Shown here: one piece after another, positions 1-64,000 of the stretch
How positions within the stretch are numbered: the stretch's first letter is position 1
Layout of the letters: each line of letters opens with the position of its first letter
NCBI GenBank assembly: GCA_963737655.1
Contig: CAVTTN010000002.1
Coordinates: forward strand, 1,632,001 to 1,696,000
Length of the DNA: 64,000 nt
Source: an uncultured Planctomycetota bacterium
GTDB taxonomy: Bacteria > Planctomycetota > Planctomycetia > Isosphaerales > Isosphaeraceae
Direction: 5' to 3'
Notes under the pieces: generated by a model
What the model saw: only the letters and a program-made list of their open reading frames with translations
Told to the model about the DNA's origin: nothing
Databases searched by the model: none
Made by a program: the position numbers and the translations under genes

Positions 1-1
1 C

Positions 2-766
2 GAGAAGGAGCTGGGCCGGGCCTACGGCCTGAAGGGCGCGCCCCGGGCCGTGGGCAAGACCTGGGTCGATACGCTGGTGGACACGCTGAACTCGCCGTGG
101 ATGAGCGGCATCCTGCTGTTCGTCGGGCTGTTCATGCTGATCCTGGAGCTGAAGCTCCCGGGCGTGGGGCTGCCGGCGATCATCTCGGTCCTGGCCTTCC
201 TCCTGTTCTTCTGGAGCCACTACCTGGGCGGGACGGCCGACAAGCTGGAGATCCTCCTGTTCCTCGTCGGGTTCGTCTGCCTGGCGCTGGAGCTGTTCGT
301 CTTCCCCGGGTTCGCGGTGTTCGGGATCTCGGGCATCCTGCTGATCCTGGTCAGCGTGATCATGGCCAGCCACACGTTCGTCTGGCCCACGCAGGACTAC
401 GAATACCGCCAGATGGGCAACACGCTGTTGCAGGTCACCGGGGCGATTGTGACGGTGGCCGTCGGCGCCACGGTCCTGGGCAAGTACTTCCCCAAGCTCC
501 CGCTGTTCCGCCGGATGATCCTGGAGCCCCAGCCGTACCACGGGATCGACGACCTGACCGGCAAGCCCGGCCCGGACAGCGACGCCGGCCTGTTCTTCCT
601 CCTCGGGGAGGTCGGCCGGACCACCACGGCCCTGAAGCCCACCGGCAAGGCCCGGTTCGGCGAGCTCCTCGTGGACGTCACGGCCGACGGCTTCTACATC
701 GAGCCGGATTCCGCCGTGGAGGTCGTGGAGGTCCGCGGCTCCCGGGTGATCGTCAAGAGGGCGTAA
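2..766 (+). CDS. NfeD-family membrane protein, C-terminal part (5' end outside window)
   Basis: Hydrophobic helices with LELKLPGVG/ELFVFPGFAVFG motifs, then an OB-fold-like tail (GEVGRTTTALKPTGKARFG...DVTADG..IE..SAVEVVEVRGSRVIV); frame open from base 2. Confidence 0.8.
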   Translation, partial: EKELGRAYGLKGAPRAVGKTWVDTLVDTLNSPWMSGILLFVGLFMLILELKLPGVGLPAIISVLAFLLFFWSHYLGGTADKLEILLFLVGFVCLALELFVFPGFAVFGISGILLILVSVIMASHTFVWPTQDYEYRQMGNTLLQVTGAIVTVAVGATVLGKYFPKLPLFRRMILEPQPYHGIDDLTGKPGPDSDAGLFFLLGEVGRTTTALKPTGKARFGELLVDVTADGFYIEPDSAVEVVEVRGSRVIVKRA

Positions 767-814
767 AGGCCGCCACGGTGCTCTGTAGAAAACCCCTTCG
801 AAGCATCGATGCGA

Positions 815-882
815 GTAGGTCCGACTTCAGTCGGGCCTACGAAACAAGGCGCTTCTGTAGGCCCGACTGAAGTCGGACCTAC
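815..882. repeat. Inverted pair of GTAG-type REP-like palindromes
   Basis: GTAGGTCCGACTTCAGTCGGGCCTAC (815-840) and its exact reverse complement (857-882). Confidence 0.75.
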
Positions 883-1132
883 TCGTTTCCTCATTCTCAA
901 TGGGGCTTGCTACAGAGTACCGCCACGGCCATTCCCTTCTCGTCTGGCCGGGGAAACGGGGCCTCTCCCCGTCCGGCGCGAAAAGAAACGCCTCTGTCGG
1001 TAGCAGGCCGCGATTCCGTGGGCGGGGCGCCCAAGCGGAGATTAGAATGAAGGGCCGACGGGTCGTCTTGACTCGAATCGGCCCCAGTCCGGCCCAGCCC
1101 GGCCCTTTCGCGAACCCTGAGCGCCCCTTCCC

Positions 1133-2113
1133 ATGCGCGTCCTGTCCGGAATCCAGCCCTCGGGCGCCCTGCACATCGGCAACTACTTCGGCGCGATCCG
1201 CCAGTACATCGCCCTCCAGGAGGGGAACGAGGCGTTCTATTTCGTCGCCGATTATCACGCGCTGACCAGCGTCCGCGATCCCGAGAGGCTGTCGAAGTAC
1301 GTCTTCGACGTGATCGCCGACCTGCTCGCGCTGGGCCTCGACCCCCGGCGCACCACCCTGTTCGTCCAGTCCGACGTCCCCGAGACCACGGAGCTGGCGT
1401 GGCTGCTGACGACCGTCACGCCGATGGGGTGGCTGGAGAAGTGCGTGAGCTACAAGGACAAGGTCCAGCAGGGCCTCCCCGCCGACCACGGCCTCTTCGC
1501 CTACCCGATCCTCCAGGCCGCCGACATCCTCCTCTATGACGCCGACGTCGTCCCCGTCGGCCAGGACCAGAAGCAGCACCTGGAGATCACCCGGGACGTG
1601 GCCGAGCGGTTCAATCACGTCTATGGAGACGTCTTCAAGCTCCCGAAGCCGCACATCCTCGAATCCGTGGCCGTCGTCCCGGGGATCGATGGCCGGAAGA
1701 TGAGCAAGAGTTACGACAACACGATCGAGATCTTCGACGACCCGAAGACGATCCTCAAGAAGTGCAAGAAGATCGTGACGGACAGCACGCCCGTCGAGGC
1801 GCCGAAGGACCCGGACCGGGACAACCTGTTCCAACTGTTCAAGCTGTTCGCCGGGGCGGACGAGGTCGCGGAGTTCGATCGGCGATACCGCGAGGGGGGC
1901 ATCGGCTACGGGGAGGTCAAGGTCCGGTTGGCGGCCCTGATCGCCGAGTTCTTCGCCCCGGCCCGGGAGCGCCGGGCGGCGCTGGTCGCCGATCCCAGGG
2001 AGGTGGCCGAGGTCCGGGCGGAGGCGGCGGAGAGGGCGAAGACGGCGGCCCGGGTCGTCCTGGACCGGGCCCGGGGGGCGTGCGGGCTGGGTCGGAAGGG
2101 GTTTTCCTCATGA
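1133..2113 (+). CDS. trpS: Tryptophan--tRNA ligase
   Basis: SGIQPSGALHIGNY (HIGH), YPILQAADIL, VPVGQDQKQHLE, KMSKS motifs. Confidence 0.97.
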   Translation: MRVLSGIQPSGALHIGNYFGAIRQYIALQEGNEAFYFVADYHALTSVRDPERLSKYVFDVIADLLALGLDPRRTTLFVQSDVPETTELAWLLTTVTPMGWLEKCVSYKDKVQQGLPADHGLFAYPILQAADILLYDADVVPVGQDQKQHLEITRDVAERFNHVYGDVFKLPKPHILESVAVVPGIDGRKMSKSYDNTIEIFDDPKTILKKCKKIVTDSTPVEAPKDPDRDNLFQLFKLFAGADEVAEFDRRYREGGIGYGEVKVRLAALIAEFFAPARERRAALVADPREVAEVRAEAAERAKTAARVVLDRARGACGLGRKGFSS

Positions 2114-2901
2114 AGTTGAGCGTGCATTCGTCGGCGGCGTATGACCTGCCGGCCGAGACGTTCTTGCTGATGATGGTCGAGCCGTCGCTGACGGGCCCGG
2201 GGCATCGCGTCCTGGACGAGCGCCTGGTCACGACCCCGACGTCGTTCTCCGAGCTCTGGACCGACGACTTCGGCAACCCGTGCCGTCGCCTGGTCGCGCC
2301 GGCCGGGCCGTTCTCGTTCGAGTTCCTGGCGACGATCGAGGCCGACGAGAACCTGGCGCTGCCGCTCGACGCCATCGAGCACGAGCCCCGGGCGATCCCG
2401 GCCGAGGTCATGGTCTATACGTTGCCGTCCCGCTATTGCCAGAGCGATCGGCTCGTGAGGCTGGCGCAGACGGAGTTCGGCGACCTCCAGCCGGGAGGGA
2501 CGCGGGTGGCGGCGATCGCGAAGTGGATTCGCGAGCACGTCGAGTATCGCTACGGGACGACCAACTCCTCGACCTCGGCGGCCGACACGGCGATCGAGAG
2601 GGTGGGGGTCTGCCGGGACTTCGCCCACCTCCTGATCGCCCTGAGCCGGGCCCTGGGCATCCCGTCGCGATACGTCTCGGGCTACGCCCTGGGCCTGGAC
2701 CCGCCGGACTTCCACGGGTTCGCGCAGGTGTATCTGGGCGGCGCCTGGAGGAACGTGGACGCGACCACGGAGGAGGTCCGGCCCGCCCTGGTGCCGATCG
2801 CCGTGGGGCGGGACGCGGCGGACGTGGCGATGACCACGTTCTGGGGCGTCGGCCACCTGAGGCACCAGGCGGTGAAGGTCGAGGCCATGTCCGGGGGATG
2901 A
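2110..2901 (+). CDS. Transglutaminase-like family protein
   Basis: GVCRDFAHL, RYVSGY, DFHGFAQV, WRNVDAT motifs; ATG overlaps trpS stop. Confidence 0.88.
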   Translation: MKLSVHSSAAYDLPAETFLLMMVEPSLTGPGHRVLDERLVTTPTSFSELWTDDFGNPCRRLVAPAGPFSFEFLATIEADENLALPLDAIEHEPRAIPAEVMVYTLPSRYCQSDRLVRLAQTEFGDLQPGGTRVAAIAKWIREHVEYRYGTTNSSTSAADTAIERVGVCRDFAHLLIALSRALGIPSRYVSGYALGLDPPDFHGFAQVYLGGAWRNVDATTEEVRPALVPIAVGRDAADVAMTTFWGVGHLRHQAVKVEAMSGG

Positions 2902-2974
2902 ACGGCCCCGATCGGCATTGACCGGCCCGGCCCCGGGGCGTAAGGTGCCTCGTCCCGAGAGGGAGGGGGTGTGC

Positions 2975-3832
2975 ATGCGCCGACGGGCCGTGATCGCCGG
3001 GAGCCTGGCGGGCCTGGCCACCGGCTGCGCGGTGCTCGTCCATCGGCCCCCGCCGATGTCGCCGGAGAAGGCCGAGGCGATCCAGGCGGCGAGCCGGGAG
3101 GCGCAGGCGGCCTTCGACCGCAAGGATTGGCCGCGGGCCCAGGCCGAGCTCGAACGCCTGGTCTTCGAGGCCCCCACCTCGGCCGAGGCCCATCGCCGGC
3201 TGGGCCGCACGCTGCTGATCCAGGGCCGGCGGCTGGAGGCCGAGACCGAGTTCCGCAAGGCCCTGGTCCTCGCCCCGGACGACGGCGACGCCCTGATCGG
3301 CCTGGGCGAGACCCAGGCCCAGAGCGGGCACCTGGTCGAGGCCCTCCGCCATCTGGACCAGGCCATTGACCTGGTCCCGCCTCAGCCCGAGGCCCACCTG
3401 GCCCGGGGACGCGTCCTGGAAGCCCTGGGCCGGCCCGACGAGGCCCTCGCCGCCTATTTCCGGGCCCTGGAATCCGACCCCGCCTCGGCCCCCTCGCTCG
3501 TCCGGGCCGCCGCGATCCAGCTCGACCAGGGCCACGCCGACCAGGCCCTGGCCCGCCTGGAGAGGGCCGTCGAGATCGGGCCGGACGACCCCGAGGCCCG
3601 CCTGCTTCGGGGTCGCGCCCACCTCGCCCTGAAGCACGTGGGACCGGCCGTCGAGGACTTCCGGTTCGCCTCGCAACATCTCCCGAACCGCCCCGACGCC
3701 TATTATCAGCTCGCCCTGGGCCTGGCCGCCGCCCAGAAGAGGGACGAGGCCCGGCTCGCCGCCGACAAGGCCGCCGGCCTCGCCCCGGAATGGGCCGAGG
3801 CCCGCGACCTGGCGACTCGCCTCCGACGATGA
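2975..3832 (+). CDS. TPR-repeat protein, probable lipoprotein
   Basis: Repeated TPR-like helices (AEAHRRLG, EAHLARGRVLEALGRPDEAL); N-terminal LATGC lipobox-like motif. Confidence 0.8.
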   Translation: MRRRAVIAGSLAGLATGCAVLVHRPPPMSPEKAEAIQAASREAQAAFDRKDWPRAQAELERLVFEAPTSAEAHRRLGRTLLIQGRRLEAETEFRKALVLAPDDGDALIGLGETQAQSGHLVEALRHLDQAIDLVPPQPEAHLARGRVLEALGRPDEALAAYFRALESDPASAPSLVRAAAIQLDQGHADQALARLERAVEIGPDDPEARLLRGRAHLALKHVGPAVEDFRFASQHLPNRPDAYYQLALGLAAAQKRDEARLAADKAAGLAPEWAEARDLATRLRR

Positions 3833-3845
3833 CTCACCCATCCTT

Positions 3846-3880
3846 GGGTGGAATGTTTACGGAGACGTAAGCATGCCACA
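3846..3880. repeat. Degenerate REP-like palindrome (CATGCTTACG..CGTAAGCATG family)
   Basis: ATGTTTACGGAGACGTAAGCATGCCAC between convergent genes; related to 7431-7518. Confidence 0.55.
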
Positions 3881-3905
3881 CGGACAAAAAAGCGCCGCTT
3901 CCGGG

Positions 3906-5855
3906 TCACGGGGCGGACGGCGGCTCCGCTCGATCGTTCCCCTGGAATCGCTCCAGGAGGTCGCGGAACGGCGAGAGATCGGCGTTCTTGGCGAGGTCCG
4001 TGGCCTCGGCTTGGTCTCCGGCGTCGTAAAGCTCCTCGGCGCCGATGGGGTCTCGGTGGTAGATCTGTCCGTGATCGAGGATGGCGATCCGGTAGCTTTC
4101 CGACGGCTTCAGGCCGTGGGCGCGGATCTGTTCGGCCGTGAGCTTCAGCTCCGAGATGGGCGGTTCGGGCGGGCCGGAGGCGGGGCCCGACGGGTCCCAG
4201 AAGCGACGCAACGAGCGTCCGGGGAACGGCCAGGCCCAGGCCGGGCCGGCCAGGTCGGCGATCGTGGCGGCGAGGTCTCGCGTGCTGACCGGCTCGGCCA
4301 CCCGCCGGCCGGAGGTCCCTCCCGGTGGGACGATCAGCAGGGGCACATTGACCTGTTCCCGATACAACGTGTTGCCGTGCCAGTACTTGCCGTGCTCGCC
4401 GAAATGCTCCCCGTGGTCGGCCGAGATCACGATCCAGGTATTCCGCCCGACCCCTCGGCGGTCGAGCTCGGCCAGGAGGCGGGCGATCTGCTCGTCGATG
4501 TAGCGGAGGCAATCGTCGTAGGCGTCGATCCCCTCACGGGCCATCTCCGTGAGCGACGCCTGGCGCTCGGACTCGCCCAGGCGGAGGTCATTCCCCTTGC
4601 GACGGGCCGCCGCGAAGATTTCGCGGAGCCGGGGGGTGGGCAGTTTGGTGAACGTCCGGGGGAACTCCTCGGGGATGATGTACGGGCCGTGGGCGTCGAT
4701 ATAGTTGAGGAACAGGAAGAACGGCCGATCTCCGGGCGAGCCGTCGAGCCAGGCCAGGGCGTCCTGGTTGACCTTCTCGGCCGGCTTGTGGGTCGGGTAT
4801 TGCCCGGTCGTCGGCCAGATCCCGAATCGGACGGCCACGGGCATCAGCATCCGGGTCAAGGCGGCGCATCGGAGCGTCTGCTGGACCGAGAGGTCGCGGT
4901 TCTCGGGGGCGTCCTCGTAGCGGGAGAAGCCGCGATCGACGCCGAACCAGCCGTTGCAATAGAAATCGTTCCCCACGAACCCGCCGGTGCGATACCCCCG
5001 GGCGGAGAACGATTCGGCCAGGGTCGGGAATTCGCCGTCGAGAGGCCGGTCATAGTCCACCGAAAGCTCGTGAGGCCATCGTCCGGTGAACATCGAGGCA
5101 TGGGCCGGGAGGGTCCAGGGCGCGGGGGACCGGGCCCCGTCGAAGACGATCGACCGAGCCGCCAGGTCGGCCAGGTGGGGCGTGGTCGGCCGAGAATAGC
5201 CGTAGAGGCTCAGATGATCGGCCCGGACGGTGTCCAGGACGAGCAAGACCACGTTCGGCGCCCCGGACGGGGCCGGCGGCAATGCGGCCAGGGCCTGTCT
5301 CTCGGCGGAGAAGTCGCGGACCAGGCCGATGCCGACGACCAGGGCCGTGGCCAGCCCGAGGGGTGCCAGCGTCCGCCTCGAAATCGCGCCTCGGAACCTC
5401 CGCCACCGGGGCGTGAGCCTTGCCGAGAGGCCCACGGTCATCGCCAGGCCGCTCCACCAGTGCAGCTCCTCCAGCGCCAGCAGGGGCGAGGCCACGGCGA
5501 GGAACAGGCCCAGGCCCGTGATGGCCAAATCGCTCCTTCGGCCTCGGAGGCCCGCCCACCGCATCGCCGCGGCCACCGCGAGCCATCCGGCGAAGATCGC
5601 CAGGTGCGCCAGCATCCCCAGGGCCACGTGATGGCGGCTGATCGAGACGGTGATCCGGGTGACCGTCCCCACGAAGGCGCCGTGGGCCAGGACCACTCCG
5701 GTCTCCAGCCATCCGCCGAGGAGGCCCAGGGCCAACGCCTCGGCCGCCCGGGTCCGCAGGCCCGGCGGGATCGGCTCGGGCGTCTCGACGGGCCGAGTCT
5801 GGCGGAACGCTCGATGAAGGACGTTTTTCGTGCGAAGATCGGTCGTGGCATCCAT
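3906..5855 (-). CDS. Sulfatase-family protein with N-terminal membrane region
   Basis: PNVVLLVLDTVRADHL, SPAPWTLPAHASMFTG, ISADHGE, HGNTLY..QVNVPL. Confidence 0.9.
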   Translation of the reverse strand: MDATTDLRTKNVLHRAFRQTRPVETPEPIPPGLRTRAAEALALGLLGGWLETGVVLAHGAFVGTVTRITVSISRHHVALGMLAHLAIFAGWLAVAAAMRWAGLRGRRSDLAITGLGLFLAVASPLLALEELHWWSGLAMTVGLSARLTPRWRRFRGAISRRTLAPLGLATALVVGIGLVRDFSAERQALAALPPAPSGAPNVVLLVLDTVRADHLSLYGYSRPTTPHLADLAARSIVFDGARSPAPWTLPAHASMFTGRWPHELSVDYDRPLDGEFPTLAESFSARGYRTGGFVGNDFYCNGWFGVDRGFSRYEDAPENRDLSVQQTLRCAALTRMLMPVAVRFGIWPTTGQYPTHKPAEKVNQDALAWLDGSPGDRPFFLFLNYIDAHGPYIIPEEFPRTFTKLPTPRLREIFAAARRKGNDLRLGESERQASLTEMAREGIDAYDDCLRYIDEQIARLLAELDRRGVGRNTWIVISADHGEHFGEHGKYWHGNTLYREQVNVPLLIVPPGGTSGRRVAEPVSTRDLAATIADLAGPAWAWPFPGRSLRRFWDPSGPASGPPEPPISELKLTAEQIRAHGLKPSESYRIAILDHGQIYHRDPIGAEELYDAGDQAEATDLAKNADLSPFRDLLERFQGNDRAEPPSAP

Positions 5856-6009
5856 GCCAGGATCCTCCGGGGGGGTGAGAGGATGATGAAGTCGTGTTAT
5901 CGGTGTTCCTTCGCCTCCTCATGGAGCGATTTCGACGACGATCTTGAACGAAGATTCCCGAGGAAATGCCGAAACACCGAGGGATGAGGGGGCGGCCCGC
6001 CGCCCTCGG

Positions 6010-7383
6010 ATGTCTCCCCAGAACGGTTCGGAGCCTTCCATGCCGTCCCGGTCCGCCGCCGTCGATTTCGAGCAGGCCGTCTACGGCAGCTTCGCCTTCT
6101 GGGACCGTGGTTATGCGGTCCTGGCGAGCTCGCCGGGGTGCCTCCCCGGGTGGTTGTCGGCGTTCCAGAAGGCTTGCCAGGGGTTCGGCGAGCCGCCGCC
6201 CGGGACCAACGGGTTCGGCCGGGCGATGGTCTCGCTCCGGCTGGAGGATTCGGGGCCCTGGGCGATCGTCGGCGTGGAGGTCGCCGGTTCGGACGACCGA
6301 GGCCGGCCCGGGGCGTTGGCGTTCCACGCCCTTTTCGTCGAGATGGCCGAATTTCGCAAGGTCGGCTTCGACCCCTTCCGCCTCTCCGGCGCCCTGAAGG
6401 GGGGCTGGACGCCGGAAACGACGGCCCTGCCCGCCGGATCGTGGCCGGTCTCTGAGATAGCGGCCCCGATCCCACCCGATCTGGCGATCGAAAGCCGCCG
6501 GATCGCCGAGAGACTCGCCGGAGGCAGGAGGGTCGCCCTGGAATCGGCGGAGCCGATCGACGACCTCGCCCGAGCCGTCTGGAACGAGCTGCCCGAACGG
6601 GTCCGCAAGAGGGCCCGGGTCGCGACCCTGGCGTTCTCCACGTCCCATCGGTTCGACCTGGTCGCCGTCCCGAGGCTCTCGGCCTTCGAGTGGGACGCCT
6701 CGTATGCCGATCCGCCCGAAAAGCCGCCGAAACGGCGGAGTTGGCCGATTCGAGGGATCATCGCGGCGGCCGTCGGGATCGCGGTGATCCTGGCCTTCGG
6801 GATCGGGCTCCGCGATTTCCTCGCGAGGAGGGCCGAGACGCCTCTGGCCGTCGCCTCGGGGCCGCCCGAAGTCCGTGCCGGTGCGCCGGATCGGTCGTCT
6901 TACGACGATCCGCCGATCGACCCCGACGAGCGCCAAGGCGTCCTCCGGGGACTCGACGAGATGGCCCAGAAATTCGGAGTGAGCGTCCCGGACGGGTCCG
7001 GCCCGACGGCCCGGATGGTCGCCCTGAGCGCCCATCTCCGCTATCGAGGCCCCTTGCTCAGCGAGGCCGACCGCTCCCGGCTCGCCTCGGAGAGCGGCCC
7101 GGGGCGGTCCCGGGCCCTGGACTGGGACGCCCAGATCCGCCATTTCCTGCCCGATCGGCCGTTGCCCCCGGACTTCGCCCGGGGGCCGCTGCGATGGCAG
7201 CTCGACACGCTGGGCTGGTCGTTCCGGGTCGAGCCCGACCCTCGAAAGACCCTCGGAGAAATCCCCCGGGCCCTGGCCGACGCCCTCTCGCTGGACGAGC
7301 CGATCCGCCCCAACCCCCTGGCCGCTCGCTACCCGCCGTTGAGCGACTATGCCGCCTTCCTGGCGAAGCTGCCGAGGCGATGA
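6010..7383 (+). CDS. Membrane-anchored protein with GAP1-N2-like N-terminal domain (tentative)
   Basis: EQAVYGSF..GY.VLASSPG and GSDDRGRPGALAFHAL resemble GAP1-N2 motifs from memory; one TM segment (IIAAAVGIAVILAFGIGL); start codon uncertain. Confidence 0.5.
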   Translation: MSPQNGSEPSMPSRSAAVDFEQAVYGSFAFWDRGYAVLASSPGCLPGWLSAFQKACQGFGEPPPGTNGFGRAMVSLRLEDSGPWAIVGVEVAGSDDRGRPGALAFHALFVEMAEFRKVGFDPFRLSGALKGGWTPETTALPAGSWPVSEIAAPIPPDLAIESRRIAERLAGGRRVALESAEPIDDLARAVWNELPERVRKRARVATLAFSTSHRFDLVAVPRLSAFEWDASYADPPEKPPKRRSWPIRGIIAAAVGIAVILAFGIGLRDFLARRAETPLAVASGPPEVRAGAPDRSSYDDPPIDPDERQGVLRGLDEMAQKFGVSVPDGSGPTARMVALSAHLRYRGPLLSEADRSRLASESGPGRSRALDWDAQIRHFLPDRPLPPDFARGPLRWQLDTLGWSFRVEPDPRKTLGEIPRALADALSLDEPIRPNPLAARYPPLSDYAAFLAKLPRR

Positions 7384-7430
7384 GGATTCCTTGACCCGTA
7401 AAACACTTCGGACCATGACGCCGTTCACGT

Positions 7431-7518
7431 CGGGTGGCATGCTTACGTCTGCGTAAGCATGTCTTCGGTTCCAACCTGACTGAAGGCATGCTTACGCAGA
7501 CGTAAGCATGCCACCCGA
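7431..7518. repeat. Inverted pair of REP-like palindromes
   Basis: CGGGTGGCATGCTTACGTCTGCGTAAGCATG ... CATGCTTACGCAGACGTAAGCATGCCACCCG. Confidence 0.75.
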
Positions 7519-7530
7519 GACGATCACAAA

Positions 7531-7605
7531 GAGGATCGAAACGCAGATTACGCAGATTGGAATTCCTGATATTCCTAATCTGGGTAATCTGCGTTTCGAT
7601 CCTCT
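7531..7605. repeat. Long intergenic inverted repeat
   Basis: GAGGATCGAAACGCAGATTACGCAGATT ... AATCTGGGTAATCTGCGTTTCGATCCTC. Confidence 0.7.
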
Positions 7606-7609
7606 TCGA

Positions 7610-9492
7610 TCACGGCTGGGTCGGTCCGGCGACCTTGCCGGTCTTGGCGTCGAAGTCGGCCCATCGGCCGGTCCTGGCGCTGAAGACGTAGAGGTGGTCG
7701 TTGTGCTCGACCACGGCGCGATTCGACCAGACGGTGGGCTGGACTTTCGCTCCGGCTTCGAGGTCCAGCGTGTCCCACCTCTGCGCCGGGCGCTGAAGGC
7801 GTAGACGTGGTTGTCGACGGTGAACACGGCCAGACCCTGGCTGACGACCGGGGCGGCGCGACCCTTGGCCGGCTCCTTCAGGTCCAGCCCGACCCATCGG
7901 CCGGTCCGGGGGACGAAGGCGGCGAGGCCGGGGATCGTCTCCCCTTCGGCCATCAGCGTGACGACCTGGCCGCTGGCAATCGGCGTGACCTTGACCCCCT
8001 TGGGCACGTCGTAGGAGACCCAATCGCCGGTCTCGGTGCTGTAGGCCGAGACCTTCCCGGTGTCGGGCCGGGCGACGATGATGTAGTCCTCATTCTGGAG
8101 GGTGGCCAGGGACGAGCGTCCGCCGGCCCGCGCGCCGCCCATCATCCCGCCCATTCCGCCACCTCCCATGCCTCCCATGCCTCCCATGCCTCCCGTGCCG
8201 CCCATGCGACCGCCGAATCCGCCATCGAACGGCGCCTCGGCCCTCGCCAAACCTCCGAGGCCGCCCCGGGCGGGGCTGACGGGAGTTCCGCCGGCCGGCA
8301 TCGCGGCGACGCCAGGGTTGAAGGGCACCGCCGGGGGGGCCGGGGGCGCGGCCGGGGCTGCGGGGGCGGCAAGGGCGGCGCCTGGAGGCGACGTGGACGG
8401 CCTCAAGCTGGCCGCACCCTGGATCTCCACACCTCTGCGGAGGTTATCGCGCTCGGCCTCGACCTTCGCCAGCTTGGCCTGAAGCGCCTTGATCTGGGCC
8501 TCGAAATCCTTGGTCTGCTCGCGGAGCTTGGCCAGGGTCTGGTCGATCGCGTCCTGATCCTTCGCGGCCGGTTCCTGATTCGGGCCGGTGGCGGCGAACT
8601 GGCGGGCCGTGGCGCCTCCGACTCCGATCGTCAGAACGGCCGTCGCTACGAGGGCTCCGAGGAGCTTCATCTTGCCGAGGAACATGGTCGTCGAGACTCC
8701 GTCCGCCAGCGAGGCGGCGCCGGCCGGGACCATCCCGGCGAGCGTCGCCCCGGCGCCTCCGGCCGCGAAGGCGATCGCGGCCGAGACCGTGGCATCGAGC
8801 AAGGGGCGGGCGACGATCATCGCCGAGGCGTCGGCGGCCAGGACCGAGGCGATCGCCCCGGCCGCGACCGCGACCCCTCGGCGCCCGAGGCGGCCCTGGA
8901 GCCGCTCCCGGGCCGAGGCCAGACGGCTCCGGACCGTGCCCACCGGGCACTTCAGCCGGAGCGCCGCCTCGTCGTGGGTCTTCCCTTCGAGGTAGCAGAG
9001 GACCACCGGCAGCCGGAACTTCTCGGGCAGGCGGGCGATTTCCTCGTCGATCACGGCCCGGAGCTCGGCCCGGGCCACGAAATCGTCGCCGGCCGCCGAC
9101 GCGCCCATGATCGCCTCCTCCGCCTCGACTCCGGGCCTCTCCTTCGAGAGCCTCCGGGCCGAGTTCGCCCGACTCCGGACCGCCACCCGATGCGCCACCC
9201 CGTGGAGCCACGGCCCGAGCAGATCCGGGTCGCGGATCGTCCCGGCCTTGCGGACCAAAACGAGGAAGACGGCCTGGAAGGCGTCCTCCACGTCCGGCCC
9301 GGGGCCGAGGACTCGCCGGCAGACCCCCAGGACCATCGGCCCGTGACGGGCGACGAGGCCCTCCATCGCCGCCGGGTCGCGCCGGGACGCGAACCGACGG
9401 AGGAGCTCCCCGTCTCCCAATCCGGCCGCGCTGCCCGAATCGAACAGGCGGCCCATCTCCCGGACGGCGGCCCCGATCGGCCCAATCGCCAT
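7610..9492 (-). CDS. ECF-type sigma-70 factor with long C-terminal extension (frameshift near 7790)
   Basis: DGELLRRF, LVARHGPMVLGVCRRVL, DVEDAFQAVFLVL, LPEKFRLPVVLCYLEGKTHDEAA...GTVRSRL; TM segment, coiled coil, Gly/Met-rich linker and AYS/AFS-W repeats that continue in another frame. Confidence 0.88.
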
Positions 9493-9715
9493 GACGTCGC
9501 CCCTCTCACTCATGCCCGCCGGGTCGGGCCGAACTGGACCCGACCGGCGTCCGGTCTCCCCCAGGTCTGCGGGGAGCGGGCGGATCAATCGGACTTTTTT
9601 CCGGAATTCAGGGTAACCGCCAGGACGTCCAGGGGCACCAGGGAATCTTTTCGGCGTCGATCCGTTGTTCCGGAAGGAGAATCCGAGGGGGCCAGCTCTC
9701 GAACCTGGAGTTTTT

Positions 9716-9838
9716 CGGGTGCCCCCGGTTCTCGAACCGGGGCGGCGGAGCCGCAAGAGGCCCGAGTCTCGGTCGGGACGTGATCGATAGAACCTCGTTG
9801 TCGCTTCGCGACCCCGGTTCGAGAACCGGGGGCACCCC
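9716..9838. repeat. Inverted pair of REP-like palindromes
   Basis: GGGTGCCCCCGGTTCTCGAACCGGGG ... CCCCGGTTCGAGAACCGGGGGCACCC. Confidence 0.7.
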
Positions 9839-10044
9839 AGAAGATCCGGATTCTGGAACGACACCCGAATCCGAGGCCCCCTCCCGCCCCGGTGGAGAGG
9901 GGGGAAACGCCTCCCATTACGCCCATCGCCTCGGCCCGGGCTCGTCGATCCGTCCTCATTGCCCCGAGGCTTCGGAGGCGCTAGGATGGGGCCTCGCGCC
10001 TCGGTTGCTTCGCCGAGGCCGCCCCTCTCCGGGAGGAATCCGCC

Positions 10045-10830
10045 GTGAAACGACTCGCCCTGGCCGTGTCCGCCGTCGTCCTGGCTTCCGTCTCGACCGT
10101 CCTGGCCGACGACCCCCCTCGGCCGATCAAGCTCCTGATCATCACGGGAGATAATGTCGGGGCCCACGACTGGAAGTCCACCACGCAGGCCCTCCGCGAC
10201 TTCCTCTCGGCCCAGGGCCGGGTGAGCGTCGAGGCCACCTCGACCGCCTCGAAGGACCTGACCGACGAGAACCTCGCGAAGTACGACGCCCTGTTGCTGA
10301 ACTATCGCGACACCGACCAGGGACCGCCCGAGAGCCGGTGGTCCGAGGCCAACAAGGCCGCCTTCTTGAAGGCCGTGAAGGGGGGCAAGGGCCTGGTCGT
10401 GATCCATTACTCGTCGGCCGCCTTCACCAAGCCGAACTGGGACGAGTTCGAGAAGGCCACCGCCGGGGGGTGGAGGTCCCAGGGCTTCCACGGCCCGGCC
10501 CACGTCTTCACCGTCAAGACGACCGACGCCAAGCACCCGATCTCCGAGGGGATGCCGTCGTCGTTCACTCACGCGAAGGACGAGTTGTATCAGAACTCGG
10601 TGATGGTGCCCGGCAGCATCGTCCTGGCCACGGCCTATTCCGACCCCAAGCTCCCCAGGGGCACCGGCAAGGACGAGGCCGCGGTGTGGGTGAACCAGTA
10701 CGGCGAGGGCCGGGTCTTCAACACGGTGCTGGGCCACGACGCCGCCGCCCTGAATGACCCGAACGTCCAGGCGTGGATCAAGCGAGGCGTGGAGTGGGCG
10801 GCGACCGGGAAGGTCTCGACGTCTCCTTGA
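10045..10830 (+). CDS. Secreted ThuA-like (class I glutamine amidotransferase-like) domain protein
   Basis: Signal peptide; HDW, GGKGLVVIH, HPI, DELY, YGEGRVFNTVLGHD motifs. Confidence 0.88.
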   Translation: MKRLALAVSAVVLASVSTVLADDPPRPIKLLIITGDNVGAHDWKSTTQALRDFLSAQGRVSVEATSTASKDLTDENLAKYDALLLNYRDTDQGPPESRWSEANKAAFLKAVKGGKGLVVIHYSSAAFTKPNWDEFEKATAGGWRSQGFHGPAHVFTVKTTDAKHPISEGMPSSFTHAKDELYQNSVMVPGSIVLATAYSDPKLPRGTGKDEAAVWVNQYGEGRVFNTVLGHDAAALNDPNVQAWIKRGVEWAATGKVSTSP

Positions 10831-10945
10831 GAATCCCGCGCAAGCAAGATGGGGGACGGGCTCCTCGTTTGCGAGGCGCTCCTCCCCGCCTTGCCCGGGA
10901 TTCTCGGGACCGACCGATTCGATCGCCCGAGCGGAGGAGACGGCC

Positions 10946-11308
10946 ATGCCGCCGCCCGGCCAGCGCGATTACTCCTCGAGCCGGCTGACCCGCCATGCCC
11001 TGGAACGGTTCGTGGAGCGGTTCGGAGGGGCGCCCGAGGAGGCCGAGGCGTCCCTCCGGTCGGCCCTGGGCCGGGCCCGCCGGCTCGGCCGGAACCCGGA
11101 GAACGGGGCGGTCGCGGCCCTGGCGGTCCACTCGGGTCGGATGCTCGTGGCGGTGCTCCAGGACGACGCCTGCCTGACCGTGCTGACCTGGCCCCAGTTC
11201 GAGCCCCGGATGCCCGAGTTCGGCCGGGCCCGGCTGCCCCGCAAGCGAGGCCGGCTGCTCCGAAGGCTCGTCGAGGGGCCCGAGTCCGGGTCGGCGGAGG
11301 GGGCCTGA
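10946..11308 (+). CDS. Hypothetical protein
   Basis: GGAGGA RBS before ATG; coding-like codon bias; LTRHALERFVER motif. Confidence 0.6.
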   Translation: MPPPGQRDYSSSRLTRHALERFVERFGGAPEEAEASLRSALGRARRLGRNPENGAVAALAVHSGRMLVAVLQDDACLTVLTWPQFEPRMPEFGRARLPRKRGRLLRRLVEGPESGSAEGA

Positions 11309-11600
11309 GCGCCTCTCCTCCCTCGCCGATCGGAAGTTCGGAGGAATTTTCCAAAAAATTCTTGTGTCAAGCGCGATTAAGCGTTATAGGAGAGATCCTC
11401 CCTTCGCCTCGACCCGTTCCAACTCGCGACCTCCCGGAGGCCCCGGACCCCGTCCGGGCCCTCGATCCGTCGCGCGGTTCGTGAGCGGAGTCCTCGAAGA
11501 GAGGCCAGCCGATCCGGCGGTCGCGAGGTCCGCGATCGGGATGCCGGCGGCGGTAGCCTGATGGGGACACGGACGTCTCCGGTCGTGAGGGAAAACGACC

Positions 11601-11852
11601 ATGAGGGATCGTCGCGTCCTCCTTGCGCTGCTGGCCTGCGTGTTCGCGGTCCCCCTGTGGATCGACCTGGCAACCTCGGCCGCTCGCTCGCCGGTCCGCG
11701 GATCGGCGAGGGCCGCCCGCCTGCCATCCGGGCTGACCCCCGGGGGCGGCTTCCACTCGATCCTGGTCCTTGGCCTGGCGGTGGCCGGGCGAGAGCGTCG
11801 CCGCCTCCACGCCTGGCTCGACGAACTCTCCTCGGGGACCGAGCCGGCCTGA
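11601..11852 (+). CDS. Small hypothetical membrane protein
   Basis: GAGGG RBS-like site, hydrophobic N-terminus. Confidence 0.4.
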   Translation: MRDRRVLLALLACVFAVPLWIDLATSAARSPVRGSARAARLPSGLTPGGGFHSILVLGLAVAGRERRRLHAWLDELSSGTEPA

Positions 11853-11983
11853 AGACCGGCCCGAGGCCCCGATCCGTTCGGTTGCGCCCGATTTCGTGCG
11901 ATTCCTCCCGGCCGGCTTCCCAAGGCGAGCTCGGCCGGGAGGGATCGGCGATCGGTCCTTAACAAAACTTGAGTGCGAGCGAT

Positions 11984-14022
11984 TTAGGCGTGGATCAGCA
12001 ATCCGACCTGCTCGGGCAATTGCTCGGCGACGGCCTGGATCACGTCCCCCTTCATGACCTTCCACAGGGCCCCTCGGCGGGTGGTGCCGAGCAGGAGCAG
12101 GTCGGCGCCGTGGGTCACGGCCATGTCGAGGATGGCGTCGGGGACGTCCGAGGAGACCGCGTAGAGCAGGCGAAGGGGGACGCCGGCCGTGCCGGCCTGG
12201 TTGCGGACGCGCTCGAACAGGGCGTTGGCGTCGAGGTCTTCGGCCAGGGTGGGGATGGCGGTGGGCCCCATCGGCGTGACGGCCAGCAGGCGGACGAAGA
12301 GGATCTGGAGCTCGGCCTGGCGGGTCAGGCATTCCTGCATGGCGAACTCGATCAGCCGGGGATTGCCCTGGGTCGGGACCATGATTCGGTACTTCGGCGA
12401 GTACGCGCCGGGCAGGAGCATCTTCGGCCGGGCCGGGGCCACCGGGGGGTGGGTGGCCTCGGAGTCCTGGAGGGCCTGACGGAGCGCCTGGGTCTTCAGG
12501 CTCGCCGTGGCCACGGCGCCGGCGACGGCCACCGAGCCCCAGAACCCCACGTCGGCCAGGGTGAAGATCCACCGGCGCCCCTCGGACAGCGAGAACCCGA
12601 CGATCTCCCCGTGGAAGGCGTTCAGGATCGCCAGGCCCAGGCCCGCCACCACCGAGCCGATCGCCAGGGCCAGGTAATTCCTCCTCGATCGGGACGGGAT
12701 CGGCACCGCCTTGTTGGAGACCGTCGTCGCCAATCGACCGGCCAGCCCGACGATCAGGACGACCATCGCGAACGCCCGGGCGTGCGGCTTCACCAGGGCG
12801 ATCGTGACCTCGATGGCGATCAGGACTCCCGTGAGCAGGAGCATGAGCGCACGCTCATGCCCCTTGATCGCCAGCTTGTGGTTGGTGGAGATCGACCCGA
12901 GGTTGATCGCGATCGCCCCGACCACCCCGATGGCATAGAGGTCCGCCAGGGCCTCGACCCTCGGGAACAGCAGGACGATCGCCGCCGGGACGATCGCCGC
13001 GACGACCAGGGGCAACTGCGGCATCCCGAACCGGTTCAGCCCGCCGAAGGCCCCGGGCAATTCCTTGTCTCGCGACAGCATGAACTGGACCGAGACCAGC
13101 GCCCCAGCGCCGTGTTCACCGCCGAGAGCAGGAGCAAGGCGAAGACGACCGAGGCGACCTCGGAGAAGTGCGGGATGGACGGGTCCACGAACCGATGGGC
13201 GATGACCTTGAGCATGTCGCCGGTGTGGGCGAGCTCGGCGCCGTCGGGCGTCCTCTGATTGAGGATCGAGTCGGGCAGGGCGTTCATCGCCGCGGCGAGG
13301 ATCAGGTTGAGGATCACGATCTCGACCAGGACCGGCAGGATCGTCCGTCGGGCCGTCTTCTCGACGGGCTGGACCATGATCCCGGTCATGTTCGCCACCG
13401 CCTCGACGCCCGACAGCGCCAGGACGATCTCGGTGAAGCCGATCCACGACTGCTTGACCCCCTTGCTCAGCGGAGAGGCCAGGTGGACCTCCGACGGGTT
13501 CAGGTGGGGCAGGCAGAACACGGCGACGATGAGCGTCAGCGCGATCGTCGCCAGGGCCACGAACATCGCCACCAGGCCCGACTTGCTCGGCCCGAAGATG
13601 TTCAGGCCGGCGATGGCCAGGATCGTCAGCGCCGTGGCCAGGGCATCGACCGGCACGCGGTTGAAGAGATAAATCTCCTTGATGCCCAGGTAGTGGAAGG
13701 CGTCCAGGCAGGACAGGGACGCCGTGACCACGTAGTCGGCACAGAGGAGCAGGACGCCGACGACGGCCAGGAGCTGCGAGCGTTGCCGGGCGGCCGAATA
13801 GACGCCCCCGCCGTCGGGGAAGAGGCGGCAGACGGTGGTGTAGCTCCAGCCCACGCCGATCATCAGCAGGCACATGGCCGCGACGAACCAGAACGAGGCG
13901 CGGCCGTTGAAGGCGAAGGCCAGGCCCAGGACGTAGAGTCGGCTCGTCCCCCAGTCCCCGAAGAGCATCGGCCCGGCGTGGTACCACTTCAGCTCGCGGG
14001 GACGTTCCCCGGTGGTCAGCAT
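11984..14022 (-). CDS. APC-family permease with C-terminal USP-like domain, paralog 2 (frameshift near 13105)
   Basis: FGDWGTSRLYV, PDGGGVYS, ALSGVEA motifs; C-terminal USP-like HGADLLLLGTTRRG; split over ORFs 13036-14022 and 11984-~13105. Confidence 0.88.
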
Positions 14023-14144
14023 GAGGCTCTCATCCGAAGGGGGGGACGAAAAGGCCGACGCTCCCGCCTGACCGGGCCACGCTCGGCGATCGACGAGCCA
14101 TTAACCCCGATCTCCCGGGGCGAGTCAAGCTGGGGGGCCTTGAC

Positions 14145-14311
14145 TGGGCAGTGGGCAGGAAGCAGTGGGCAGTGGGCAGTGGGCAGTGGGCAGGAAGCAG
14201 TGGGCAGTGGATGAGACATCATGGCCCATTCGGGCGACCGGCATTCTCGTTCGAACGTTCTTCTCTGCCCACTGCCCACTGCCCACTGCTTCCGGCCCAC
14301 TGCCCACTGCC
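14145..14311. repeat. (GGGCAGT)n heptamer tracts in inverted orientation
   Basis: TGGGCAG repeats ~14145-14209 and CTGCCCA repeats ~14265-14311 between the two permease genes. Confidence 0.9.
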
Positions 14312-14313
14312 TC

Positions 14314-16323
14314 TCACGCATGAATCAATAGGTCGATCCCCTCGGGCAATTGTTCGGCGACGGCCTGGATCACGTCCCCCTTCATGACCTTCCACAGCGA
14401 TCCCCGCCGGGTCGCGCCGAGGACCAGCAAGTTCGCGCCGTGGGTCACGGTCATGTCGAGGATGGCGTCGGGGACGTCGGCGGCCACCGCGTAAAGGAGC
14501 CGGATCGGCACGCCTTCCGCCTTGGCTCGCTCGCGGACGGTCTCGAACAGGGCGCGGGCCTGCTCGTCCTCGGCGAGGGTGGGGATGGTCGTCGGCCCCA
14601 TCGGCGTGAAGGCCAGCAAGCGGATGAACAGCAGTTGGAGCTCCGCCTGGCGGCTCTTGCACTCCTTGAACGCGAAGTTCAGGAGCCGCGGGCTGCCCTG
14701 GGTGGCGACCATCAGCCGTTCCTTCGGCGTGTAATTGCCGTGGATCATCATCAGGGGCTTCGCCGGGGCCGCGGGGGCCTCGGGATGGTCGGCCGCGATC
14801 ATGGCCTGGCGGTAATGCTGCGTCCGGGCGCTGAGGAGGCCCACCGCCACGGCCGTCGCGACCGACAGGGCGAACGACTCGATCGAGTTCTTCATCAGGG
14901 TGACGATCGCCAGCTCCGCCGCCAGCAGGCCCGAGGCCGAGCCGAGGAAGAAGGCCCTCTGGCCCCGGGTGATTGGCGCCGCCCGGCTCGCCACGACCGT
15001 GGCCACTCGCCCGGCCAGCCCCGCCACCAGGACGATCAGCGCGAACCCCCGGGCCTCGGGCTTGATCACGCAGATCGTCCCCTCGATGGCGATCATGATC
15101 GCCGTGAGGACCAGCATCAGCGCGCGCTCGCCCCCGCGGAGCGCCAGCTCGCGGTTGGTCGAGGTCGTCCCGAGGTTGATCGCGATCGCCCCGACCACGC
15201 CGATGGCGTACAGGCCCGACAGCGCCGTGACGTCCGGGAAGAGCAGGACCACGACGGCCGGCACGATCGCCCCGATCGCCAGCGGCAGGACCGGCATCCC
15301 GTAGCGGTTCAGGCCGTGGAAGGCCGCCGGCAGCTCCTTGTCTCGCGAGAGCATGAACTGGATCGACACCAGGTCCGCCAGCGCCGTGTTGACCGCCGAG
15401 AGCAGGAGCAGGGCGAAGACGACCGAGGCCACCGCGGCGAACTTCGCGCCGACGAAGTACTCGGCGATCACCTTGAGCATGTCGTCGGTGTGGGCGAGCT
15501 TGGACGGGTCGCTCGGGTTGGGCGTACTCAGGACCGACTCGGGCAGGGCGTTCATCGCCGCGGCGAGGATCAGGTTGAGGATCACGATCTCGATCAGGAC
15601 CGGCAGGATCGCCTTCCTCGCCGTCTTCTCGACCGGCTGGACCATGATCCCGGTCATGTTGGCGATCGCCTCGACGCCCGAGAGCGCCAGGACGATCTCG
15701 GTGAACCCGACCCAGGACTCCCAGCCGCTCCGGCCGTGGAACGGCGAGGTGATCTTCAACGGGTCGAGCCCGGAGATCGGCGCCACGCCGAGGAAGTGCA
15801 TCGCGGCGCGGGAGCCGATCACCAGCGTCAGGGCGATCGTGGCCAGGGCGATGAACATGGCGATCGTCCCGGTCTTGGCCGGGCCGAAGTAGTTCAACCC
15901 GCCGATGGCCAGGATCGTCACGGCGGCGAGGACCGCCTCGATCGGCAACGGCCCGATCTTCGTGCCGCCGAAGCCCAGGGCGGCTTCGAGATAGTGGAAG
16001 GCGTCCAGGCACGACAATGACGCCGTGACCACGTAATCCGCGCATAACAACAGGCCGCCGATCACGGCCAGGAGCTGCGACCGGTGGCGGGCCGACGAGT
16101 ACACCCCTCCGCCGTCGGGGAACAGCCGGCAGATGATCTCGTAGCTCCAGCCGACGCCGACGAGCAGGACGCTCATCAGGGCGATGAACCAGAACGACGC
16201 ATGGCCGTTGAAGGCGAAGGCCAGGCCCAGGACGTAGAGGCGGCTCGTCCCCCAGTCCCCGAAGAGCATCGGCCCGGCGTGATACCACTTCAGCTCGCGG
16301 GGGCGTTCCCCGGTGGTCAACAT
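14314..16323 (-). CDS. APC-family permease with C-terminal USP-like domain, paralog 1 (KimA/YdaO-like)
   Basis: Same motifs as paralog 2, with identical N-terminus MLTTGERPRELKWYHAGPMLFGDWGTSRLYV; lies downstream of a c-di-AMP riboswitch. Confidence 0.88.
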   Translation of the reverse strand: MLTTGERPRELKWYHAGPMLFGDWGTSRLYVLGLAFAFNGHASFWFIALMSVLLVGVGWSYEIICRLFPDGGGVYSSARHRSQLLAVIGGLLLCADYVVTASLSCLDAFHYLEAALGFGGTKIGPLPIEAVLAAVTILAIGGLNYFGPAKTGTIAMFIALATIALTLVIGSRAAMHFLGVAPISGLDPLKITSPFHGRSGWESWVGFTEIVLALSGVEAIANMTGIMVQPVEKTARKAILPVLIEIVILNLILAAAMNALPESVLSTPNPSDPSKLAHTDDMLKVIAEYFVGAKFAAVASVVFALLLLSAVNTALADLVSIQFMLSRDKELPAAFHGLNRYGMPVLPLAIGAIVPAVVVLLFPDVTALSGLYAIGVVGAIAINLGTTSTNRELALRGGERALMLVLTAIMIAIEGTICVIKPEARGFALIVLVAGLAGRVATVVASRAAPITRGQRAFFLGSASGLLAAELAIVTLMKNSIESFALSVATAVAVGLLSARTQHYRQAMIAADHPEAPAAPAKPLMMIHGNYTPKERLMVATQGSPRLLNFAFKECKSRQAELQLLFIRLLAFTPMGPTTIPTLAEDEQARALFETVRERAKAEGVPIRLLYAVAADVPDAILDMTVTHGANLLVLGATRRGSLWKVMKGDVIQAVAEQLPEGIDLLIHA

Positions 16324-16441
16324 CGTTTTGCGCGTTTCTTGGAAGCACGGTCCGCCAGGGGAAGGGACGGCCCCCTCGGGCTGGCGGACAGCCTCCCCGG
16401 GGGTCAAGCACGGGACGATCGGGGCCGGGGTTTGGCCGGGC

Positions 16442-16594
16442 TCAGGGACGGAGCTTCAGCCGCTCGGCCAGGACTCCGCAGACGAGGAACAGGTTGGCCG
16501 AGAGCCACTCGGAGAGGCCCATGAGCGCCAATGCCACCAGGTCGGCCGTCGCCAGAATGGCGACGCCCATCCAGTTCTTCGAGCGCGCGGTCAT
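16442..16594 (-). CDS. Small 50-aa hydrophobic protein (not in ORF track)
   Basis: Manual translation MTARSKNWMGVAILATADLVALALMGLSEWLSANLFLVCGVLAERLKLRP*; GGAG upstream; sits between riboswitch and permease. Confidence 0.5.
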   Translation of the reverse strand: MTARSKNWMGVAILATADLVALALMGLSEWLSANLFLVCGVLAERLKLRP

Positions 16595-16751
16595 GACGGG
16601 AGACTCCGCGAGCCGACCCGATCCGCCCGGGATGGACGGGGGGCCTCCGCCATCGCCCTTCGAACGGCGAGGCGGCTCACTCGGAGCTGTTGGAGGGGCC
16701 GGCCCACGCGGCCGGACGGCCGATCGATGGAGAATCGATCGGCGGAGTGCG

Positions 16752-16885
16752 ATCCCCTTCGGACGCCTACGAGGTTAGCTGACGGGCTCGGAGCCGAAAG
16801 GTTGCCCCGCCGCACCAAAAGGTACGGTTAGCCCCAAAGAGTGGGTCCCCCGCTCTCCTCTTCCGAGGAGACTCGGCGATATCAA
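16752..16885 (-). promoter_or_regulatory. c-di-AMP (ydaO/yuaA-class) riboswitch
   Basis: Minus strand ATCGCCGAGTCTCCTC..GAGGAGAGCGGGGGACCCACTCTTTGGGGCTAA...CCGAGCCCGTCAGCTAACCTCGTAGGC matches the class hallmarks (GGGGGACCC, TTTGGGG, CCCGTCAGCTAAC); upstream of YdaO-like permeases. Confidence 0.88.
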
Positions 16886-16971
16886 CAGCGTCCCAGAGTT
16901 CAGGCGCGGTCCATTTCACCGCCCCCGAGGACCTTCGTCAAGAGGGCCCCGATTCTTGAGGACCGGATCGA

Positions 16972-17643
16972 TCACGGACCCACCTCGGGAGGCGGACCGC
17001 CTTTCCAGCGATCGGCCTCGGCCAGCAGGCCGGACAGGCGGAGCTCGAACCCCGGGAGGATCTCGGTCCGATAGATTTCGCCCTCCGGGACGACCGTCTC
17101 CACCGGCCCGGTCGGGGTCGCCCGGACGACCGTGAGCGTGCGGAGGATGCGGTCGATGATCCAGTATTCCCGGACCCCGGCGGCCAGGTATTCGCGGCGC
17201 TTCTCGACGTCATCCCTCCGCCAGTTGCGCTTGCCGGGCGAGACGAACTCGACGACGATCGTCGGGACGTCCCGCTTCGGGTCCGGCATCCGGCCCAGGC
17301 CCGCCCAGATCACCCGATCGGCCCTCCGCCGCTTGTCCGGCAGGAAGACATAACGCTCCGGCAAGGTCGTGTCCAGGGCCGACCCGTTCGGATGAGTCTT
17401 CTTGTAAAGACGGAGATCGTACCCCAGCTCCTCATTCGGGTTTGACTCCTCCTCCGACGGGATCGGCGTGACGACGAGGACTCCTCGGATCAACTCATGG
17501 CGATAGTCAATATCGACGTCCTCGACCGTCAACGCATCGAATTCCTCGGCCGTCATCGTGAGTCCGGCGTCGGCGAAGCCAAGAACGCGGATCGGCGGCG
17601 GCTCGACCGCCTCGGTCGTCTCCGGCAGTTCGGCGAGGCTCAT
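16972..17643 (-). CDS. Uma2-family (PD-(D/E)XK-like, DUF820) protein, copy 2
   Basis: ELIRGVLVV, PTIVVEFVSPG, KRREYLAAGVREYWIID, LPGFEL. Confidence 0.9.
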   Translation of the reverse strand: MSLAELPETTEAVEPPPIRVLGFADAGLTMTAEEFDALTVEDVDIDYRHELIRGVLVVTPIPSEEESNPNEELGYDLRLYKKTHPNGSALDTTLPERYVFLPDKRRRADRVIWAGLGRMPDPKRDVPTIVVEFVSPGKRNWRRDDVEKRREYLAAGVREYWIIDRILRTLTVVRATPTGPVETVVPEGEIYRTEILPGFELRLSGLLAEADRWKGGPPPEVGP

Positions 17644-17688
17644 GGCAAGGGCTCCGATCGGGGAGGGGCCGTTCAGGCCGGGAACGGC

Positions 17689-18348
17689 TCAGGCGCCGGC
17701 GGGGTCGTCCTTCCAGCGATCGGCGCGGGCCAGGAGACGGGCCAGGGGGAGTTCGAAGCCTGGGAGGAGGTCGGTCCGATAGGTCTCGGACTCGGCCAGC
17801 ACTCGTTCGGCGATCCCCTCGGCCGAGGCCCGGATGACGGTCATCGTCCGGGCGAATCGATCGATAATCCAGTACTCGATCACCCCGGCGGCCAGGTATT
17901 CCCGCCGTTTCACGACGTAATCCCGCCTCCAGTTCCGCTGACCGCCCGAGACGAACTCGATCACGATCGTCGGCACGTCGCGCCTGGGATTCGGGCGGCG
18001 TCCCAGCCCGGCCCAGACGACCCGATCGGCCCTCCGACGGTTCTCGGTGTACACGTAACGCTCGGCGAGGGTGTCGTCCAGCGCGTTGCCCTGGGGATTC
18101 GTGTCCCGGTACGTGCGGAGGAGGTGCCCGAGCTCCTCGTTCGGGTCGCCTTCGGCCTCGGAGGGGATCGGGCTCACGACCAGGACTCCCTGGACCAGTT
18201 CATAACGGTAGTCGCGATCGACGTCCTCGTCGCTCAGGGCGTCGAATTCCTCGGCCGTCATCAAGAGTCCGGCGTCGGCGAACCCGAGGCCGCGGATCGG
18301 CGGCGGTTCGACCGCCTCGATCGTCTCCGGCAGTTCGGCGAGGCTCAT
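17689..18348 (-). CDS. Uma2-family protein, copy 1
   Basis: YELVQGVLVV, PTIVIEFVSGG, YLAAGVIEYWIID, LLPGFEL. Confidence 0.9.
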   Translation of the reverse strand: MSLAELPETIEAVEPPPIRGLGFADAGLLMTAEEFDALSDEDVDRDYRYELVQGVLVVSPIPSEAEGDPNEELGHLLRTYRDTNPQGNALDDTLAERYVYTENRRRADRVVWAGLGRRPNPRRDVPTIVIEFVSGGQRNWRRDYVVKRREYLAAGVIEYWIIDRFARTMTVIRASAEGIAERVLAESETYRTDLLPGFELPLARLLARADRWKDDPAGA

Positions 18349-18377
18349 GGCGAGGGCTCCGATCGCGGGTGGATCGT

Positions 18378-19424
18378 TCAGGCCGAGGCCGAGGCCGGGG
18401 CCGGGGAGAGCCTCCGGGCCACCTCGTCGGCGACGGCCGCCGTGAAGCTGTCGGTCGATTCCTGGCCGCCGAGGTCCTTCGTGCGAATCCCCCGGCGGAG
18501 CAGGTCGAGCGTGGCGTTCTTGACGGCCGTGGCCACGTCGATCTCGCCGATCTGGTAGAGCAGGAGCGTCAGGGCGAGGAAGATGGCGGTGGGATTGGCC
18601 AGGTTCTTGCCCGCGATGTCGGGCGCGGTGCCGTGGGCGGCGTCGAACATCGCCACGCGGACCACGGCCGACGCGTCGAACCCCAGGTTCGCGCTGGCGC
18701 CGATCCCGAGCGAACCGGCCAGGCCGCAGGCCATGTCCGAGAGGAAGTCGCCGTACTCGTTCAGGACCAGGACGACCTGGAACTTCTCCGGGGCCATGAT
18801 CACCTTGCCGAGCAGGGCGTCGAACAGCTCGACGTTGTGGCCGACCTCGGGGTACGACTCGGCCACCTCGTTGGCGACCCGTTCGAACAGGCCGTCGGTG
18901 GCCTTCTGGATCGTGTATTTCGAGGCGGTGGTCACGAGCTTGCCGGTCTTCCTCGCGAGGTTGAAGGCGTAGCGGGCGGCCTCCCGGACGGGCCTCCGCT
19001 CGACGATCCGCAAGCTCACGGCGCCGTCGTCGCCGATCATCCGTCCGGGGTCGTCATAGGTGCCTCCGGTGGCGATCCGGACGATGTCCAGGTCGAGCTC
19101 GCGGCGGAAGTTCGTGGGGACGCCGGGGATCGTCGTCACGGGCCGATGGATCACCGAGAGGTCCAGCCTCTTGCGCAAGACCTGGTTGGGGCTCTCCTCG
19201 GCGGTGGCGGTCGGGTACTTCAGCGCCACCTTGTTGCGGACGACCGACTCGACGGCCTGGTCGTAGATCGTCTTCTGGTGGGCCCGGCGGTTTTCCAGGG
19301 TGAGGTCCACCGGCTCGAAGTCCAGGCGGATCGGGAGGGCGTCGGCCAGCGAGTGGACCGCCCGGGAGAGCTCGGCACCGATGCCGTCGCCCAGCAATTC
19401 CGTGACCTTGTACGAGGGACGCAT
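18378..19424 (-). CDS. Isocitrate/isopropylmalate dehydrogenase family protein
   Basis: GDGIGAE, NEYGDFLSD, AHGTAPDIAGKNLANP, TKDLGG. Confidence 0.92.
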   Translation of the reverse strand: MRPSYKVTELLGDGIGAELSRAVHSLADALPIRLDFEPVDLTLENRRAHQKTIYDQAVESVVRNKVALKYPTATAEESPNQVLRKRLDLSVIHRPVTTIPGVPTNFRRELDLDIVRIATGGTYDDPGRMIGDDGAVSLRIVERRPVREAARYAFNLARKTGKLVTTASKYTIQKATDGLFERVANEVAESYPEVGHNVELFDALLGKVIMAPEKFQVVLVLNEYGDFLSDMACGLAGSLGIGASANLGFDASAVVRVAMFDAAHGTAPDIAGKNLANPTAIFLALTLLLYQIGEIDVATAVKNATLDLLRRGIRTKDLGGQESTDSFTAAVADEVARRLSPAPASASA

Positions 19425-19508
19425 CGTCGGGCGGGACCTCCGTTTACGCGGGCTCTCTCCGGGCCGAGAGGCGATTGTACGGGGATGGATGCAGGGGCGT
19501 CAAATTCG

Positions 19509-19595
19509 GGGCAGTGGGCAGTGGGCAGTGGGCAGTGGGCAGTGGGCAGTGGGTGGTTGGTGGTTGGTGGTTGGTGGTTGGTGGTTGGTGGTTGG
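19509..19595. repeat. Tandem heptamers (GGGCAGT)n followed by (GGTTGGT)n
   Basis: Directly visible. Confidence 0.9.
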
Positions 19596-19738
19596 AGAGT
19601 TGACGTCGTGGCTCGATCCGTGAAGATCCCGGGAGGACGGGCCTGGCGGGCGGATCGTCCGTGGTCGGTTGGCCCGATCGCCGGTACTCTGGGACCGACC
19701 GACCGGATCGATCGCCGTAGACCCTGGGATGTCCTTCC

Positions 19739-22309
19739 ATGCCTAGCCTCGACCGCGTTGCCTCCGGCCTCCTTGGGATCGCTTTCCTCGCGATGGGGCC
19801 CGCCCTGATGGCGGCCGATGAGCCGAATCCTTCGCCTCGCGAGGAGGTCGTCTGGCCCGGGATGACCCGCGCCGGGTCCGTGCTTTTGCCCAACGGCTGG
19901 TCGCTCAAGCCGGCCGGGCGGCAGAGCCCCCTGGGAGATTTCCCCGTCCTCTTGGCCGAGAACCCGAAGGAGCCGGTCCTGGCCGTCCTCCACGCCGGAT
20001 ATGGCGAGCATGAAGTGGTCACCCTCGATGCGAAGACCGCGAAGATCCTCGGCCGGGTGGCCCTTCCTTACAGCTTCTCCGGGCTCGCCTGGTCGGCCGA
20101 CGGCCGACGGCTGTTCGTCGGCGGGGGGTTCGATGACTTGATCTACGGGTTCGACCACAAGGACGGCCTTCTTTCGAACAAGGTCACCTTCGAATACCCC
20201 GACCGCAAGCAGTTCCTCGCCGACCCCCCGCCGGGCTTCGGCCGAGGCGCGAAGAAGACCCAGAGATGCCCGAGCGGCCTGGCCGTCTCCGACGACGGCA
20301 AGACCCTGTGGGTCGCCAACGCCTTCGGCCACTCGCTCGCCCGGTTCGACGTCGAGGCCCGCAAGCTCGTCCGCGAGATCAAGCTCGAAGACGACTCGTT
20401 CCCCTTCGCCCTCGCACTCGACCCGTCGCGGAATCGGCTCTATGTGAGCCTCTGGGGCGCGGCGAAGGTCGCGATCGTGAGCACCGACGGGGACGAGCCG
20501 AAGGTCACCGGGCATGTCGCCACCGAGGAGCACCCGAACGAGATGCTCCTGGCCCGCAAGGGGTCCGTCCTGTTCGTCGCCAACGCCAATCGGAACACCG
20601 TCAGCGTGATCGACGTCGAGAAGGGCCGGGCCGTCGAGACCATCAACACCGCCATCGACCCGAAGGCCCCGGCCGGCAGCACGCCGAGCTCCCTGGCGCT
20701 CTCGCCCGACGAATCCCTCCTGTTCGTGGCCAACGCCAACACCAACGACGTGGCCGCGTTCAACGTGAAGGAGCTCGGCGAGAGCACCCCGCTCGGGTTC
20801 CTCCCCGTGGGCTGGTATCCGACGTCGGTCCGCGTCGGCCGGGACGGCAAGACGCTGTGGGTCACCAACGCCAAGGGATCGACCTCCAAGGCCAACCGCG
20901 ACGGCCCCCGGCCCGGCACGCCCGGAGGCTCCGACAGCCGGCTCCGCCAGTACATCGCCGGGCTGTTCCAGGGGACGCTCTCGACGATCCCCATGCCGAC
21001 CCCCCGGCAGATGGCCGAGTTCTCCAGGACCGTGTATGAATGCAGCCCCCTGAAGAAGGGCGACCCCCAGGGCGTGACCGGGCCCGCCCCCGCCGAGGCC
21101 GACAACCCCATCCCCCGCAAGGCCGGCGACCCCTCGCCCATCACCCATTGCGTCTACATCATCAAGGAGAACCGGACCTACGACCAGGTCTTCGGCGACA
21201 TCTCCGAAGGCAACGGCGAGCCCTCGCTCTGCCTGTTCCCCGAGAAAATCACGCCGAATCATCACGCCCTGGCCAGGGAGTTCGTCCTCCTCGACAACTT
21301 CTACGTCGACGCGGAGGTCTCGGCCGACGGCCACGAGTGGTCGATGGGCGCCTATGCCACGGACTTCGTCGAGAGGACCTGGCCCCTGGGCTATCGCGGG
21401 GACCGCCGCGTCCCGTACACGGCCGAGGGCGTGTTCGCGATCGCCAGGCCCGCCGGAGGCTACCTCTGGGACCGCGCCGCCGCGAAGAACGTGACCTATC
21501 GCAGCTACGGCGAGTTCGTCGACAACGGCGCCACCCCGAACGACCCGTCCACCACGAAGGTCGAGGCCCTGAAAGGCCACTTCGACCCGAAATTCCGCGG
21601 CTATGACCTGAACGTGCCCGACCAGAAGAGGGCCGACCGCTTCCTCGAAGAGCTCGCCGAGTTCGAGAAGGCCGGCGAGATGCCCCGGCTGATCATCCTG
21701 AGGCTCCCCAACGACCACACCGCCGGCACCCGCCCCGGGGCGCCGACGGTCCCGGCGATGGTCGCCGACAACGACCTGGCGCTAGGCCGGGTCGTCGAGG
21801 GCCTGTCGAAGAGCAAGTTCTGGCCGAAGCTGGCGATCTTCGTCGTCGAGGACGACGCCCAGAACGGCTCGGACCACGTGGACGCCCACCGCACGGTCGC
21901 CCTGGCGATCAGCCCCTATATCAAGCGAAAATCGGTCGATTCGACGATGTACTCCACCTCGGCGATGCTCCGAACGATCGAGCTGATCCTCGGCCTCGAC
22001 CCGATGAGCCAGTTCGACGCCGCCGCCCGGCCGATGGCCCCGGCCTTCACCGCCAAACCCGACCCGACCGCCTTCCAGGTCCGCCCTCCGGGGATCGACA
22101 TCCGCGAGAAGAACCAATCCAACGCCTACGGCGCCGAGGCGTCGCTCAAGCTCGACCTGGACGAGGCCGAGGACCGCGCCGACGACCTCGTGTTCAACGA
22201 GATCATCTGGAAGGCGGTCAAGGGCAAGAACTCGCCGCTGCCCCCGCCGGTCCGCGCGGCGTTCGTGATGCCCCGGGCGAAGCCGGAGAAGGACAAGGAC
22301 GGGGATTGA
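19739..22309 (+). CDS. Secreted YncE/YVTN beta-propeller fused to a phosphoesterase/alkaline-phosphatase-like domain
   Basis: LFVANANRNTVSVID propeller repeats; YIIKENRTYDQVFGD, SADGHEW, LPNDHT, EDDAQNGSDHVDAHR. Confidence 0.88.
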   Translation: MPSLDRVASGLLGIAFLAMGPALMAADEPNPSPREEVVWPGMTRAGSVLLPNGWSLKPAGRQSPLGDFPVLLAENPKEPVLAVLHAGYGEHEVVTLDAKTAKILGRVALPYSFSGLAWSADGRRLFVGGGFDDLIYGFDHKDGLLSNKVTFEYPDRKQFLADPPPGFGRGAKKTQRCPSGLAVSDDGKTLWVANAFGHSLARFDVEARKLVREIKLEDDSFPFALALDPSRNRLYVSLWGAAKVAIVSTDGDEPKVTGHVATEEHPNEMLLARKGSVLFVANANRNTVSVIDVEKGRAVETINTAIDPKAPAGSTPSSLALSPDESLLFVANANTNDVAAFNVKELGESTPLGFLPVGWYPTSVRVGRDGKTLWVTNAKGSTSKANRDGPRPGTPGGSDSRLRQYIAGLFQGTLSTIPMPTPRQMAEFSRTVYECSPLKKGDPQGVTGPAPAEADNPIPRKAGDPSPITHCVYIIKENRTYDQVFGDISEGNGEPSLCLFPEKITPNHHALAREFVLLDNFYVDAEVSADGHEWSMGAYATDFVERTWPLGYRGDRRVPYTAEGVFAIARPAGGYLWDRAAAKNVTYRSYGEFVDNGATPNDPSTTKVEALKGHFDPKFRGYDLNVPDQKRADRFLEELAEFEKAGEMPRLIILRLPNDHTAGTRPGAPTVPAMVADNDLALGRVVEGLSKSKFWPKLAIFVVEDDAQNGSDHVDAHRTVALAISPYIKRKSVDSTMYSTSAMLRTIELILGLDPMSQFDAAARPMAPAFTAKPDPTAFQVRPPGIDIREKNQSNAYGAEASLKLDLDEAEDRADDLVFNEIIWKAVKGKNSPLPPPVRAAFVMPRAKPEKDKDGD

Positions 22310-22406
22310 GGGCCGTGGGCGACGAAGTCGGGGCCCTGGGAATCGGGGCCCCGACCGGGGTAGGATGGATCGGGGGGATCGTCGGGAATCCGGCAAAGGG
22401 TCAGGC

Positions 22407-22862
22407 ATGTCCACCGGCGGAGCGGCCATCCCCGAACATGCGGTGAGGACTCGGAATCGGGAGCTCCGCTATCTGTTCCATACGAAGCATCACGTCCCCG
22501 GGCGTCCCCGGGGCGAGGTGGCCCAGTGGCGGATCGAGGTGACCCGGGAGCAGGAATTCGGCGTCTTCGACCTCGCGGATGACAGGGATACGTTCGATCC
22601 CGAAGAGAATTTGTACGGTGTCGCCCTGGACGATGAGGGGGAGGTCCTCGAACTCGGAACCGATGGCCAGCAGGTCGCCTTCTTCCCGAACACCCGGCCC
22701 GAGCAACCCTGGCACGGCTATCCCCTGGCCCCCCTGAAGAGGGTCGAGCCGCCTCATCCTCCGAAGCGGGAAGTGCCCAGGGAAGTGCTCCGGCGGATGG
22801 TCGAAGTGGGGATGCTGGACGAGGCGCAGAGGAAGCGGCTGATGAAGGGGAAACAAGCGTGA
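22407..22862 (+). CDS. Hypothetical protein with KHH...WHGYP motifs
   Basis: Clean ORF; stop overlaps the start of the next gene. Confidence 0.6.
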   Translation: MSTGGAAIPEHAVRTRNRELRYLFHTKHHVPGRPRGEVAQWRIEVTREQEFGVFDLADDRDTFDPEENLYGVALDDEGEVLELGTDGQQVAFFPNTRPEQPWHGYPLAPLKRVEPPHPPKREVPREVLRRMVEVGMLDEAQRKRLMKGKQA

Positions 22863-23974
22863 ACGATTTTTTAGAAACCTTAGATCAGCAAATCCTGGGA
22901 GACTCTATTTCCTGGATCGGCCCCTGTCCCTGGACCGGCGGCCATTGCCTGGGCACGGAGGGCGGCAGGATCGCCATGCCGTCGGGCGAATCGGGCCCAC
23001 TCGAAGAGATCACTCGCTGGGAGGTTGCCGATGAGGCGATCAACGCCGTGGCATTTGCCGGGGATTGGCTGGCGGCGAGCACGCGGACCGAGATCGCAAT
23101 CGCCCCCAGGGGCTGTTTCTTCGGAGAGGGAACGGCAAAGGTCCGCCGATTCCCGGGCGGCGCTCATGGCGTCGTCTCGACATCCTCCGGGCGATTCCTG
23201 GCTCCTCTCGGTCCCGATGGCCTCCTGGAGATCGAGCTTGGTGGTCCCGAACCGAAATTCCACGACGGGAAGTTCGATGGCCTCCCCAGGAATCTCTACA
23301 AAATCGTTCGCCTGGGGACGGGCGAGGCCGGCGAGGTCTTCGGCTGCGTGGCCCGGAGGGACGGGCTCCTCGTGATGACCCACTCTCCGAGCGGCATCGC
23401 GGGACCGGTGCTCGCCTTGCCCTCGAACGACCTCGACCTGATCGACATTTGTCCTCTGGGCCCGATGGGGGACGCCCTGGCCTGGGCGGCGCTCGCCTCG
23501 GATCGCACGCTCCTCCTGGGAACCGATCTCCCGGGAATGATTCGCCAATCGGTACGGTTCGATGGGATGGTCGGGCGAGCCTACACCCTGCTCGCCGCCG
23601 AGGACCACCTCTTCTTGTTGACGAGTCGGGCCCTATATGTTCTACCCCACGTCATTTCACCATTCCTCGCCGGAGAGTCTCTGGGCCGTGTGACCCGATT
23701 CTTCGAAGTCCCGATTCGATCCAGTGACGCCTATTTGTTGGAGGATCGGATTGCAGTCGATTTTGAGGGCCGCATCATTTCTTGGTCGATTAGGGATCTT
23801 ATCCGATTCGGAATGCGGGAATCATCCAGCACGAATCTTCCGCTCCGTTGGCCCGACGGAGAGGTCGAATCCTGGGCCGTTCACCCGATGACCGTCGAGC
23901 CCGCTTCGAACGGCCTGTTGTCGGGAGGGGTTGAGTCTCAATTTTGTCGGGAGCGGTTGAGTCTCATTATCTGA
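22859..23974 (+). CDS. Hypothetical protein, possibly beta-propeller-like
   Basis: 371-aa ORF with visibly lower GC; AINAVAF and GGAHGVV beta-strand patterns. Confidence 0.55.
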   Translation: MNDFLETLDQQILGDSISWIGPCPWTGGHCLGTEGGRIAMPSGESGPLEEITRWEVADEAINAVAFAGDWLAASTRTEIAIAPRGCFFGEGTAKVRRFPGGAHGVVSTSSGRFLAPLGPDGLLEIELGGPEPKFHDGKFDGLPRNLYKIVRLGTGEAGEVFGCVARRDGLLVMTHSPSGIAGPVLALPSNDLDLIDICPLGPMGDALAWAALASDRTLLLGTDLPGMIRQSVRFDGMVGRAYTLLAAEDHLFLLTSRALYVLPHVISPFLAGESLGRVTRFFEVPIRSSDAYLLEDRIAVDFEGRIISWSIRDLIRFGMRESSSTNLPLRWPDGEVESWAVHPMTVEPASNGLLSGGVESQFCRERLSLII

Positions 23975-24026
23975 TCCCGACTTCCTCCGCATGAATCAAA
24001 CCTCTCCCTTGGATTTACGCCGATCC

Positions 24027-24437
24027 ATGCCGAATCCCGGCCCCTCCGCCGTCCTCCTGATCGCCCACGGCAGCCGCCATGCCCCGGCGAATGCGGATTT
24101 GCATGAACTGGTGGGACGGATCGCCGCCCGGGGGGATTATCCGATCGTCGAGCCGGCGTTTTTGGAGCTGGCCTCGCCGGATATTCCCTCGGGGGGCGAT
24201 CGGTGCGTCGAGCGGGGGGCGGTTCGTGTGCTGATGGTCCCGTACTTCCTCTCCGAGGGGGTCCATCTGACCCGCGACCTGATCGCGGCCCGCGATGCGC
24301 TCCGCCGGAGGCATCCGGGGGTCGATTTCGTCCTCGGTCCCCCTCTGGGGCCGGACCCGTTGCTGGATCGGCTGGTCGTCGAGCGGATCGCCCGGACCGA
24401 GGCACTCGGCGTTGACAGGATCGGCCCGGGGGGCTAG
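24027..24437 (+). CDS. CbiX/SirB-family chelatase
   Basis: LLIAHGSR, AFLELASP, PYFLSEGVHLTRD, GPPLGPDP. Confidence 0.9.
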   Translation: MPNPGPSAVLLIAHGSRHAPANADLHELVGRIAARGDYPIVEPAFLELASPDIPSGGDRCVERGAVRVLMVPYFLSEGVHLTRDLIAARDALRRRHPGVDFVLGPPLGPDPLLDRLVVERIARTEALGVDRIGPGG

Positions 24438-24516
24438 CGTGCGGCGTCCGGTCGATCGCGCCTCCCCAGGACGGGGATTCCGCCCTCCGATCGCGGCCTC
24501 AATGGAGTGATGGCCC

Positions 24517-25702
24517 GTGAGCAGCTCATTCGATGGCGAACGCGAACCGATCGCCGTTCCGGCATTGGACCTCAAGGCGCAGTACCGGACGATCCGCGAG
24601 GAGATCGAGCCGGTGGTCCGGGCCGTCCTGGAGAGCCAGTACTTCGTCCTCGGCCCGAGGTCTCCGGCTTCGAGGCCGAGGCCGCGGCGTTCTGCGAGGC
24701 CGGGCACGCGATCGGCTGCGCCTCGGGGTCCGATGCCCTGCTTCTCCCCTTGATGGCCTGGGGCTCGGCCCGGATGACGAGGTCATCACCTCGCCGTACT
24801 CCTTCTTCGCCACCGCCGGGGCGATCTGGAGGACCGGGGCCCGCCCCGTGTTCGTCGATATCGACCCGGTCACCTACAACATCGACCCGGCGAAGGTCGA
24901 GGCCGCGATCACCCCTCGGACCCGCGCGATCATCCCGGTCCACCTCTACGGCCAGTCCGCCGAGATGGGGCCGATCGTCGAGATCGCCGCCCGTCACGGC
25001 CTGAAGGTCCTGGAGGACGCCGCGCAGGCGATCGGCGCCCGGGACGGCGGCCGGGCCGTGGGGACGATCGGCGAGGCCGGCGCCTTCAGCTTCTACCCGT
25101 CGAAGAACCTCGGCGGGTTCGGCGACGCCGGGATGGTCACGACGGATGACCCCGACCTGGCCAGGAGGGTCGCCCGGCTCCGCGTCCACGGGATGGAGCC
25201 GAAGTACCACCATCACGAGGTCGGCTTCAACTCCCGGCTGGACGCCCTCCAGGCGGCCATCCTGCGGGTCAAGCTCCGCCACCTGCCGGGCTGGACCGAG
25301 GGCCGGCGGCTCGTGGCCTCGCGATACGCCGAGCTCTTCGCCGAGAGCGGCCTGGGCGACTCCGTGACGCTCCCCTCCGAGGCCGAGGGGAAGTATCACG
25401 TGTTCAACCAGTACGTGATCCGCGTGAAGCCCGAGGCCCGGGACGCGATCCGGGCCCACCTGGCCTCGCGGAAGGTCGGGACCGAGATCTACTACCCGAT
25501 CCCCCTCCACTTGCAGGAGTGCTTCGCGAGCCTCGGCCACCGGCCGGGCGACTTCCCCGAGGCCGAGGCCGCCGCGAACGGGACGATCGCCCTGCCGATG
25601 TATCCCGAGCTCGCCGACCCGGCCCTCTCGCACGTCGTCGCGTCGATCGGCGAGGCGGTCGAGGACCTCAGGCGGAAGGGCCGGGCGGGCCGGGCCGCCT
25701 GA
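24517..25702 (+). CDS. DegT/DnrJ/EryC1/StrS aminotransferase (frameshifts near 24660 and 24760)
   Basis: [11 protein letters not shown]-terminus; [44 protein letters not shown]. Confidence 0.9.
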
Positions 25703-25720
25703 CCCCGGCGGTTTGGCCGC

Positions 25721-25936
25721 TCACGCCTCGACGACGGCCTCGGCCGCCACCACGTGGCGGCCCTTGAGCAGGCGCTCGGGCCTCTGGATCGAGAAGTTCC
25801 TCGGGGGGTCGTCGAACGCCAGGTTCACCCGGCCCGGCGACTCCCCGCAGATGTCGTACACGCGGAGCCTCAGGACGTCGCCCGAGCGATGGAGCACCTC
25901 GATCCACTGACCCTCTTTCCGACGAAGAACCAGCAT
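25721..25936 (-). CDS. CsrA-like (carbon storage regulator) protein
   Basis: MLVLRRKEGQWI...VNLAFDDP...IQRPE resembles the CsrA pattern MLxLxRK...AP..I.R.E. Confidence 0.65.
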   Translation of the reverse strand: MLVLRRKEGQWIEVLHRSGDVLRLRVYDICGESPGRVNLAFDDPPRNFSIQRPERLLKGRHVVAAEAVVEA

Positions 25937-26008
25937 GCGCGAGATTCCTTGATTTGAGATCGGCGAAAGATTCTGGGGGAAAAATGCCGTTGTCGTCCGC
26001 CCCGGGGC

Positions 26009-26622
26009 CTACAGGGCCGCGCCGTCGCCGCCTCGGATGGCGGCGTCCCACGAGCCGTTGAGGATGGACATGGCCTCGCGGTGCATGAAGCTGAGCCGGG
26101 ACTGGGACAGGCCCAGGGCCCTCGCGGCCTCGTGCTGGGTCTTGCCCCGAAGGTAGATCTCCCGGCAGGCGGCGGCGTGGCGAGGCGGAAGCTTGCGGAG
26201 CCAGCCCTCGACCTCGTCGATCGCCTCCAGGTCGCGGCCGACCGGCGGGTCGCCGGCCACGCAGATGACCATCCCCTGCTTCTCGATGTCGCGGGTCAGG
26301 ACGCTGAGGACCGGCGCCCCTGGGCGTCGCACCGCCAGCCCAGGGGCAACAGCCCTCGCTGGACGTCCCGCAGCGCCCCCCAGATCCGGTGGCGGGCGAA
26401 GGTCGCGAACTTGACGTTCCGACCCGGGTCGAACGACCCGGCGGCCTCGATCAGCGCGAGGTTGGCGGCGCTCTCGAACTCGTCCCGCGACCCGGGCCAG
26501 CTCATCTTGAACGGCCGGGCGAGCGATCGGGCCAGGGGCAGATAGCGGACCGCCAGGTCTTGCTGCTCGGCCGTGAGCGGGGCGCGGCGCCTCCGGGCCG
26601 AGGCCGACGTCTCGGTGTTCAT
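26009..26622 (-). CDS. Sigma-70 family factor with regions 2 and 4 only (frameshift near 26335)
   Basis: LALIEAAGSFDPGRNVKFATFARHRIWGAL (region 2); LPPRH..IYLRGKTQHEAARALGLSQSRLS (region 4). Confidence 0.82.
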
Positions 26623-26677
26623 CGCAGTCTCCCGAATTGAAGGGGCGAGATGGGCGGTCGGTGGGGTTCGGGAGACG

Positions 26678-27052
26678 TCACGAATGGAGGGTGGCGAGGA
26701 GGGCGAGGGCCTCGATCCGGTTGGCCCGGAGCAGCGCCAGGACCCGCGATTGCCGGGCCCGGACCCGATCGTGATAGGCGCGGGCCAGGTGGGCCGGGCT
26801 GGCCGGGTCGGCCAGGAATTCCCGGGCCAGGGCGAGCCGGGCCCTCAGGCCGCGGAGCTCCCCCAGGTACCGGTCGTTCGAGCGGATCAGGCGGGCCAGG
26901 CGGGCGAGGTCGGTCTCGGGCTCACCGTCGGGGCCCGGCGTCGGGTCGGCCGGGGCCGGGGCCGGGGCGCCGATCGGGGCCTTCGGAGGGGCGGGGGGGA
27001 GAGGGGTCCAGGGCTGGTTCAACGCGGAGTCATATCCAATGGTCGACATCAT
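26678..27052 (-). CDS. Hypothetical protein
   Basis: GGAG RBS; coding-like ORF co-oriented with the sigma and CsrA-like genes. Confidence 0.5.
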   Translation of the reverse strand: MMSTIGYDSALNQPWTPLPPAPPKAPIGAPAPAPADPTPGPDGEPETDLARLARLIRSNDRYLGELRGLRARLALAREFLADPASPAHLARAYHDRVRARQSRVLALLRANRIEALALLATLHS

Positions 27053-27338
27053 GCAGGTAACTCCCTTCTTCGGGGCCTCGGCTGCAACATCGCAGCCGCC
27101 GGGACGCGGCATTGCGCCCCTCGGGAGGGAAGCCCGGGCCACCTGCCCGCTTGCTCGCCCCCCTGTATGCAGTATACATCCTGAATGCGGGATGTCAAAA
27201 CGGGATTCTGAAAATTAAAGCGGTTTTGCTCCGGGACAGTTCGGCCTGATCTGACATGCTACCAGTTTGCGTTCCCGGGATTGGCGGGACGGGATACAAT
27301 CCCTGGGTGTCGTCGCGACGGCGGGAAAGGCGGGCGGA

Positions 27339-28457
27339 ATGGCGGAGAGCGGCCGGGAGCTTGAGGACCGCCGGGCGGAGGCGATCCGTCGCGACCTGAT
27401 CGCCTGGTATGACCGGGGGCATCGCGACCTGCCCTGGAGGCGCGACGGCGACCCCTACCGGATCCTCGTCTCCGAGACCATGCTCGTGCAGACGACGGTG
27501 GCGGCGGTCGTCCCGTTCTTCGCGAGGTTCCTGGAGCGGTTCCCCACCGTCGAAGCCCTGGCCCGGGCCGACGAGGCCGACGTCCTGAAGGCGTGGGAGG
27601 GCCTGGGGTATTACCGCCGGGCCCGCCAGCTCCACTCGGCGGCCAAGGCGATCGTGAACGACCATCGCGGGCGCGTCCCCGACGACCCGGAGGCCCTTCG
27701 GAGCCTGCCCGGGGTCGGCCGGTACATCGCCGGGGCGGTCCTCTCGTTCGCCTTCGACCGCCCCGCCCCGATCGTCGAGGCCAATACCCAGCGGGTCCTG
27801 GCCCGGCTCCTGGCGATCGAGGACGATATCGCCCGATCTTCTTCCCAGAAAACGCTTTGGGACGCGGCGGAACGGCTCGTCTCGGGCCCGAGGCCCGGCG
27901 ATTTCAACCAGGCGATCATGGAGCTCGGGGCCACGGTCTGCACCCCGAAAGAGCCGATGTGCCTGATCTGCCCGGTGGCCTCGGCCTGCCGAGGGCGGGC
28001 CCTGGGGATTCAGGACCGAATCCCGGCGAAGGCGGCGAGGGCCTCTCCGCTCGAAGTCGTCGAGGCGTGTGCCCTGGTCGCCCGGGAGGGGCGATGGCTG
28101 GTCGTCCGCCGAGGGGCCGGGCGGCTCTGGGAGGGGTTCTGGGAGTTCCCCACGGTCCACGTCTCGGGCGCCGACCCGGCGGGGAGGTCTCCGGGCGAGG
28201 CCGAGGGCCTGGCCCAGGGAGTCCGACGGCTCACCGGGGTCGTCGCGGAGGTCGCCTCGGCGGTCAAGACCCTCCGGTTCGGCGTGACCAGGCACCGGGT
28301 CGAGCTCACGGCCCACCTCGCCGCCGACCGCGGCGGCGACCCCATCCCGTCTCCGGGATTCACGGCCGCGAGGTTCGCCTCGCCCGAGGACATCGCCGGC
28401 TTCTCGATGGGTTCGGCCGTGCGTAAGTTGGCCAACTTGGTCATCGAGCCTGTTTAG
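27339..28457 (+). CDS. mutY: A/G-specific adenine glycosylase
   Basis: RDLPWR, PYRILVSE.ML.QT, WEGLGYYRRAR, LPGVGRY, FNQAIMELGATVC.P..P.C..CPV...C Fe-S motif. Confidence 0.93.
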   Translation: MAESGRELEDRRAEAIRRDLIAWYDRGHRDLPWRRDGDPYRILVSETMLVQTTVAAVVPFFARFLERFPTVEALARADEADVLKAWEGLGYYRRARQLHSAAKAIVNDHRGRVPDDPEALRSLPGVGRYIAGAVLSFAFDRPAPIVEANTQRVLARLLAIEDDIARSSSQKTLWDAAERLVSGPRPGDFNQAIMELGATVCTPKEPMCLICPVASACRGRALGIQDRIPAKAARASPLEVVEACALVAREGRWLVVRRGAGRLWEGFWEFPTVHVSGADPAGRSPGEAEGLAQGVRRLTGVVAEVASAVKTLRFGVTRHRVELTAHLAADRGGDPIPSPGFTAARFASPEDIAGFSMGSAVRKLANLVIEPV

Positions 28458-28486
28458 GCGTTCCCTGATACGGGATTGTCCTACGA

Positions 28487-29671
28487 TTATTTCCTGGACG
28501 GGCGATACCAGACGACGTTGTGGGTCGAACCGCCGACGGCGACGACGTCGGGCGTGCCGTCGCCGTCGAGGTCCCCTCCTCGGAGGTCCTGGGCGGCGAT
28601 CTCGCGGTCGATCACGGCCTTCTTCCACGCCTCGCCGTCGAGCCGGTAGACGGAGACGCGATGGTCCTTGCCGCGGTGGCCGGCGAAGACCTCGTCGGTG
28701 CCGTCGCCGTCGATGTCGGCGACCCAGAGGGCGTGGCCGTCGTCGAGGGTGTCGTCGAGGAGGGTCCGGGGGCCGAAGTCCGGGGGACTCGTGTGCCCGC
28801 CTCCCTTGACGGGATAGACGGCGACCTGGTTGCCGTGCCAGGGTTCGACCGTGGCGAGGAAGCCCCAGCCGTCCCCCGTCTCCTTGCGACGGCCGAGGTG
28901 GACCTCGCTGGCCCCTCGCTTCGGCGCCGGGCCTTCGACGCCCGGCACCAGGGTCACGGCCTCCGGCCCCAGCCCGATCAGGCCCACGCCCAGATTGTCG
29001 GCCGTGAACAGGTAGCTGGGGCCATGACCGGCCCGGCCGTGGTGGACCTCGAAGGAGTGGAGGACCGGCCTGGTGCCGACGGGGGTGGCCTCCCATTTCT
29101 GAGTCCGGGGCGAGTCGGTCAGGAGGAACCGGAGGATCGTGGCCGGGGCCTGGTCGAACTTCGGCGGCGTGGCCTCGGGCCCGAAGATCGGGGCGACGGC
29201 GAGGAAGTCCGGCCGGGCGCCCGGGGAGGGGGCGCACCAGCGGACCCGGTGGATGCTGCCGACGTCGGCGATCGGCCGGGTGATCCAGGGGTCATCGACG
29301 TTCGCCCCTTGCCAGGCCAGGAGCAGCTTGCCCGTCCTCGGCCGGTTCATCTCGAATTCGTAGGCGATGGCGACCTCCGCCTTGCCGTCGCCGTCGAGGT
29401 CGGCCGAGGCGCTGGAGATGATCCCGGGCGTGCGCTTCGGGTCGGTGATGATCCTCTTCTTCCACGACGGGTTCTCGTACCAGGCGCAGGTGCCCCCGCC
29501 CACGGCGACGATGTCGGGCTTCCTGTCGCCGTTGACGTCGGCGACCTCGACCTGATAGGCGCCGGGGAAGTTGTCGTCGATCACGATCCGGTCGAACTTG
29601 GGGTCGGCGGCCGGGGATGCTCCGCAGAGGCCCAGAGACAGGCAGAGGATCGCGAGGACGAGCGGTTTCAT
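28487..29671 (-). CDS. Secreted FG-GAP/VCBS repeat protein
   Basis: Signal peptide; ADVNGDRKPDIV, ADLDGDGKAEV, ADIDGDGTDEV, GDLDGDGTPDVV; EPWHGNQV. Confidence 0.85.
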   Translation of the reverse strand: MKPLVLAILCLSLGLCGASPAADPKFDRIVIDDNFPGAYQVEVADVNGDRKPDIVAVGGGTCAWYENPSWKKRIITDPKRTPGIISSASADLDGDGKAEVAIAYEFEMNRPRTGKLLLAWQGANVDDPWITRPIADVGSIHRVRWCAPSPGARPDFLAVAPIFGPEATPPKFDQAPATILRFLLTDSPRTQKWEATPVGTRPVLHSFEVHHGRAGHGPSYLFTADNLGVGLIGLGPEAVTLVPGVEGPAPKRGASEVHLGRRKETGDGWGFLATVEPWHGNQVAVYPVKGGGHTSPPDFGPRTLLDDTLDDGHALWVADIDGDGTDEVFAGHRGKDHRVSVYRLDGEAWKKAVIDREIAAQDLRGGDLDGDGTPDVVAVGGSTHNVVWYRPSRK

Positions 29672-29697
29672 GGTCGGTCTCCGGGGCGGTCGGCGGT

Positions 29698-30576
29698 TCA
29701 TTCGGGTCCGCGATGCCCCCAGCCGGAGGGGGGGCCGGCGGTGTCCTCGGGCTTGACCCGGAGCTTGGAGAGGTCGATGTCCGGGGCGCCGTGGCCTTCG
29801 GATTCGAGGGCCTTGATCCGGTTCTCCAGCATCGTCACGCGCTGTTCGAGGAGGAGGATCCGGGCCTCGGCCTCGTCGGGCCGCCTGGGGCGGGGGACCT
29901 CGGGATAGTTGAGCTGCCTCTGGAGGGCCGAGAACAGGTAGGCGGGGTCTCGCCCCCGGTTGGCCCGGGCGATCTTGCCCTCTTTTTCGCCGAAGAGGGT
30001 GGGGAACTTGGGCTGATACTCGGGGTCGATCTCCCGCCTCTGGCGGACGAAGTAGGCCGAGCGGACATAGATCAAATCGGCGAAATCGACGTCGCCGAGC
30101 TTCGCCTGGAGCCGGAGGATGTAGTCGGTCCAGTCCTCGGGATAGAAGGGGTCGGCGGCCATCGCCTCCAGGCCGCGATTGTAGCCCAGGCGATTGCGGG
30201 AGAGGGCCTCGAACTGGTAGACGAACAGGCCGGCAAGGCTGGGGCCGTCGGCCCGGTATTTCGCCTCGCGTTCGAGGATCAGGAGGGCCTGCTCGAAGGC
30301 GAACCGGCCGACCTCTTCCTCGGCCCGGCTGACGACGAAGCTCTGGAACGGCGAGAAATAATGGCCCAGGCGGGTCATGGCCGGGCCCATCAGGCCGGAG
30401 GTCCGGCTCTCGGTCGAGAGGAAGGAGACGGCCAGAGGGAGGCGGGTGGTGGAGAGCAGCTCCTCGCCGATCCGGGCCAAGACTTCCTGCGCGGGCACGC
30501 CGTCGGCGACCCGCTCGCGGAAGGCGTGGAAGAAATACGCCTGCTCGATGTATTCCTCGCGATCAAGCACGGGCAT
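29698..30576 (-). CDS. Conserved-looking hypothetical protein
   Basis: 292-aa ORF with strong coding bias (LDREEYIEQAYFF, LFGEKEGKIARANRGRDP.YLFSALQRQL). Confidence 0.75.
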   Translation of the reverse strand: MPVLDREEYIEQAYFFHAFRERVADGVPAQEVLARIGEELLSTTRLPLAVSFLSTESRTSGLMGPAMTRLGHYFSPFQSFVVSRAEEEVGRFAFEQALLILEREAKYRADGPSLAGLFVYQFEALSRNRLGYNRGLEAMAADPFYPEDWTDYILRLQAKLGDVDFADLIYVRSAYFVRQRREIDPEYQPKFPTLFGEKEGKIARANRGRDPAYLFSALQRQLNYPEVPRPRRPDEAEARILLLEQRVTMLENRIKALESEGHGAPDIDLSKLRVKPEDTAGPPSGWGHRGPE

Positions 30577-30676
30577 GGCGAGGAATCCGGCCTATTCTCG
30601 AAGACGAGACAGAGCGACGCGAACGGATTCAACATACCGCCGCCGAGGCCCCGGTGGCCAGCCCCGGGCCCGTCGC
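30517..30676. repeat. 160-bp imperfect direct repeat, copy A (5' end and upstream region of gene 29698-30576)
   Basis: GCGGAAGGCGTGGAAGAAATACGCCTGCTCGATG...GCCCCGGGCCCGTCGC recurs at 34282-34441. Confidence 0.9.
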
Positions 30677-30699
30677 CGAAGGAGCGGAAACGGGAGGAG

Positions 30700-31097
30700 T
30701 GGAACGGGGTCGGAGCCGATTCTCAGAGACGCAAGCCAGGATTGTGCCCAAAATCGGCTCCTGACCCCGTTTCTCCTCGAACCGCGCATCACGGCGTCAA
30801 TAATTTCCTCCGTCCCCTTTTCCTGTCCGTCCCCTTTTCCGGTCCCGTGCGGACAGGAAAAGGGGACGGACAGGAAAAGGGGAGGACAGGAAAAGGGGAC
30901 GGAGGAAATTCTCGGCGTGTCGTTCCTCAAGATGCGGGAAAAGGGGACATCAGGCAAGTCCACATTCAACTTTCCAAAGCACAATTCTCTCCGTCCCCTT
31001 TTCCACGGGCGACAGAGGCGCGAGCGGTGCGTGGCATGCCGGGAGTCTACGAACCGCGCATCTCAGCGTCAATAATTTCCTCCGTCCCCTTTTCCGC
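30700..31097. repeat. Cluster of GTCCCCTTTT/AAAAGGGGAC repeats and a GGGGTC..GGAGCC..GACCCC palindrome
   Basis: Many GTCCCCTTTTCC and GGAAAAGGGGAC units; GAACCGCGCATC....CGTCAATAATTTCCTCCGTCCCCTTTTCC occurs twice. Confidence 0.8.
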
Positions 31098-31099
31098 GC

Positions 31100-31540
31100 C
31101 GAGAGGGAGCCGCCGGAGGCGGTGGCGGCCAGGGGTGCGGCGGTGCCGGCGCGGAGTCCGGCCAGGGCGTCGTCGACGGGGGCGCCGCCGAGGTAGCGCG
31201 TGAGGAGGGTGCCGGAGGCGTTGAAGTCGGCGTAGGGGTCGGCGCCGTCGAAGACGGTGTAGGTCTGGGTGGTGAGGCCGGAGGCGGAGGTGTAGACGTC
31301 GGAGCCGATCCGTCGGCCGAGGGGGTCGTAGGTGAAGGTGGAGGCGGAGACGACGGCGCCCATGGAGTTCTTGACGGTGGCCCCGACGAGTTCGCCGCGG
31401 AAGTCGTAGGCGAAGGTGGTGACGGAGCCGCCGGAGGCGGTGAGGGTGGTGAGCTCGCCGTCGAGGTCGTAGGCGTAGGTGGCGCCTGGGGCGTTGGCGA
31501 GGAGGTTTCCGGCGGAGACGGAGTATCCCGAGGAAGGTCA
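31100..31540 (-). pseudogene. Rhs/YD-repeat fragment
   Basis: YAYDLDGEL, FAYDFRGEL, FTYDPLGRRI; ~31100-31342 nearly identical to ~33940-34180. Confidence 0.85.
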
Positions 31541-31607
31541 GGATGTGCGGGGGAATCAAGTATTCCCTCCGTCCCCTTTTCCGCGCTTTCTTCTACGAGG
31601 CGAGGCC

Positions 31608-31695
31608 GACCCTTTGCTCGTTTGCTCGCTTTGCTCGCAGCCAAGCCGGGGAAAGCGAAGCCGACCCTTTGCTCGCTTTGCTCGTTTGCTCACAG
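31608..31695. repeat. Direct repeat built from TTTGCTCG units
   Basis: GACCCTTTGCTCGTTTGCTCGCTTTGCTC and GACCCTTTGCTCGCTTTGCTCGTTTGCTC. Confidence 0.7.
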
Positions 31696-31903
31696 GGCCA
31701 AGCCGAAGGGGACAGCGGGGAGCCGTGGCTGAATTGTTGAAGCTCGTCCCGTCCGAACCGATGGCCGTTCCTGGGCGCTGGCGTGGGCATCTCGGTTGCA
31801 GAATGAAGAACCCGGCATTTCCGGGCGCTGGTCGAAAAGCCAAGGTGGCCGTGGCGGGGGGTGGAGGGCGGACGGGGTGGGTGGCTGTGCCTTGCATTCT
31901 ACG

Positions 31904-32194
31904 CTACGTCCCCCAGCCGTCCTTCTCATCCTCAAAGTCGCCGAGGAGCGATCTCGCTAGCTTCTTACGGTCTCGCAAGAACTCCTCCATGATGCGAAAA
32001 AAGTAAAGGAGATCGAAGTCACCATCAACACTTGCATCACTCATGCAGAGAGTCTGGTAAGATGATCGGAGCAGACTTTGGATAATTGGATCTTCAATTT
32101 CGTTCAGAAATTCAGATGCGAGCTTGTGGTTTATGAAAGCACCCAACGTGTCATCCTCCAGGAACGAGAAGTTCGGCACCAGATAGATCGACAT
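31904..32194 (-). CDS. Putative immunity protein of the Rhs toxin
   Basis: Small, acidic, low-GC ORF overlapping the toxin stop; start (MSIYLVPNF) uncertain. Confidence 0.55.
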   Translation of the reverse strand: MSIYLVPNFSFLEDDTLGAFINHKLASEFLNEIEDPIIQSLLRSSYQTLCMSDASVDGDFDLLYFFRIMEEFLRDRKKLARSLLGDFEDEKDGWGT

Positions 32195-34180
32195 CGAAAA
32201 TCTTACCTCCGCCTCCTCCGATAGGTTTGATTTTTGACGGGTCGAACTCCATTCGTAGAACAGATCCATCTGGCCGTACCACTACGACATTCTTGAGGCC
32301 GGGTCTCTGCCCAGAGCCAATGAAGAGAAAGTCACCTTTCAGAGAACGTGCCTCTTGGGCAAGAAATTCGGGATTAGCCTCTTTGGCCCGCCTAATCATA
32401 TCTCGGCCGGCGTTGATCTTGTCTTGGAAACTCCCTTTTCCCATACTGTTGACGATATCTTGTCTGCTGGCAGGTTTGATAGGTCCACTGTTTGGAGCGA
32501 CGTTTCCGGGCGTGCCTGAGACGTTGTGGACGAGGGCCTGGGCCTCGCCCGCGGCGAAGGAGTGCAGCCCCTCGACGGTCAGGTTGCAGACCGGCATCCG
32601 CTCGGGACGCAGCGTGACCCGGCGTATTGTAGCGGCCCCCTGGCCCCTGAGGAAGACCGCGTCGCCCTCGCGGACCTCGTGGGAATTGACCCACCGCCCC
32701 GGGAGGGAGCCGCCCTGGTCCTCGTCCGGGCCGAGGTGCCTCGGGGTCGGGCGTCCGGTCAGGTCGTCTCCCCTGACCACCCAGAACGGATGAAAGGCGG
32801 TGGCCGTGGCCCGTCCGGCGTCGGTCTCGAGCGTGACGATGGGGCCGTCGTAGACCGAGTCGTGGCGGCGCTCGACGGCGCACAGGCCCCAGAGGCCGGC
32901 GAGGAAGTCGTAGGCCCAGACCCGGTCGCCGGCCGCGACCTCCCCGATGGGCCGCGGCCCCGCCTCGGTCGCCACCGGGGTATCGGGCGGGAAGCAGTTC
33001 GGCACATCTCTCGGGCAGAGGGTCCCCTCGGCCTCACGGGCCATCCTCCCGGACGGACTGATTTCCTCGGCCTCACGGACCATCCGTGTGAATGGATTCG
33101 CTTCCTCGATGCGTCCGGAGGTCACGGGGCCGCTCCGGCTCCCTCCGAACAACGGGATGAGCCTGCCGGTTGCTTCCATGATCGCGATGCCGCCAAGAAC
33201 CTTGGTGGCCTCGTGCTCGCCCTTGCTCCTGTGGAAGGGGAAGTCTTGGCTGTAGTCGTAATCATCTCTGTTGATCGGGGGTTCCGATACCTTGAGGAGT
33301 TCCTCGAAATCCTGGACATCTTCGGTCGTGAAAGAGGGCCTAGCCAGGGTGGTCGTGGGACTTCCAGAGCCGTTGGTGATGGTGCGAACGTTGCGTCGCA
33401 GGTAGTCGGCTTTCTGATACAATGAGTTATATTCATCTATTGCGTAATCGGTGACGCCGTTGACGGACTCGACAACGGTCTGGAAGGCGTCCAGCTTCTC
33501 TTCAGGCGTGGACCACGGGGTGGAAAGAGCGTTGGCTGCGCGGAGAAGATTGCCGGTGGCCTTCAAATAATTGTTGGCGGCTTCTTTCAAAGAATCCCGA
33601 AGCCCCGCGAAATAATTCCCGATTCCCGACAACCCCGTGGGGTCGGAGGCATCGGTGGGGGAGTTGCCGGCGAATCGGTAGGGGTTGGCGTCGGCGGCGA
33701 GTCCCAATGGGTCCTGGACGGTGAAGCGGCCGGTGGCCGGGTCGTACTCGCGGGCGTCGTCGTTATACATGGCGAGGGCCTGGTCGACGGCCATGCCCTG
33801 GAACTTGAACCGGCCGCCCGAGGCGGCGTTGCTCTCGGAGGTGATGTTGCCGAAGGGGTCGTAGGCGACGTGGTCGAGCGAGCCGCCTGCGGCCGAGACG
33901 ACGTCGCGGACCGATCCGCGGCCGTCGGCGAGATACCACGAGAGGGAGCCGCCGGAGGCGGTGGCGGCCAGGGGTGCGTCGGTGGCGGCGCGGAGTCCGG
34001 CCAGGGCGTCGTCGACGGGGGCGCCGCCGAGGTAGCGCGTCAGGAGGGTGCCGGAGGCGTTGAAGTCGGCGTAGGGGTCGGCGCCGTCGAAGACGGTGTA
34101 GGTCTGGGTGGTGAGGCCGGAGGCGGAGGTGTAGACGTCGGAGCCGATCCGTCGGCCGAGGGGGTCGTAGGTGAAGGTGG
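32151..34180 (-). CDS. Orphan Rhs module: Rhs core end, variable region, HINT (pretoxin intein-like) domain and C-terminal toxin; no N-terminus
   Basis: Frame open from STFTYDPLG; AREYDPATGRF..QDPLG, NPYRFAGNSPTDASDPTGL; HINT from CFPPDTPV (32996) to LVHN (32523); ~123-aa low-GC tail. Confidence 0.88.
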
Positions 34181-34281
34181 AAGAATCCGGAACGGGGTCA
34201 GGAGCGGATTCTCAGACTCGCGTGCAGGGAGTGTGCTCAAAACGGACCGCTTTTCCGCCCTTCTGCCCTCTTTTCCGCCCT

Positions 34282-34441
34282 GCGGAAGGCGTGGAAGAAA
34301 TACGCCTGCTCGATGGATTCCTCGCGGTCGAGCACGGGCATGGCGAGGAATCCGACCTATTCTCGAAGACGAGAGAGCGCGACGCGAGCGGATTCAGGAT
34401 ACCGCCGCCGAGGGCCCGGTAGCCAGCCCCGGGCCCGTCGC
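34282..34441. repeat. 160-bp imperfect direct repeat, copy B
   Basis: Matches 30517-30676. Confidence 0.9.
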
Positions 34442-34544
34442 GGGATGGCTCGCTCGATCGCGGAACGGTTGACCCGGTGGTCCGAGAAGTGCTAGCATGC
34501 ACGGCTTCGACAGGCCGCCCTGATGAAGGTCCGGAGAAATCCCG

Positions 34545-35504
34545 GTGATGATGACATGGGTTGGGATCGTGGCCAACGCCAACTCGGGCCGGGGCAAGGG
34601 GCGTCAGCGGGTGGATCGCCTGGTGGCGGCGCTGAAGGCCCGGGGGATCGGCTCGCGGGTGGCCTGGAACGTCGAGGAGCGGTCGGCGATGGTGGCCGAG
34701 GCCGACGGCGACGCCGGGTGCCTGTGCCTGGTCGCCGCCGGGGGAGATGGCACGGTCGCCGCCCTGGTCAATGAGCATCCCCGGACGCCGATCACGGTCC
34801 TGCCGACCGGCACGGAGAACCTCTTCGCCCGCCATTTCGGGATCAGGAGGTCGCCGGAGGACGTGGCCGAGACGATCGCCCTGGGACGGACGATCCGGCT
34901 GGACCTGGGCGTCTCCTCGGGCCGGAGGTTCACCCTGATGGCCGGGGTGGGGTTCGATGCGGAGGTCGTCGGCCGCCACCACGCGGCGAGGCTCGGCCAC
35001 GCCGGGAGGATGAGGACGACCACGCGCTCGGCCTACGTCGAGCCGGTCCTCCGCGCCAGCTTCGCCTACAAGTTCCCGTCGCTGAGGCTCCAGGTCGAGG
35101 GGCCTTCGGGCCGGGAGGAGCTGGTCGGGACCACGGCGTTCCTGTTCAACCTGCCTCGGTACGCCCTGGGGCTGCCGATCGCGCCGGACGCCCAGGGGGA
35201 TGACGGCCTCCTGGACGTGGTCGTCTTCCGGGACGCCGGGGCGCTTCGGGCCCTGCATTACCTGTGGATGGTCTTCCGCGGCCTTCACCTCCGCCGCGAG
35301 GGGGTGTTCCACCGGAGGGCCTCGCGAGTGGTCGTCACGGCGACCGAGGACGTCCCGGTCCAGCTCGACGGCGACCCCGGCGGGCTGATCCGGGCCCGGG
35401 GCGACGACTCGGACCTGTCCGGCGACTGGTCGGCCGAGGTTTTGCCCTCGGCCCTGGGTGTCATGGTGCCGGAACGCTACATGCCGGCCGTCGCAATCGC
35501 CTAA
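34545..35504 (+). CDS. Diacylglycerol/lipid kinase family protein
   Basis: NANSGRG, AAGGDGTV, LPTGTENLFAR, GVGFDAEV, DDGLLDV, QLDGD. Confidence 0.92.
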   Translation: MMMTWVGIVANANSGRGKGRQRVDRLVAALKARGIGSRVAWNVEERSAMVAEADGDAGCLCLVAAGGDGTVAALVNEHPRTPITVLPTGTENLFARHFGIRRSPEDVAETIALGRTIRLDLGVSSGRRFTLMAGVGFDAEVVGRHHAARLGHAGRMRTTTRSAYVEPVLRASFAYKFPSLRLQVEGPSGREELVGTTAFLFNLPRYALGLPIAPDAQGDDGLLDVVVFRDAGALRALHYLWMVFRGLHLRREGVFHRRASRVVVTATEDVPVQLDGDPGGLIRARGDDSDLSGDWSAEVLPSALGVMVPERYMPAVAIA

Positions 35505-35539
35505 TCCGGGGAGATTCGTCGGGTCGATCACCGTTTTCC

Positions 35540-35555
35540 TGGCGAATGATCTGCA
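35540..35555 (+). promoter_or_regulatory. Possible sigma-54 -24/-12 promoter
   Basis: TGGCGAATGATCTGCA has GG-N10-GC spacing and lies upstream of a PEP-CTERM gene, but ~320 bp from the ATG. Confidence 0.25.
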
Positions 35556-35878
35556 GATATTCGCAAATCGTGCGTGGATGGCTGGTCGGACCTCCGGGCC
35601 TTCCTATAAAATCCCCTGACGCGATCGACCTTGAAGGCCGACCGCCCGAGGAGGAACGAGGACGGTGTCGCGAGCGTCCAGCTCGCTCGGCGCCGGGCCT
35701 TTGATCTCCTCCGCGCCGACGGAGGCCCTCCGATCGGCGCGGACTCATCGGCCAGGGATGGAGAGACAATCCCCTGTTCGTGTGAGTCCATCAACCGCAT
35801 GTTCGGGCCCGCGCCGACGCCGCCCAATCCCCCTTCGGGGGGACCGTTCGCGGACCCGACGAGGAGTCACGAGGGATC

Positions 35879-36916
35879 ATGAAGCGTTCTGCGATGAGCA
35901 TGCTGGCCCTGGCCGCGATCCTGACGGCCCCGGGCCTCGCCTCGGCCGATTACAATTATGGAGACTTGACGACCTGGGACCTCGTCGTCATCGGCAAGGA
36001 CCTCTCGGCGACCCACGGCGCCGGCAATAACGGCAATTATCACGTCGGCGGCGATGTCGAGGGCCGGGCCCTGGCCGGCTCGACGGTCAACGGCAACGAC
36101 GGGCCGATCGGGATTCGCTTGCAGAATATCTCCACGTTCAATAACGCAGATACGTTCGTGGCCATCGGCGCCGTGGGCAATCCGGTGCAGGTCCAGAACG
36201 GCGGCGCGAGGGTCATGGATCAGTCGTCGGCGAACAACATCCACTTGAATGGGACCGGCTCGACGATCGTGGATTCGACGATCGCCGGTGCCGGCACCAG
36301 CAACAGCCTGTTCACCCAGTTGACCGGGGTCTCGACCAACCTGGAGGCGCTCGCGCCTCAGGGCCAGGCCGTCGGCGCCCAGAACGGCAATTACACCTTC
36401 ACGACCTCGGCGGCCAACACCCACAACGGCGTGGCCGTCTTCAACATCGACGGCAGCCTGCTCAACACGCAGAACGTCAACCTCGACCTGAGCAACGCCT
36501 CCGGCGCCACCACGATCGTGTTCAACGTCTCCGGCAAGAACGTGACGATCGGCGACAACTTCGGCGGGGGGTTCCAGAACAACTCCACCAAGATCATCTA
36601 CAACTTCTTCAACGCCGATTCGGTGACGGTCAATCGCGAGATCTACGGGGCATTCCTCGCGCCGACGGCCCTCCTGACCAACACCAGCCCGATCGACGGC
36701 CCGACGTTCGTCAACACGTTCAACCAGGGGGCCGAGATCCACCTGCCGACGCAGAGCTTCAACGGCACCCCGGGCTTCGGCCCGACGACGAAGCTCTTTC
36801 CGGGCCTGTTCCCGGTCTCGGCGGTGCCCGAGCCCGGATCGATCGCCCTCCTGACGATCGGAGGGGCCGGTGCGTTGACCGCCCTCCGCAAGAAGAAGGC
36901 GAGGGCCGGGGCCTGA
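35879..36916 (+). CDS. Choice-of-anchor A-like secreted protein with PEP-CTERM sorting signal
   Basis: Signal peptide; [27 protein letters not shown]-terminal VPEPGS + TM + RKKK. Confidence 0.88.
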
Positions 36917-37059
36917 TCGCTCGTTCCGAGGATTCCGACGGGGGAGGCCCGCTCTCGATCTCGAAATCGAGGGTGGGCCTTCGCGTTCCCAGGGGAAGCG
37001 GTTTTCGGGTAAGATCGGCCCGGAGCCCCAAGCCCCCAGGCCGCACGGAGGCGATCGCC

Positions 37060-37884
37060 ATGCCCGTCCCGAACCCCGTCGTCGTCGGCCCGGTGAGGAT
37101 CGGCCGGGGCCAGCCCCTGGCCCTGATCGCCGGCCCGTGCGTGATGGAGCCCAACGACCTGACCCGGACGATCGCCGGCCGCCTCGTCGAGATCTGCGGC
37201 GCCCTGGGCGTTCCCTTGGTCTTCAAGGCGTCGTTCGACAAGGCCAACCGCACGTCGAAATCGAGCTATCGGGGGCCCGGGCTGGAAGGCGGGATGCGGG
37301 TCTTCGAGAGGATCAAGGCCGAGACGGGCCTGCCGGTGACGACCGACGTCCACGAGACCCACCAGGCCGCCCCGATCGCCGAGGTCGTGGATCTCCTCCA
37401 GATCCCCGCGTTCCTGGCCCGCCAGACCGACCTCCTGGAAGCGGCGTCGGCCACCGGCCGCCCCCTGAACGTCAAGAAGGGGCAATTCATGGCCCCGTGG
37501 GACATGGCCCACGTCGTCGCCAAGGTCACCGAATCGGGCCCCGGAGGGGTCCTCCTGACCGAGAGAGGGACCACCTTCGGCTACGGCCGGCTGGTCAACG
37601 ACATGAGGGCCATCCCCCAGATGCAATCCACCGGGGCCCCGGTCGTCTTCGACGCCACCCACTCGGTCCAGCTCCCCTCGGCGGGGGCCGGGGTGTCGTC
37701 CGGAGAAAGGGAGATGGTGCCGTTCCTGGCGAAGGCGGCGGTGGCGGCGGGGTGCGACGCCCTGTTCCTCGAAGTCCACCCCCGGCCCGAGGACGCGCTG
37801 TCCGACGGCCCCAACGCCCTCCGCCTGGACGACCTGGCGGCGCTGCTCGGGACGGTCCTGCGAATCCGGGAGGCGATCGGCTGA
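37060..37884 (+). CDS. kdsA: 3-deoxy-8-phosphooctulonate synthase
   Basis: [55 protein letters not shown]. Confidence 0.96.
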
Positions 37885-38017
37885 AGGGGCGCCCTGGCGG
37901 ATTCGAAGGGCCGAGGCGAACCTTCGGGCCTCGGGCCGCGTACTGGAGAAATCGCGGACGTCCGCTCCGCGCGCCCACGCCCCTGACCCCCCGATCGGCC
38001 GATCCCAGGAGCCTCCC

Positions 38018-39745
38018 GTGACTCGGCGACTCCGCCCCTTCCCCGGCGTCCTGCTCGCCCCGGCCGCGGCGCTGGCCCTGATGGCCTCCGGGTGCTCGGA
38101 CTTCTCCTCGCCTCCGCCGCCGGTCGCCCCGGGGTCGTCCCCCGGTTCGATCTCGGGCGCCGTCGGCGACGGCTCCTCGGGCCTCGACCCGGAGGGGCGG
38201 AAGACGATCATCGACAACGTCTTGAAGCTGATCCGCGACGCCGCGACCAACGCCGGCGGCCACAACTTCGACATCGCCACCGAGAACCTCAACGACTACT
38301 TCGCCCCCGAATCGGCCGACCGCTTCGCCATCCCCGAGGCCACCCTCGCCTATCTGAAGACCCAGAAGCTCCCGCCCGACACGATCCAGGCCGTCGCCGA
38401 CCGCCGGTTCCAGAAGAACGACGGCCGACACATCGAGGACAACGACGTCTACCACGCCATCGCCTCCCGGGTGGCCGGCGAGAGGCTCGCGGGCGAGGCC
38501 GACGACCTGCCTCGGGTCCGCCGCCTGTTCGACTGGACCGTCCGCCACGCCATGCTGGTCCCCTCGGGCTCCCTGGTCCCCTCCGGGATGCCCCAGGCCC
38601 AGGCCCGGCCATATGACGTGTTGCTCCGCGGGATGGCCACCGAGGATCGCGGCGATTGGTCCGAACGCGGCTGGCTGTTCCTGACCCTCTGCCGGCAGAT
38701 CGGCATCGACGCCGGGATGATCGCCTACACCATCCCGATCCGACCTCACGGCCCCCTGGCGAAGTACGGGACCAGGCAGTTGACCGACCGCCTCCAGGCC
38801 CTGGCCGGCACCGGGGTCCGCGACCCCATGCCCTGGGCCTGCGGCGTCCTGATCGACGGCAAGGTCTACCTGTTCGACCCCCGGCTCGGCGTGGAAATCC
38901 CCTCCGCCGACGGCCGATCGGTGGCGACCCTCGAAGACGCGGCCACCGATCCGACCGTCCTGGCCCGGCTGGACCTGCCCGGCCGAGGCTACGAACCCAC
39001 CCGGATCGACCTGGCGAGCCGGCCGGTCCACGTCCTCCTGGAATCCAGCCTCGGCAGCCTCTCCCCCCGGATGAAGCTCCTCCAGGAGGCCCTGACCGGC
39101 AAGAACCGGATGAGCCTCTACCGCGACCCGGTCGAGCAGGCCGAGGCGTTCCGCAAGGCCCTGGGCCCTCGATGCGCCGGGGTGGACCTCTGGTCCCTGC
39201 CCCTGACCGTCGAGTACCTCCTGTTCCACGACGGCAACTTCACCGCCGCCACGCTCTACCCCCTCCAGTTCTTCGAGTCCCGATGGCCCCTGCTCTCGGC
39301 GAGGCTGACGCAGCTCCGCGGCGACCTGCCCGGCGCGATCCTCAAGTACGTCTCCTTCCGGTTCTCCGACGACACCTACGAGGCCGACGGCCGGACGAGG
39401 GTCCCGCAGAACGTCCAGCACGTCCTGGACATGTTCGCCACCTATTACCTCGCCCTCGGCCAGCTCGACAAGGGGGACCGCAAGCAGGCGGAATTCCTCT
39501 TCCGGGAGACCAGGCGGCTCCTGCCCGAGCCCGTCCGGGGCCAGCCCTTCACCATGTTCGGCTGGGGGGCCGAGACCAACCTCGGCCTGATCTGCCTCGA
39601 CGCCGGCCGGACGGCCGAGGCCATCCACTTCCTGACCATCGAACAGCCCACGGCCCAGGCCCACGGCAACCTCGTCCGGGCCCGAGAGCTGATCTGGCAA
39701 GACCCCTTCGCCACCACCCCAAGCCAGGCCCAGACCGGCCGATAA
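38018..39745 (+). CDS. Hypothetical lipoprotein, possibly transglutaminase-like plus TPR
   Basis: ASGC lipobox-like motif; LFLTLCRQIGIDA and WACGVLIDGKVYLFDP; helical C-terminus. Confidence 0.6.
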   Translation: MTRRLRPFPGVLLAPAAALALMASGCSDFSSPPPPVAPGSSPGSISGAVGDGSSGLDPEGRKTIIDNVLKLIRDAATNAGGHNFDIATENLNDYFAPESADRFAIPEATLAYLKTQKLPPDTIQAVADRRFQKNDGRHIEDNDVYHAIASRVAGERLAGEADDLPRVRRLFDWTVRHAMLVPSGSLVPSGMPQAQARPYDVLLRGMATEDRGDWSERGWLFLTLCRQIGIDAGMIAYTIPIRPHGPLAKYGTRQLTDRLQALAGTGVRDPMPWACGVLIDGKVYLFDPRLGVEIPSADGRSVATLEDAATDPTVLARLDLPGRGYEPTRIDLASRPVHVLLESSLGSLSPRMKLLQEALTGKNRMSLYRDPVEQAEAFRKALGPRCAGVDLWSLPLTVEYLLFHDGNFTAATLYPLQFFESRWPLLSARLTQLRGDLPGAILKYVSFRFSDDTYEADGRTRVPQNVQHVLDMFATYYLALGQLDKGDRKQAEFLFRETRRLLPEPVRGQPFTMFGWGAETNLGLICLDAGRTAEAIHFLTIEQPTAQAHGNLVRARELIWQDPFATTPSQAQTGR

Positions 39746-40666
39746 GCCGCCGAAATCCTCGCGGATCGGACGCGTTCAGCCCGTCGAATCGCGGTCCCTG
39801 TCGGGTCCGCTCTTGCGGACCTCTTCGATCTCGCATCATCGCGAAGAGGTCGACAAAATCCGCGATCCGACCCGCTCAACAGGAACCTCGGACCTTCGGC
39901 GGGCGGCACGGGTCGAACCCGACCCAGGGCACCCGGCGCGAGGAGTCGGAACGGACCGACCCGACCAACCCCCGACCCGGCCAGGACCGTTCGAGCCGAG
40001 GGCCTCGCCTCGCGACGAACCCCGGACACCGACCGACCCTCGGCCCATCGCCGTCCGAACCCATCCCCGGCCCTCACGTCCCACCCCCGATCCCACGAAT
40101 CAAGATCCCGACCCCCACGTCCATCCTCGCCAATCCCTCCGAACCAAACCATCGAGACCGCACCCCACCCCCGATCACCCAATCCCGCCACCACACCCGA
40201 CCAACCTCCCGAACGCCCCCTCACGCCCCACCCCAAACGGTCCACCCATTCCGACGAAAACCGGCGACGATTCCCCAAAAATTCACTCGACACAAGCCGT
40301 TCCAGCATCCAGCTTTGCCGGTCAAAACCAAACGAATTCTCGGATCGGAACTCCTGCCCTGGCAACAGTGACTGCGCGCCAGAAAACCCTGGAAAAACCG
40401 CCCTCCGGCGCAGTTTTTCGGGAAAAAGTGTCGTCAAGTTCCTCCAAATCAACGGTCATGCACCTCTAGCCTCGAGAAAAGTTGAGCAATCCAAGAAATG
40501 AGTAGAATCCAAATCAATAAATCGCAAAACATCGGCAAAATGGACGCTCGCCAGCCCGCAAACCCGACCCCACCCGCTCCTCCCCGGCGGATTTCCCGGA
40601 AGCCCCAGACCCCCCAGGATCGCAAGCCCCGGGAACCGTCGAGTGAGCCCTCAGAAATCAAAATTT

Positions 40667-40752
40667 GGGTGACATGCTCACGTCTTCGTAAGAGTGGATT
40701 CGGCCGGGTTCGAATAGAAGACATGCCTACGAAGACGTGAGCATGCCATCCG
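40667..40752. repeat. Degenerate copy of the CATGCTTACG REP-like pair
   Basis: GGGTGACATGCTCACGTCTTCGTAAG ... CATGCCTACGAAGACGTGAGCATGCCATCCG. Confidence 0.6.
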
Positions 40753-40819
40753 ACCAAAGAAAATCCTTGCAAGGCGAACTCGCCGTCGGCAAAATCAACA
40801 ACCGGCCCGAGATTATCCA

Positions 40820-40913
40820 TCCGAAACGACGTGATAAATCACGTCGTTTCGGACGCATAATCCCGCAAATTCGGGGATTCTGCGTCACTTTCGATGTCTA
40901 CTTCATGTTAGGC
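40820..40913 (+). other. Head of cassette array: perfect 16-bp palindrome and attI-like GTTAGGC site
   Basis: TCCGAAACGACGTGAT-AA-ATCACGTCGTTTCGGA (40820-40853); GTTAGGC at 40907 with no attC arm before it. Confidence 0.5.
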
Positions 40914-41104
40914 GGCTCGGCAACCGGTCGAGCCGGGGAGGGGGATGCGATGCCCGTTCGGCCGTTCGCGCCTCGTCGCCGTGCCGGTCGTCGCGTCGCC
41001 GTGCCGGTCGTCGCGTCGCCGTCGGCCGCGCCCCGCGTCGTCGCCGCCCGGGGTGGCGCGCGTGGTCGCCGCCGGCGGTCGTGCCCCGCGCGGTCGCGCC
41101 GCCT

Positions 41105-41484
41105 CTTCGTGAACTCTTTGGCTGGGAACGGCCATCGACGCGCGACACTACCCCAACCCCAGGCTTTGTGGCCGGGCAGCGGCGAGGTCCGGGTAGCAAA
41201 CCGACGGATTCAAGAGCGGCGGACGAGGCGCGGGCCGAGAGGGGAGTCGGTTACGCTTGCAGTCTCTTCGACGGGAACATCCCCGCGAGTCGGCTCGCGG
41301 GGCGTCGCCAATGACCGGATCACGACCTCTCGGGCCAGGCTAACCTACGGGCAGGGAGCACCAAGGTGGAGACGGCCGGGAGGCCCGCGCCACACTCAGG
41401 CTACGCCGCGCCGGGTCGGCGGGCAAGTCGTCCCCGACCCCCGTTCACGCCCCGTCGGGAGCGGACGAAGGCCGCAGGATGGTT
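41105..41484 (-). mobile_element. 380-bp non-autonomous IS110-related element, copy 1, in attC inverse core
   Basis: CTTCGTGAAC...GCAGGATGGTT inserted in GCCT^AAC; ~260 bp similar to the IS110 non-coding end. Confidence 0.85.
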
Positions 41485-41573
41485 AACCTCGCGCTGCAGC
41501 GGACCCCACCCGCCGCATCGGTTTCTGGTAGATTCAAGGTCGCTCGTGCGGGTGGGTCCGCTGAGCTTGGCCG

Positions 41574-42565
41574 TTAGGCGGCTCAGGAGTCGAAGCCTTC
41601 GGTCGTGCTCGTCGTCGGCCTCGCCGGTCGCGCCTCGGCTCGACGACGCCATCGGTCGGGCCCCTGGAGTCGGCCTCGGCGGTGGTGCGCGTCGTCGCCC
41701 TCGCCGGCCGCGCCCCCGAGGTCGGGCCCGTCGGCCGGCGCCCCCTTGCCAACGCCGTCGGTCCGTGCCAGGATCGTCGGTGTCGGCGCGTGGGGCGTCG
41801 CCGGGCGCCGCCTAACCCGGCGCTGCAGCGGACCCGGCCCGCGGTCGACGATCACTCTCCTCTCAATCTCGCCGGGCGCGGGCCGGTCCGCTGAGCTTTG
41901 TCGTTAGGCGGCTCAGGAGTCGAAGCCTTCGGTCGTGCTCGTCGTCGGCCTCGCCGGTCGCGCCTCGGCTCGACGACGCCATCGGTCGGGCCCCTGGAGT
42001 CGGCCTCGGCGGTGGTGCGCGTCGTCGCCCTCGCCGGCCGCGCCCCCGAGGTCGGGCCCGTCGGCCGGCGCCCCCTTGCCAACGCCGTCGGTCCGTGCCA
42101 GGATCGTCGGTGTCGGCGCGTGGGGCGTCGCCGGGGCGCCGCCTAACCCGGCGCTGCAGCGGACCCGGCCCGCGGTCGACGATCACTCTCCTCTCAATCT
42201 CGCCGGGCGCGGGCCGGTCCGCTGAGCTTTGTCGTTAGGCGGCTCAGGAGTCGAAGCCTTCGGTCGTGCTCGTCGTCGGCCTCGCCGGTCGTGCCTCGGC
42301 TCGACGACGCCATCGGTCGGGCCCCTGGAGTCGGCCTCGGCGGTGGTGCGCGTCGTCGCCCTCGCCGGCCGCGCCCCCGAGGTCGGGCCCGTCGGCCGGC
42401 GCCCCCTTGCCAACGCCGTCGGTCCGTGCCAGGATCGTCGGTGTCGGCGCGTGGGGCGTCGCCGGGGCGCCGCCTAACCCGGCGCTGCAGCGGACCCGGC
42501 CCGCGGTCGACGATCACTCTCCTCTCAATCTCGCCGGGCGCGGGCCGGTCCGCTGAGCTTTGTCG
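41574..42565 (+). repeat. Three tandem copies of a 330-331-bp cassette with no convincing ORF
   Basis: Units 41574-41903, 41904-42234 and 42235-42565 differ by 1-2 bases. Confidence 0.93.
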
Positions 42566-42580
42566 TTAGGCGGCTAGGAG

Positions 42581-43543
42581 ATGACGTCGCCGGAAGCACG
42601 CACAATCCGACGACCCTTTCGATGGAACGGCCGATCTCGCGGCGGGGCGTTTATGGCTTTCCTGCGGATGTCGGTCCTCGGCCTCACAGGCGTCATCGCA
42701 ATGGTCGCCCTCGCATTGGCGTCTCTTCGCTACTCGACGCCGAACGTGGCGCGATGGAGCCTGACGGCGGTCTTCCTGATCCACGGGCTCGCGATCCTCG
42801 CCGCGATCTATCGACGTGGGGCGACTCGCGCCTTCTGGCTGGGCTTTGCCCTGATGGGCGGGGGCTATCTGGGCCTCTCCTCCGGCTCGTGGACGCTCAC
42901 CCAAAAGGAAGATGACTTGTACAAGAATGGATTCTTCGTGGATTTCGCCGGCGTTCACGGCGCGGTGCGTGAACCGGCCCCGCTCGGACACTGGCTAGGT
43001 ACAACGGCCCTCCTCGACTCGCTACGCATCGGGATTCAGATCGACAACGGCACCGGCTCGCCCCCGAACAGGCTGGAAGGATTGTTCGACTTCGATCGCA
43101 GGAGAAGTGCCATGCTCGCCGCGTTAGACCGGCCGCTTGAGATGCCGTTTCCACGAGAAACTCCGCTCGATGACGTGCTGAATTACATCAAGGTCTCGAC
43201 TCGCACCGCGGCCCTGCCGGACGGGATCCCGATCTACGTCGATCCGATCGGGCTGGTGGAGGCGGAGAAGACGATGTCGTCGGGCGTGAGCCTGGAAGTG
43301 AAGGGCATCCCGCTTCGGAGGTCACTGCCCCTGATCCTCGGGCAGGTCGATCTGGCGTGCGTCGTTGATGCCGATCTTGTGACGATCACCAGCCGTACCC
43401 GCGCCTCGGTGACGGACCGCGTCGAGGCGTTTCGCCGCATCGGGCACAGCCTATTCGCCTTGATATTCGCCGTCATCGGCGGGGTTGCTGCTTGTACCCT
43501 AAGGACGAAGCCTGAAAGATCCACCCACGCCGCCTCCCCGTGA
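42581..43543 (+). CDS. Cassette membrane protein with STN-like domain
   Basis: AGGAG RBS; TM helices; LDRPLEMPFPRETPLDDVLNYIK...IPIYVDPIGL...GIPLRRSL; stop codon lies inside the IS end. Confidence 0.7.
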   Translation: MTSPEARTIRRPFRWNGRSRGGAFMAFLRMSVLGLTGVIAMVALALASLRYSTPNVARWSLTAVFLIHGLAILAAIYRRGATRAFWLGFALMGGGYLGLSSGSWTLTQKEDDLYKNGFFVDFAGVHGAVREPAPLGHWLGTTALLDSLRIGIQIDNGTGSPPNRLEGLFDFDRRRSAMLAALDRPLEMPFPRETPLDDVLNYIKVSTRTAALPDGIPIYVDPIGLVEAEKTMSSGVSLEVKGIPLRRSLPLILGQVDLACVVDADLVTITSRTRASVTDRVEAFRRIGHSLFALIFAVIGGVAACTLRTKPERSTHAASP

Positions 43544-43695
43544 ACTCTTCGCGCCGGCGGTTCGGCATCGGTTGATACTATGTGGGCGTGATCATCGATC
43601 GGCCCGCATCCCCCCCGGCCCCCGCGACGACGGGGACGGCCCGATCCGGCTCGGCGGGGCTTGCGGCCGGGCGCCCCGCCTCCGACCCGTCGCCC

Positions 43696-45048
43696 TCACG
43701 ACGGCGGCGACGGCGGCGACTTCGCCACCAGCTCGTAGCCCAGCGACCTCGCCTTGCGCCGCAGCGAACGCTCCTGCTTCCGCCTCACCTCCGCCTCGTA
43801 CTCCGCCAGCGACCTCGACACGTACTCCTCGCCGTGCCTGAGCAGCCGGTACACCAGCCGCGACAGCTTGTGCGCCGTCGCCGTGATCGCCCCGCGGCCG
43901 CCGATCCGGCCCTTGATCCGCCGGTAGAACTGGCCCGTCGCCGTCGCCGTCCGGCCCGCCGCCTGCGCCGCCATCCGCAGCGCCTGACCCACCCGGTTCT
44001 TGCCCTTGCGGGGCGTGCGACGCCGCTCGGTCTTGTTGCTCCGGTCGGTCCGCGGGCAGAGGCCCAGCCAGCTGGCGAAGTGCTTCTCGCTCGGGAACCG
44101 CCCCACGTCGCCGCCGAGCTCCGCCAGGATCACCGTCGCCGTCGTCGCGTCGATCCCCTCGATGGCCGTCAGGTCGACGCCGATCGCCCGGGCCAGCTTG
44201 GCCGGGGCGTCGAACCGCACGTCGTTGGCCTTGCGGCCGCGACGCCGCGGCCTCGGGGCGACCGGCTCGCCCCCGGAGCGGTCGGGCAGGCGGTCCAGCT
44301 CCTCGGCGATCCGGGCGTCGCACTCGTCGACCTGGCGGTGGAGGTACTGGTACAGGTCGGACGCCTGCTTCAGGGCGAACAGGTGCTCGGGCCGCCAGGT
44401 GCCCTCCAGGGCCCGGGCGATCTCCGCCTCGTCCCGGGCGCACCGCTCGTGCCGCAGCGCGGCCAGCCTCGCCGGGTCGCGCTCGCCGGCGAGGATGGCG
44501 GCGATGATCGCCGTGCCGGTGACGCCCGTGATGCTGCTGACGACCTCGGTCAGCTTCACATTCATCTGCTCCAAAGCCTTCTGCATGTGCTGGACGTGGT
44601 GCGAGGCGTACCGCACGAGCATCTGCCGCTGCCGCCAGTAGCCGCGCAGGGCCAGGACGGCCCCGGGCGGGCGGAAGGACGGGCGGAGCAGGCCGCAGGC
44701 GTGGAGGCGCTGGAGCCACTGGCAGTCGAGCCGGTCGGTCTTGGGCCGGGCGCCGCAGTGGCTGGCCTGGCTCGGCTCGATGAGGAAGACCTCGAAGCCG
44801 CGCGATTCGAGCAGCTCGAACAGGGGGATCCAGTAGACGCCGGTGGACTCCAGGACCACCGAGGTGACGCCCTCGGCCCGGAACCAATCGGCCAGGGCGT
44901 GGAGGTCGGCCGAGCAGGCGCCGAAGGTGCGGACCCGTCCGGGCCCGACGCAGGCGACGTGGTTGTCGGAGTGGACGTCGACGGCGGCGGCGTGGGGGTG
45001 GACGACCGGCAGGGACGCGTCGGGATCGGGGGGCGTGCGGCGACTCAT
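43696..45048 (-). CDS. IS110-family DEDD transposase/recombinase
   Basis: AAVDVHS, VVLESTGVYW, KTDRLDCQWL, LTAIEGI, RFPSEKHFASWLGLCP...S, AITATAHKL. Confidence 0.95.
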   Translation of the reverse strand: MSRRTPPDPDASLPVVHPHAAAVDVHSDNHVACVGPGRVRTFGACSADLHALADWFRAEGVTSVVLESTGVYWIPLFELLESRGFEVFLIEPSQASHCGARPKTDRLDCQWLQRLHACGLLRPSFRPPGAVLALRGYWRQRQMLVRYASHHVQHMQKALEQMNVKLTEVVSSITGVTGTAIIAAILAGERDPARLAALRHERCARDEAEIARALEGTWRPEHLFALKQASDLYQYLHRQVDECDARIAEELDRLPDRSGGEPVAPRPRRRGRKANDVRFDAPAKLARAIGVDLTAIEGIDATTATVILAELGGDVGRFPSEKHFASWLGLCPRTDRSNKTERRRTPRKGKNRVGQALRMAAQAAGRTATATGQFYRRIKGRIGGRGAITATAHKLSRLVYRLLRHGEEYVSRSLAEYEAEVRRKQERSLRRKARSLGYELVAKSPPSPPS

Positions 45049-45074
45049 GGCGAGGGCTCCGGCGGGTGGGGGGC

Positions 45075-45337
45075 CAAGCCGTCGCGGGCCGAGAGGGGGT
45101 CCGGGGACGAGGTAGTCTCCCCGACGGGAACGTCGCGGGGCCGTGTTGACACGGCGCCGCGGGTCACCAATGATGGGGCCACGGCCTCTCGGGCCATGCT
45201 AACCTGCGGGCGGCGAGCACCAGGGAGATGACGGCCGGGAGGCCCGCGACGGCGTGCCCCAGCGTATCGCGCCCGGTGGTCGGGGCCACCCCCGGTTCAC
45301 GTCCGTCGGGGAGCGGTCGGAGACGGCGCGGAGAGTT
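45075..45337 (-). ncRNA. Candidate bridge/seek-type RNA region in the IS110 upstream non-coding end
   Basis: Long hairpin-rich non-coding end retained in all six related elements; contains CTAACCT (target-like) and GTTCACG (complement of the element end); strand and limits inferred. Confidence 0.55.
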
Positions 45338-45447
45338 AACCTCGCGCTGCAGCGGACCCCGGCCACGGGCCGCGCTTTCTCCGTTGTCATAGCTCACTGG
45401 TCCGTGGCCGGGTCCGCTGAGCTTGGTCGTTAGGCGGCTCGGTGGCG

Positions 45448-45717
45448 ATGCCTGAAGTACCGCTCGCTCACCTCGTATTCCTGCGGCGTGGCTCCGTACT
45501 CATCGTCAAGCGGCCCGAGGTCGACTGGCGGCAACTCCAAGACGAATACGACGACTACATGGCGTCGCTCGGCCCTTGGTCGGAGGACGACATCTGCGAG
45601 CACTTCGCGCTTGACTACGGGGAGGACGATCGCCGCTGGCCGTTCACGCGGTCGGCCATCGGCGAGTTCATGCGCGCGGCTGGCCCGGTCGTGCTGGAGT
45701 CGGCCGCCTCTTCGTGA
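45448..45717 (+). CDS. Cassette hypothetical protein
   Basis: ORF fills the cassette; ends ...ESAA-SS* with the stop inside the inserted element. Confidence 0.7.
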   Translation: MPEVPLAHLVFLRRGSVLIVKRPEVDWRQLQDEYDDYMASLGPWSEDDICEHFALDYGEDDRRWPFTRSAIGEFMRAAGPVVLESAASS

Positions 45718-46089
45718 ACTCTTTGGCTGGGAACGGCCATCGACGCGCAACACTACCCCAACCCCAGGCTTTGTGGCCGGGCAGCGGCGAGGTCCGGGTA
45801 GCAAACCGACGGATTCAAGAGCGGCGGACGAGGCGCGGGCCGAGAGGGGAGTCGGTTACGCTTGCAGTCTCTTCGACGGGAACATCCCCGCGAGTCGGCT
45901 CGCGGGGCGTCGCCAATGACCGGATCACGACCTCTCGGGCCAGGCTAACCTACGGGCAGGGAGCACCAAGGTGGAGACGGCCGGGAGGCCCGCGCCACAC
46001 TCAGGCTACGCCGCGCCGGGTCGGCGGGCAAGTCGTCCCCGACCCCCGTTCACGCCCCGTCGGGAGCGGACGAAGGCCGCAGGATGGTT
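45710..46089 (-). mobile_element. 380-bp non-autonomous element, copy 2
   Basis: One substitution seen versus copy 1; same GCCT^AAC junction. Confidence 0.85.
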
Positions 46090-46211
46090 AACCTTGCGCT
46101 GCAGCGGACCCCACCCGCCGCGACGGTTTTGGTACTATCCGAGGTCGCTCGGGCGGGTGGGTCCGCTGAGCTTTGTCGTTAGGCGGCGGAGATTTTATCG
46201 TGCATCGAGCG

Positions 46212-46820
46212 ATGTTCGTACTCACGGCCCTATTAACCGCCGGGTGCGGACAAGATCTATCTTCGAAGACGCCCCCGATCCTTTCGAAGGCTCTCCCCGA
46301 CTCGGGTCGCCGTGTGATTGATGCCGATCGGGTTGTAAAAGTTGCAGGGCGGACTCTCCCGGATGTTCCCCTCGTCGTGAACGGCGCGACGGGGGAGTCC
46401 GACTCCGCTGGTCATGCACTGTTCACGCTCAAAGGCGGACCGGAGCGAGTTCTGGCATCTGATCCCATCCTCAGCATCGCGCACGTCAAGATCGCGCCGG
46501 ACCGATCCGTCGGGGTCGAGAGCCGGGGAACCACGAGCGGGAATACACCCGACAAGTTCGTCTGGGACGAGCATCGCGATTTCAAGATCAATGGACAGCC
46601 GGCCACTTTGAGCCTTCGTCTGGATGGGCGCAATCATAGCCTACAAGTTGCCGGCGAGACCTTCGATCTCGCCCGAGGTAATTTCTTCACCGTCAGGCTG
46701 GCGGCCGGTTCACGTCTGGTCGCTGAACAGTTTCCACTGATTGATGTCATCGAGGATGATCCGCCCAAAGTTGAAGCCAGATTCACTGGATTCGAGAAAT
46801 CTCGACAAGGTGGTAAGTAG
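46212..46820 (+). CDS. Cassette putative lipoprotein
   Basis: MFVLTALLTAGC lipobox-like motif; lower GC; start may be the GTG at 46200. Confidence 0.7.
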   Translation: MFVLTALLTAGCGQDLSSKTPPILSKALPDSGRRVIDADRVVKVAGRTLPDVPLVVNGATGESDSAGHALFTLKGGPERVLASDPILSIAHVKIAPDRSVGVESRGTTSGNTPDKFVWDEHRDFKINGQPATLSLRLDGRNHSLQVAGETFDLARGNFFTVRLAAGSRLVAEQFPLIDVIEDDPPKVEARFTGFEKSRQGGK

Positions 46821-46865
46821 CTGTGGCCTTGCCTAAGCTTCGGCCGGCGTAGCGGCGAGATGCCT

Positions 46866-47245
46866 CTTCGTGAACTCTTTGGCTGGGAACGGCCATCGAC
46901 GCGCGACACTACCCCAACCCCAGGCTTTGTGGCCGGGCAGCGGCGAGGTCCGGGTAGCAAACCGACGGATTCAAGAGCGGCGGACGAGGCGCGGGCCGAG
47001 AGGGGAGTCGGTTACGTTTGCAGTCTCTTCGACGGGAACATCCCCGCGAGTCGGCTCGCGGGGCGTCGCCAATGACCGGATCACGACCTCTCGGGCCAGG
47101 CTAACCTACGGGCAGGGAGCACCAAGGTGGAGACGGCCGGGAGGCCCGCGCCACACTCAGGCTACGCCGCGCCGGGTCGGCGGGCAAGTCGTCCCCGACC
47201 CCCGTTCACGCCCCGTCGGGAGCGGACGAAGGCCGCAGGATGGTT
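46866..47245 (-). mobile_element. 380-bp non-autonomous element, copy 3
   Basis: One substitution seen versus copy 1; same junction. Confidence 0.85.
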
Positions 47246-47369
47246 AACCTCGCGCTGCAGCGGACCCCGCACCGCCGCGGCGATTCTTGTGTTATCATCG
47301 CGTTCTCGGCGGTGCGGGTCCGCTGAGCTTTGGCGTTAGGCGGCTCGGCGAAGATGCCTCGGGACACCC

Positions 47370-47765
47370 GTGACGTTCGACCCCGACCGAATCATGACCC
47401 TCTCGACCATGCAGTTCCGACGTTTCGGAATCGCGTGCTGCTATCGGTTGGGGTGCGACCGCAAAGACAAGCGTCTCGCGAAGGCGCTCAAGAGACTGGA
47501 GCAATCGCTGGGGCCGCCGGCCGACGAGAGCATGCGTCGTGACGCGCTCAACGCCGCCAACTCCGCTTGCCGAGACCTCTCCGCAAGCAGCGGCGTGATA
47601 CAGGTCGTTGCCCGCACCCTTGTTTGTGCCTGCTGGGACGGTCCCAATGAGAATCTGATTGGGAATTTCGAAGCGGCGCTTGAACAAGGAGAGCACTTGA
47701 GCAGGTCCGAGATCAAGGACATTGAAAGCGAGATCTTTCGGGCTATCCTGGGCGCCTCTTCGTGA
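47370..47765 (+). CDS. Cassette hypothetical helical protein
   Basis: ORF fills the cassette; ends ...ILGA-SS* with the stop inside the inserted element. Confidence 0.65.
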   Translation: MTFDPDRIMTLSTMQFRRFGIACCYRLGCDRKDKRLAKALKRLEQSLGPPADESMRRDALNAANSACRDLSASSGVIQVVARTLVCACWDGPNENLIGNFEAALEQGEHLSRSEIKDIESEIFRAILGASS

Positions 47766-48137
47766 ACTCTTTGGCTGGGAACGGCCATCGACGCGCGACA
47801 CTACCCCAACCCCAGGCTTTGTGGCCGGGCAGCGGCGAGGTCCGGGTAGCAAACCGACGGATTCAAGAGCGGCGGACGAGGCGCGGGCCGAGAGGGGAGT
47901 CGGTTACGCTTGCAGTCTCTTCGACGGGAACATCCCCGCGAGTCGGCTCGCGGGGCGTCGCCAATGACCGGATCACGACCTCTCGGGCCAGGCTAACCTA
48001 CGGGCAGGGAGCACCAAGGTGGAGACGGCCGGGAGGCCCGCGCCACACTCAGGCTACGCCGCGCCGGGTCGGCGGGCAAGTCGTCCCCGACCCCCGTTCA
48101 CGCCCCGTCGGGAGCGGACGAAGGCCGCAGGATGGTT
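47758..48137 (-). mobile_element. 380-bp non-autonomous element, copy 4
   Basis: Appears identical to copy 1; same junction. Confidence 0.85.
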
Positions 48138-48372
48138 AACCTGGCGCTGCAGCGGACCCGGCCCGCCGCGGTAGTTTCCGTGCTATCATCGGTCTGCTCG
48201 GCGGGCCGGTCCGCTGAGCTTGGTCGTTAGGCGGTTCGGGCACCGTTGGATCGCGCGGCGAAATCCAGAAGTCCCAACGGCAGCCCCTTGTCATCCGCCG
48301 CCGGGATCGATAGGGTCGCCGGCGTCGGTGCCACGCAGCGGAGCGAGGCTTGTCTAATCAGGGGCGTAATCC

Positions 48373-48582
48373 ATGAAAGCCTGGAAGAAAACCTTCCCTT
48401 CGATCGGGTTCGCGATCGCCGCCGTGGCATTCCTATTCGCCGGTTTGGAGGAGCGGGTCATCGCTGGGGGGCGGCTCCGCTACCCCATGCTGAGCTTGGC
48501 ATTCTTGTACTTCGTCTTAGCCTTCGTATTCTTCGACCGAGGCCGGAAGTCAGGTGGCGAGACCGGACCGCCAAATGCCTGA
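48373..48582 (+). CDS. Cassette small two-TM protein
   Basis: AGGGGG RBS-like site; two hydrophobic segments. Confidence 0.6.
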   Translation: MKAWKKTFPSIGFAIAAVAFLFAGLEERVIAGGRLRYPMLSLAFLYFVLAFVFFDRGRKSGGETGPPNA

Positions 48583-48651
48583 CCTGCTGGCTAGCCCGGG
48601 CGATGCGGCGAGGAGGAACGATCGTCAGCGGCATTCAAGGTCTCCCGGCCT

Positions 48652-49647
48652 CCCCGTGAACTCTTCGCGCCGACGGTTCGACATCGGTTGATACTATGTG
48701 GGCGTGATCATCGATCGGGGTCAAAAAGGGGACGGGGGTCAAAAAGGGGACGGGGGTCAAAAAGGGGACGGGGTCAAAAAGGGGACGGAGCGAATAAATT
48801 CAGCTTTTTGCATTTTGCCGCGTCTCATCCAGGCCGAACTTATTCGCTCCGTCCCCTTTTCGGCCCCCGCCGTCCCCTTTTCGGCCCCCGCGTCCCCTTT
48901 TCGGCCCCCGTCCCCTTTTCGGCCCCTCTGCCGCTGCCGCCAGTAGCCGCGCAGGGCCAGGACCGCGGCCGGCGGGCGGAAGGACGGGCGGAGCAGGCCG
49001 CACGAGTGGAGGCGCCGGAGCCACTGGCAGTCGAGCCGGTCGGTCTTGGGCCGGGCGCCGCAGTGGCTGGCCTGGCTCGGCTCGATGAGGAAGACCTCGA
49101 AGCCGCGCGATTCGAGCAGCTCGAACAGGGGGATCCAGTAGACGCCGGTGGACTCCAGGACCACCGAGGTGACGCCCTCGGCCCGGAACCAGTCGGCCAG
49201 GGCGTGGAGGTCGGCCGAGCAGGCGCCGAAGGTGCGGACCCGTCCGGGTCCGACGCAGGCGACGTGGTTGTCGGAGTGGACGTCGACGGCCGCGGCGTGG
49301 GGGTGGATGACCGGCAGGGTCGCGTCGGGATCGGGCGGCTTGCGACGGCTCATCGGGCGGCTCCGGCGGGTTGGGGCGTGGGGGCCGAGCCGCCGCGAGC
49401 CGAGAGGGGGGCCGGGGACGAGCAGTCTCCCCGACGGGAACGTCGCGGCGCCGCGTTGACACGGCGTCGCGGGTCACCAATGATGGGGCCACGGCTTCTC
49501 GGGCCAGGCTAACCTGCGGGCGGCGAGCACCAGGGAAGGGACGGCCGGGAGGCTCGCGACGGCGTGCCCCAGCGTATCGCGCCCGGTGGTCGGGGCCACC
49601 CCCGGTTCACGTCCGTCGGGGAGCGGTCGGAGACGGCGCGGAGAGTT
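48652..49647 (-). mobile_element. Internally deleted IS110 copy in attC inverse core
   Basis: Same ends as 43536-45337; transposase 49353-~48927 breaks after YWRQRQ. Confidence 0.9.
48717..48926. repeat. Palindromic AAAAGGGGAC/GTCCCCTTTT repeat block inside the deleted IS110
   Basis: (GGGGTCAAAAAGGGGAC)x4-GGAGCGAATAA...TTATTCGCTCC-(GTCCCCTTTTCGGCCCC)x4. Confidence 0.9.
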
Positions 49648-49772
49648 AACCTGGCGCGGCAGCGGACCCCGCCCGCCACGACGCCTTCTGGTATCATCAA
49701 GCCTTTCCTCGGCGGGCCGGTCCGCTGAGCTTGGGCGTTAGGCGGCTCGGAGGCGCGTAAGAGGGTCGAAAG

Positions 49773-50135
49773 GTGCCGCGACTCCGATTCACGGTGCGGG
49801 GGATGATGATCACCGTGGCGATCGCGGGGGTAGGCCTCGGCAGCCATCGGATGCACGCGCGTCGGCTCCGTTTCCTGGACCAAGCCCGATCCCATGCGGA
49901 GTCCGAGGCACATTGCGCCTTCATGTGGAGCGAGGTCTCCGCCTACCCGGATTTCCGATGGCCGGGCGACCGGCGACCCCCGAGGCCGCCCGAGAAAGTT
50001 CGCAGCGAGCAAGCGGCCGCGCGATCGTATTATGAGAGGAAGATCGCCCACCACGTCACCATGCGCGCGAAGTACGAGCGCGCCGCCCGCTACCCGTGGC
50101 TCCCCGTCGCGCCCGACTCGCGCGAGCCCAAGTGA
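49773..50135 (+). CDS. Cassette hypothetical protein with N-terminal RFTVRGMMI.VA signal-like motif
   Basis: Follows attC9; ends KYERAARYPWLPVAPD; no attC after it. Confidence 0.65.
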   Translation: MPRLRFTVRGMMITVAIAGVGLGSHRMHARRLRFLDQARSHAESEAHCAFMWSEVSAYPDFRWPGDRRPPRPPEKVRSEQAAARSYYERKIAHHVTMRAKYERAARYPWLPVAPDSREPK

Positions 50136-50148
50136 GGACACGCCATGC

Positions 50149-50650
50149 TGGACTTCCCCGCCGAGGGCGGGCGCCGGGTTACGAGCGTAAGCTCGAACCT
50201 GGAGGCCTTCATGCCGACGATCCGAAGGACGTGCACGCCCGAGTTCAAGGCCGAGGCCGTCAAGCTCGTCACCGAGCAGGGGCGGAGCTTCGTCGAGGTC
50301 TCTCGCGACCTCGACATCGGCGACAGCACGCTGAGGGGCTGGCGGGATGCCATCGCCAAGGACGGCCAGCGGGTCTTCCCGGGGCGGGGCATCCCGCCCG
50401 CCCTGGAGGAGGAACTCCGCCGCCTCCGCGCCGATGTCAAGCGGCTCACGATGGAGCGCGACATCCTGAAAGAAGCGACGGCCTGCTTCGCCGGGGGGTC
50501 GTCATGAGGTACGGCTTCGTCGAGGCCCACCGGGGCGATGGCCGGTCCGGCTCATGTGCCGGGTCCCGCGCGTCTCCCCGGGCGGCTACTACGACTGGCG
50601 GGGAAGGCCGAAGAGGGAAGGGGCACGGAGGCGCGACGACCTGGTCGTCG
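50149..50650 (+). mobile_element. Truncated IS3-family element (orfA 50211-50507 and start of orfB)
   Basis: TGGACTTCCCC end; TPEFKAEAVKLV...LTMERDILKEA; MRYGFVEAHR, MCRV.RVSPGGYYDW. Confidence 0.85.
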
Positions 50651-51604
50651 CCCAAACGCTCCGGGGCGGCGAGACGATCACGTCCCAGTCGTCCGCGAAG
50701 CACCTGCCCAGCCGGTTCCGCGTGACGGCCCAGCAGGGCGCCAGCAACCGGATGCCGAGCTACCGGCTCGAACCCGAGGACGCCCCGACGGCACGACAGA
50801 CCCCGCTCCGTCGGCTCGAAGGACCGACGACGTCTCCGGGGACCAGGGCCGAGGCGGCGCCCGTCCCACCGGCCTCACCGCAGAAGGCTCCGGCCTGGCC
50901 GGAGAGCTTCCTCGCCGAGGCCCAGGCCCTGGCCCGCGACCTGGCGAGCGACCGGCCCGGCCGCCACGGCCTCCAGTTCGTCGTCGAGGAGCTCCAGGAG
51001 GTCGTCAACGACCGGCCCGACGACCTGCTGACGATCCTCCTGGCCGGGTACGTGGCCTCGGTGAAACTCGCCTGCGCGAGCGAACCCGATCGGGCCTACC
51101 GCGGCCACTTCGACGACCTGGCGCGGAAGGCCCTCGACCCGACCCTCCAGAACGTGGCGACGACCGCCCGACCCGGGGGCCTCGGCTCGCTCCTGGGGGC
51201 CGTCACCCGCTGACTCGGCCTCGGCCGCGAGGCCTGACCGGAAGACGAAGCCGTCGCCCGTCCCCACGCCCGACCTCGGCGCGGGCCCTCCCGTCGCACT
51301 CCGCGAGATCGGCCCCTATGGTCCGGCGGGGACGGTCCCCGGCGCCCTGCACGACGATCGTCCCGCCCAGCCGCGGGCGAGCCAGGTCCGCAAGCTCCGC
51401 GCGATCCCGAGGTCGTCAGGGCCTTCCGTCGGACCCCCCTGGAGTTCCTCGCGAACGGGCTTCCTGTCCTCGGCGGACGCGAGTGCGTCCGGAAATCCCG
51501 AACGAGAGGATGTCTTCATGAAGGGAGTCATCGCAAGCCCGAAGGACGGCCCCGCCAACGGGCCGCTGGTCCGAATGGAGCGTCGGGAGCCGGGTGGCGC
51601 GGTC

Positions 51605-54600
51605 GTCTCAATGGGGCCACGGCCTTGGGGCCGTGGATGACGTCAACTTGACGATCTGCTTCAATGGGGCCACGGCCTTGGGGCCGTGGATGACGCGAGT
51701 CAGGCGGTTGAAGTAGCCGGCCGACGATGCGCTTCAATGGGGCCACGGCCTTGGGGCCGTGGATGACTACTCGCCGGAGGGCGCGATGGTGTAGCCGTCC
51801 TCGCTTCAATGGGGCCACGGCCTTGGGGCCGTGGATGACGGGCCGGCGTGGCGTCGATCCGGGCGTGAATCCCCTGGCTTCAATGGGGCCACGGCCTTGG
51901 GGCCGTGGATGACTCCGACGACGACGCGGCGGCGTGGGTCGAGGCCCTGCTTCAATGGGGCCACGGCCTTGGGGCCGTGGATGACAGGATCTGCTGGACG
52001 CCGTGGAGAAGGCGGAGGGGATGCTTCAATGGGGCCACGGCCTTGGGGCCGTGGATGACCAGGTCCTCGACGTGGCCGAGCTGCGGGTCTCCGAGCTTCA
52101 ATGGGGCCACGGCCTTGGGGCCGTGGATGACCCTCCATTGGCCCAAGGGCCGCGGCCCTGAGACCTCGCTTCAATGGGGCCACGGCCTTGGGGCCGTGGA
52201 TGACGTGCCCGAGGTCGATCCGACCGTGGGCGGGCTAGCCGAGCTTCAATGGGGCCACGGCCTTGGGGCCGTGGATGACGGCGTGGGTATTTAGGTGGCC
52301 ATGAATTGGCGAGAAGCTTCAATGGGGCCACGGCCTTGGGGCCGTGGATGACCGCATAAGCCCGCCAGAGGCCGTAATACACGTCATCGCTTCAATGGGG
52401 CCACGGCCTTGGGGCCGTGGATGACGAAGACGATCGCCAAGGGCCGGGGCGTGCATATCAAGCTTCAATGGGGCCACGGCCTTGGGGCCGTGGATGACGT
52501 CAGGACTCCCTGGATCGCCGCCGCGAGCGCCTCGCTTCAATGGGGCCACGGCCTTGGGGCCGTGGATGACGCCTGTCTTGCAGGACCTGCGTGCGTGCAC
52601 GACACGCTTCAATGGGGCCACGGCCTTGGGGCCGTGGATGACTCGGATCGGACGATCGCGACGAGCTGGCGATCGGGACTTCAATGGGGCCACGGCCTTG
52701 GGGCCGTGGATGACGGGACGTAGCCGGTGACGACGTGCATCGACGGCGTGCTTCAATGGGGCCACGGCCTTGGGGCCGTGGATGACTTCCGTTCGCCGCG
52801 TAGAGCGAGCACACCGACTGGTGGCTTCAATGGGGCCACGGCCTTGGGGCCGTGGATGACTCGCCGCCCCGCGGGTCGATGAGGAGGCTGCGGAAGATGC
52901 TTCAATGGGGCCACGGCCTTGGGGCCGTGGATGACACCCTCGGAGTTAACAACGCTCTCAACAGGGGCAACTAGCTTCAATGGGGCCACGGCCTTGGGGC
53001 CGTGGATGACGCCCAGGACGACAAGGGCGTGCTCGTGCGGTTCCTGCTTCAATGGGGCCACGGCCTTGGGGCCGTGGATGACGGCGGCGGTGGCGACCTC
53101 GGCCTGTCTCTCGTCGGGGCTTCAATGGGGCCACGGCCTTGGGGCCGTGGATGACCCGGATGGAGGCGATCGCCGCCAGTGCCAAGGTCGATCGGCTTCA
53201 ATGGGGCCACGGCCTTGGGGCCGTGGATGACGTGTCGGACTCCCGGCCCGAGGCGAAGGGGGCGACGCTTCAATGGGGCCACGGCCTTGGGGCCGTGGAT
53301 GACGAAGCCCTGGTGCATCGCGTCCCGCACCAGCACAACGCGCTTCAATGGGGCCACGGCCTTGGGGCCGTGGATGACATCCTCACGGTGGTCGGCGTCG
53401 GGTTCATGCTCCTGCTTCAATGGGGCCACGGCCTTGGGGCCGTGGATGACGACATCGACAAGCTGCACCGCCTCCGGGGCGTGCTGCTTCAATGGGGCCA
53501 CGGCCTTGGGGCCGTGGATGACCGAACAACGCCCTCGGCAACCTCCGCTGGGACACGCCGCTTCAATGGGGCCACGGCCTTGGGGCCGTGGATGACCCTA
53601 CCAGAAATCCCAGATTGACGTCCGCTACGTCGTGCTTCAATGGGGCCACGGCCTTGGGGCCGTGGATGACGGCCGCCGACCAGGTGCTCTACGGCCCGCT
53701 GGACAAGCTTCAATGGGGCCACGGCCTTGGGGCCGTGGATGACAGGAATCCCCCGGATGGGATGATCGGATAAGCGAAGCTTCAATGGGGCCACGGCCTT
53801 GGGGCCGTGGATGACGCGGCGAGGAAGCCGGGGCCGTGCCGCCGGAGCCAGCTTCAATGGGGCCACGGCCTTGGGGCCGTGGATGACGCCTGGTCGGCCC
53901 GACGGACGGTGACCCGGCCGGAGAGAGCTTCAATGGGGCCACGGCCTTGGGGCCGTGGATGACGACGGCCTCGCCCCGGTGTCGCGGAGGAAGTCGAGGC
54001 TTCAATGGGGCCACGGCCTTGGGGCCGTGGATGACGCCTGCGAGCCGTCGAGCGGGTAATCCCGCGAGCGGCTTCAATGGGGCCACGGCCTTGGGGCCGT
54101 GGATGACCGGGTCCGGGAGCGGATGCAAGCCAACCGGGACCGGCTTCAATGGGGCCACGGCCTTGGGGCCGTGGATGACGCTGGGGGTCAAGTTCACCCG
54201 CCACGCCCCGAACGCGCTTCAATGGGGCCACGGCCTTGGGGCCGTGGATGACCCGTACCGATTGACCGGCCCCTTCTTCGTTATGGCCACGCTCGCCGCT
54301 TCAATGGGGCCACGGCCTTGGGGCCGTGGATGACGTGCTGGCTCGGGCCGATGTCGCCGTAGTTCGACGTGCTTCAATGGGGCCACGGCCTTGGGGCCGT
54401 GGATGACCAAGCAAGCCGAGGCCAATCTGATCGCCCGGGGCGAGCTTCAATGGGGCCACGGCCTTGGGGCCGTGGATGACGGCCGGCAACGCGACGGCGA
54501 GCCTCGGATTTCGCTCGCTTCAATGGGGCCACGGCCTTGGGGCCGTGGATGACCGCCGACCGGGTCGAGGCCTTCGCGGCGACCCTGGCGCTTCAATGGG

Positions 54601-54770
54601 GCCACGGCCTTGGGGCCGTGGATGACGAAGGCTCGGCCGGTCATGATTCGCCCCGGAGCTTGCTTCAATGGGGCCACGGCCTTGGGGCCGTGGATGACCT
54701 CCAATCCGGACTCTCGACGGCCGGGGGGAAGCTGCTTCAATGGGGCCACGGCCTTGGGGCCGTGGAGGAC
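51605..54770 (-). CRISPR. CRISPR array: 44 repeats of 37 bp (GTCATCCACGGCCCCAAGGCCGTGGCCCCATTGAAGC), 43 spacers
   Basis: Repeats counted manually; hairpin CCACGGCC/GGCCGTGG; ATTGAAG 3' end; degenerate terminal repeat and 16-bp spacer at the 51605 end. Confidence 0.98.
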
Positions 54771-55000
54771 TGCTGGCGTCCGAAACACTGCGGGGGTTGA
54801 CCTTTGAGCTCTCTCCGCGAGCGGCTCCGCTTTGGGATCGGTCTTGCAAGTCCGGGCGACTCCGAGCCGATCCGCATGCCCTTCCGGGATCGGGGTTTCC
54901 GGATCGCGAGCGGCCTACTCGCGGAGGTTCGTTCGTAAACCCGAATTGTCAAAGAGATAGGACGCAGGTGAGGCCGAAGGTGCCGATTCACCATCGTCGG
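54771..55000 (-). promoter_or_regulatory. Probable CRISPR leader
   Basis: Non-coding, between csb2 and the array, opposite the degenerate end; CGCGAGCGG occurs twice. Confidence 0.55.
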
Positions 55001-55236
55001 ACTCGCGGATGGGCTGCGCCTCTTGGGATTCGACTCTATTCGATCGCGACCCCGAATCCCAGGATCGTGAGGGAGGTTGTCCGCAGCGGCTCGGCCTCGG
55101 AAGGTCGGAAGGCGTTCGAGGAGGTCGCGAGGATGGACCGATGGCGGGCCGACCGAGAGTCAACCGGGCGGGATGAGCTGGTCACCTCGTCTCGGGTTGT
55201 CCGGATCAGGAACGATCCTTCGGAGTCGGGCCGCGA

Positions 55237-56798
55237 TCATCCTCGGAGGAAGAGGCCGAGGCCGAAGTGGCAGGAATGGCCGAAGGCGATCGGTCCCGGG
55301 ACCGGCTCCGAGAACTCGAGGCGGAAGGCCCCGCGGGGCCTCCGGCCGCCGTCGTCGCCGGTCTTGGACCGGGACAGGCGGAAGTCCAGGGCGCGCCGGC
55401 CGAGGGGGCCGATCCGGTCCAGTCGATGCACCTCCGCCGGCGGGAGCCCTCGGCGTTCGATCTCCTCGCGGAGGACCGCGGAGACGAACTCCTCGAGCCC
55501 GCCCGGCGACCGCGACCACTCCGCCGGGTCGCGTTTCTGGCCGCGACGCTTGAGGTGCCGGGTCACGAGGAACGGGGTCGCGGAGGCCCAGACGTTCGAC
55601 GTCCCGAGCACCGGCGAGGACGAGAATTCGTCGAGGCGCCCCAGGCCGACCAGCCTCAGGGACAGCTCGGAGTCGCCGAACCGGAGCGACCGGAGGGAGT
55701 CGATGGCCCGGGTCGCGACCGAGTCGAGGCCGCCGAGCCCCCCTCCGCGAAGAGGGTGACGTGGTCCAGGCGGCCGTCGCCGTCCTCGTCGGCCGGCAGG
55801 AAGAACGTGGACTGGTGGTCGTTGCGGAGGGGTTGTCCATCGTCACCCTTACCCGAGAAGGCCGGGACGTTCACTCGCGGCTGAGCCTCCCGGGGGATGC
55901 CTGTCTCCCGCTGGACGTCCGCCTGTCGGATTCGCCTGGAGAGGCCCATCAGGTGGCGTCGCAGCTGCTCGGCCAGGGGGAGCGTGAGCGTCGATGAGGG
56001 GAGGGTCGGGCCGTCCAGGAGGTATCTCGCGACGGTGAACCCCTCCGCGGCGGCGAGGGTCGCCGATCTCGGGGAGGACGGGGCCTCGGCGGGTCGCGAG
56101 TAGGTCATCCATCGGGCTCCGGGGACGTGGGGCCAGCGTTCCTTGTGGATCGTCTCGGTGTCGAGGCAGAGGTGCCAGCGGGGGCAGTCGAACAGGAGGT
56201 CCGACGGGGCGAGGCCCTTCCTGATCTTCTTGCGATCGTGGACCGGATAGAAGTCGCTCGCGAAGGCCGAATCGGGGTCGGGGCAGAGGACGGGGACCGT
56301 CTCGCCATCGTCGGTTCGCTTGCAGTTCGGCTCGAATTGGGGGGGATCGACGACCTCGGCGATCACCCAGCTCTCGGCGCGACCGAGTGTTGTGAGGTTC
56401 TGGAGGAGTTCGTCGAGGACGCGACGCTCGCCCTCGGAAAGCCCCGCGTCGGGCCATCGGACACGGAGGGAATCGACGTGCCTGTCGAGGACGACGAAGG
56501 TATCGAAGACGAGCGTCCGGTCGCCCGGCCCTTTCTTCTCCCAGGGGACGTAGTGCCGGGTATGCGCGACCCGGTGGGGGGGCAGGTCGAATTCCGGCGG
56601 TTGGGCGAGGGCCCCGAGGACTCGACGGACCCCGGCCTCGGGGAGTGCCGGGCATTTCCTCTTCCAGGTCGCGACCAGGGCGCGGAGGAGCCTCCAGGGC
56701 GAGGGCGGCCACTCGGCGACGCCCTCGTTGACGTGGCGGCCCCAGGGCGTGGCGTGATAGCGGCCGGCGGGGAACGTGAGCTTCAGGGTGATGGACAT
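55237..56798 (-). CDS. csb2: Type I-G Csb2 (Cas5/Cas6 fusion), frameshift near 55740
   Basis: GRYHATPW..HVNEG..EWPPSPWRLLRAL; DGRLDH; WASATPF; GPIAFGHSCHFGLGLF G-rich loop. Confidence 0.92.
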
Positions 56799-56823
56799 CT
56801 CGGGCCCTCCTCTCCGCTCGCGA

Positions 56824-57861
56824 TCACTTCTTGGGCTTCTTCTCGCCGCCCGACCAGGTCAGCTCGGTCACGGCCGGCTCGGCGAAGAGCGGCTTGCACC
56901 GGGCGATCCGGTCGCGGATCGCCTTCGCCAGGTCCGAGGTGCTCGGCAGGCGGAAGGCTTCGGGCCTCCTGGCGACGAGGGAGCCGTCCTGCGAGGCCGG
57001 CTCCAGGTCGCAGGCCGTTCGGAGCCGGAGCCCCGATTCCAGGAACCGGCGGACCTTCCACAGGGACAGGGCGATCAGGAGGTCTGAGGCGTCGTCCCCC
57101 AGGCCGTAGCCGCGGATCTGGGCGAGGTCCAGCGCGAAGAACGCCGTGATCGTCTCGGCGGTGAACTCCGACCGCGAGAACGGGACGTTGCCGTAGCCCC
57201 CCTTCGCGTCGAGGCCGGCGAGCTTCGGCGCCGGGAGGGCGCGATCGAGCTTTACCCCTCCGCTGTCGGCCCGATTCACGCCTTTCGCCTCGATGAAGGC
57301 GGAGAGGGCCCGGGGATGGCGGAGTCGGCCGGCGATCTTCTCCAGGAAGATCCCGTGGACCAGCGAGTTCGGGTCGTACTTGAAGACGACCTTCGCGAGC
57401 CTCCGGAGATTCACCACGCCGGCCGACTCCGCCCCTTCTCCGTCCTCTCCGACCTTGGCCCCGGGGAGGATCTCCGACCGGAGCACCTCCACGAAGGGCT
57501 TCTTCTCGGGGGTCGTGGCCGAGGTGATGTACGGGGAGTTCAGCCGGTGGAATTCCTGGAGGCTGGTCGTCGTATCCTTCCCGTCGTTCAGGGACGCGAG
57601 CCGGACCCGGACGAAGGGCAGGCCCTTCAGCTCGGGGGCGATGTCGTCGGTCGCGTCGTCCCAGCAAACCGCCTCCAGGCGATTGGCCATCGACTGGGCC
57701 GACTCCACCAGGAGCATGGCCGACTCTTCCGGGCCGGAGTACAGGGCGGGGCCGAGGTCGGGGAACCCGGTGGGCTGGAACCTCGTCCCGAGGACGGGCT
57801 TCAGGGGCACTTCGAGGAGGATTCGAGACTCTCGGGCCAGGGCGGAGAAATCGACGGGCAT
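56824..57861 (-). CDS. csb1: Type I-G Csb1 (Cas7)
   Basis: RFQPTGFPDLG, LLVESAQSMANRLE, HRLNSPY, YDPNSLVHG, GYGNVPF, GLRLRTACDL. Confidence 0.92.
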   Translation of the reverse strand: MPVDFSALARESRILLEVPLKPVLGTRFQPTGFPDLGPALYSGPEESAMLLVESAQSMANRLEAVCWDDATDDIAPELKGLPFVRVRLASLNDGKDTTTSLQEFHRLNSPYITSATTPEKKPFVEVLRSEILPGAKVGEDGEGAESAGVVNLRRLAKVVFKYDPNSLVHGIFLEKIAGRLRHPRALSAFIEAKGVNRADSGGVKLDRALPAPKLAGLDAKGGYGNVPFSRSEFTAETITAFFALDLAQIRGYGLGDDASDLLIALSLWKVRRFLESGLRLRTACDLEPASQDGSLVARRPEAFRLPSTSDLAKAIRDRIARCKPLFAEPAVTELTWSGGEKKPKK

Positions 57862-60178
57862 GGGGCGCTCCGAGGCTGAGGGGGCGTCAGATCGAGGGGC
57901 TCCGGCGGCGCCAGGGCCTTCCTGGCGAGCGAGGTCAGCGACGAGGCGGACAGCGGGAAGAGGCAGGCGGCGAGCAGGCGGGCGGGGTCGAGCCCCTGTT
58001 CGCTCGCGACCGAGGCGCGGCGCCTCTGGCGGTTCCTCCAGCCGAACGGGACGAGTCCATCGCTCGCGAGCCGATGCTCGGCCGAGTTGATGGCCCCGGG
58101 GAGGTCGCCCTTTGCCAGCAGGTGGAACGGGAATGCAGTGGGCGTCGTCGCCTTCGCCCCGTTGCGGGAGGCGGCGACGGTCCAGTGTTTCTCGTCCCCG
58201 TCCGGCCCGGTCGCGTCGAGCGCCACTCGATGGACCACCAGCCTCAGCAGGGCGAAGGGGGCCGGGACCAGGCACCGGGGGGCCTTCCAGGGCCGTCCCC
58301 CGGATTTCAGGCCGATCAGGCCCCAGAGGAGGTCGGACAGGAGTTCGTCGTCGGTCCCTCCGCGGAGGAAGGTCACGACGTCGGCCAGGGAGGCGGTGAC
58401 GACCGGCCGCTTCTGGTCCCGGCGGGCCCGATTCCGGGTCTCGTCGGCCTTCTCGGTGTTCGATTCGCGCTCCTCGGCGAACGGGTCCAGCCCGCCCTCC
58501 GCGCCAGCCCTCTCGGCCTCCATCCACCGGCGGAGGAACGCGGCGGAGAGGTTCTCGACGAGGGGCCGATCGGACCAGACGGCCGAATGGCCCCCCGGGG
58601 ACCATTTGACCCTCCGTCCCTTGGACTCGACGGGCTCCATGTGCGAGCGGAAGGGTCCGATCCGGCCCCCCTTCGCCGGGGGGATCGAGGCCAACGAGGC
58701 GGCCAGGCGGAACTCGACGCACCCCGGCCCGTCCCCCTGGCCGACCTCCAACCATCGGGGGCTCAGCCCTTGAAGCGGGCGGATCGACTTCTCCGAGCAG
58801 AATTTCACGCCCCGGGACAGGGTCTCCTCGGCCCGGCCGAGGGCCGCCATGACCCCCCTCAGGGCCGAGGCGTCCGAAGCCTCGTCCGTCTGGGAACGGA
58901 CCGCGAAGCCGAACAGGGCGCGGTCGATGCCCTTCAGCGCCGAATCGTACCGGGCCGGGGTCTTGGACTTGTCGCGACAGGCCGAGCGCAAGCGATCGAG
59001 CCAGGACGTCAGGGCCGGGTCGGCAAGGAGGCGTGCTTGCGGATGGGGCTCGACTCGGATCCGGCCCAGCGGCGTGGCGAGGAAGGCGAGGCCGTTTCGC
59101 TTGAGGAACCCGTATCGGACGAAGGAGGTCACTCCCCGGTCGAGTCCCAGCAGATTGACCGCCAGCGCGAACTCCACGGCGTTCCTCGCCTGCCGTCGGC
59201 CGAACTGGGCCCGGCCCTCGCCGAATAACTGGACGATCTCGGGGAGCGTCGCGGCGGAGTCCCAGATCGGCAGCCAGAGCTCGCGTCTCGACGCCTCGGT
59301 GGTCTCCTCGGAGCCGACCGCCGATCCATAGCCCACGGCGACCGACTGGACCGTGAATGGAAAGACGGCACGCTCTCGCGAATCGACCCCGAGGCGACGG
59401 GCGAGGGAGCCGGCGAAGAGGAGGGCCCCTCGATCATCAAGACGAAGTCCCAGGGGTTCACCCGCGAACCGGCCTCGAAGCCGCCCTGGACCCCGTTGGG
59501 CCCGCCGATCCCTCCGGGATGGAACTGACCGACCGCCGAGCGGGCCAGGGGCGTCAGGCCCTCCTCGAAGAGAGACCCCATGAGCCAGCCTCGCGAGATG
59601 GCCGTTGCGGGCGCGGTTTCAACGAGAGGGACGACTTCAGCGATCCTCTGCATGAAATTGTTCGTGAATTCCAGGCGGCCATCGTTCCCTCCCGTCCCGA
59701 GGAGCGGGAAGAAATCCGGACCGTCTTCCCCGAGTGTGTAGCAGCAATCCAGCCAGGGGACGAGCTGATCGGGAAGCTCGGCCCGGCAGAGGGAGAGCAA
59801 ACGAGCCTTCTCCTCATCCTTCGGGGCCGTCCTGGGCACGAGGTCTCGCGTCCTTGCGATGGCCTCTCGATAGGGCGCGAGGCGGACGGACGTCGATCCC
59901 GAGAGGGCCTCCAGAGGCTCGGCCCCTCCCCCATAGAACCCGCTCCCGGCGTTCCAGGGGGCCAGGATCGGAGTCGGCCGGTAGTGGTTCAGGAAGAAAT
60001 CGATCAGCCCTTCGCGGTCGAGCCGACTCTTCAAAGTCAGGGCATTGCCCGACCAGGAGGCGCGGGCTTCGGGGTCCCCTCGGGCCTCGTCCTCGGCCAC
60101 GAGGCGGAGGATTCCCAGGGCCTTCAGGTAGCTCATCAGGGGCTCGGGCGTGCATCCCTCGAGGGTGATCTCAGGCAT
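57801..60178 (-). CDS. csx17: Type I-G large subunit Cas8g (Csx17), frameshift near 59425
   Basis: LEGCTPEPLMSYLKALG, PWNAGSGF, LLGTGGNDGRLEF, NPWDFVLMIEG, ELWLPIW, RYGFLKRNG. Confidence 0.9.
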
Positions 60179-62632
60179 CTTCGGCCTCTTTCCGGCTCGC
60201 CCTCATGTCGGCGGCCCTCAGGAGCGCTTCGAGGTAGGCCAGGCGGAACGGGCCGAGCTCGTTTCGGAGGTTCAACGCCCGGGCCGTCCAGCTCGACTTG
60301 CCCCCGAGTCTCATCGGTGAGAGGTCGATGAGCATCTCGGGGCTCCTGGTCGTCCCATCCAGATGGACTTCGGGCAAGGGGTCGTCGTGGCGGACCCCGA
60401 GCGCGAAGAGGGCATTCGTCGAATCGGTCCTCGGGGGCGACTCGTCGGGCAGGGACCGGATCGAGAGGCGGACCTTGCCATGATGGGCGGCGATCAGGTA
60501 GGCGATCTCGAACGGGAGCCCCGCCTGGAGGGCCGCCATCGCGGAGGCGAGCTCGTGACGGAAGTAGCGCCGGCGATCGTCGCCAACCGCGTAGCGAAGC
60601 CGCGACTTCAGGCCCGACTTCGCCCAGGGCCCGTCGCCGTCCGGCTCGCGACCGGAAGTCCGAATGGCCTCGCGGACCGCCTGCTGGAACGCCGGGTGGG
60701 CCTTGCCGACGTCGTGCCAGACCGCCGCGATCTTCAGGGGGTCAATCCAGCGCGGGCAGTCCTCGTCGCCGAGGTCCGCGAGGCCGGCTAGAATTTGTTC
60801 CAATTGGTCGGAAACGTTCCGCGTGTGCTGGGCGATCGTCAGGATCGGGCCGGCCCGCAAGGAGAGGGGGTCGGACTCGGTGCCTTCCTCGGGCCTAGCG
60901 GTCTCGGGGTCGGCCGGGACCGGCGGCACCGGGCCCTTCGAGGCGAGGTCCCATCCCTGCTTTTCCTCCTCGCCCCAGGAATACCCTCCGGCCGAGGCGG
61001 GCAGGAGGATCATCATACCGGGACGGAGGTCCTGGGGACCGAGCTTCCTCCATTCATCCGAGAGTTGGTCCCACACATGTCCCGAATGTCCCGCCTCGGA
61101 GATCCGTTCGAGGAGCTTGACCGCATCCCCGACCGGCGCGGGGCACAGCTCGGCCCTCCGGGCGCAAGCTCGGCCTTCGGGCCGACCTTGCGGTCGAACC
61201 CCCGCCAGAAGACCTGGACGTCGGTCTCGGGGTCGTCCCCTCGGATGAACCGGCCGACGTCGATGTCGCCGCCCGAGAGGTCGGGCGTGGTGTCGAAGAG
61301 GTCGAGCACGTCTCGGCGGCGGATCACCTGCCCCTCGGGGCGGCCGAACTTAATCCCCCGCTCTCGGCCGAACTTCCGGAGGGCGAGCGGCGAGACGTCC
61401 TCGCCTTGAAGCTCCCGAAGGTGGGGGCGGGCCGCCTCCAGCGACTCGGGGGCGTAGGGGGCGGCGGCCTTCTCCGTCGGCAGATCGAGCCAGAAGACTT
61501 CTCCGGGCTCCGTCAACTCGCCATGCCGATGGCAGCGGCCGAGCCTCTGCACGAAGCTCGACCAGGGGCAGAGCTCGGTCACGAGGACGCGGGCCGAGAG
61601 GTCCACGCCCGCCTCGATCACCTGCGTCGAGACGATGATCCGCCCGGCCTTCGGGATCGTCTTGTCGTTGACCTTCTTCAGGATCACCTCCCGCTCCGCC
61701 GGCCGGAACCGGCTGTGGAGGAGGATCAGTTCGTCTCCTCCCTTGACCTTGTTCAGGGCCTCGTAGACCGCCCTGGCGCGGCCCACCGTGTTCAGGACGA
61801 CGAGAGTGAGTGCTCCTGGCCGCGCGGCCTTCGTCACAAACTCGGCGACGGCCTTGCCGTACCCCTTGTCCGTCGCAGGAGCGGCGATTTTCGCCTCCTT
61901 CAAGACCTTCGCGGCCTTCATCCTCTGGCCGATCTTCCCCTCGGACAACTCGTCCTCCGTCAGTCCGAGGGCGGTCAGGGATCTGGCCCGTTCCCGATGA
62001 TCGACCGTGGAGAGCCAGTCGCGGTCCAGGGTCGCCGACATCCAGATCGACCGGGATGGGCCGAACGTCCCGAGCCCGGGCCGCAATCCGGCCAGTTGCG
62101 CCGAGGTCGCGACGCCGGGGCCCATGAGCTGGACCTCGTCGAAGACCCAGAGGCAATCGTTGTTCAGGAGGGCATACGGCAGGGGCCAGCGGAACCGGCT
62201 CATCCCGTAGCCGCGGTTCATGGCGCGAGACAACAGCATGTCCTGGGTGCCGACCAGGACCGCCTCGCGCTCGGGGTGGATGTCCCAATCGGCGGCGTCC
62301 TCGCCCCCCATCAGGACGTGGACCTCGACATCCTGGGATTTCGGGTCCGCCGCCGAGAGGTTCTCCAGCCACTCCTGGATTTCGTCCCGGGTCTGCTCGA
62401 CCAGGACGCGCATCGGCAGGCAATACGCCAGGCGACGGGACACGGCCTCGGGGCCGACCGGGCCGAAGTGCCTCCTCCACAGCCAGGCGAGGACGACCGC
62501 CGCCGTCTTCCCCGCCCCGGTCGGGGCGTCGATCAGGTCGGGGAGGTCACCTTCCGTGGCCACGCGGACCTGGTATGGGAAGGGTTCGTCCCGCGACCCC
62601 ATCGCCGTCTTGAAGAACTCCGAATATTCCAT
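60171..62632 (-). CDS. cas3: Cas3 helicase with C-terminal HD nuclease (type I-G order), frameshift near 61160
   Basis: APTGAGKT, VGTQDMLLSRA, FDEVQLM, MSATL, LLHSRFR, STQVIEAGVD, QRLGRC; WHDVGKAH, RHELAS, AHHGKVR, LRAAD. Confidence 0.94.
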
Positions 62633-62636
62633 GATC

Positions 62637-62900
62637 TCAGCTCACGATCACGACATCCCGGGCGTCATGGGGCTCGATCGGACGGCCGAGGGACCCGGCC
62701 AGGCCGGCGCATCGCTTGCATAGGGGGATGAACAGGACCTGGTCTCGGTCCCGGTCGATCGTCTCGTCGAGGCGACTTCGGAGTCTTACCAGGTCGGTCG
62801 CGACTAGTCGACAAAAAAACACTGAATATTGTTTCCGTAGCCCGAAGTCCTGGCAGAGCCGGGCGACCTTGCGGAGCCGCTTCGGGTCGGCGATGTCGGC
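62637..62900 (-). pseudogene. cas2: Cas2 lacking its start codon and first residues
   Basis: ADIADPKRLRKVARLCQDFGLRKQYSVFFCRL...DQVLFIPL. Confidence 0.88.
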
Positions 62901-63450
62901 GGACGGTGGAGCCGGGGTAGCTCGGGACGTCGCACCGGACGAAGGCCGCGAGCATCCTGGCCTGGACCTCCAGCATCCTCCCGTAGCTCATCGTGTAGCC
63001 GTAGAGCGGGTGGGTCACGACCGTCGCCTTGCGGGCCTCGTAGGCCCCGAAGAACGCCTTGCGGCCCTCGGCCGTGAGCCCGCACGACTCCCTCCAGACG
63101 AGGAAGTCCCCCTCGGCCACGGTCCCGTTGTTGACCAGGGTGATCACCACCGAGTCGGCGATGATGCTGCGGAACTCTTCCATGAAGTCCAGCGCCGGCG
63201 ACGGACGGCCGTGGCGCCCGGCGTGATAGAACCCCTGGTACGGGTCGAAGCCGACCGTGCAGGCCGCCGAGAAGCAGTCCTTCGCGAGGATGGCATACGC
63301 AAAAGATAAAAGGGCGTTCACGGGATTTTTGGGGGGCCTTCGGTTCCCGGTGCGGAAGTCGAACGGTCGGCCCGGTTTCTGGTTCTTGAGCATCCGGCCG
63401 AACTCGCCGAAGTAGAGGGACGCGGCCTGCCCCTCCAGGCCGAGGAGGCC
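62899..63450 (-). pseudogene. cas1: Cas1 C-terminal half only, stop codon lost
   Basis: LLGLEGQAASLYF, RRPPKNPVNALLSFAY, GFDPYQGFYH, PALDFMEEFRSIIADSVV; upstream sequence not Cas1-like. Confidence 0.9.
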
Positions 63451-64000
63451 CCCGCCGCGGCGCTCGGCGGCGTCGCCCGGGGCCCCGGGGGTCCGGCCCC
63501 GCGCCCGACCGCCCGCTCGGCCCGGCGGTCTTCGCCCTGGCGATGCGGCGGCTGGCCTGGTCCGGCCCTCGCGAGCTGGGGGCCGAGGTCGTCCTGGGCG
63601 ACTCCGACGAGGACGCCCTGGTCGAGGCCGTCGCCCGGTTGCTCTGGGACCGTCGATCGGCCGGTCGACCGGGGAGGGCTTCCGCATGAACGCCCGACCC
63701 GCCGCCGGGGCCGCGGCCTGTTCTACACGAGGGACTCGCAGGGCCGCTCCGACATGGCCCCGCCGCAGTACGTCGCCTGGGCCCGGGCCGAGGCCGCCCG
63801 GCGACGGCTCGCCGGAGGACCTGACGGACATGAGGGCTCGGCGGGCCTCGGCCCGGGGGAGCCTGTACCTCGACTACGGCATCCCCGGCAATCAGCGGAG
63901 CCCTCCGCGCCCGGCCCCTCTCCGACCCAGGCGTCTCGCACCTGTTCGTGCCCCGTCGCGACCGGATCGCCCGGCCCGACGACCCGCTCGACGCCCTGAC

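What the first reader, a model, noticed from the sequence alone, without database searches (positions are those of the whole stretch)
41105..49647. IS110 family colonising integron attC sites, with four transposase-free RNA-only derivatives
Seen: six of nine attC sites carry an insertion at the same base (GCCT^AAC of the inverse core). They are one full IS110 (43536-45337), one deleted copy (48652-49647) and four 380-bp elements (41105-41484, 45710-46089, 46866-47245, 47758-48137) that differ from copy 1 by at most one base seen. The short elements encode no transposase. About 260 bp of each is a diverged homologue of the IS non-coding end (shared blocks CGCGGGCCGAGAGGGG, CGACGGGAAC, CCAATGA, TCTCGGGCCA.GCTAACCT, GAGCACCA, GACGGCCGGGAGGC, GTTCACG), and both types start with ..CGTGAACTCTT. 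Known: IS110/IS1111 elements use a non-coding bridge/seek RNA, and some IS1111 elements target attC sites. Inference: these are non-autonomous mobile guide-RNA units moved in trans by the IS110 recombinase, and they recently spread through the array.
Basis: partly seen in the sequence, partly recalled or inferred. Interest (0 to 1): 0.92.

Follow-up and report, generated by a model that had tools for sequence, protein, structure and literature searches.

The report
Guide-RNA-only mini transposons in integron sites
A 380-base mobile element that has lost its enzyme gene but kept its own guide RNA has spread into about a third of this bacterium's integron recombination sites, probably by borrowing the enzyme of a related full-length insertion sequence.

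Summary
The window has nine attC sites and six are interrupted at GCCT^AAC: four by 380-bp elements (at most 1 difference), one by a 1802-bp IS110-family element, one by a deleted copy.

Genome-wide there are 28 short copies, 6 intact IS and 2 deleted IS. All 36 sit at that base of an attC, in one orientation relative to it. A paralogous empty site shows precise insertion with no duplication.

About 260 bp of the short element is homologous to the IS non-coding left end, upstream of the transposase. This fits an LE-encoded bridge/seek RNA:
- The consensus fold is 95% paired, against 39-47% for slid controls.
- One 7-nt segment equals the left flank plus AG in 9 of 9 families, and in 37 of 42 modules elsewhere against 3 of 517 mismatched pairs.
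- A second segment equals the element's own last 5 nt plus AG. It differs between IS and short element in step with their ends.

The short element therefore carries a target guide for attC and a donor guide for itself. Movement by the IS recombinase in trans is inferred. No RNA or circle data exist. I rate it a new variant of a known kind.

The parts
41101..49743 (+). Array of nine attC sites and their cassettes, with no integrase gene next to it (a CALIN-type cluster). Intact attC: 41810-41909, 42141-42240, 42472-42571. Split attC: GCCT at 41101-41104, 43532-43535, 45706-45709, 46862-46865, 47754-47757 and 48648-48651, each resuming with AAC just after the insert.
   Evidence: hairpin folds; the genome's only integron integrase (TIGR02249, 474.6 bits) is at C2:6777135-6778073, far from the window.
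41105..41484 (-). Short element S1 (380 bp, no transposase). The RNA sense is the minus strand. Left end (LE) at 41484, right end (RE) at 41105.
45710..46089 (-). Short element S2 (1 difference from S1).
46866..47245 (-). Short element S3 (1 difference from S1).
47758..48137 (-). Short element S4 (identical to S1).
41221..41393 (-). Structured RNA core of S1, the bridge/seek-RNA homologue (alignment A3 columns 96-278). The same offsets apply in S2 (+4605), S3 (+5761) and S4 (+6653).
41340..41346 (-). Left-target guide of S1: AGGTTAG in RNA sense, identical to the attC strand GAGGTT^AGGC (5 nt of left flank plus AG).
   Evidence: 9 of 9 families; 37 of 42 against 3 of 517.
41264..41270 (-). Left-donor guide of S1: CGAAGAG, which equals the last 5 nt of the element's own RE (..CACGAAG) plus AG.
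41364..41369 (-). Tentative right-target guide of S1: CCACCT, complementary to AGGCGG on the right side of the target at 5 of 6 positions.
   Evidence: weak support: exact 5-mer in 3 of 27 against 8 of 588; 6-mer in 2 of 27 against 0 of 604.
43536..45337 (-). Full-length IS110-family element (1802 bp): LE 45049-45337 (289 bp non-coding), RE 43536-43695 (160 bp).
43696..45048 (-). Transposase (DEDD recombinase), 450 aa. Intact in all 6 genomic copies.
   Evidence: Pfam; ORFs; only solved relative is the IS621 transposase, E 5.9e-11.
45075..45255 (-). Structured RNA core of the IS. Left-target guide AGGTTAG at 45199-45205; left-donor guide CGGGGAG at 45117-45123, matching its own RE ..CACGGGG.
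48652..49647 (-). Internally deleted IS copy that keeps both ends, the RNA region and the first part of the transposase gene.
48720..48930 (.). 211-bp foreign hairpin-forming insert (inverted arms made of tandem 18-19-mers) that replaces IS positions 68-1086.

Best explanation
The 380-bp repeats are non-autonomous, transposase-less members of an IS110-group lineage that inserts by RNA-guided DEDD recombination into the inverse core (GCCT^AAC) of integron attC sites.

Each short element consists of three parts: a left end; a roughly 170-nt structured RNA gene homologous to the bridge/seek RNA encoded upstream of the transposase in the full IS; and about 115 bp of unrelated sequence ending in a right end similar to the IS right end.

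The RNA has a target loop. [quoted passage not shown] A shorter, less certain guide lies 5' of it for the right half. The RNA also has a donor guide that matches the last 5 nt of the element's own right end plus AG.

The donor guide and right end of the short element (CGAAG) differ from those of the resident IS (CGGGG), while the protein-contacting scaffold blocks are conserved. So the short element most likely supplies its own RNA and borrows only the 450-aa recombinase made by the six intact IS copies. It would then excise as a circle and re-insert into empty attC sites.

Shown here: anatomy, copy number, site and orientation specificity, precise insertion, conserved fold, and guide-DNA covariation. 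Inferred: transcription of the RNA, its binding by the resident recombinase, circle formation, and current activity.
For: (1) Distribution. There are 28 short copies, 6 full IS and 2 deleted IS. All 36 lie at xCCT|AAC of an attC in one orientation. An nhmmer profile of the RNA core finds 36 hits: these 36 elements and nothing else. Of 80 attC-like sites with both halves, 35 are occupied.

(2) Filled versus empty. The short copy at C2:1971065 has an empty paralogue at C2:6787842-6787960 (99.2% over 120 nt). It reads ..GACGCCTAACCTCGC.., so insertion is precise with no target duplication.

(3) Recency. 15 of 28 copies are 100% identical to S1, 24 of 28 are at least 99.2%, and older copies stand at 98, 95, 88 and 87%.

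(4) Enzyme. The ORF has DEDD_Tnp_IS110 and Transposase_20 domains. Its only solved relative is the IS621 bridge recombinase. All six copies have intact 450-aa ORFs. The only other IS110-family gene in the genome shows no significant similarity to it by blastp.

(5) RNA fold. On 17 sequences (3 IS variants, 5 short variants, 9 relatives), 42 pairs are 95.4% paired against 39-47% when slid. Nine pairs show changes on both sides. One helix has a different sequence in the short element and the IS, yet its pairing is kept.

(6) Target guide. Columns 146-152 equal 5 nt of left flank plus AG in 9 of 9 families, covering 5 different targets. In a scan of species-representative genomes, 37 of 42 RNA modules have their guide 6-mer plus A at the left junction, against 3 of 517 mismatched guide/flank pairs. 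12 of 14 distinct guides match.

(7) Donor guide. Columns 229-235 equal the last 5 nt of the RE plus AG in 9 of 9 families and 30 of 31 rows. There are three co-varying states: TGGGG, CGGGG and CGAAG.

(8) Published experiments. Cargo flanked by short IS ends moves when transposase and seekRNA are supplied in trans (PMC11187229, sections read). Bridge RNA works in trans, and left-donor guide mismatches are poorly tolerated (PMC11208160, passages read).
Against: There is no expression or circle evidence: no RNA run holds the locus, and no promoter was identified for the short element's RNA.

The right-donor guide was not found, and the right-target guide is only weakly supported.

The donor-guide covariation rests on only three sequence states, that is, two independent changes.

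The short element's termini and RNA are only about 75% identical to those of the resident IS, so cross-recognition by that recombinase is assumed, not shown.

In the same-genus genome that also carries the short element, only 40-42%-identical transposases and one 76%-identical C-terminal fragment were found. That assembly is 77% complete and fragmented, so this is inconclusive.

One pair of copies shares both flanks, and two other pairs share one flank each. A few of the 28 therefore arose by segmental duplication rather than transposition.
Confidence: 0.8

Rival explanations
1. The short elements are inert relics of a different, now lost parent IS. That IS had CGAAG-type ends, and its own transposase amplified the short elements. 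The resident IS does not move them today.
For: The donor guide and both termini differ from those of the resident IS. No full-length element with CGAAG-type ends turned up in this genome or in the pattern scan of species-representative genomes, where CGAAGAG occurs only in the same-genus short element.
Against: 15 identical copies and 24 copies at 99.2% or more indicate very recent amplification, which needs an active recombinase. The only recombinase in the genome with a related RNA scaffold is the resident IS, which has 6 intact ORFs. The lineage has persisted as an RNA-only element through subfamilies at 95, 88 and 87%, and at 83% in a second species.
Confidence: 0.1
2. The copies multiplied passively. 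Integron cassette shuffling, segmental duplication between arrays, or gene conversion between similar attC sites spread them, not their own transposition.
For: Cassettes are shared between arrays. The copies at C2:1673105 and 6786655 have identical flanks on both sides, and two other pairs share one flank.
Against: The 28 copies give 27 distinct combinations of left and right flanks. Homology to the left of the insert is only the 4-8 nt of the cassette end. The insertion point is base-exact in attC sites that differ in sequence, and it coincides with the RNA-encoded 7-mer.
Confidence: 0.04
3. The element has been taken over by the host. It might be an RNA or DNA module that disables or regulates attC sites or cassette expression, maintained by selection rather than by selfish spread.
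For: Insertion separates GCCT from AAC of the R'' box and so should impair folding of the attC R box (inferred). 44% of attC-like sites are occupied.
Against: The pattern of near-identical copies is that of a recent burst. The retained features are exactly those needed for self-recognition and targeting. No host-side feature was found.
Confidence: 0.05

Closest known systems
IS110-group bridge-RNA / seekRNA insertion sequences (IS621, ISEc21; PMC11208160 and PMC11187229, passages and sections read)
   Same: DEDD recombinase. Long non-coding left end upstream of the gene that encodes a structured RNA. RNA segments pair with opposite strands of target and donor around a short core. No target duplication. 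One orientation.
   Different: The recombinase is 450 aa, against 326-328 aa for IS621. The target is an integron attC. The guide that pairs with the top strand appears to lie 5' of the one that pairs with the bottom strand, which is the order reported for IS1111 seekRNAs, not for ISEc21. The main difference is that a transposase-less derivative carrying the RNA has become the dominant form.
IS1111-attC group (ISKpn4, ISPst6, ISPa25; described in PMC11187229. Tetu & Holmes 2008 and Post & Hall 2009 were seen only in reference lists; PMC2447020 is not held)
   Same: RNA-guided elements of the same superfamily that insert at one position and in one orientation at one end of attC sites.
   Different: In those elements the RNA is encoded downstream of a 330-350-aa transposase. 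Here it lies upstream of a 450-aa one. This is therefore an independent attC-targeting lineage on the IS110-group side.
MITEPpu9 (the ssr9 module) of ISPpu9, Pseudomonas putida KT2440 (PMC12288879, abstract and discussion read)
   Same: A small transposase-less module flanked by IS-like ends. It forms circles with an IS110-family transposase and occurs separately from the IS.
   Different: Its cargo, Ssr9, is not the bridge RNA and is not needed for transposition. There are 8 copies, 5 of them attached to the IS. Here the cargo is the guide RNA itself with a donor guide matched to the element's own end, and 28 free copies stand against 6 IS.
Engineered mini-IS (cargo between ISEc11 or ISEc21 ends, with transposase and seekRNA in trans; PMC11187229, sections read)
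   Same: Shows that ends plus RNA plus protein in trans are sufficient for movement.
   Different: Those are laboratory constructs. This is a natural lineage that packages the RNA inside the mini-element.
Guide-RNA-carrying protein-less IS200/IS605 derivatives
   Same: A non-autonomous element that keeps the guide-RNA gene of its RNA-guided parent.
   Different: A different enzyme family and mechanism (TnpA/TnpB rather than a DEDD recombinase). There the RNA guides a nuclease, not the transposition reaction itself.

Membership tests
IS110 family, IS110 group (full element 43536-45337) | DEDD (RuvC-like) N-terminal domain plus the Transposase_20 C-terminal domain | tested here: met
   PF01548 at E 2.6e-17 and PF02371 at E 9.9e-18. 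IS621 transposase at E 5.9e-11.
IS110 family, IS110 group (full element 43536-45337) | Long non-coding left end upstream of the gene, shorter right end | tested here: met
   The LE is 289 bp and the RE 160 bp. Criterion taken from PMC11208160 and PMC11187229.
IS110 family, IS110 group (full element 43536-45337) | Site- and orientation-specific insertion without target duplication | tested here: met
   36 of 36 copies lie at the same base and orientation. Filled/empty pair.
IS110 family, IS110 group (full element 43536-45337) | LE-encoded structured RNA with segments that covary with target and donor DNA | tested here: met
   The right-donor guide was not located, and the right-target guide is weak.
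IS110 family, IS110 group (full element 43536-45337) | Circular intermediate; RNA bound by the recombinase | not testable with these tools
   No RNA or raw-read run holds the locus.
Rfam RNA families | Match to a curated covariance model | tested here: not met
   no family matched the RNA region at E up to 1. The miRNA hits at 48722-48920 reflect only the long hairpin.
IS1111-attC group | Guide RNA encoded downstream of the transposase; transposase of 330-350 aa | tested here: not met
   The RNA homology lies upstream of a 450-aa ORF.
IS1111-attC group | Sub-terminal inverted repeats of 7-17 bp at both ends | tested here: inconclusive
   A 7-bp inverted repeat exists: CGTGAAC at LE positions 37-43, GTTCACG 4 nt from the RE tip. 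It covaries by one further base in three relatives. However, the LE copy is far from the tip.
IS1111-attC group | Insertion at a fixed point at one end of attC | tested here: met
Integron attC site / cassette array | R'' RYYYAAC and R' GTTRRRY boxes, imperfect palindrome folding into a hairpin with an unpaired centre | tested here: met
   GCCTAAC ... GTTAGGC. Bottom and top strands fold at -41 kcal/mol with z -5.8 and -5.6.
Integron attC site / cassette array | Integron integrase next to the array | tested here: not met
   The genome's one intI (474.6 bits against a cut-off of 265) is at C2:6777135-6778073, next to another array. The window array is an integrase-less cluster.
MITE-like non-autonomous element (short copies) | No transposase; ends related to an autonomous element; many copies at distinct sites; an empty site exists | tested here: met
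   Terminal inverted repeats, the classical MITE hallmark, are absent, as in all IS110 elements. The label is therefore 'MITE-like'.

The most novel reading that the evidence does not exclude
The short elements are a long-lived, self-guiding RNA-only transposon lineage, in effect a hyperparasite of the IS. The lineage carries a bridge RNA whose donor loop recognises only its own ends. The parent's RNA therefore cannot move it, and it needs nothing from the IS except the protein. It has persisted in this form across subfamilies at 95, 88 and 87% identity and into a second species at 83%. It now outnumbers its helper 28 to 6 and occupies about a third of the genome's attC sites, which probably freezes those cassettes. 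If this is general, guide-RNA-only derivatives would be the natural non-autonomous form for bridge-recombinase elements. They would also be a natural test of protein and RNA orthogonality.
Probability: 0.5. Interest if true: 0.75.

Novelty: new variant of a known kind. Interest (0 to 1): 0.62.

Why it matters
Bridge/seek-RNA recombinases are under intense study as genome-writing tools. How they behave as natural populations is much less known. This locus gives three things.

1. A natural case where the guide-RNA gene, not the enzyme gene, is the unit that multiplies. The donor guide changes in step with the element's own end. This is evolutionary evidence that donor self-recognition by the RNA is under selection and that protein and RNA can be supplied from different loci.

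2. A set of natural guide/target pairs for an LE-encoded RNA of a 450-aa recombinase subgroup: 14 distinct guides, 12 of them matching their flank. The guide order appears to differ from that of IS621.

3. An IS110-group lineage that has converged on integron attC sites, previously the known target of IS1111-attC elements. It occupies 35 of 80 attC-like sites in one genome and must affect cassette mobility there.

My full-text searches found no description of bridge-RNA-carrying transposase-less elements. The nearest cases are MITEPpu9 and a 2026 preprint reporting the converse, recombinase-only elements that lack the RNA. Earlier notes of this scan flagged transposase-less IS110 mini-elements in other genomes, so the general kind is not unique to this genome.

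Tried and rejected
- Rfam scan of 40000-52500 at E up to 1. No family matched the RNA region. The miRNA hits are artefacts of the 211-bp hairpin insert.
- Sequencing runs. No RNA holder is listed, and all 15 rows hold 0.08 or less of the words. This says nothing about expression.
- Promoter and terminator scan of 41000-45500. Nothing was found for the minus-strand RNA. There is one sigma-70-like site on the plus strand, inside the IS left end.
- Right-donor guide. I looked for segments complementary to the LE tips in 9 families and found none that covaries.
- The segment CGTCCCCG (IS) / CGTAACCG (short). I first took it as a second covarying donor element. I rejected this because one relative (L070) combines CGTAACCG with a TGGGG-type guide.
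- Variable 7-mer as antisense of the left target: rejected by inspection.
- The 125-aa plus-strand ORF that spans each short element: rejected as coding.
- The other IS110-family gene at C2:4847084-4848523 as helper or parent: no significant blastp similarity.
- A parent IS with CGAAG-type ends: not found in this genome, in 100 family genomes, or among 42 loci of the species-representative scan.
- PMC2447020 is not held.
- This scan's notes by place and by sequence gave nothing.

Full report
OBSERVATION

The window lies at G000:C2:1632001-1696000 of a 7.6-Mb genome with 68.7% G+C.

Between about 41100 and 49750 there are nine attC sites, each with R'' GCCTAAC and R' GTTAGGC. The intact ones fold as single strands into the expected hairpin: -41 kcal/mol, z about -5.7, and 0 of 200 shuffles fold as well.

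Six of the nine are split between GCCT and AAC.
- Four inserts are 380 bp (41105-41484, 45710-46089, 46866-47245, 47758-48137). They differ from each other by at most one base each.
- One insert is an 1802-bp element (43536-45337). Its 450-aa minus-strand ORF (43696-45048) carries the DEDD_Tnp_IS110 and Transposase_20 domains. Its only relative among solved structures is the IS621 bridge recombinase (E 5.9e-11).
- One insert is a 996-bp copy of that element (48652-49647), in which positions 68-1086 are replaced by a 211-bp hairpin-forming insert.

GENOME-WIDE PICTURE

BLAST of the three elements against the genome gives 28 full-length short copies. Fifteen are 100% identical to S1, six are 99.7%, one 99.5%, two 99.2%, and one each stands at 98.2, 95.3, 88.2 and 87.4%. 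There are also six full IS (96.5-100%) and two deleted IS.

All 36 are flanked by xCCT on one side and by AACCTnGCGCTGCAGCGGACC on the other. So every copy sits at the same base of an attC and in the same orientation relative to it.

A profile of the RNA core finds 36 hits, exactly these elements and nothing else.

A pattern search finds 90 matches to the attC 5' half, and 80 of them have a recognisable 3' half. Of those 80, 27 are occupied by the short element, 8 by the IS or its deleted forms, and 38 have an empty ..CT|AAC junction. The remaining 7 have other junction sequences.

The genome has one integron integrase (TIGR02249, 474.6 bits). It is next to the array at 6.78 Mb, not in the window, so the window array is an integrase-less attC cluster.

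The copy at C2:1971065 has a paralogous cassette boundary at C2:6787842-6787960 that is 99.2% identical over 120 nt and lacks the element. The comparison shows a clean 380-bp insertion between GCCT and AAC, with no duplicated bases and a one-base ambiguity.

One pair of copies shares both flanks and two pairs share one flank. A few copies are therefore segmental duplicates, but 27 flank combinations are distinct.

WHAT THE SHORT ELEMENT CONTAINS

Read on the minus strand, the strand of the transposase, the first 260-270 nt of the short element align with the 289-bp non-coding left end of the IS. The last roughly 115 nt are unrelated, except for about 16 nt at the right tip.

There is no gene. 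The 125-aa plus-strand ORF spanning each copy has a stop in the 88% copy. It is closed in all three frames in the 83%-identical copy of another species. It has no Pfam match.

IS THE SHARED REGION A BRIDGE/SEEK RNA?

I collected relatives. The short element is present at 83% over its full length, again inside an attC, in another genome of the same genus. The core, about 70% identical, lies upstream of 60-78%-identical transposases in nine other genomes of the family.

Seventeen sequences were aligned: 3 IS variants, 5 short variants and 9 relatives. The consensus fold has an outer stem and two inner domains.
- On the 42 retained pairs, 95.4% of cells are standard pairs, against 39-47% when the 3' partners are slid by 1-3 columns.
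- Nine pairs carry changes on both sides.
- 0 of 500 shuffles reach the observed covariation score.
- One helix (columns 191-197 with 212-218) has a different sequence in the short element and in the IS, yet its pairing is kept.

GUIDES

Two unpaired segments track the flanking DNA.

1. Columns 146-152 are identical to the five bases left of the element plus AG, the first two bases of the right flank. This holds in 9 of 9 families covering five different target sequences.

   As a wider test I scanned one genome per species for the conserved motif around this segment. This gave 42 loci with 45 matches, and by their titles most are Isosphaeraceae or other Planctomycetota assemblies. Of the 42 modules with enough upstream sequence, 37 have their own guide 6-mer plus A at the left junction, at a fixed distance. 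The figure for mismatched guide/flank pairs is 3 of 517. Twelve of 14 distinct guides match. The five misses are L070, L084, L086, L091 and L102.

2. Columns 229-235 are identical to the last five bases of the element's own right end plus AG. This holds in 9 of 9 families and 30 of 31 rows of the wider set. There are three states: TGGGG with ends ..CATGGGG; CGGGG with ..CACGGGG (the resident IS); and CGAAG with ..CACGAAG (all short elements, here and in the other species).

   This corresponds to a left-donor guide. It matches the integrated right junction, which fits the report that flanking target bases are needed for circle formation (PMC11187229, section 12).

A third, weaker signal is the variable 7-mer just 5' of the conserved (T)GGTGC. 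It is complementary to AG plus the next bases of the right flank in some families. An exact 5-mer occurs in 3 of 27 against 8 of 588 controls, and a 6-mer in 2 of 27 against 0 of 604. In the short element it is complementary at 5 of 6 positions. I treat it as a tentative right-target guide. I could not find a right-donor guide.

If the tentative assignment is right, the top-strand-pairing guide lies 5' of the bottom-strand-pairing one. That is the order reported for IS1111 seekRNAs and the opposite of ISEc21 (PMC11187229, sections 9 and 12), even though the RNA here is encoded in the left end as in the IS110 group.

MECHANISM PROPOSED

The short element's target guide is the same as that of the IS, so both land in GAGGTT^AGGC, the attC inverse core. 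Its donor guide and right tip differ from those of the IS in a coordinated way. The conserved scaffold blocks are shared.

The simplest reading is that the short element is transcribed into its own guide RNA. That RNA would load onto the 450-aa recombinase made by the six intact IS copies. It would pair with the element's own ends for excision as a circle and with an empty attC for insertion.

The IS's own RNA has two mismatches in seven to the short element's end. In IS621, such mismatches are poorly tolerated (PMC11208160, passage read). This would explain why this non-autonomous element keeps an RNA gene.

The only other IS110-family gene in the genome shows no significant similarity by blastp. 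Transcription, loading and circle formation are all inferred, because no RNA data exist for this locus.

AGE AND ORIGIN

No full-length element with CGAAG-type ends was found in this genome, in 100 genomes of the family, or in the species-representative scan.

The RNA-only architecture recurs at 95, 88 and 87% identity within this genome and at 83% in a second species. It therefore looks like a lineage that has lived as a non-autonomous element for a long time, with a very recent burst here.

Other RNA modules without a transposase gene exist elsewhere: L068, L069 and L074. There is also a roughly 490-bp simple deletion derivative in an attC of G083 (L044). These are single copies.

COMPARISON WITH WHAT IS KNOWN

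RNA-guided DEDD recombinases and their bridge/seek RNAs are established. So is attC targeting by IS1111-group elements, which encode the RNA downstream of a 330-350-aa transposase (PMC11187229).

A MITE-like module mobilised by an IS110-family transposase is known (MITEPpu9, PMC12288879), but its cargo is not the bridge RNA.

A 2026 preprint (10.64898/2026.08.14.744561, passages read) reports the converse: recombinase-only elements lacking the 5' UTR. Its pipeline discarded lineages lacking 95% of the transposase gene.

Full-text searches found no description of a transposase-less element carrying the bridge RNA:
- IS110 / bridge RNA / non-autonomous
- bridge RNA / MITE / IS110
- bridge RNA / orphan / standalone / miniature / transposase-less / seekRNA
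- attC / IS110 / Planctomycet / IS1111-attC

Supplements were not consulted. Earlier notes of this scan list transposase-less IS110 mini-elements in five other genomes (unchecked by me). That argues the general kind is recurrent.

VERDICT

I rate the finding a new variant of a known kind: a guide-RNA-only derivative with its own donor code, in an IS110-group lineage that targets attC and has colonised 44% of one genome's attC-like sites. Interest 0.62.

Noticed in passing
window 48720-48930; also C2:286711-286888 and C2:6792334-6792451: A roughly 200-bp hairpin-forming element made of four tandem 18-19-mers (GGGTCAAAAAGGGGACG-like) in each inverted arm. It sits exactly where both internally deleted IS copies lost their middle, and also next to a truncated attC beside another short element. 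Weaker partial copies occur at about six other places. It may be a small mobile element associated with the deletions. The Rfam miRNA hits on it are artefacts.
   Followed up: partly
window 51597-52500 and beyond: A CRISPR array of 37-nt repeats with 72-74-bp spacing lies about 1.8 kb right of the last attC. The repeats resemble Rfam CRISPR-DR16 but score below its threshold (29.6 against 35 bits).
   Followed up: no
window 41473-42575: Three tandem copies of one 331-bp cassette, two of them 100% identical. The same cassette family recurs at about 79% identity in other arrays of the genome.
   Followed up: no
window 45146-45174 (+): A sigma-70-like promoter match (TTGACA, 17 nt, AATGAT; 10 of 12) inside the IS left end, on the strand opposite to the RNA. 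It points out of the element towards the downstream cassette. The hairpin that carries its first hexamer is missing from the short element.
   Followed up: no
window 45295-45301 and 43540-43546; alignment A3 columns 38-46: A 7-bp inverted repeat: CGTGAAC lies 37 nt inside the left end, and GTTCACG lies 4 nt from the right tip. In three relatives the next base covaries (C/T/G with G/A/C). It could be a sub-terminal inverted repeat of the IS1111 type, placed unusually far inside the left end, or a further RNA guide.
   Followed up: partly
G000:C2:4847084-4848523: A second, single-copy IS110-family gene (PF01548, 106.9 bits) with no significant blastp similarity to the attC-targeting one. Its upstream region nevertheless contains a similar GGCCGT-7 nt-TGGTGC...GCCCG-8 nt-TCTGGCCCGGA motif. 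It lies about 0.6 kb from an attC, and a 724-bp partial copy is at C2:286889.
   Followed up: partly
L070, L071, L094, L096, L104: Close relatives of the RNA and transposase lie on short contigs of assemblies labelled Actinomycetota, Solirubrobacteraceae, Acidimicrobiales, Mycobacterium and Acidiferrales. L071 and L094 have the same attC-type guide as the window's IS. This means either mis-binned planctomycete contigs or transfer between phyla.
   Followed up: no
genome-wide: 27 of 28 short copies, all six IS and most attC clusters lie on the same chromosomal strand, although the arrays are spread from 0.28 to 6.79 Mb.
   Followed up: no
window 40640-40880: Two strong palindromes lie just left of the first GTTAGGC (40907), at the start of the array. 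One is ..GACATGCTCACGTCTTCGTA.. with its inverse about 50 nt on. The other is CGAAACGACGTGAT..ATCACGTCGTTTCG. Their function is unknown.
   Followed up: no

What the first reader, a model, noticed from the sequence alone, without database searches (positions are those of the whole stretch)
45199..45301. Guide-like motifs in the element that track which attC sites are occupied
Seen: all six elements contain CTAACCT (45199-45205 in the IS, 41340-41346 in short copy 1). All six occupied targets reconstruct to GCCTAACCT. The three empty attC sites read GCCTAACCC, a mismatch at the last position. All elements also contain GTTCACG (45295-45301; 41443-41449), the reverse complement of CGTGAAC at their own terminus. 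Inference: these may be target-binding and donor-binding segments of a bridge-type RNA. Caveats: the three empty sites are copies of one cassette, so they count as one independent observation, and the motifs are only 7 nt long.
Basis: partly seen in the sequence, partly recalled or inferred. Interest (0 to 1): 0.85.

Follow-up and report, generated by a model that had tools for sequence, protein, structure and literature searches.

The report
Bridge-RNA guide of attC-targeting insertion sequence

Summary
CTAACCT lies in all six elements. All six occupied sites read GCC-T…T-AACCT, and the three empty sites read GCCTAACCC.

CTAACCT, read on the minus strand as AGGUUAG, is the left-target guide of a ~176-nt bridge RNA upstream of an IS110-family recombinase. 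In relatives this slot is hypervariable. It equals the flank at the left junction in 26 of 42 copies, against 8 of 924 mismatched pairings.

Genome-wide, all 36 copies sit at TAACCT. Of distinct attC sites, 33 of 50 that match the motif are occupied and 0 of 19 that do not. Relatives with guide GGGUUAG sit at GGGTTA sites. Even so, this guide position is the most mismatch-tolerant.

GTTCACG is not the donor guide. It is one arm of a conserved, covarying subterminal inverted repeat outside the two-loop RNA core. The real left-donor guide is CGGGGAG (45117-45123), or CGAAGAG in the short copies, and it matches each element's own right end.

Both guides lie on the 3' side of their loops, opposite to IS621. 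The 380-bp copies are recombinase-less elements with their own complete bridge RNA.

This scan has reported attC-targeting IS1111/IS110 elements before, on other DNA.

The parts
43535..45337 (-). Full IS110-family element. The single T/A at each end (43535 and 45337) is the shared core base, so each boundary is ambiguous by 1 nt.
   Evidence: Junctions compared with empty attC sites; 3 full copies of 1800 bp and 3 of 1782 bp in the genome.
43696..45048 (-). Recombinase gene, 450 aa.
   Evidence: Pfam DEDD_Tnp_IS110 (2.6e-17) and Transposase_20 (9.9e-18); distant match to the IS621 recombinase 8wt6, E 5.9e-11.
45078..45253 (-). Bridge-RNA core, about 176 nt. Outer stem P1 (45243-45253 / 45078-45088) encloses a target-binding stem-loop (P3 45232-45236 / 45192-45196; P4 45217-45222 / 45207-45211) and a donor-binding stem-loop (P2 45185-45192 / 45089-45096; P5 45163-45169 / 45125-45131).
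   Evidence: Alignment of 32 distinct homologues and pair counts: P1 75%, P2 85%, P3 97%, P4 100% (invariant), P5 100% of cells paired, against 22-57% with shifted partners.
45199..45205 (-). It pairs with the + strand CTAACCT of the attC R'' arm. The same guide lies in the other five elements at 41340-41346, 45945-45951, 47101-47107, 47993-47999 and 49509-49515.
   Evidence: Hypervariable slot in homologues. It equals the left-junction flank in 26/42 copies against 8/924 non-self pairings.
45117..45123 (-). Left-donor guide CGGGGAG. It is CGAAGAG in the short elements (41264-41270, 45869-45875, 47025-47031, 47917-47923) and CGGGGAG in the partial IS (49427-49433).
   Evidence: Identical to each element's own right end plus core: 43534-43540 in the IS and 41103-41109 in short copy 1. 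The same rule holds in L098 against L109-111.
45223..45231 (-). 9-nt variable 5' side of the target loop (UCAUCUCCC; UCUCCACCU in the short copies, 41364-41372). Candidate right-target guide plus handshake bases.
   Evidence: Constant length and hypervariable. It fits GGG-AG-G(C)GG of the right junction in the attC lineage. The family-wide signal is weak.
45295..45301 (-).
   Evidence: Mirrors 43539-43545. It covaries with the right-end arm in 25/27 distinct loci at LE+34..46.
43539..43545 (-). Right-end arm of the subterminal inverted repeat (GTTCACG in element orientation). It overlaps the first 2 nt of the left donor.
41104..41484 (-). Short recombinase-less element, copy 1 (about 380 bp). 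Further copies at 45709-46089, 46865-47245 and 47757-48137.
   Evidence: It has a complete RNA scaffold, its own donor guide and its own ends. There are 28 copies in the genome.
48651..49647 (-). Internally deleted IS copy that keeps both ends and the RNA region.
41810..41909 (+). Empty attC with GCCTAACCC. Identical copies at 42141-42240 and 42472-42571.
   Evidence: The bottom strand folds as an attC hairpin at -41.2 kcal/mol, z -6.5.

Best explanation
The six repeats are one IS110-family insertion sequence (43535-45337, recombinase read on the minus strand), one internally deleted copy of it, and four ~380-bp recombinase-less relatives. Each is inserted at the same base of the R'' arm of an integron-type attC site (GCC-T-AACCT).

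The 288-nt non-coding left end, upstream of the recombinase gene, encodes a bridge RNA with a core of about 176 nt (45253 to 45078). An outer stem encloses two stem-loops, and each stem-loop has an internal loop.

Shown by comparison:
They would therefore pair with the opposite DNA strand of the attC.
- The 7 nt on the 3' side of the second loop (CGGGGAG in the IS, CGAAGAG in the short elements) have the sequence of the element's own right end plus core. They would pair with the donor.

Inferred from the IS621 mechanism: the recombinase, bound to this RNA, brings the circular donor junction and the attC together and exchanges strands at the shared A/T.

Only attC sites that match the 7-mer are occupied. 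The T/C difference lies opposite guide position 1, which is read but only weakly.

GTTCACG is not a loop guide. It is one arm of a subterminal inverted repeat (right end, next to the donor; left end, +36). It probably marks the ends for the protein. A further RNA-DNA contact is not excluded.

The short elements carry their own complete RNA with a private donor code, so they would need only the protein in trans.
For: Element and family:
- Recombinase domains are present.
- The long non-coding end lies upstream of the gene: 288 nt against 160 nt.

The target guide:
- The scaffold is conserved and the slot hypervariable in homologues from 79 loci.
- The slot's first 6 nt occur exactly at the left junction, 115-165 nt upstream, in 26/42 copies against 8/924 non-self pairings. 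With up to one mismatch the figures are 40/42 against 126/924. 16 of 23 distinct guides have an exact junction match.
- Boundaries found independently by copy-to-copy BLAST agree.
- Within one genome, guide CAUUC/CAUUU variants sit at CATTC/CATTT sites in 4 of 7 copies.

The donor guide:
- It equals the right end in the IS (CGGGGAG) and the short element (CGAAGAG), and in L098 (TTAGAAG) against L109-111 (TTGGAAG).

RNA structure:
- P2 has 3-4 pair types per position. P3 pair 20-67 reads GU12/GC11/AU8/UA1. P5 pair 99-143 reads AU24/GC8.

Occupancy in this genome:
- 36/36 copies sit at TAACCT.
- Distinct matching sites: 33 occupied, 17 empty. Distinct non-matching sites: 0 occupied, 19 empty. 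Fisher p = 2e-7.

Guide position 1:
- Three of the 4 GGGUUAG-guide copies read sit at GGGTTA.

The inverted repeat:
- Found at LE+34..46 in 25/27 loci. It covaries as GTTCA/TGAAC, GTTCC/GGAAC and GTTAC/GTAAC. Mean match is 6.7 nt for self pairings against 4.0 for non-self.
Against: - No expression data. No RNA run was listed, so the RNA ends, the promoter and circle formation are all unobserved.
- Single-sequence folds are not better than shuffles (z -1.9 and -1.1).
- P4 never varies, so it is untested.
- The right-target and right-donor guides could not be established. Two-strand recognition, a defining trait of bridge RNAs, is therefore shown for only one strand of each duplex.
- Guide position 1 is mismatched in 10 of 43 relatives' junctions. 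It is also mismatched in 2 of 7 metagenomic attC insertions with the same guide and in L061.
- After removing duplicate cassettes, the T-versus-C contrast alone is modest (33/0 against 19/4, p = 0.024).
- In part of the junction calls the junction was located by its likeness to the guide, which is circular. guards against this with the non-self control.
Confidence: 0.82

Rival explanations
1. One reading: GTTCACG (CGUGAAC in the RNA) is the donor-binding segment of the bridge RNA and pairs with the element's terminus.
For: The 7-mer is complementary to the right-end subterminal sequence in all six elements. The complementarity covaries across 25 of 27 distinct homologous loci at a fixed distance. 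In some lineages it extends into the first 2 nt of the left donor (CG, TT, TG). An RNA-DNA contact with the displaced top strand next to the donor cannot be excluded with these tools.
Against: - It lies about 45 nt upstream of the covariation-supported RNA core and outside both loops.
[quoted passage not shown] The bottom-strand-pairing guide, which matches the terminus itself and changes with it between IS and short element, is CGGGGAG/CGAAGAG.
- It does not change between IS and short element although their donors differ.
- Subterminal inverted repeats are an established DNA feature of this superfamily (Durrant 2024 passages; Siddiquee 2024 passages).
Confidence: 0.15
2. The empty TAACCC sites are empty for historical or structural reasons: a young, recently amplified cassette, or other attC features. 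The one-base guide mismatch is not the cause.
For: - 10 of the 13 TAACCC sites are copies of one 331-bp cassette, leaving 4 distinct bodies.
- 17 distinct perfectly matching sites are also empty.
- Position 1 is the commonest natural mismatch in relatives, 10 of 15.
- Same-guide elements sit at TGGTTA in 2 of 7 metagenomic attC sites and in L061.
- The distal guide position tolerated all substitutions in ISPpu10 (passages read).
Against: - 0 of 5 distinct sites with C or G at that base are occupied, against 66% of matching sites. For the four C sites alone, P is about 0.013.
- Relatives found at GGGTTA sites carry the compensating guide GGGUUAG, 3 of 3 readable.
- The guide here has only 5 non-core bases, so each may weigh more.
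Confidence: 0.4
3. Target choice is made by the protein alone, and the motif inside the element is a chance or captured copy of the target.
For: The motif is only 7 nt, and the six copies in the window belong to two lineages.
Against: 23 different guide sequences in homologues track their own flanks: 26/42 against 8/924. The slot sits at a fixed place in a conserved structured RNA. Bridge and seek RNAs are experimentally established for this superfamily.
Confidence: 0.03

Closest known systems
IS621 / IS110-group bridge RNA (Durrant et al. 2024, PMC11208160; Hiraizumi et al. 2024, PMC11208158; passages read)
   Same: - DEDD plus Tnp recombinase.
- RNA encoded in the long left end upstream of the gene, about 176-177 nt.
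- Target loop first, donor loop second.
- A guide with the sequence of left target plus core, and another with left donor plus core.
- A core base repeated at both junctions.
- The donor is less variable than the target.
   Different: - The recombinase is 450 aa and only distantly similar to IS621 (E 5.9e-11).
[quoted passage not shown]
- Guides are 5 nt plus core, against 7 plus 2.
- Only one base (A) is shared at both junctions; the next is A at the left and G at the right.
- The inverted repeat is 5-9 bp and placed asymmetrically (right end next to the donor, left end +36), against 2-3 bp flanking the donor.
- The target is an attC arm, not a REP.
IS1111-attC group (ISKpn4, ISPst6, ISPa25) and their seekRNAs (Siddiquee et al. 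2024, PMC11187229, passages read; Tetu & Holmes 2008 and Post & Hall 2009 seen only as references)
   Same: RNA-guided DEDD elements that insert in one orientation at one end of attC sites. The top-strand match is reported 5' of the bottom-strand match, the order suggested here. They have subterminal inverted repeats.
   Different: There the RNA lies downstream of the gene and the transposases are 330-350 aa. Here it lies upstream and the protein is 450 aa, the size class of IS110 proper. Whether the same base of attC is used was not compared.
ISPpu10 (bioRxiv 10.64898/2026.03.19.712850; passages read)
   Same: An IS110 element whose target lies in a hairpin-forming repeat. Distal left-guide positions tolerate mismatches.
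   Different: It has a CT core, follows the IS621 pairing logic, and targets a REP. Any role of the attC hairpin here is untested.
MITEPpu9 of ISPpu9 (PMC12288879; passages read)
   Same: A small recombinase-less element with ends like those of an IS110-family IS, thought to move with the transposase supplied in trans. AG is conserved at both sides.
   Different: MITEPpu9 carries the sRNA gene ssr9, not the bridge RNA. The short elements here carry a complete bridge RNA with a donor guide recoded to their own ends.

Membership tests
IS110 family (IS110 group) bridge-RNA element | Recombinase with an N-terminal DEDD/RuvC-like domain and a C-terminal Tnp (PF02371) domain | tested here: met
   PF01548 2.6e-17 and PF02371 9.9e-18. 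The catalytic residues were not checked individually.
IS110 family (IS110 group) bridge-RNA element | Longer non-coding end upstream of the recombinase gene | tested here: met
   288 nt upstream (45049-45336) against 160 nt downstream (43536-43695). Criterion.
IS110 family (IS110 group) bridge-RNA element | Structured ncRNA with two stem-loops that each bear an internal loop | tested here: met
   P1-P5 pair counts on 32 distinct sequences. P4 is invariant and so untested.
IS110 family (IS110 group) bridge-RNA element | Loop bases covary with the left target and the left donor | tested here: met
   Target: 26/42 against 8/924. Donor: IS against short element, and L098 against L109-111.
IS110 family (IS110 group) bridge-RNA element | The second guide in each loop pairs with the other strand of right target and right donor | tested here: inconclusive
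   The 9-nt segment fits in some lineages (L111 8/9, L128, L069, the attC lineage), but the family-wide matrix is weak. No register was found for the donor side.
IS110 family (IS110 group) bridge-RNA element | [quoted passage not shown] | tested here: not met
   Both lie on the 3' side. This is a layout difference within the family, not grounds for exclusion.
IS110 family (IS110 group) bridge-RNA element | RNA is expressed, binds the recombinase, and a circular intermediate carries a junction promoter | not testable with these tools
   No RNA run was listed. No circle junction is available.
IS1111-attC group | seekRNA/NCR downstream of tnp; transposase of 330-350 aa | tested here: not met
   The NCR lies upstream and the protein is 450 aa.
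IS1111-attC group | Orientation-specific insertion at a fixed base of attC | tested here: met
   36 of 36 copies at GCC-T-AACCT. 35 are on the + strand like their arrays, and 1 is on the - strand in an inverted array.
Integron attC site (the target) | Inverted R''/R' cores (RYYYAAC...GTTRRRY), imperfect hairpin with extrahelical bases, arrays next to intI | tested here: met
   GCCTAAC...GTTAGGC. Hairpin at -41.2 kcal/mol, z -6.5. There are 83 sites in arrays. The one integron integrase is at C2:6777135-6778073, beside one array. The window's own array has no integrase nearby.
MITE-like non-autonomous element (the short copies) | No transposase gene, ends like those of an autonomous partner, many copies, same target | tested here: met
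   About 380 bp. 28 copies, 25 of them with identical guide and end features. They share the terminal ~15 nt of the right end and the RNA scaffold, at 75% identity. Mobilisation in trans is inferred.

The most novel reading that the evidence does not exclude
The ~380-bp copies are self-guided hitch-hikers. Each encodes a complete bridge RNA with the same target guide as the IS, but with a donor guide (CGAAGAG) and ends recoded to itself. It would therefore borrow only the recombinase protein and would not compete for, or recombine with, the IS's own ends.

Such RNA-only elements outnumber the IS 28 to 8 here and occupy most of the invaded attC sites. They recur in a sister species (385 bp, in attC) and in another genus (~500 bp, guide GGGUUAG).

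Together with the inverted guide order and the long asymmetric inverted repeat, this would define a distinct branch of bridge-RNA systems. In that branch the RNA gene itself is the mobile unit.
Probability: 0.5. Interest if true: 0.7.

Novelty: new variant of a known kind. Interest (0 to 1): 0.55.

Why it matters
Bridge and seek RNAs have been known since 2024, and attC-targeting IS1111 elements since 2008. The principle is therefore not new.

Three things are new here:
- An IS110-proper lineage, with the RNA upstream of the gene, has colonised 36 of about 83 attC sites of a planctomycete's integron and attC clusters.
- The RNA layout is the reverse of the IS621 model.

The recombinase-less copies with their own complete RNA and a private donor code are a natural case of the 'RNA in trans' design used in genome engineering. 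I did not find them described in five literature searches.

Insertion splits the R'' arm from the rest of each attC, so these elements probably freeze a large share of the cassettes. That effect is inferred, not tested.

Tried and rejected
- **Rfam.** A scan of 38000-51000 found no bridge-RNA family. The only hits were chance miRNA-like matches to a palindrome at 48722-48920.
- **Single-sequence folds.** Folds of the IS and short-element left ends were no better than shuffles.
- **First attC regex.** It was far too permissive (1630 hits) and was dropped. I replaced it with an HMM built from 54 sites.
- **Right-hand guides.** I searched by 5-mer complementarity, by best register and by position matrices. 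There was no consistent family-wide register, so both guides are left unresolved.
- **L069/L196 (guide GGGUUAG).** The left junction is unreadable, with 3 mismatches.
- **L135/L139 (guide UUGUUAG).** I considered that they target the R' end of attC, but the flank does not look like an attC, so I dropped the idea.
- **Site at C2:819744 (GGTTAACAT).** It is not an element end.
- **Integrase next to the window's array.** None was found.
- **Sequencing runs.** No RNA holder was listed, and all listed holders share only small fractions of the sequence.
- **Earlier findings.** Nothing was recorded for this place or this protein.
- **Not done.** Structure prediction, fold search, complex prediction and covariance-model building were not used.

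Full report
**What is there**

The window holds an array of integron-type attC sites at about 40.9-49.8 kb. Each has GCCTAAC, an imperfect palindrome, then GTTAGGC. The bottom strand folds as a classic attC hairpin (-41.2 kcal/mol, z -6.5).

Six related elements interrupt six of the nine attC sites:
- a full element at 43535-45337;
- an internally deleted copy at 48651-49647;
- four ~380-bp copies at 41104-41484, 45709-46089, 46865-47245 and 47757-48137.

The full element carries a 450-aa ORF on the minus strand (45048 to 43696) with the two Pfam domains of IS110-family recombinases. It is only distantly similar to the solved IS621 recombinase (E 5.9e-11). The longer non-coding end (288 nt) lies upstream of the gene. 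This is the IS110-type arrangement rather than the IS1111-type one (criterion from Siddiquee et al. 2024, passages read).

No integrase lies near this array. The genome's one integron integrase is at C2:6777135-6778073, beside another array. The window's array is therefore an attC cluster without its own integrase.

**The observation**

CTAACCT occurs once in each element, 7 window hits against 1.04 expected. GTTCACG lies in each element and its complement at each terminus. All six occupied sites read GCCT|element|TAACCT. The three empty sites read GCCTAACCC and are copies of one cassette.

One T is present on both sides of every element. The exchange point is therefore a single shared base.

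The six copies are only two lineages, about 75% identical in the relevant region. The window alone therefore proves little.

**The whole genome**

The genome holds 36 copies: 28 short and 8 IS-type. All 36 are flanked by ...CCT|C and followed by TAACCT. The left flank reads GCCT in 34, GACT in one and TCCT in one.

An HMM built from 54 attC sites found 83 sites with their 5' end present. Of these, 35 are occupied and 48 empty.

Empty sites include 14 GCCTAACCT (13 distinct), 13 GCCTAACCC (4 distinct bodies), 6 GCCTGACCT and others.

After removing duplicate attC bodies and setting aside two odd sites, the counts are:
- sites matching CTAACCT: 33 occupied, 17 empty;
- sites not matching: 0 occupied, 19 empty (Fisher p = 2e-7).

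For T against C alone the contrast is 35/0 against 20/13 for all sites (p = 1.8e-5), and 33/0 against 19/4 for distinct sites (p = 0.024).

**What CTAACCT is**

I fetched 79 loci encoding relatives of the recombinase (41-85% identity). Their upstream regions share a scaffold: GGCCG, 9 variable nt, UGGUGC, GCCCG, N, 7 variable nt ending in AG or AA, C-N-UGG, then a conserved stem.

Across 42 copies with enough upstream sequence, the first six bases of the slot recur exactly 115-165 nt upstream, at the junction with the flank. This holds in 26 copies, against 8 of 924 pairings of a locus with another lineage's guide. With one mismatch allowed, the figures are 40 of 42 against 126 of 924. 16 of 23 distinct guides have an exact match.

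Element boundaries found independently by comparing copies within genomes agree.

The slot therefore has the sequence of the left target plus core and would pair with the opposite DNA strand. That is the definition of the left-target guide (Durrant et al. 2024, passages read).

**The RNA**

I aligned 32 distinct sequences and counted pairs.

| Stem | Cells paired | Note |
|---|---|---|
| P1 (outer) | 75% | |
| P2 | 85% | 3-4 pair types per position |
| P3 | 97% | one pair reads GU12/GC11/AU8/UA1 |
| P4 | 100% | invariant, so untested |
| P5 | 100% | one pair reads AU24/GC8 |

With partners shifted, the paired fraction is 22-57%.

The layout is P1 enclosing a P3/P4 stem-loop and then a P2/P5 stem-loop. 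Each has an internal loop. The core spans 45253-45078, about 176 nt.

This matches the two-loop plan of IS621, with the target loop first. However, both guides that carry top-strand sequence sit on the 3' side of their loops. In IS621 it is the 5' side that pairs with the bottom strand. Siddiquee et al. report the order 'top-strand match 5' of bottom-strand match' for IS1111 seekRNAs and the opposite for the IS110-type ISEc21. This lineage therefore combines an IS110-type location with the other guide order.

**The donor side**

The seven bases after P5 are CGGGGAG in the IS (45117-45123) and CGAAGAG in the short elements (41264-41270 and the paralogous positions). The right ends read ...GTTCA-CGGGG-A|G and ...GTTCA-CGAAG-A|G respectively. 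The same rule holds elsewhere, for instance L098 (UUAGAAG, end TTAGAAG) against L109-111 (UUGGAAG, end TTGGAAG) in one genome. This is the left-donor guide.

It lies 36 nt inside the left end and about 45 nt upstream of P1. It is the reverse complement of the right-end sequence next to the donor.

This inverted repeat is conserved at LE+34..46 in 25 of 27 distinct loci. It covaries as GTTCA/TGAAC, GTTCC/GGAAC and GTTAC/GTAAC. The mean longest match is 6.7 nt for self pairings against 4.0 for non-self.

It is best called a subterminal inverted repeat. It is longer than, and placed differently from, the 2-3-bp one described for the IS110 group. I cannot tell whether it acts as DNA or also as RNA.

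**The other two guides**

The 9-nt segment on the 5' side of the target loop has constant length and is hypervariable. It is complementary to the right junction in some lineages: L111 at 8 of 9, and also L128, L069 and L139.

In the attC-targeting lineage its variants keep the pattern Y-Y-N-Y / Y-(U/A) / C-C-(C/U). This fits GGG-AG-G(C)GG, that is, the last donor bases, the core and the right target, as an IS621-style right guide plus handshake bases would.

The family-wide matrix is weak, however: best register 0.43 against 0.25-0.40 for the others. No register emerged for the donor side. I leave both unresolved.

**Does the T/C base decide occupancy?**

For:
- None of the 5 distinct sites with C or G at that base is occupied, against 66% of matching sites.
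- Relatives that sit at GGGTTA sites carry GGGUUAG, 3 of 3 readable copies in two other genera. This is the compensating change at exactly the base in question.

Against:
- Position 1 carries 10 of the 15 single mismatches seen at relatives' junctions.
- Among 19 metagenomic loci with the same guide, 16 junctions were readable. Fourteen read AGGTTA and two TGGTTA. Both of the latter are among the 7 loci with attC-like flanks.
- L061 also reads TGGTTA.
- In ISPpu10 experiments the distal guide position tolerated every substitution.
- Ten of the 13 C sites are one amplified cassette.

My reading is that the base is read by pairing but only weakly. I put about 0.6 on the mismatch being the cause of emptiness here.

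**The short elements**

They are not simple deletion products of this IS. They share only the terminal ~15 nt of the right end and a 75%-identical RNA region. Yet they keep every scaffold feature, the same target guide and a donor guide matched to their own ends.

25 of the 28 have identical guide and end features.

Similar elements occur elsewhere:
- in a same-genus genome, at 385 bp and in attC sites (L197, L200);
- in another genus, at about 500 bp with guide GGGUUAG and their own right end (L193, L194).

A search with the recombinase found no close homologue in those two assemblies, but they are only 77% and 60% complete.

Mobilisation by the IS protein in trans is inferred. Durrant et al. 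showed that a bridge RNA works in trans. A 2026 preprint reports the converse natural case, recombinase-only elements. MITEPpu9 is a recombinase-less IS110 relative, but it carries another sRNA. Five searches of the held library found no description of RNA-only elements. Supplementary files and figures were not read and might contain such cases.

**Verdict**

The finding is real and the central idea is right. The mechanism itself is known, so this is a new variant of a known kind. One motif was misassigned, and the T/C claim is plausible but not decisive.

This scan has reported attC-targeting IS1111-type elements, and one IS110-type element, in other genomes. None of those notes concerns this DNA.

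Noticed in passing
window 51700-54800: A CRISPR array of 40 or more repeats (unit GCTTCAATGGGGCCACGGCCTTGGGGCCGTGGATGAC, spacing 72-76 nt) lies about 2 kb beyond the end of the attC array.
   Followed up: no
window 48722-48920: The internally deleted IS copy contains a long, near-perfect palindrome of GGGGAC/AAAAG-type repeats. It hit several miRNA models by chance. It sits where the recombinase gene is missing and may be a separate inserted repeat.
   Followed up: no
window 41580-42575; genome-wide: A 331-bp cassette with a TAACCC attC is present three times in tandem in the window and ten times in the genome, never invaded.
   Followed up: partly
L193, L194 (G011); L197, L200 (G073): Recombinase-less elements with a complete bridge RNA and their own ends also occur in a sister species (385 bp, in attC) and in another genus (~500 bp, guide GGGUUAG).
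   Followed up: partly
L071:3000-3200: Two copies of a related IS lie head to tail, separated by 4 nt (RE-ATGG-CACAT|LE). The second copy's target abuts the first copy's right end.
   Followed up: no
L144, L147, L150, L153, L161 (metagenome): A second lineage has the same target guide AGGUUAG but donor guide UGGGGAG. It sits in a different repeated context (AAAGGGGTC|AGGTTA), not an attC-like flank.
   Followed up: no
G000:C2:4847149 (own genome, outside the window): A second IS110-type scaffold (CGAGCCCGC...AGUCUGG class) with guide GUGUUAG lies near the attC cluster at 4.85 Mb. The same class with guide GUGUCAG is common in the family.
   Followed up: no
G000:C2:4298601(-): An attC is preceded by ...GGACGGAATGGT|TAACCT. 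This looks like a short-element left end with a 9-nt deletion, possibly a relic.
   Followed up: no
L065-L068, L073, L120: In one genome two guide variants (CAUUC/CAUUU) and two site variants (CATTC/CATTT) occur. 4 of 7 copies are matched and 3 are crossed at guide position 5.
   Followed up: partly
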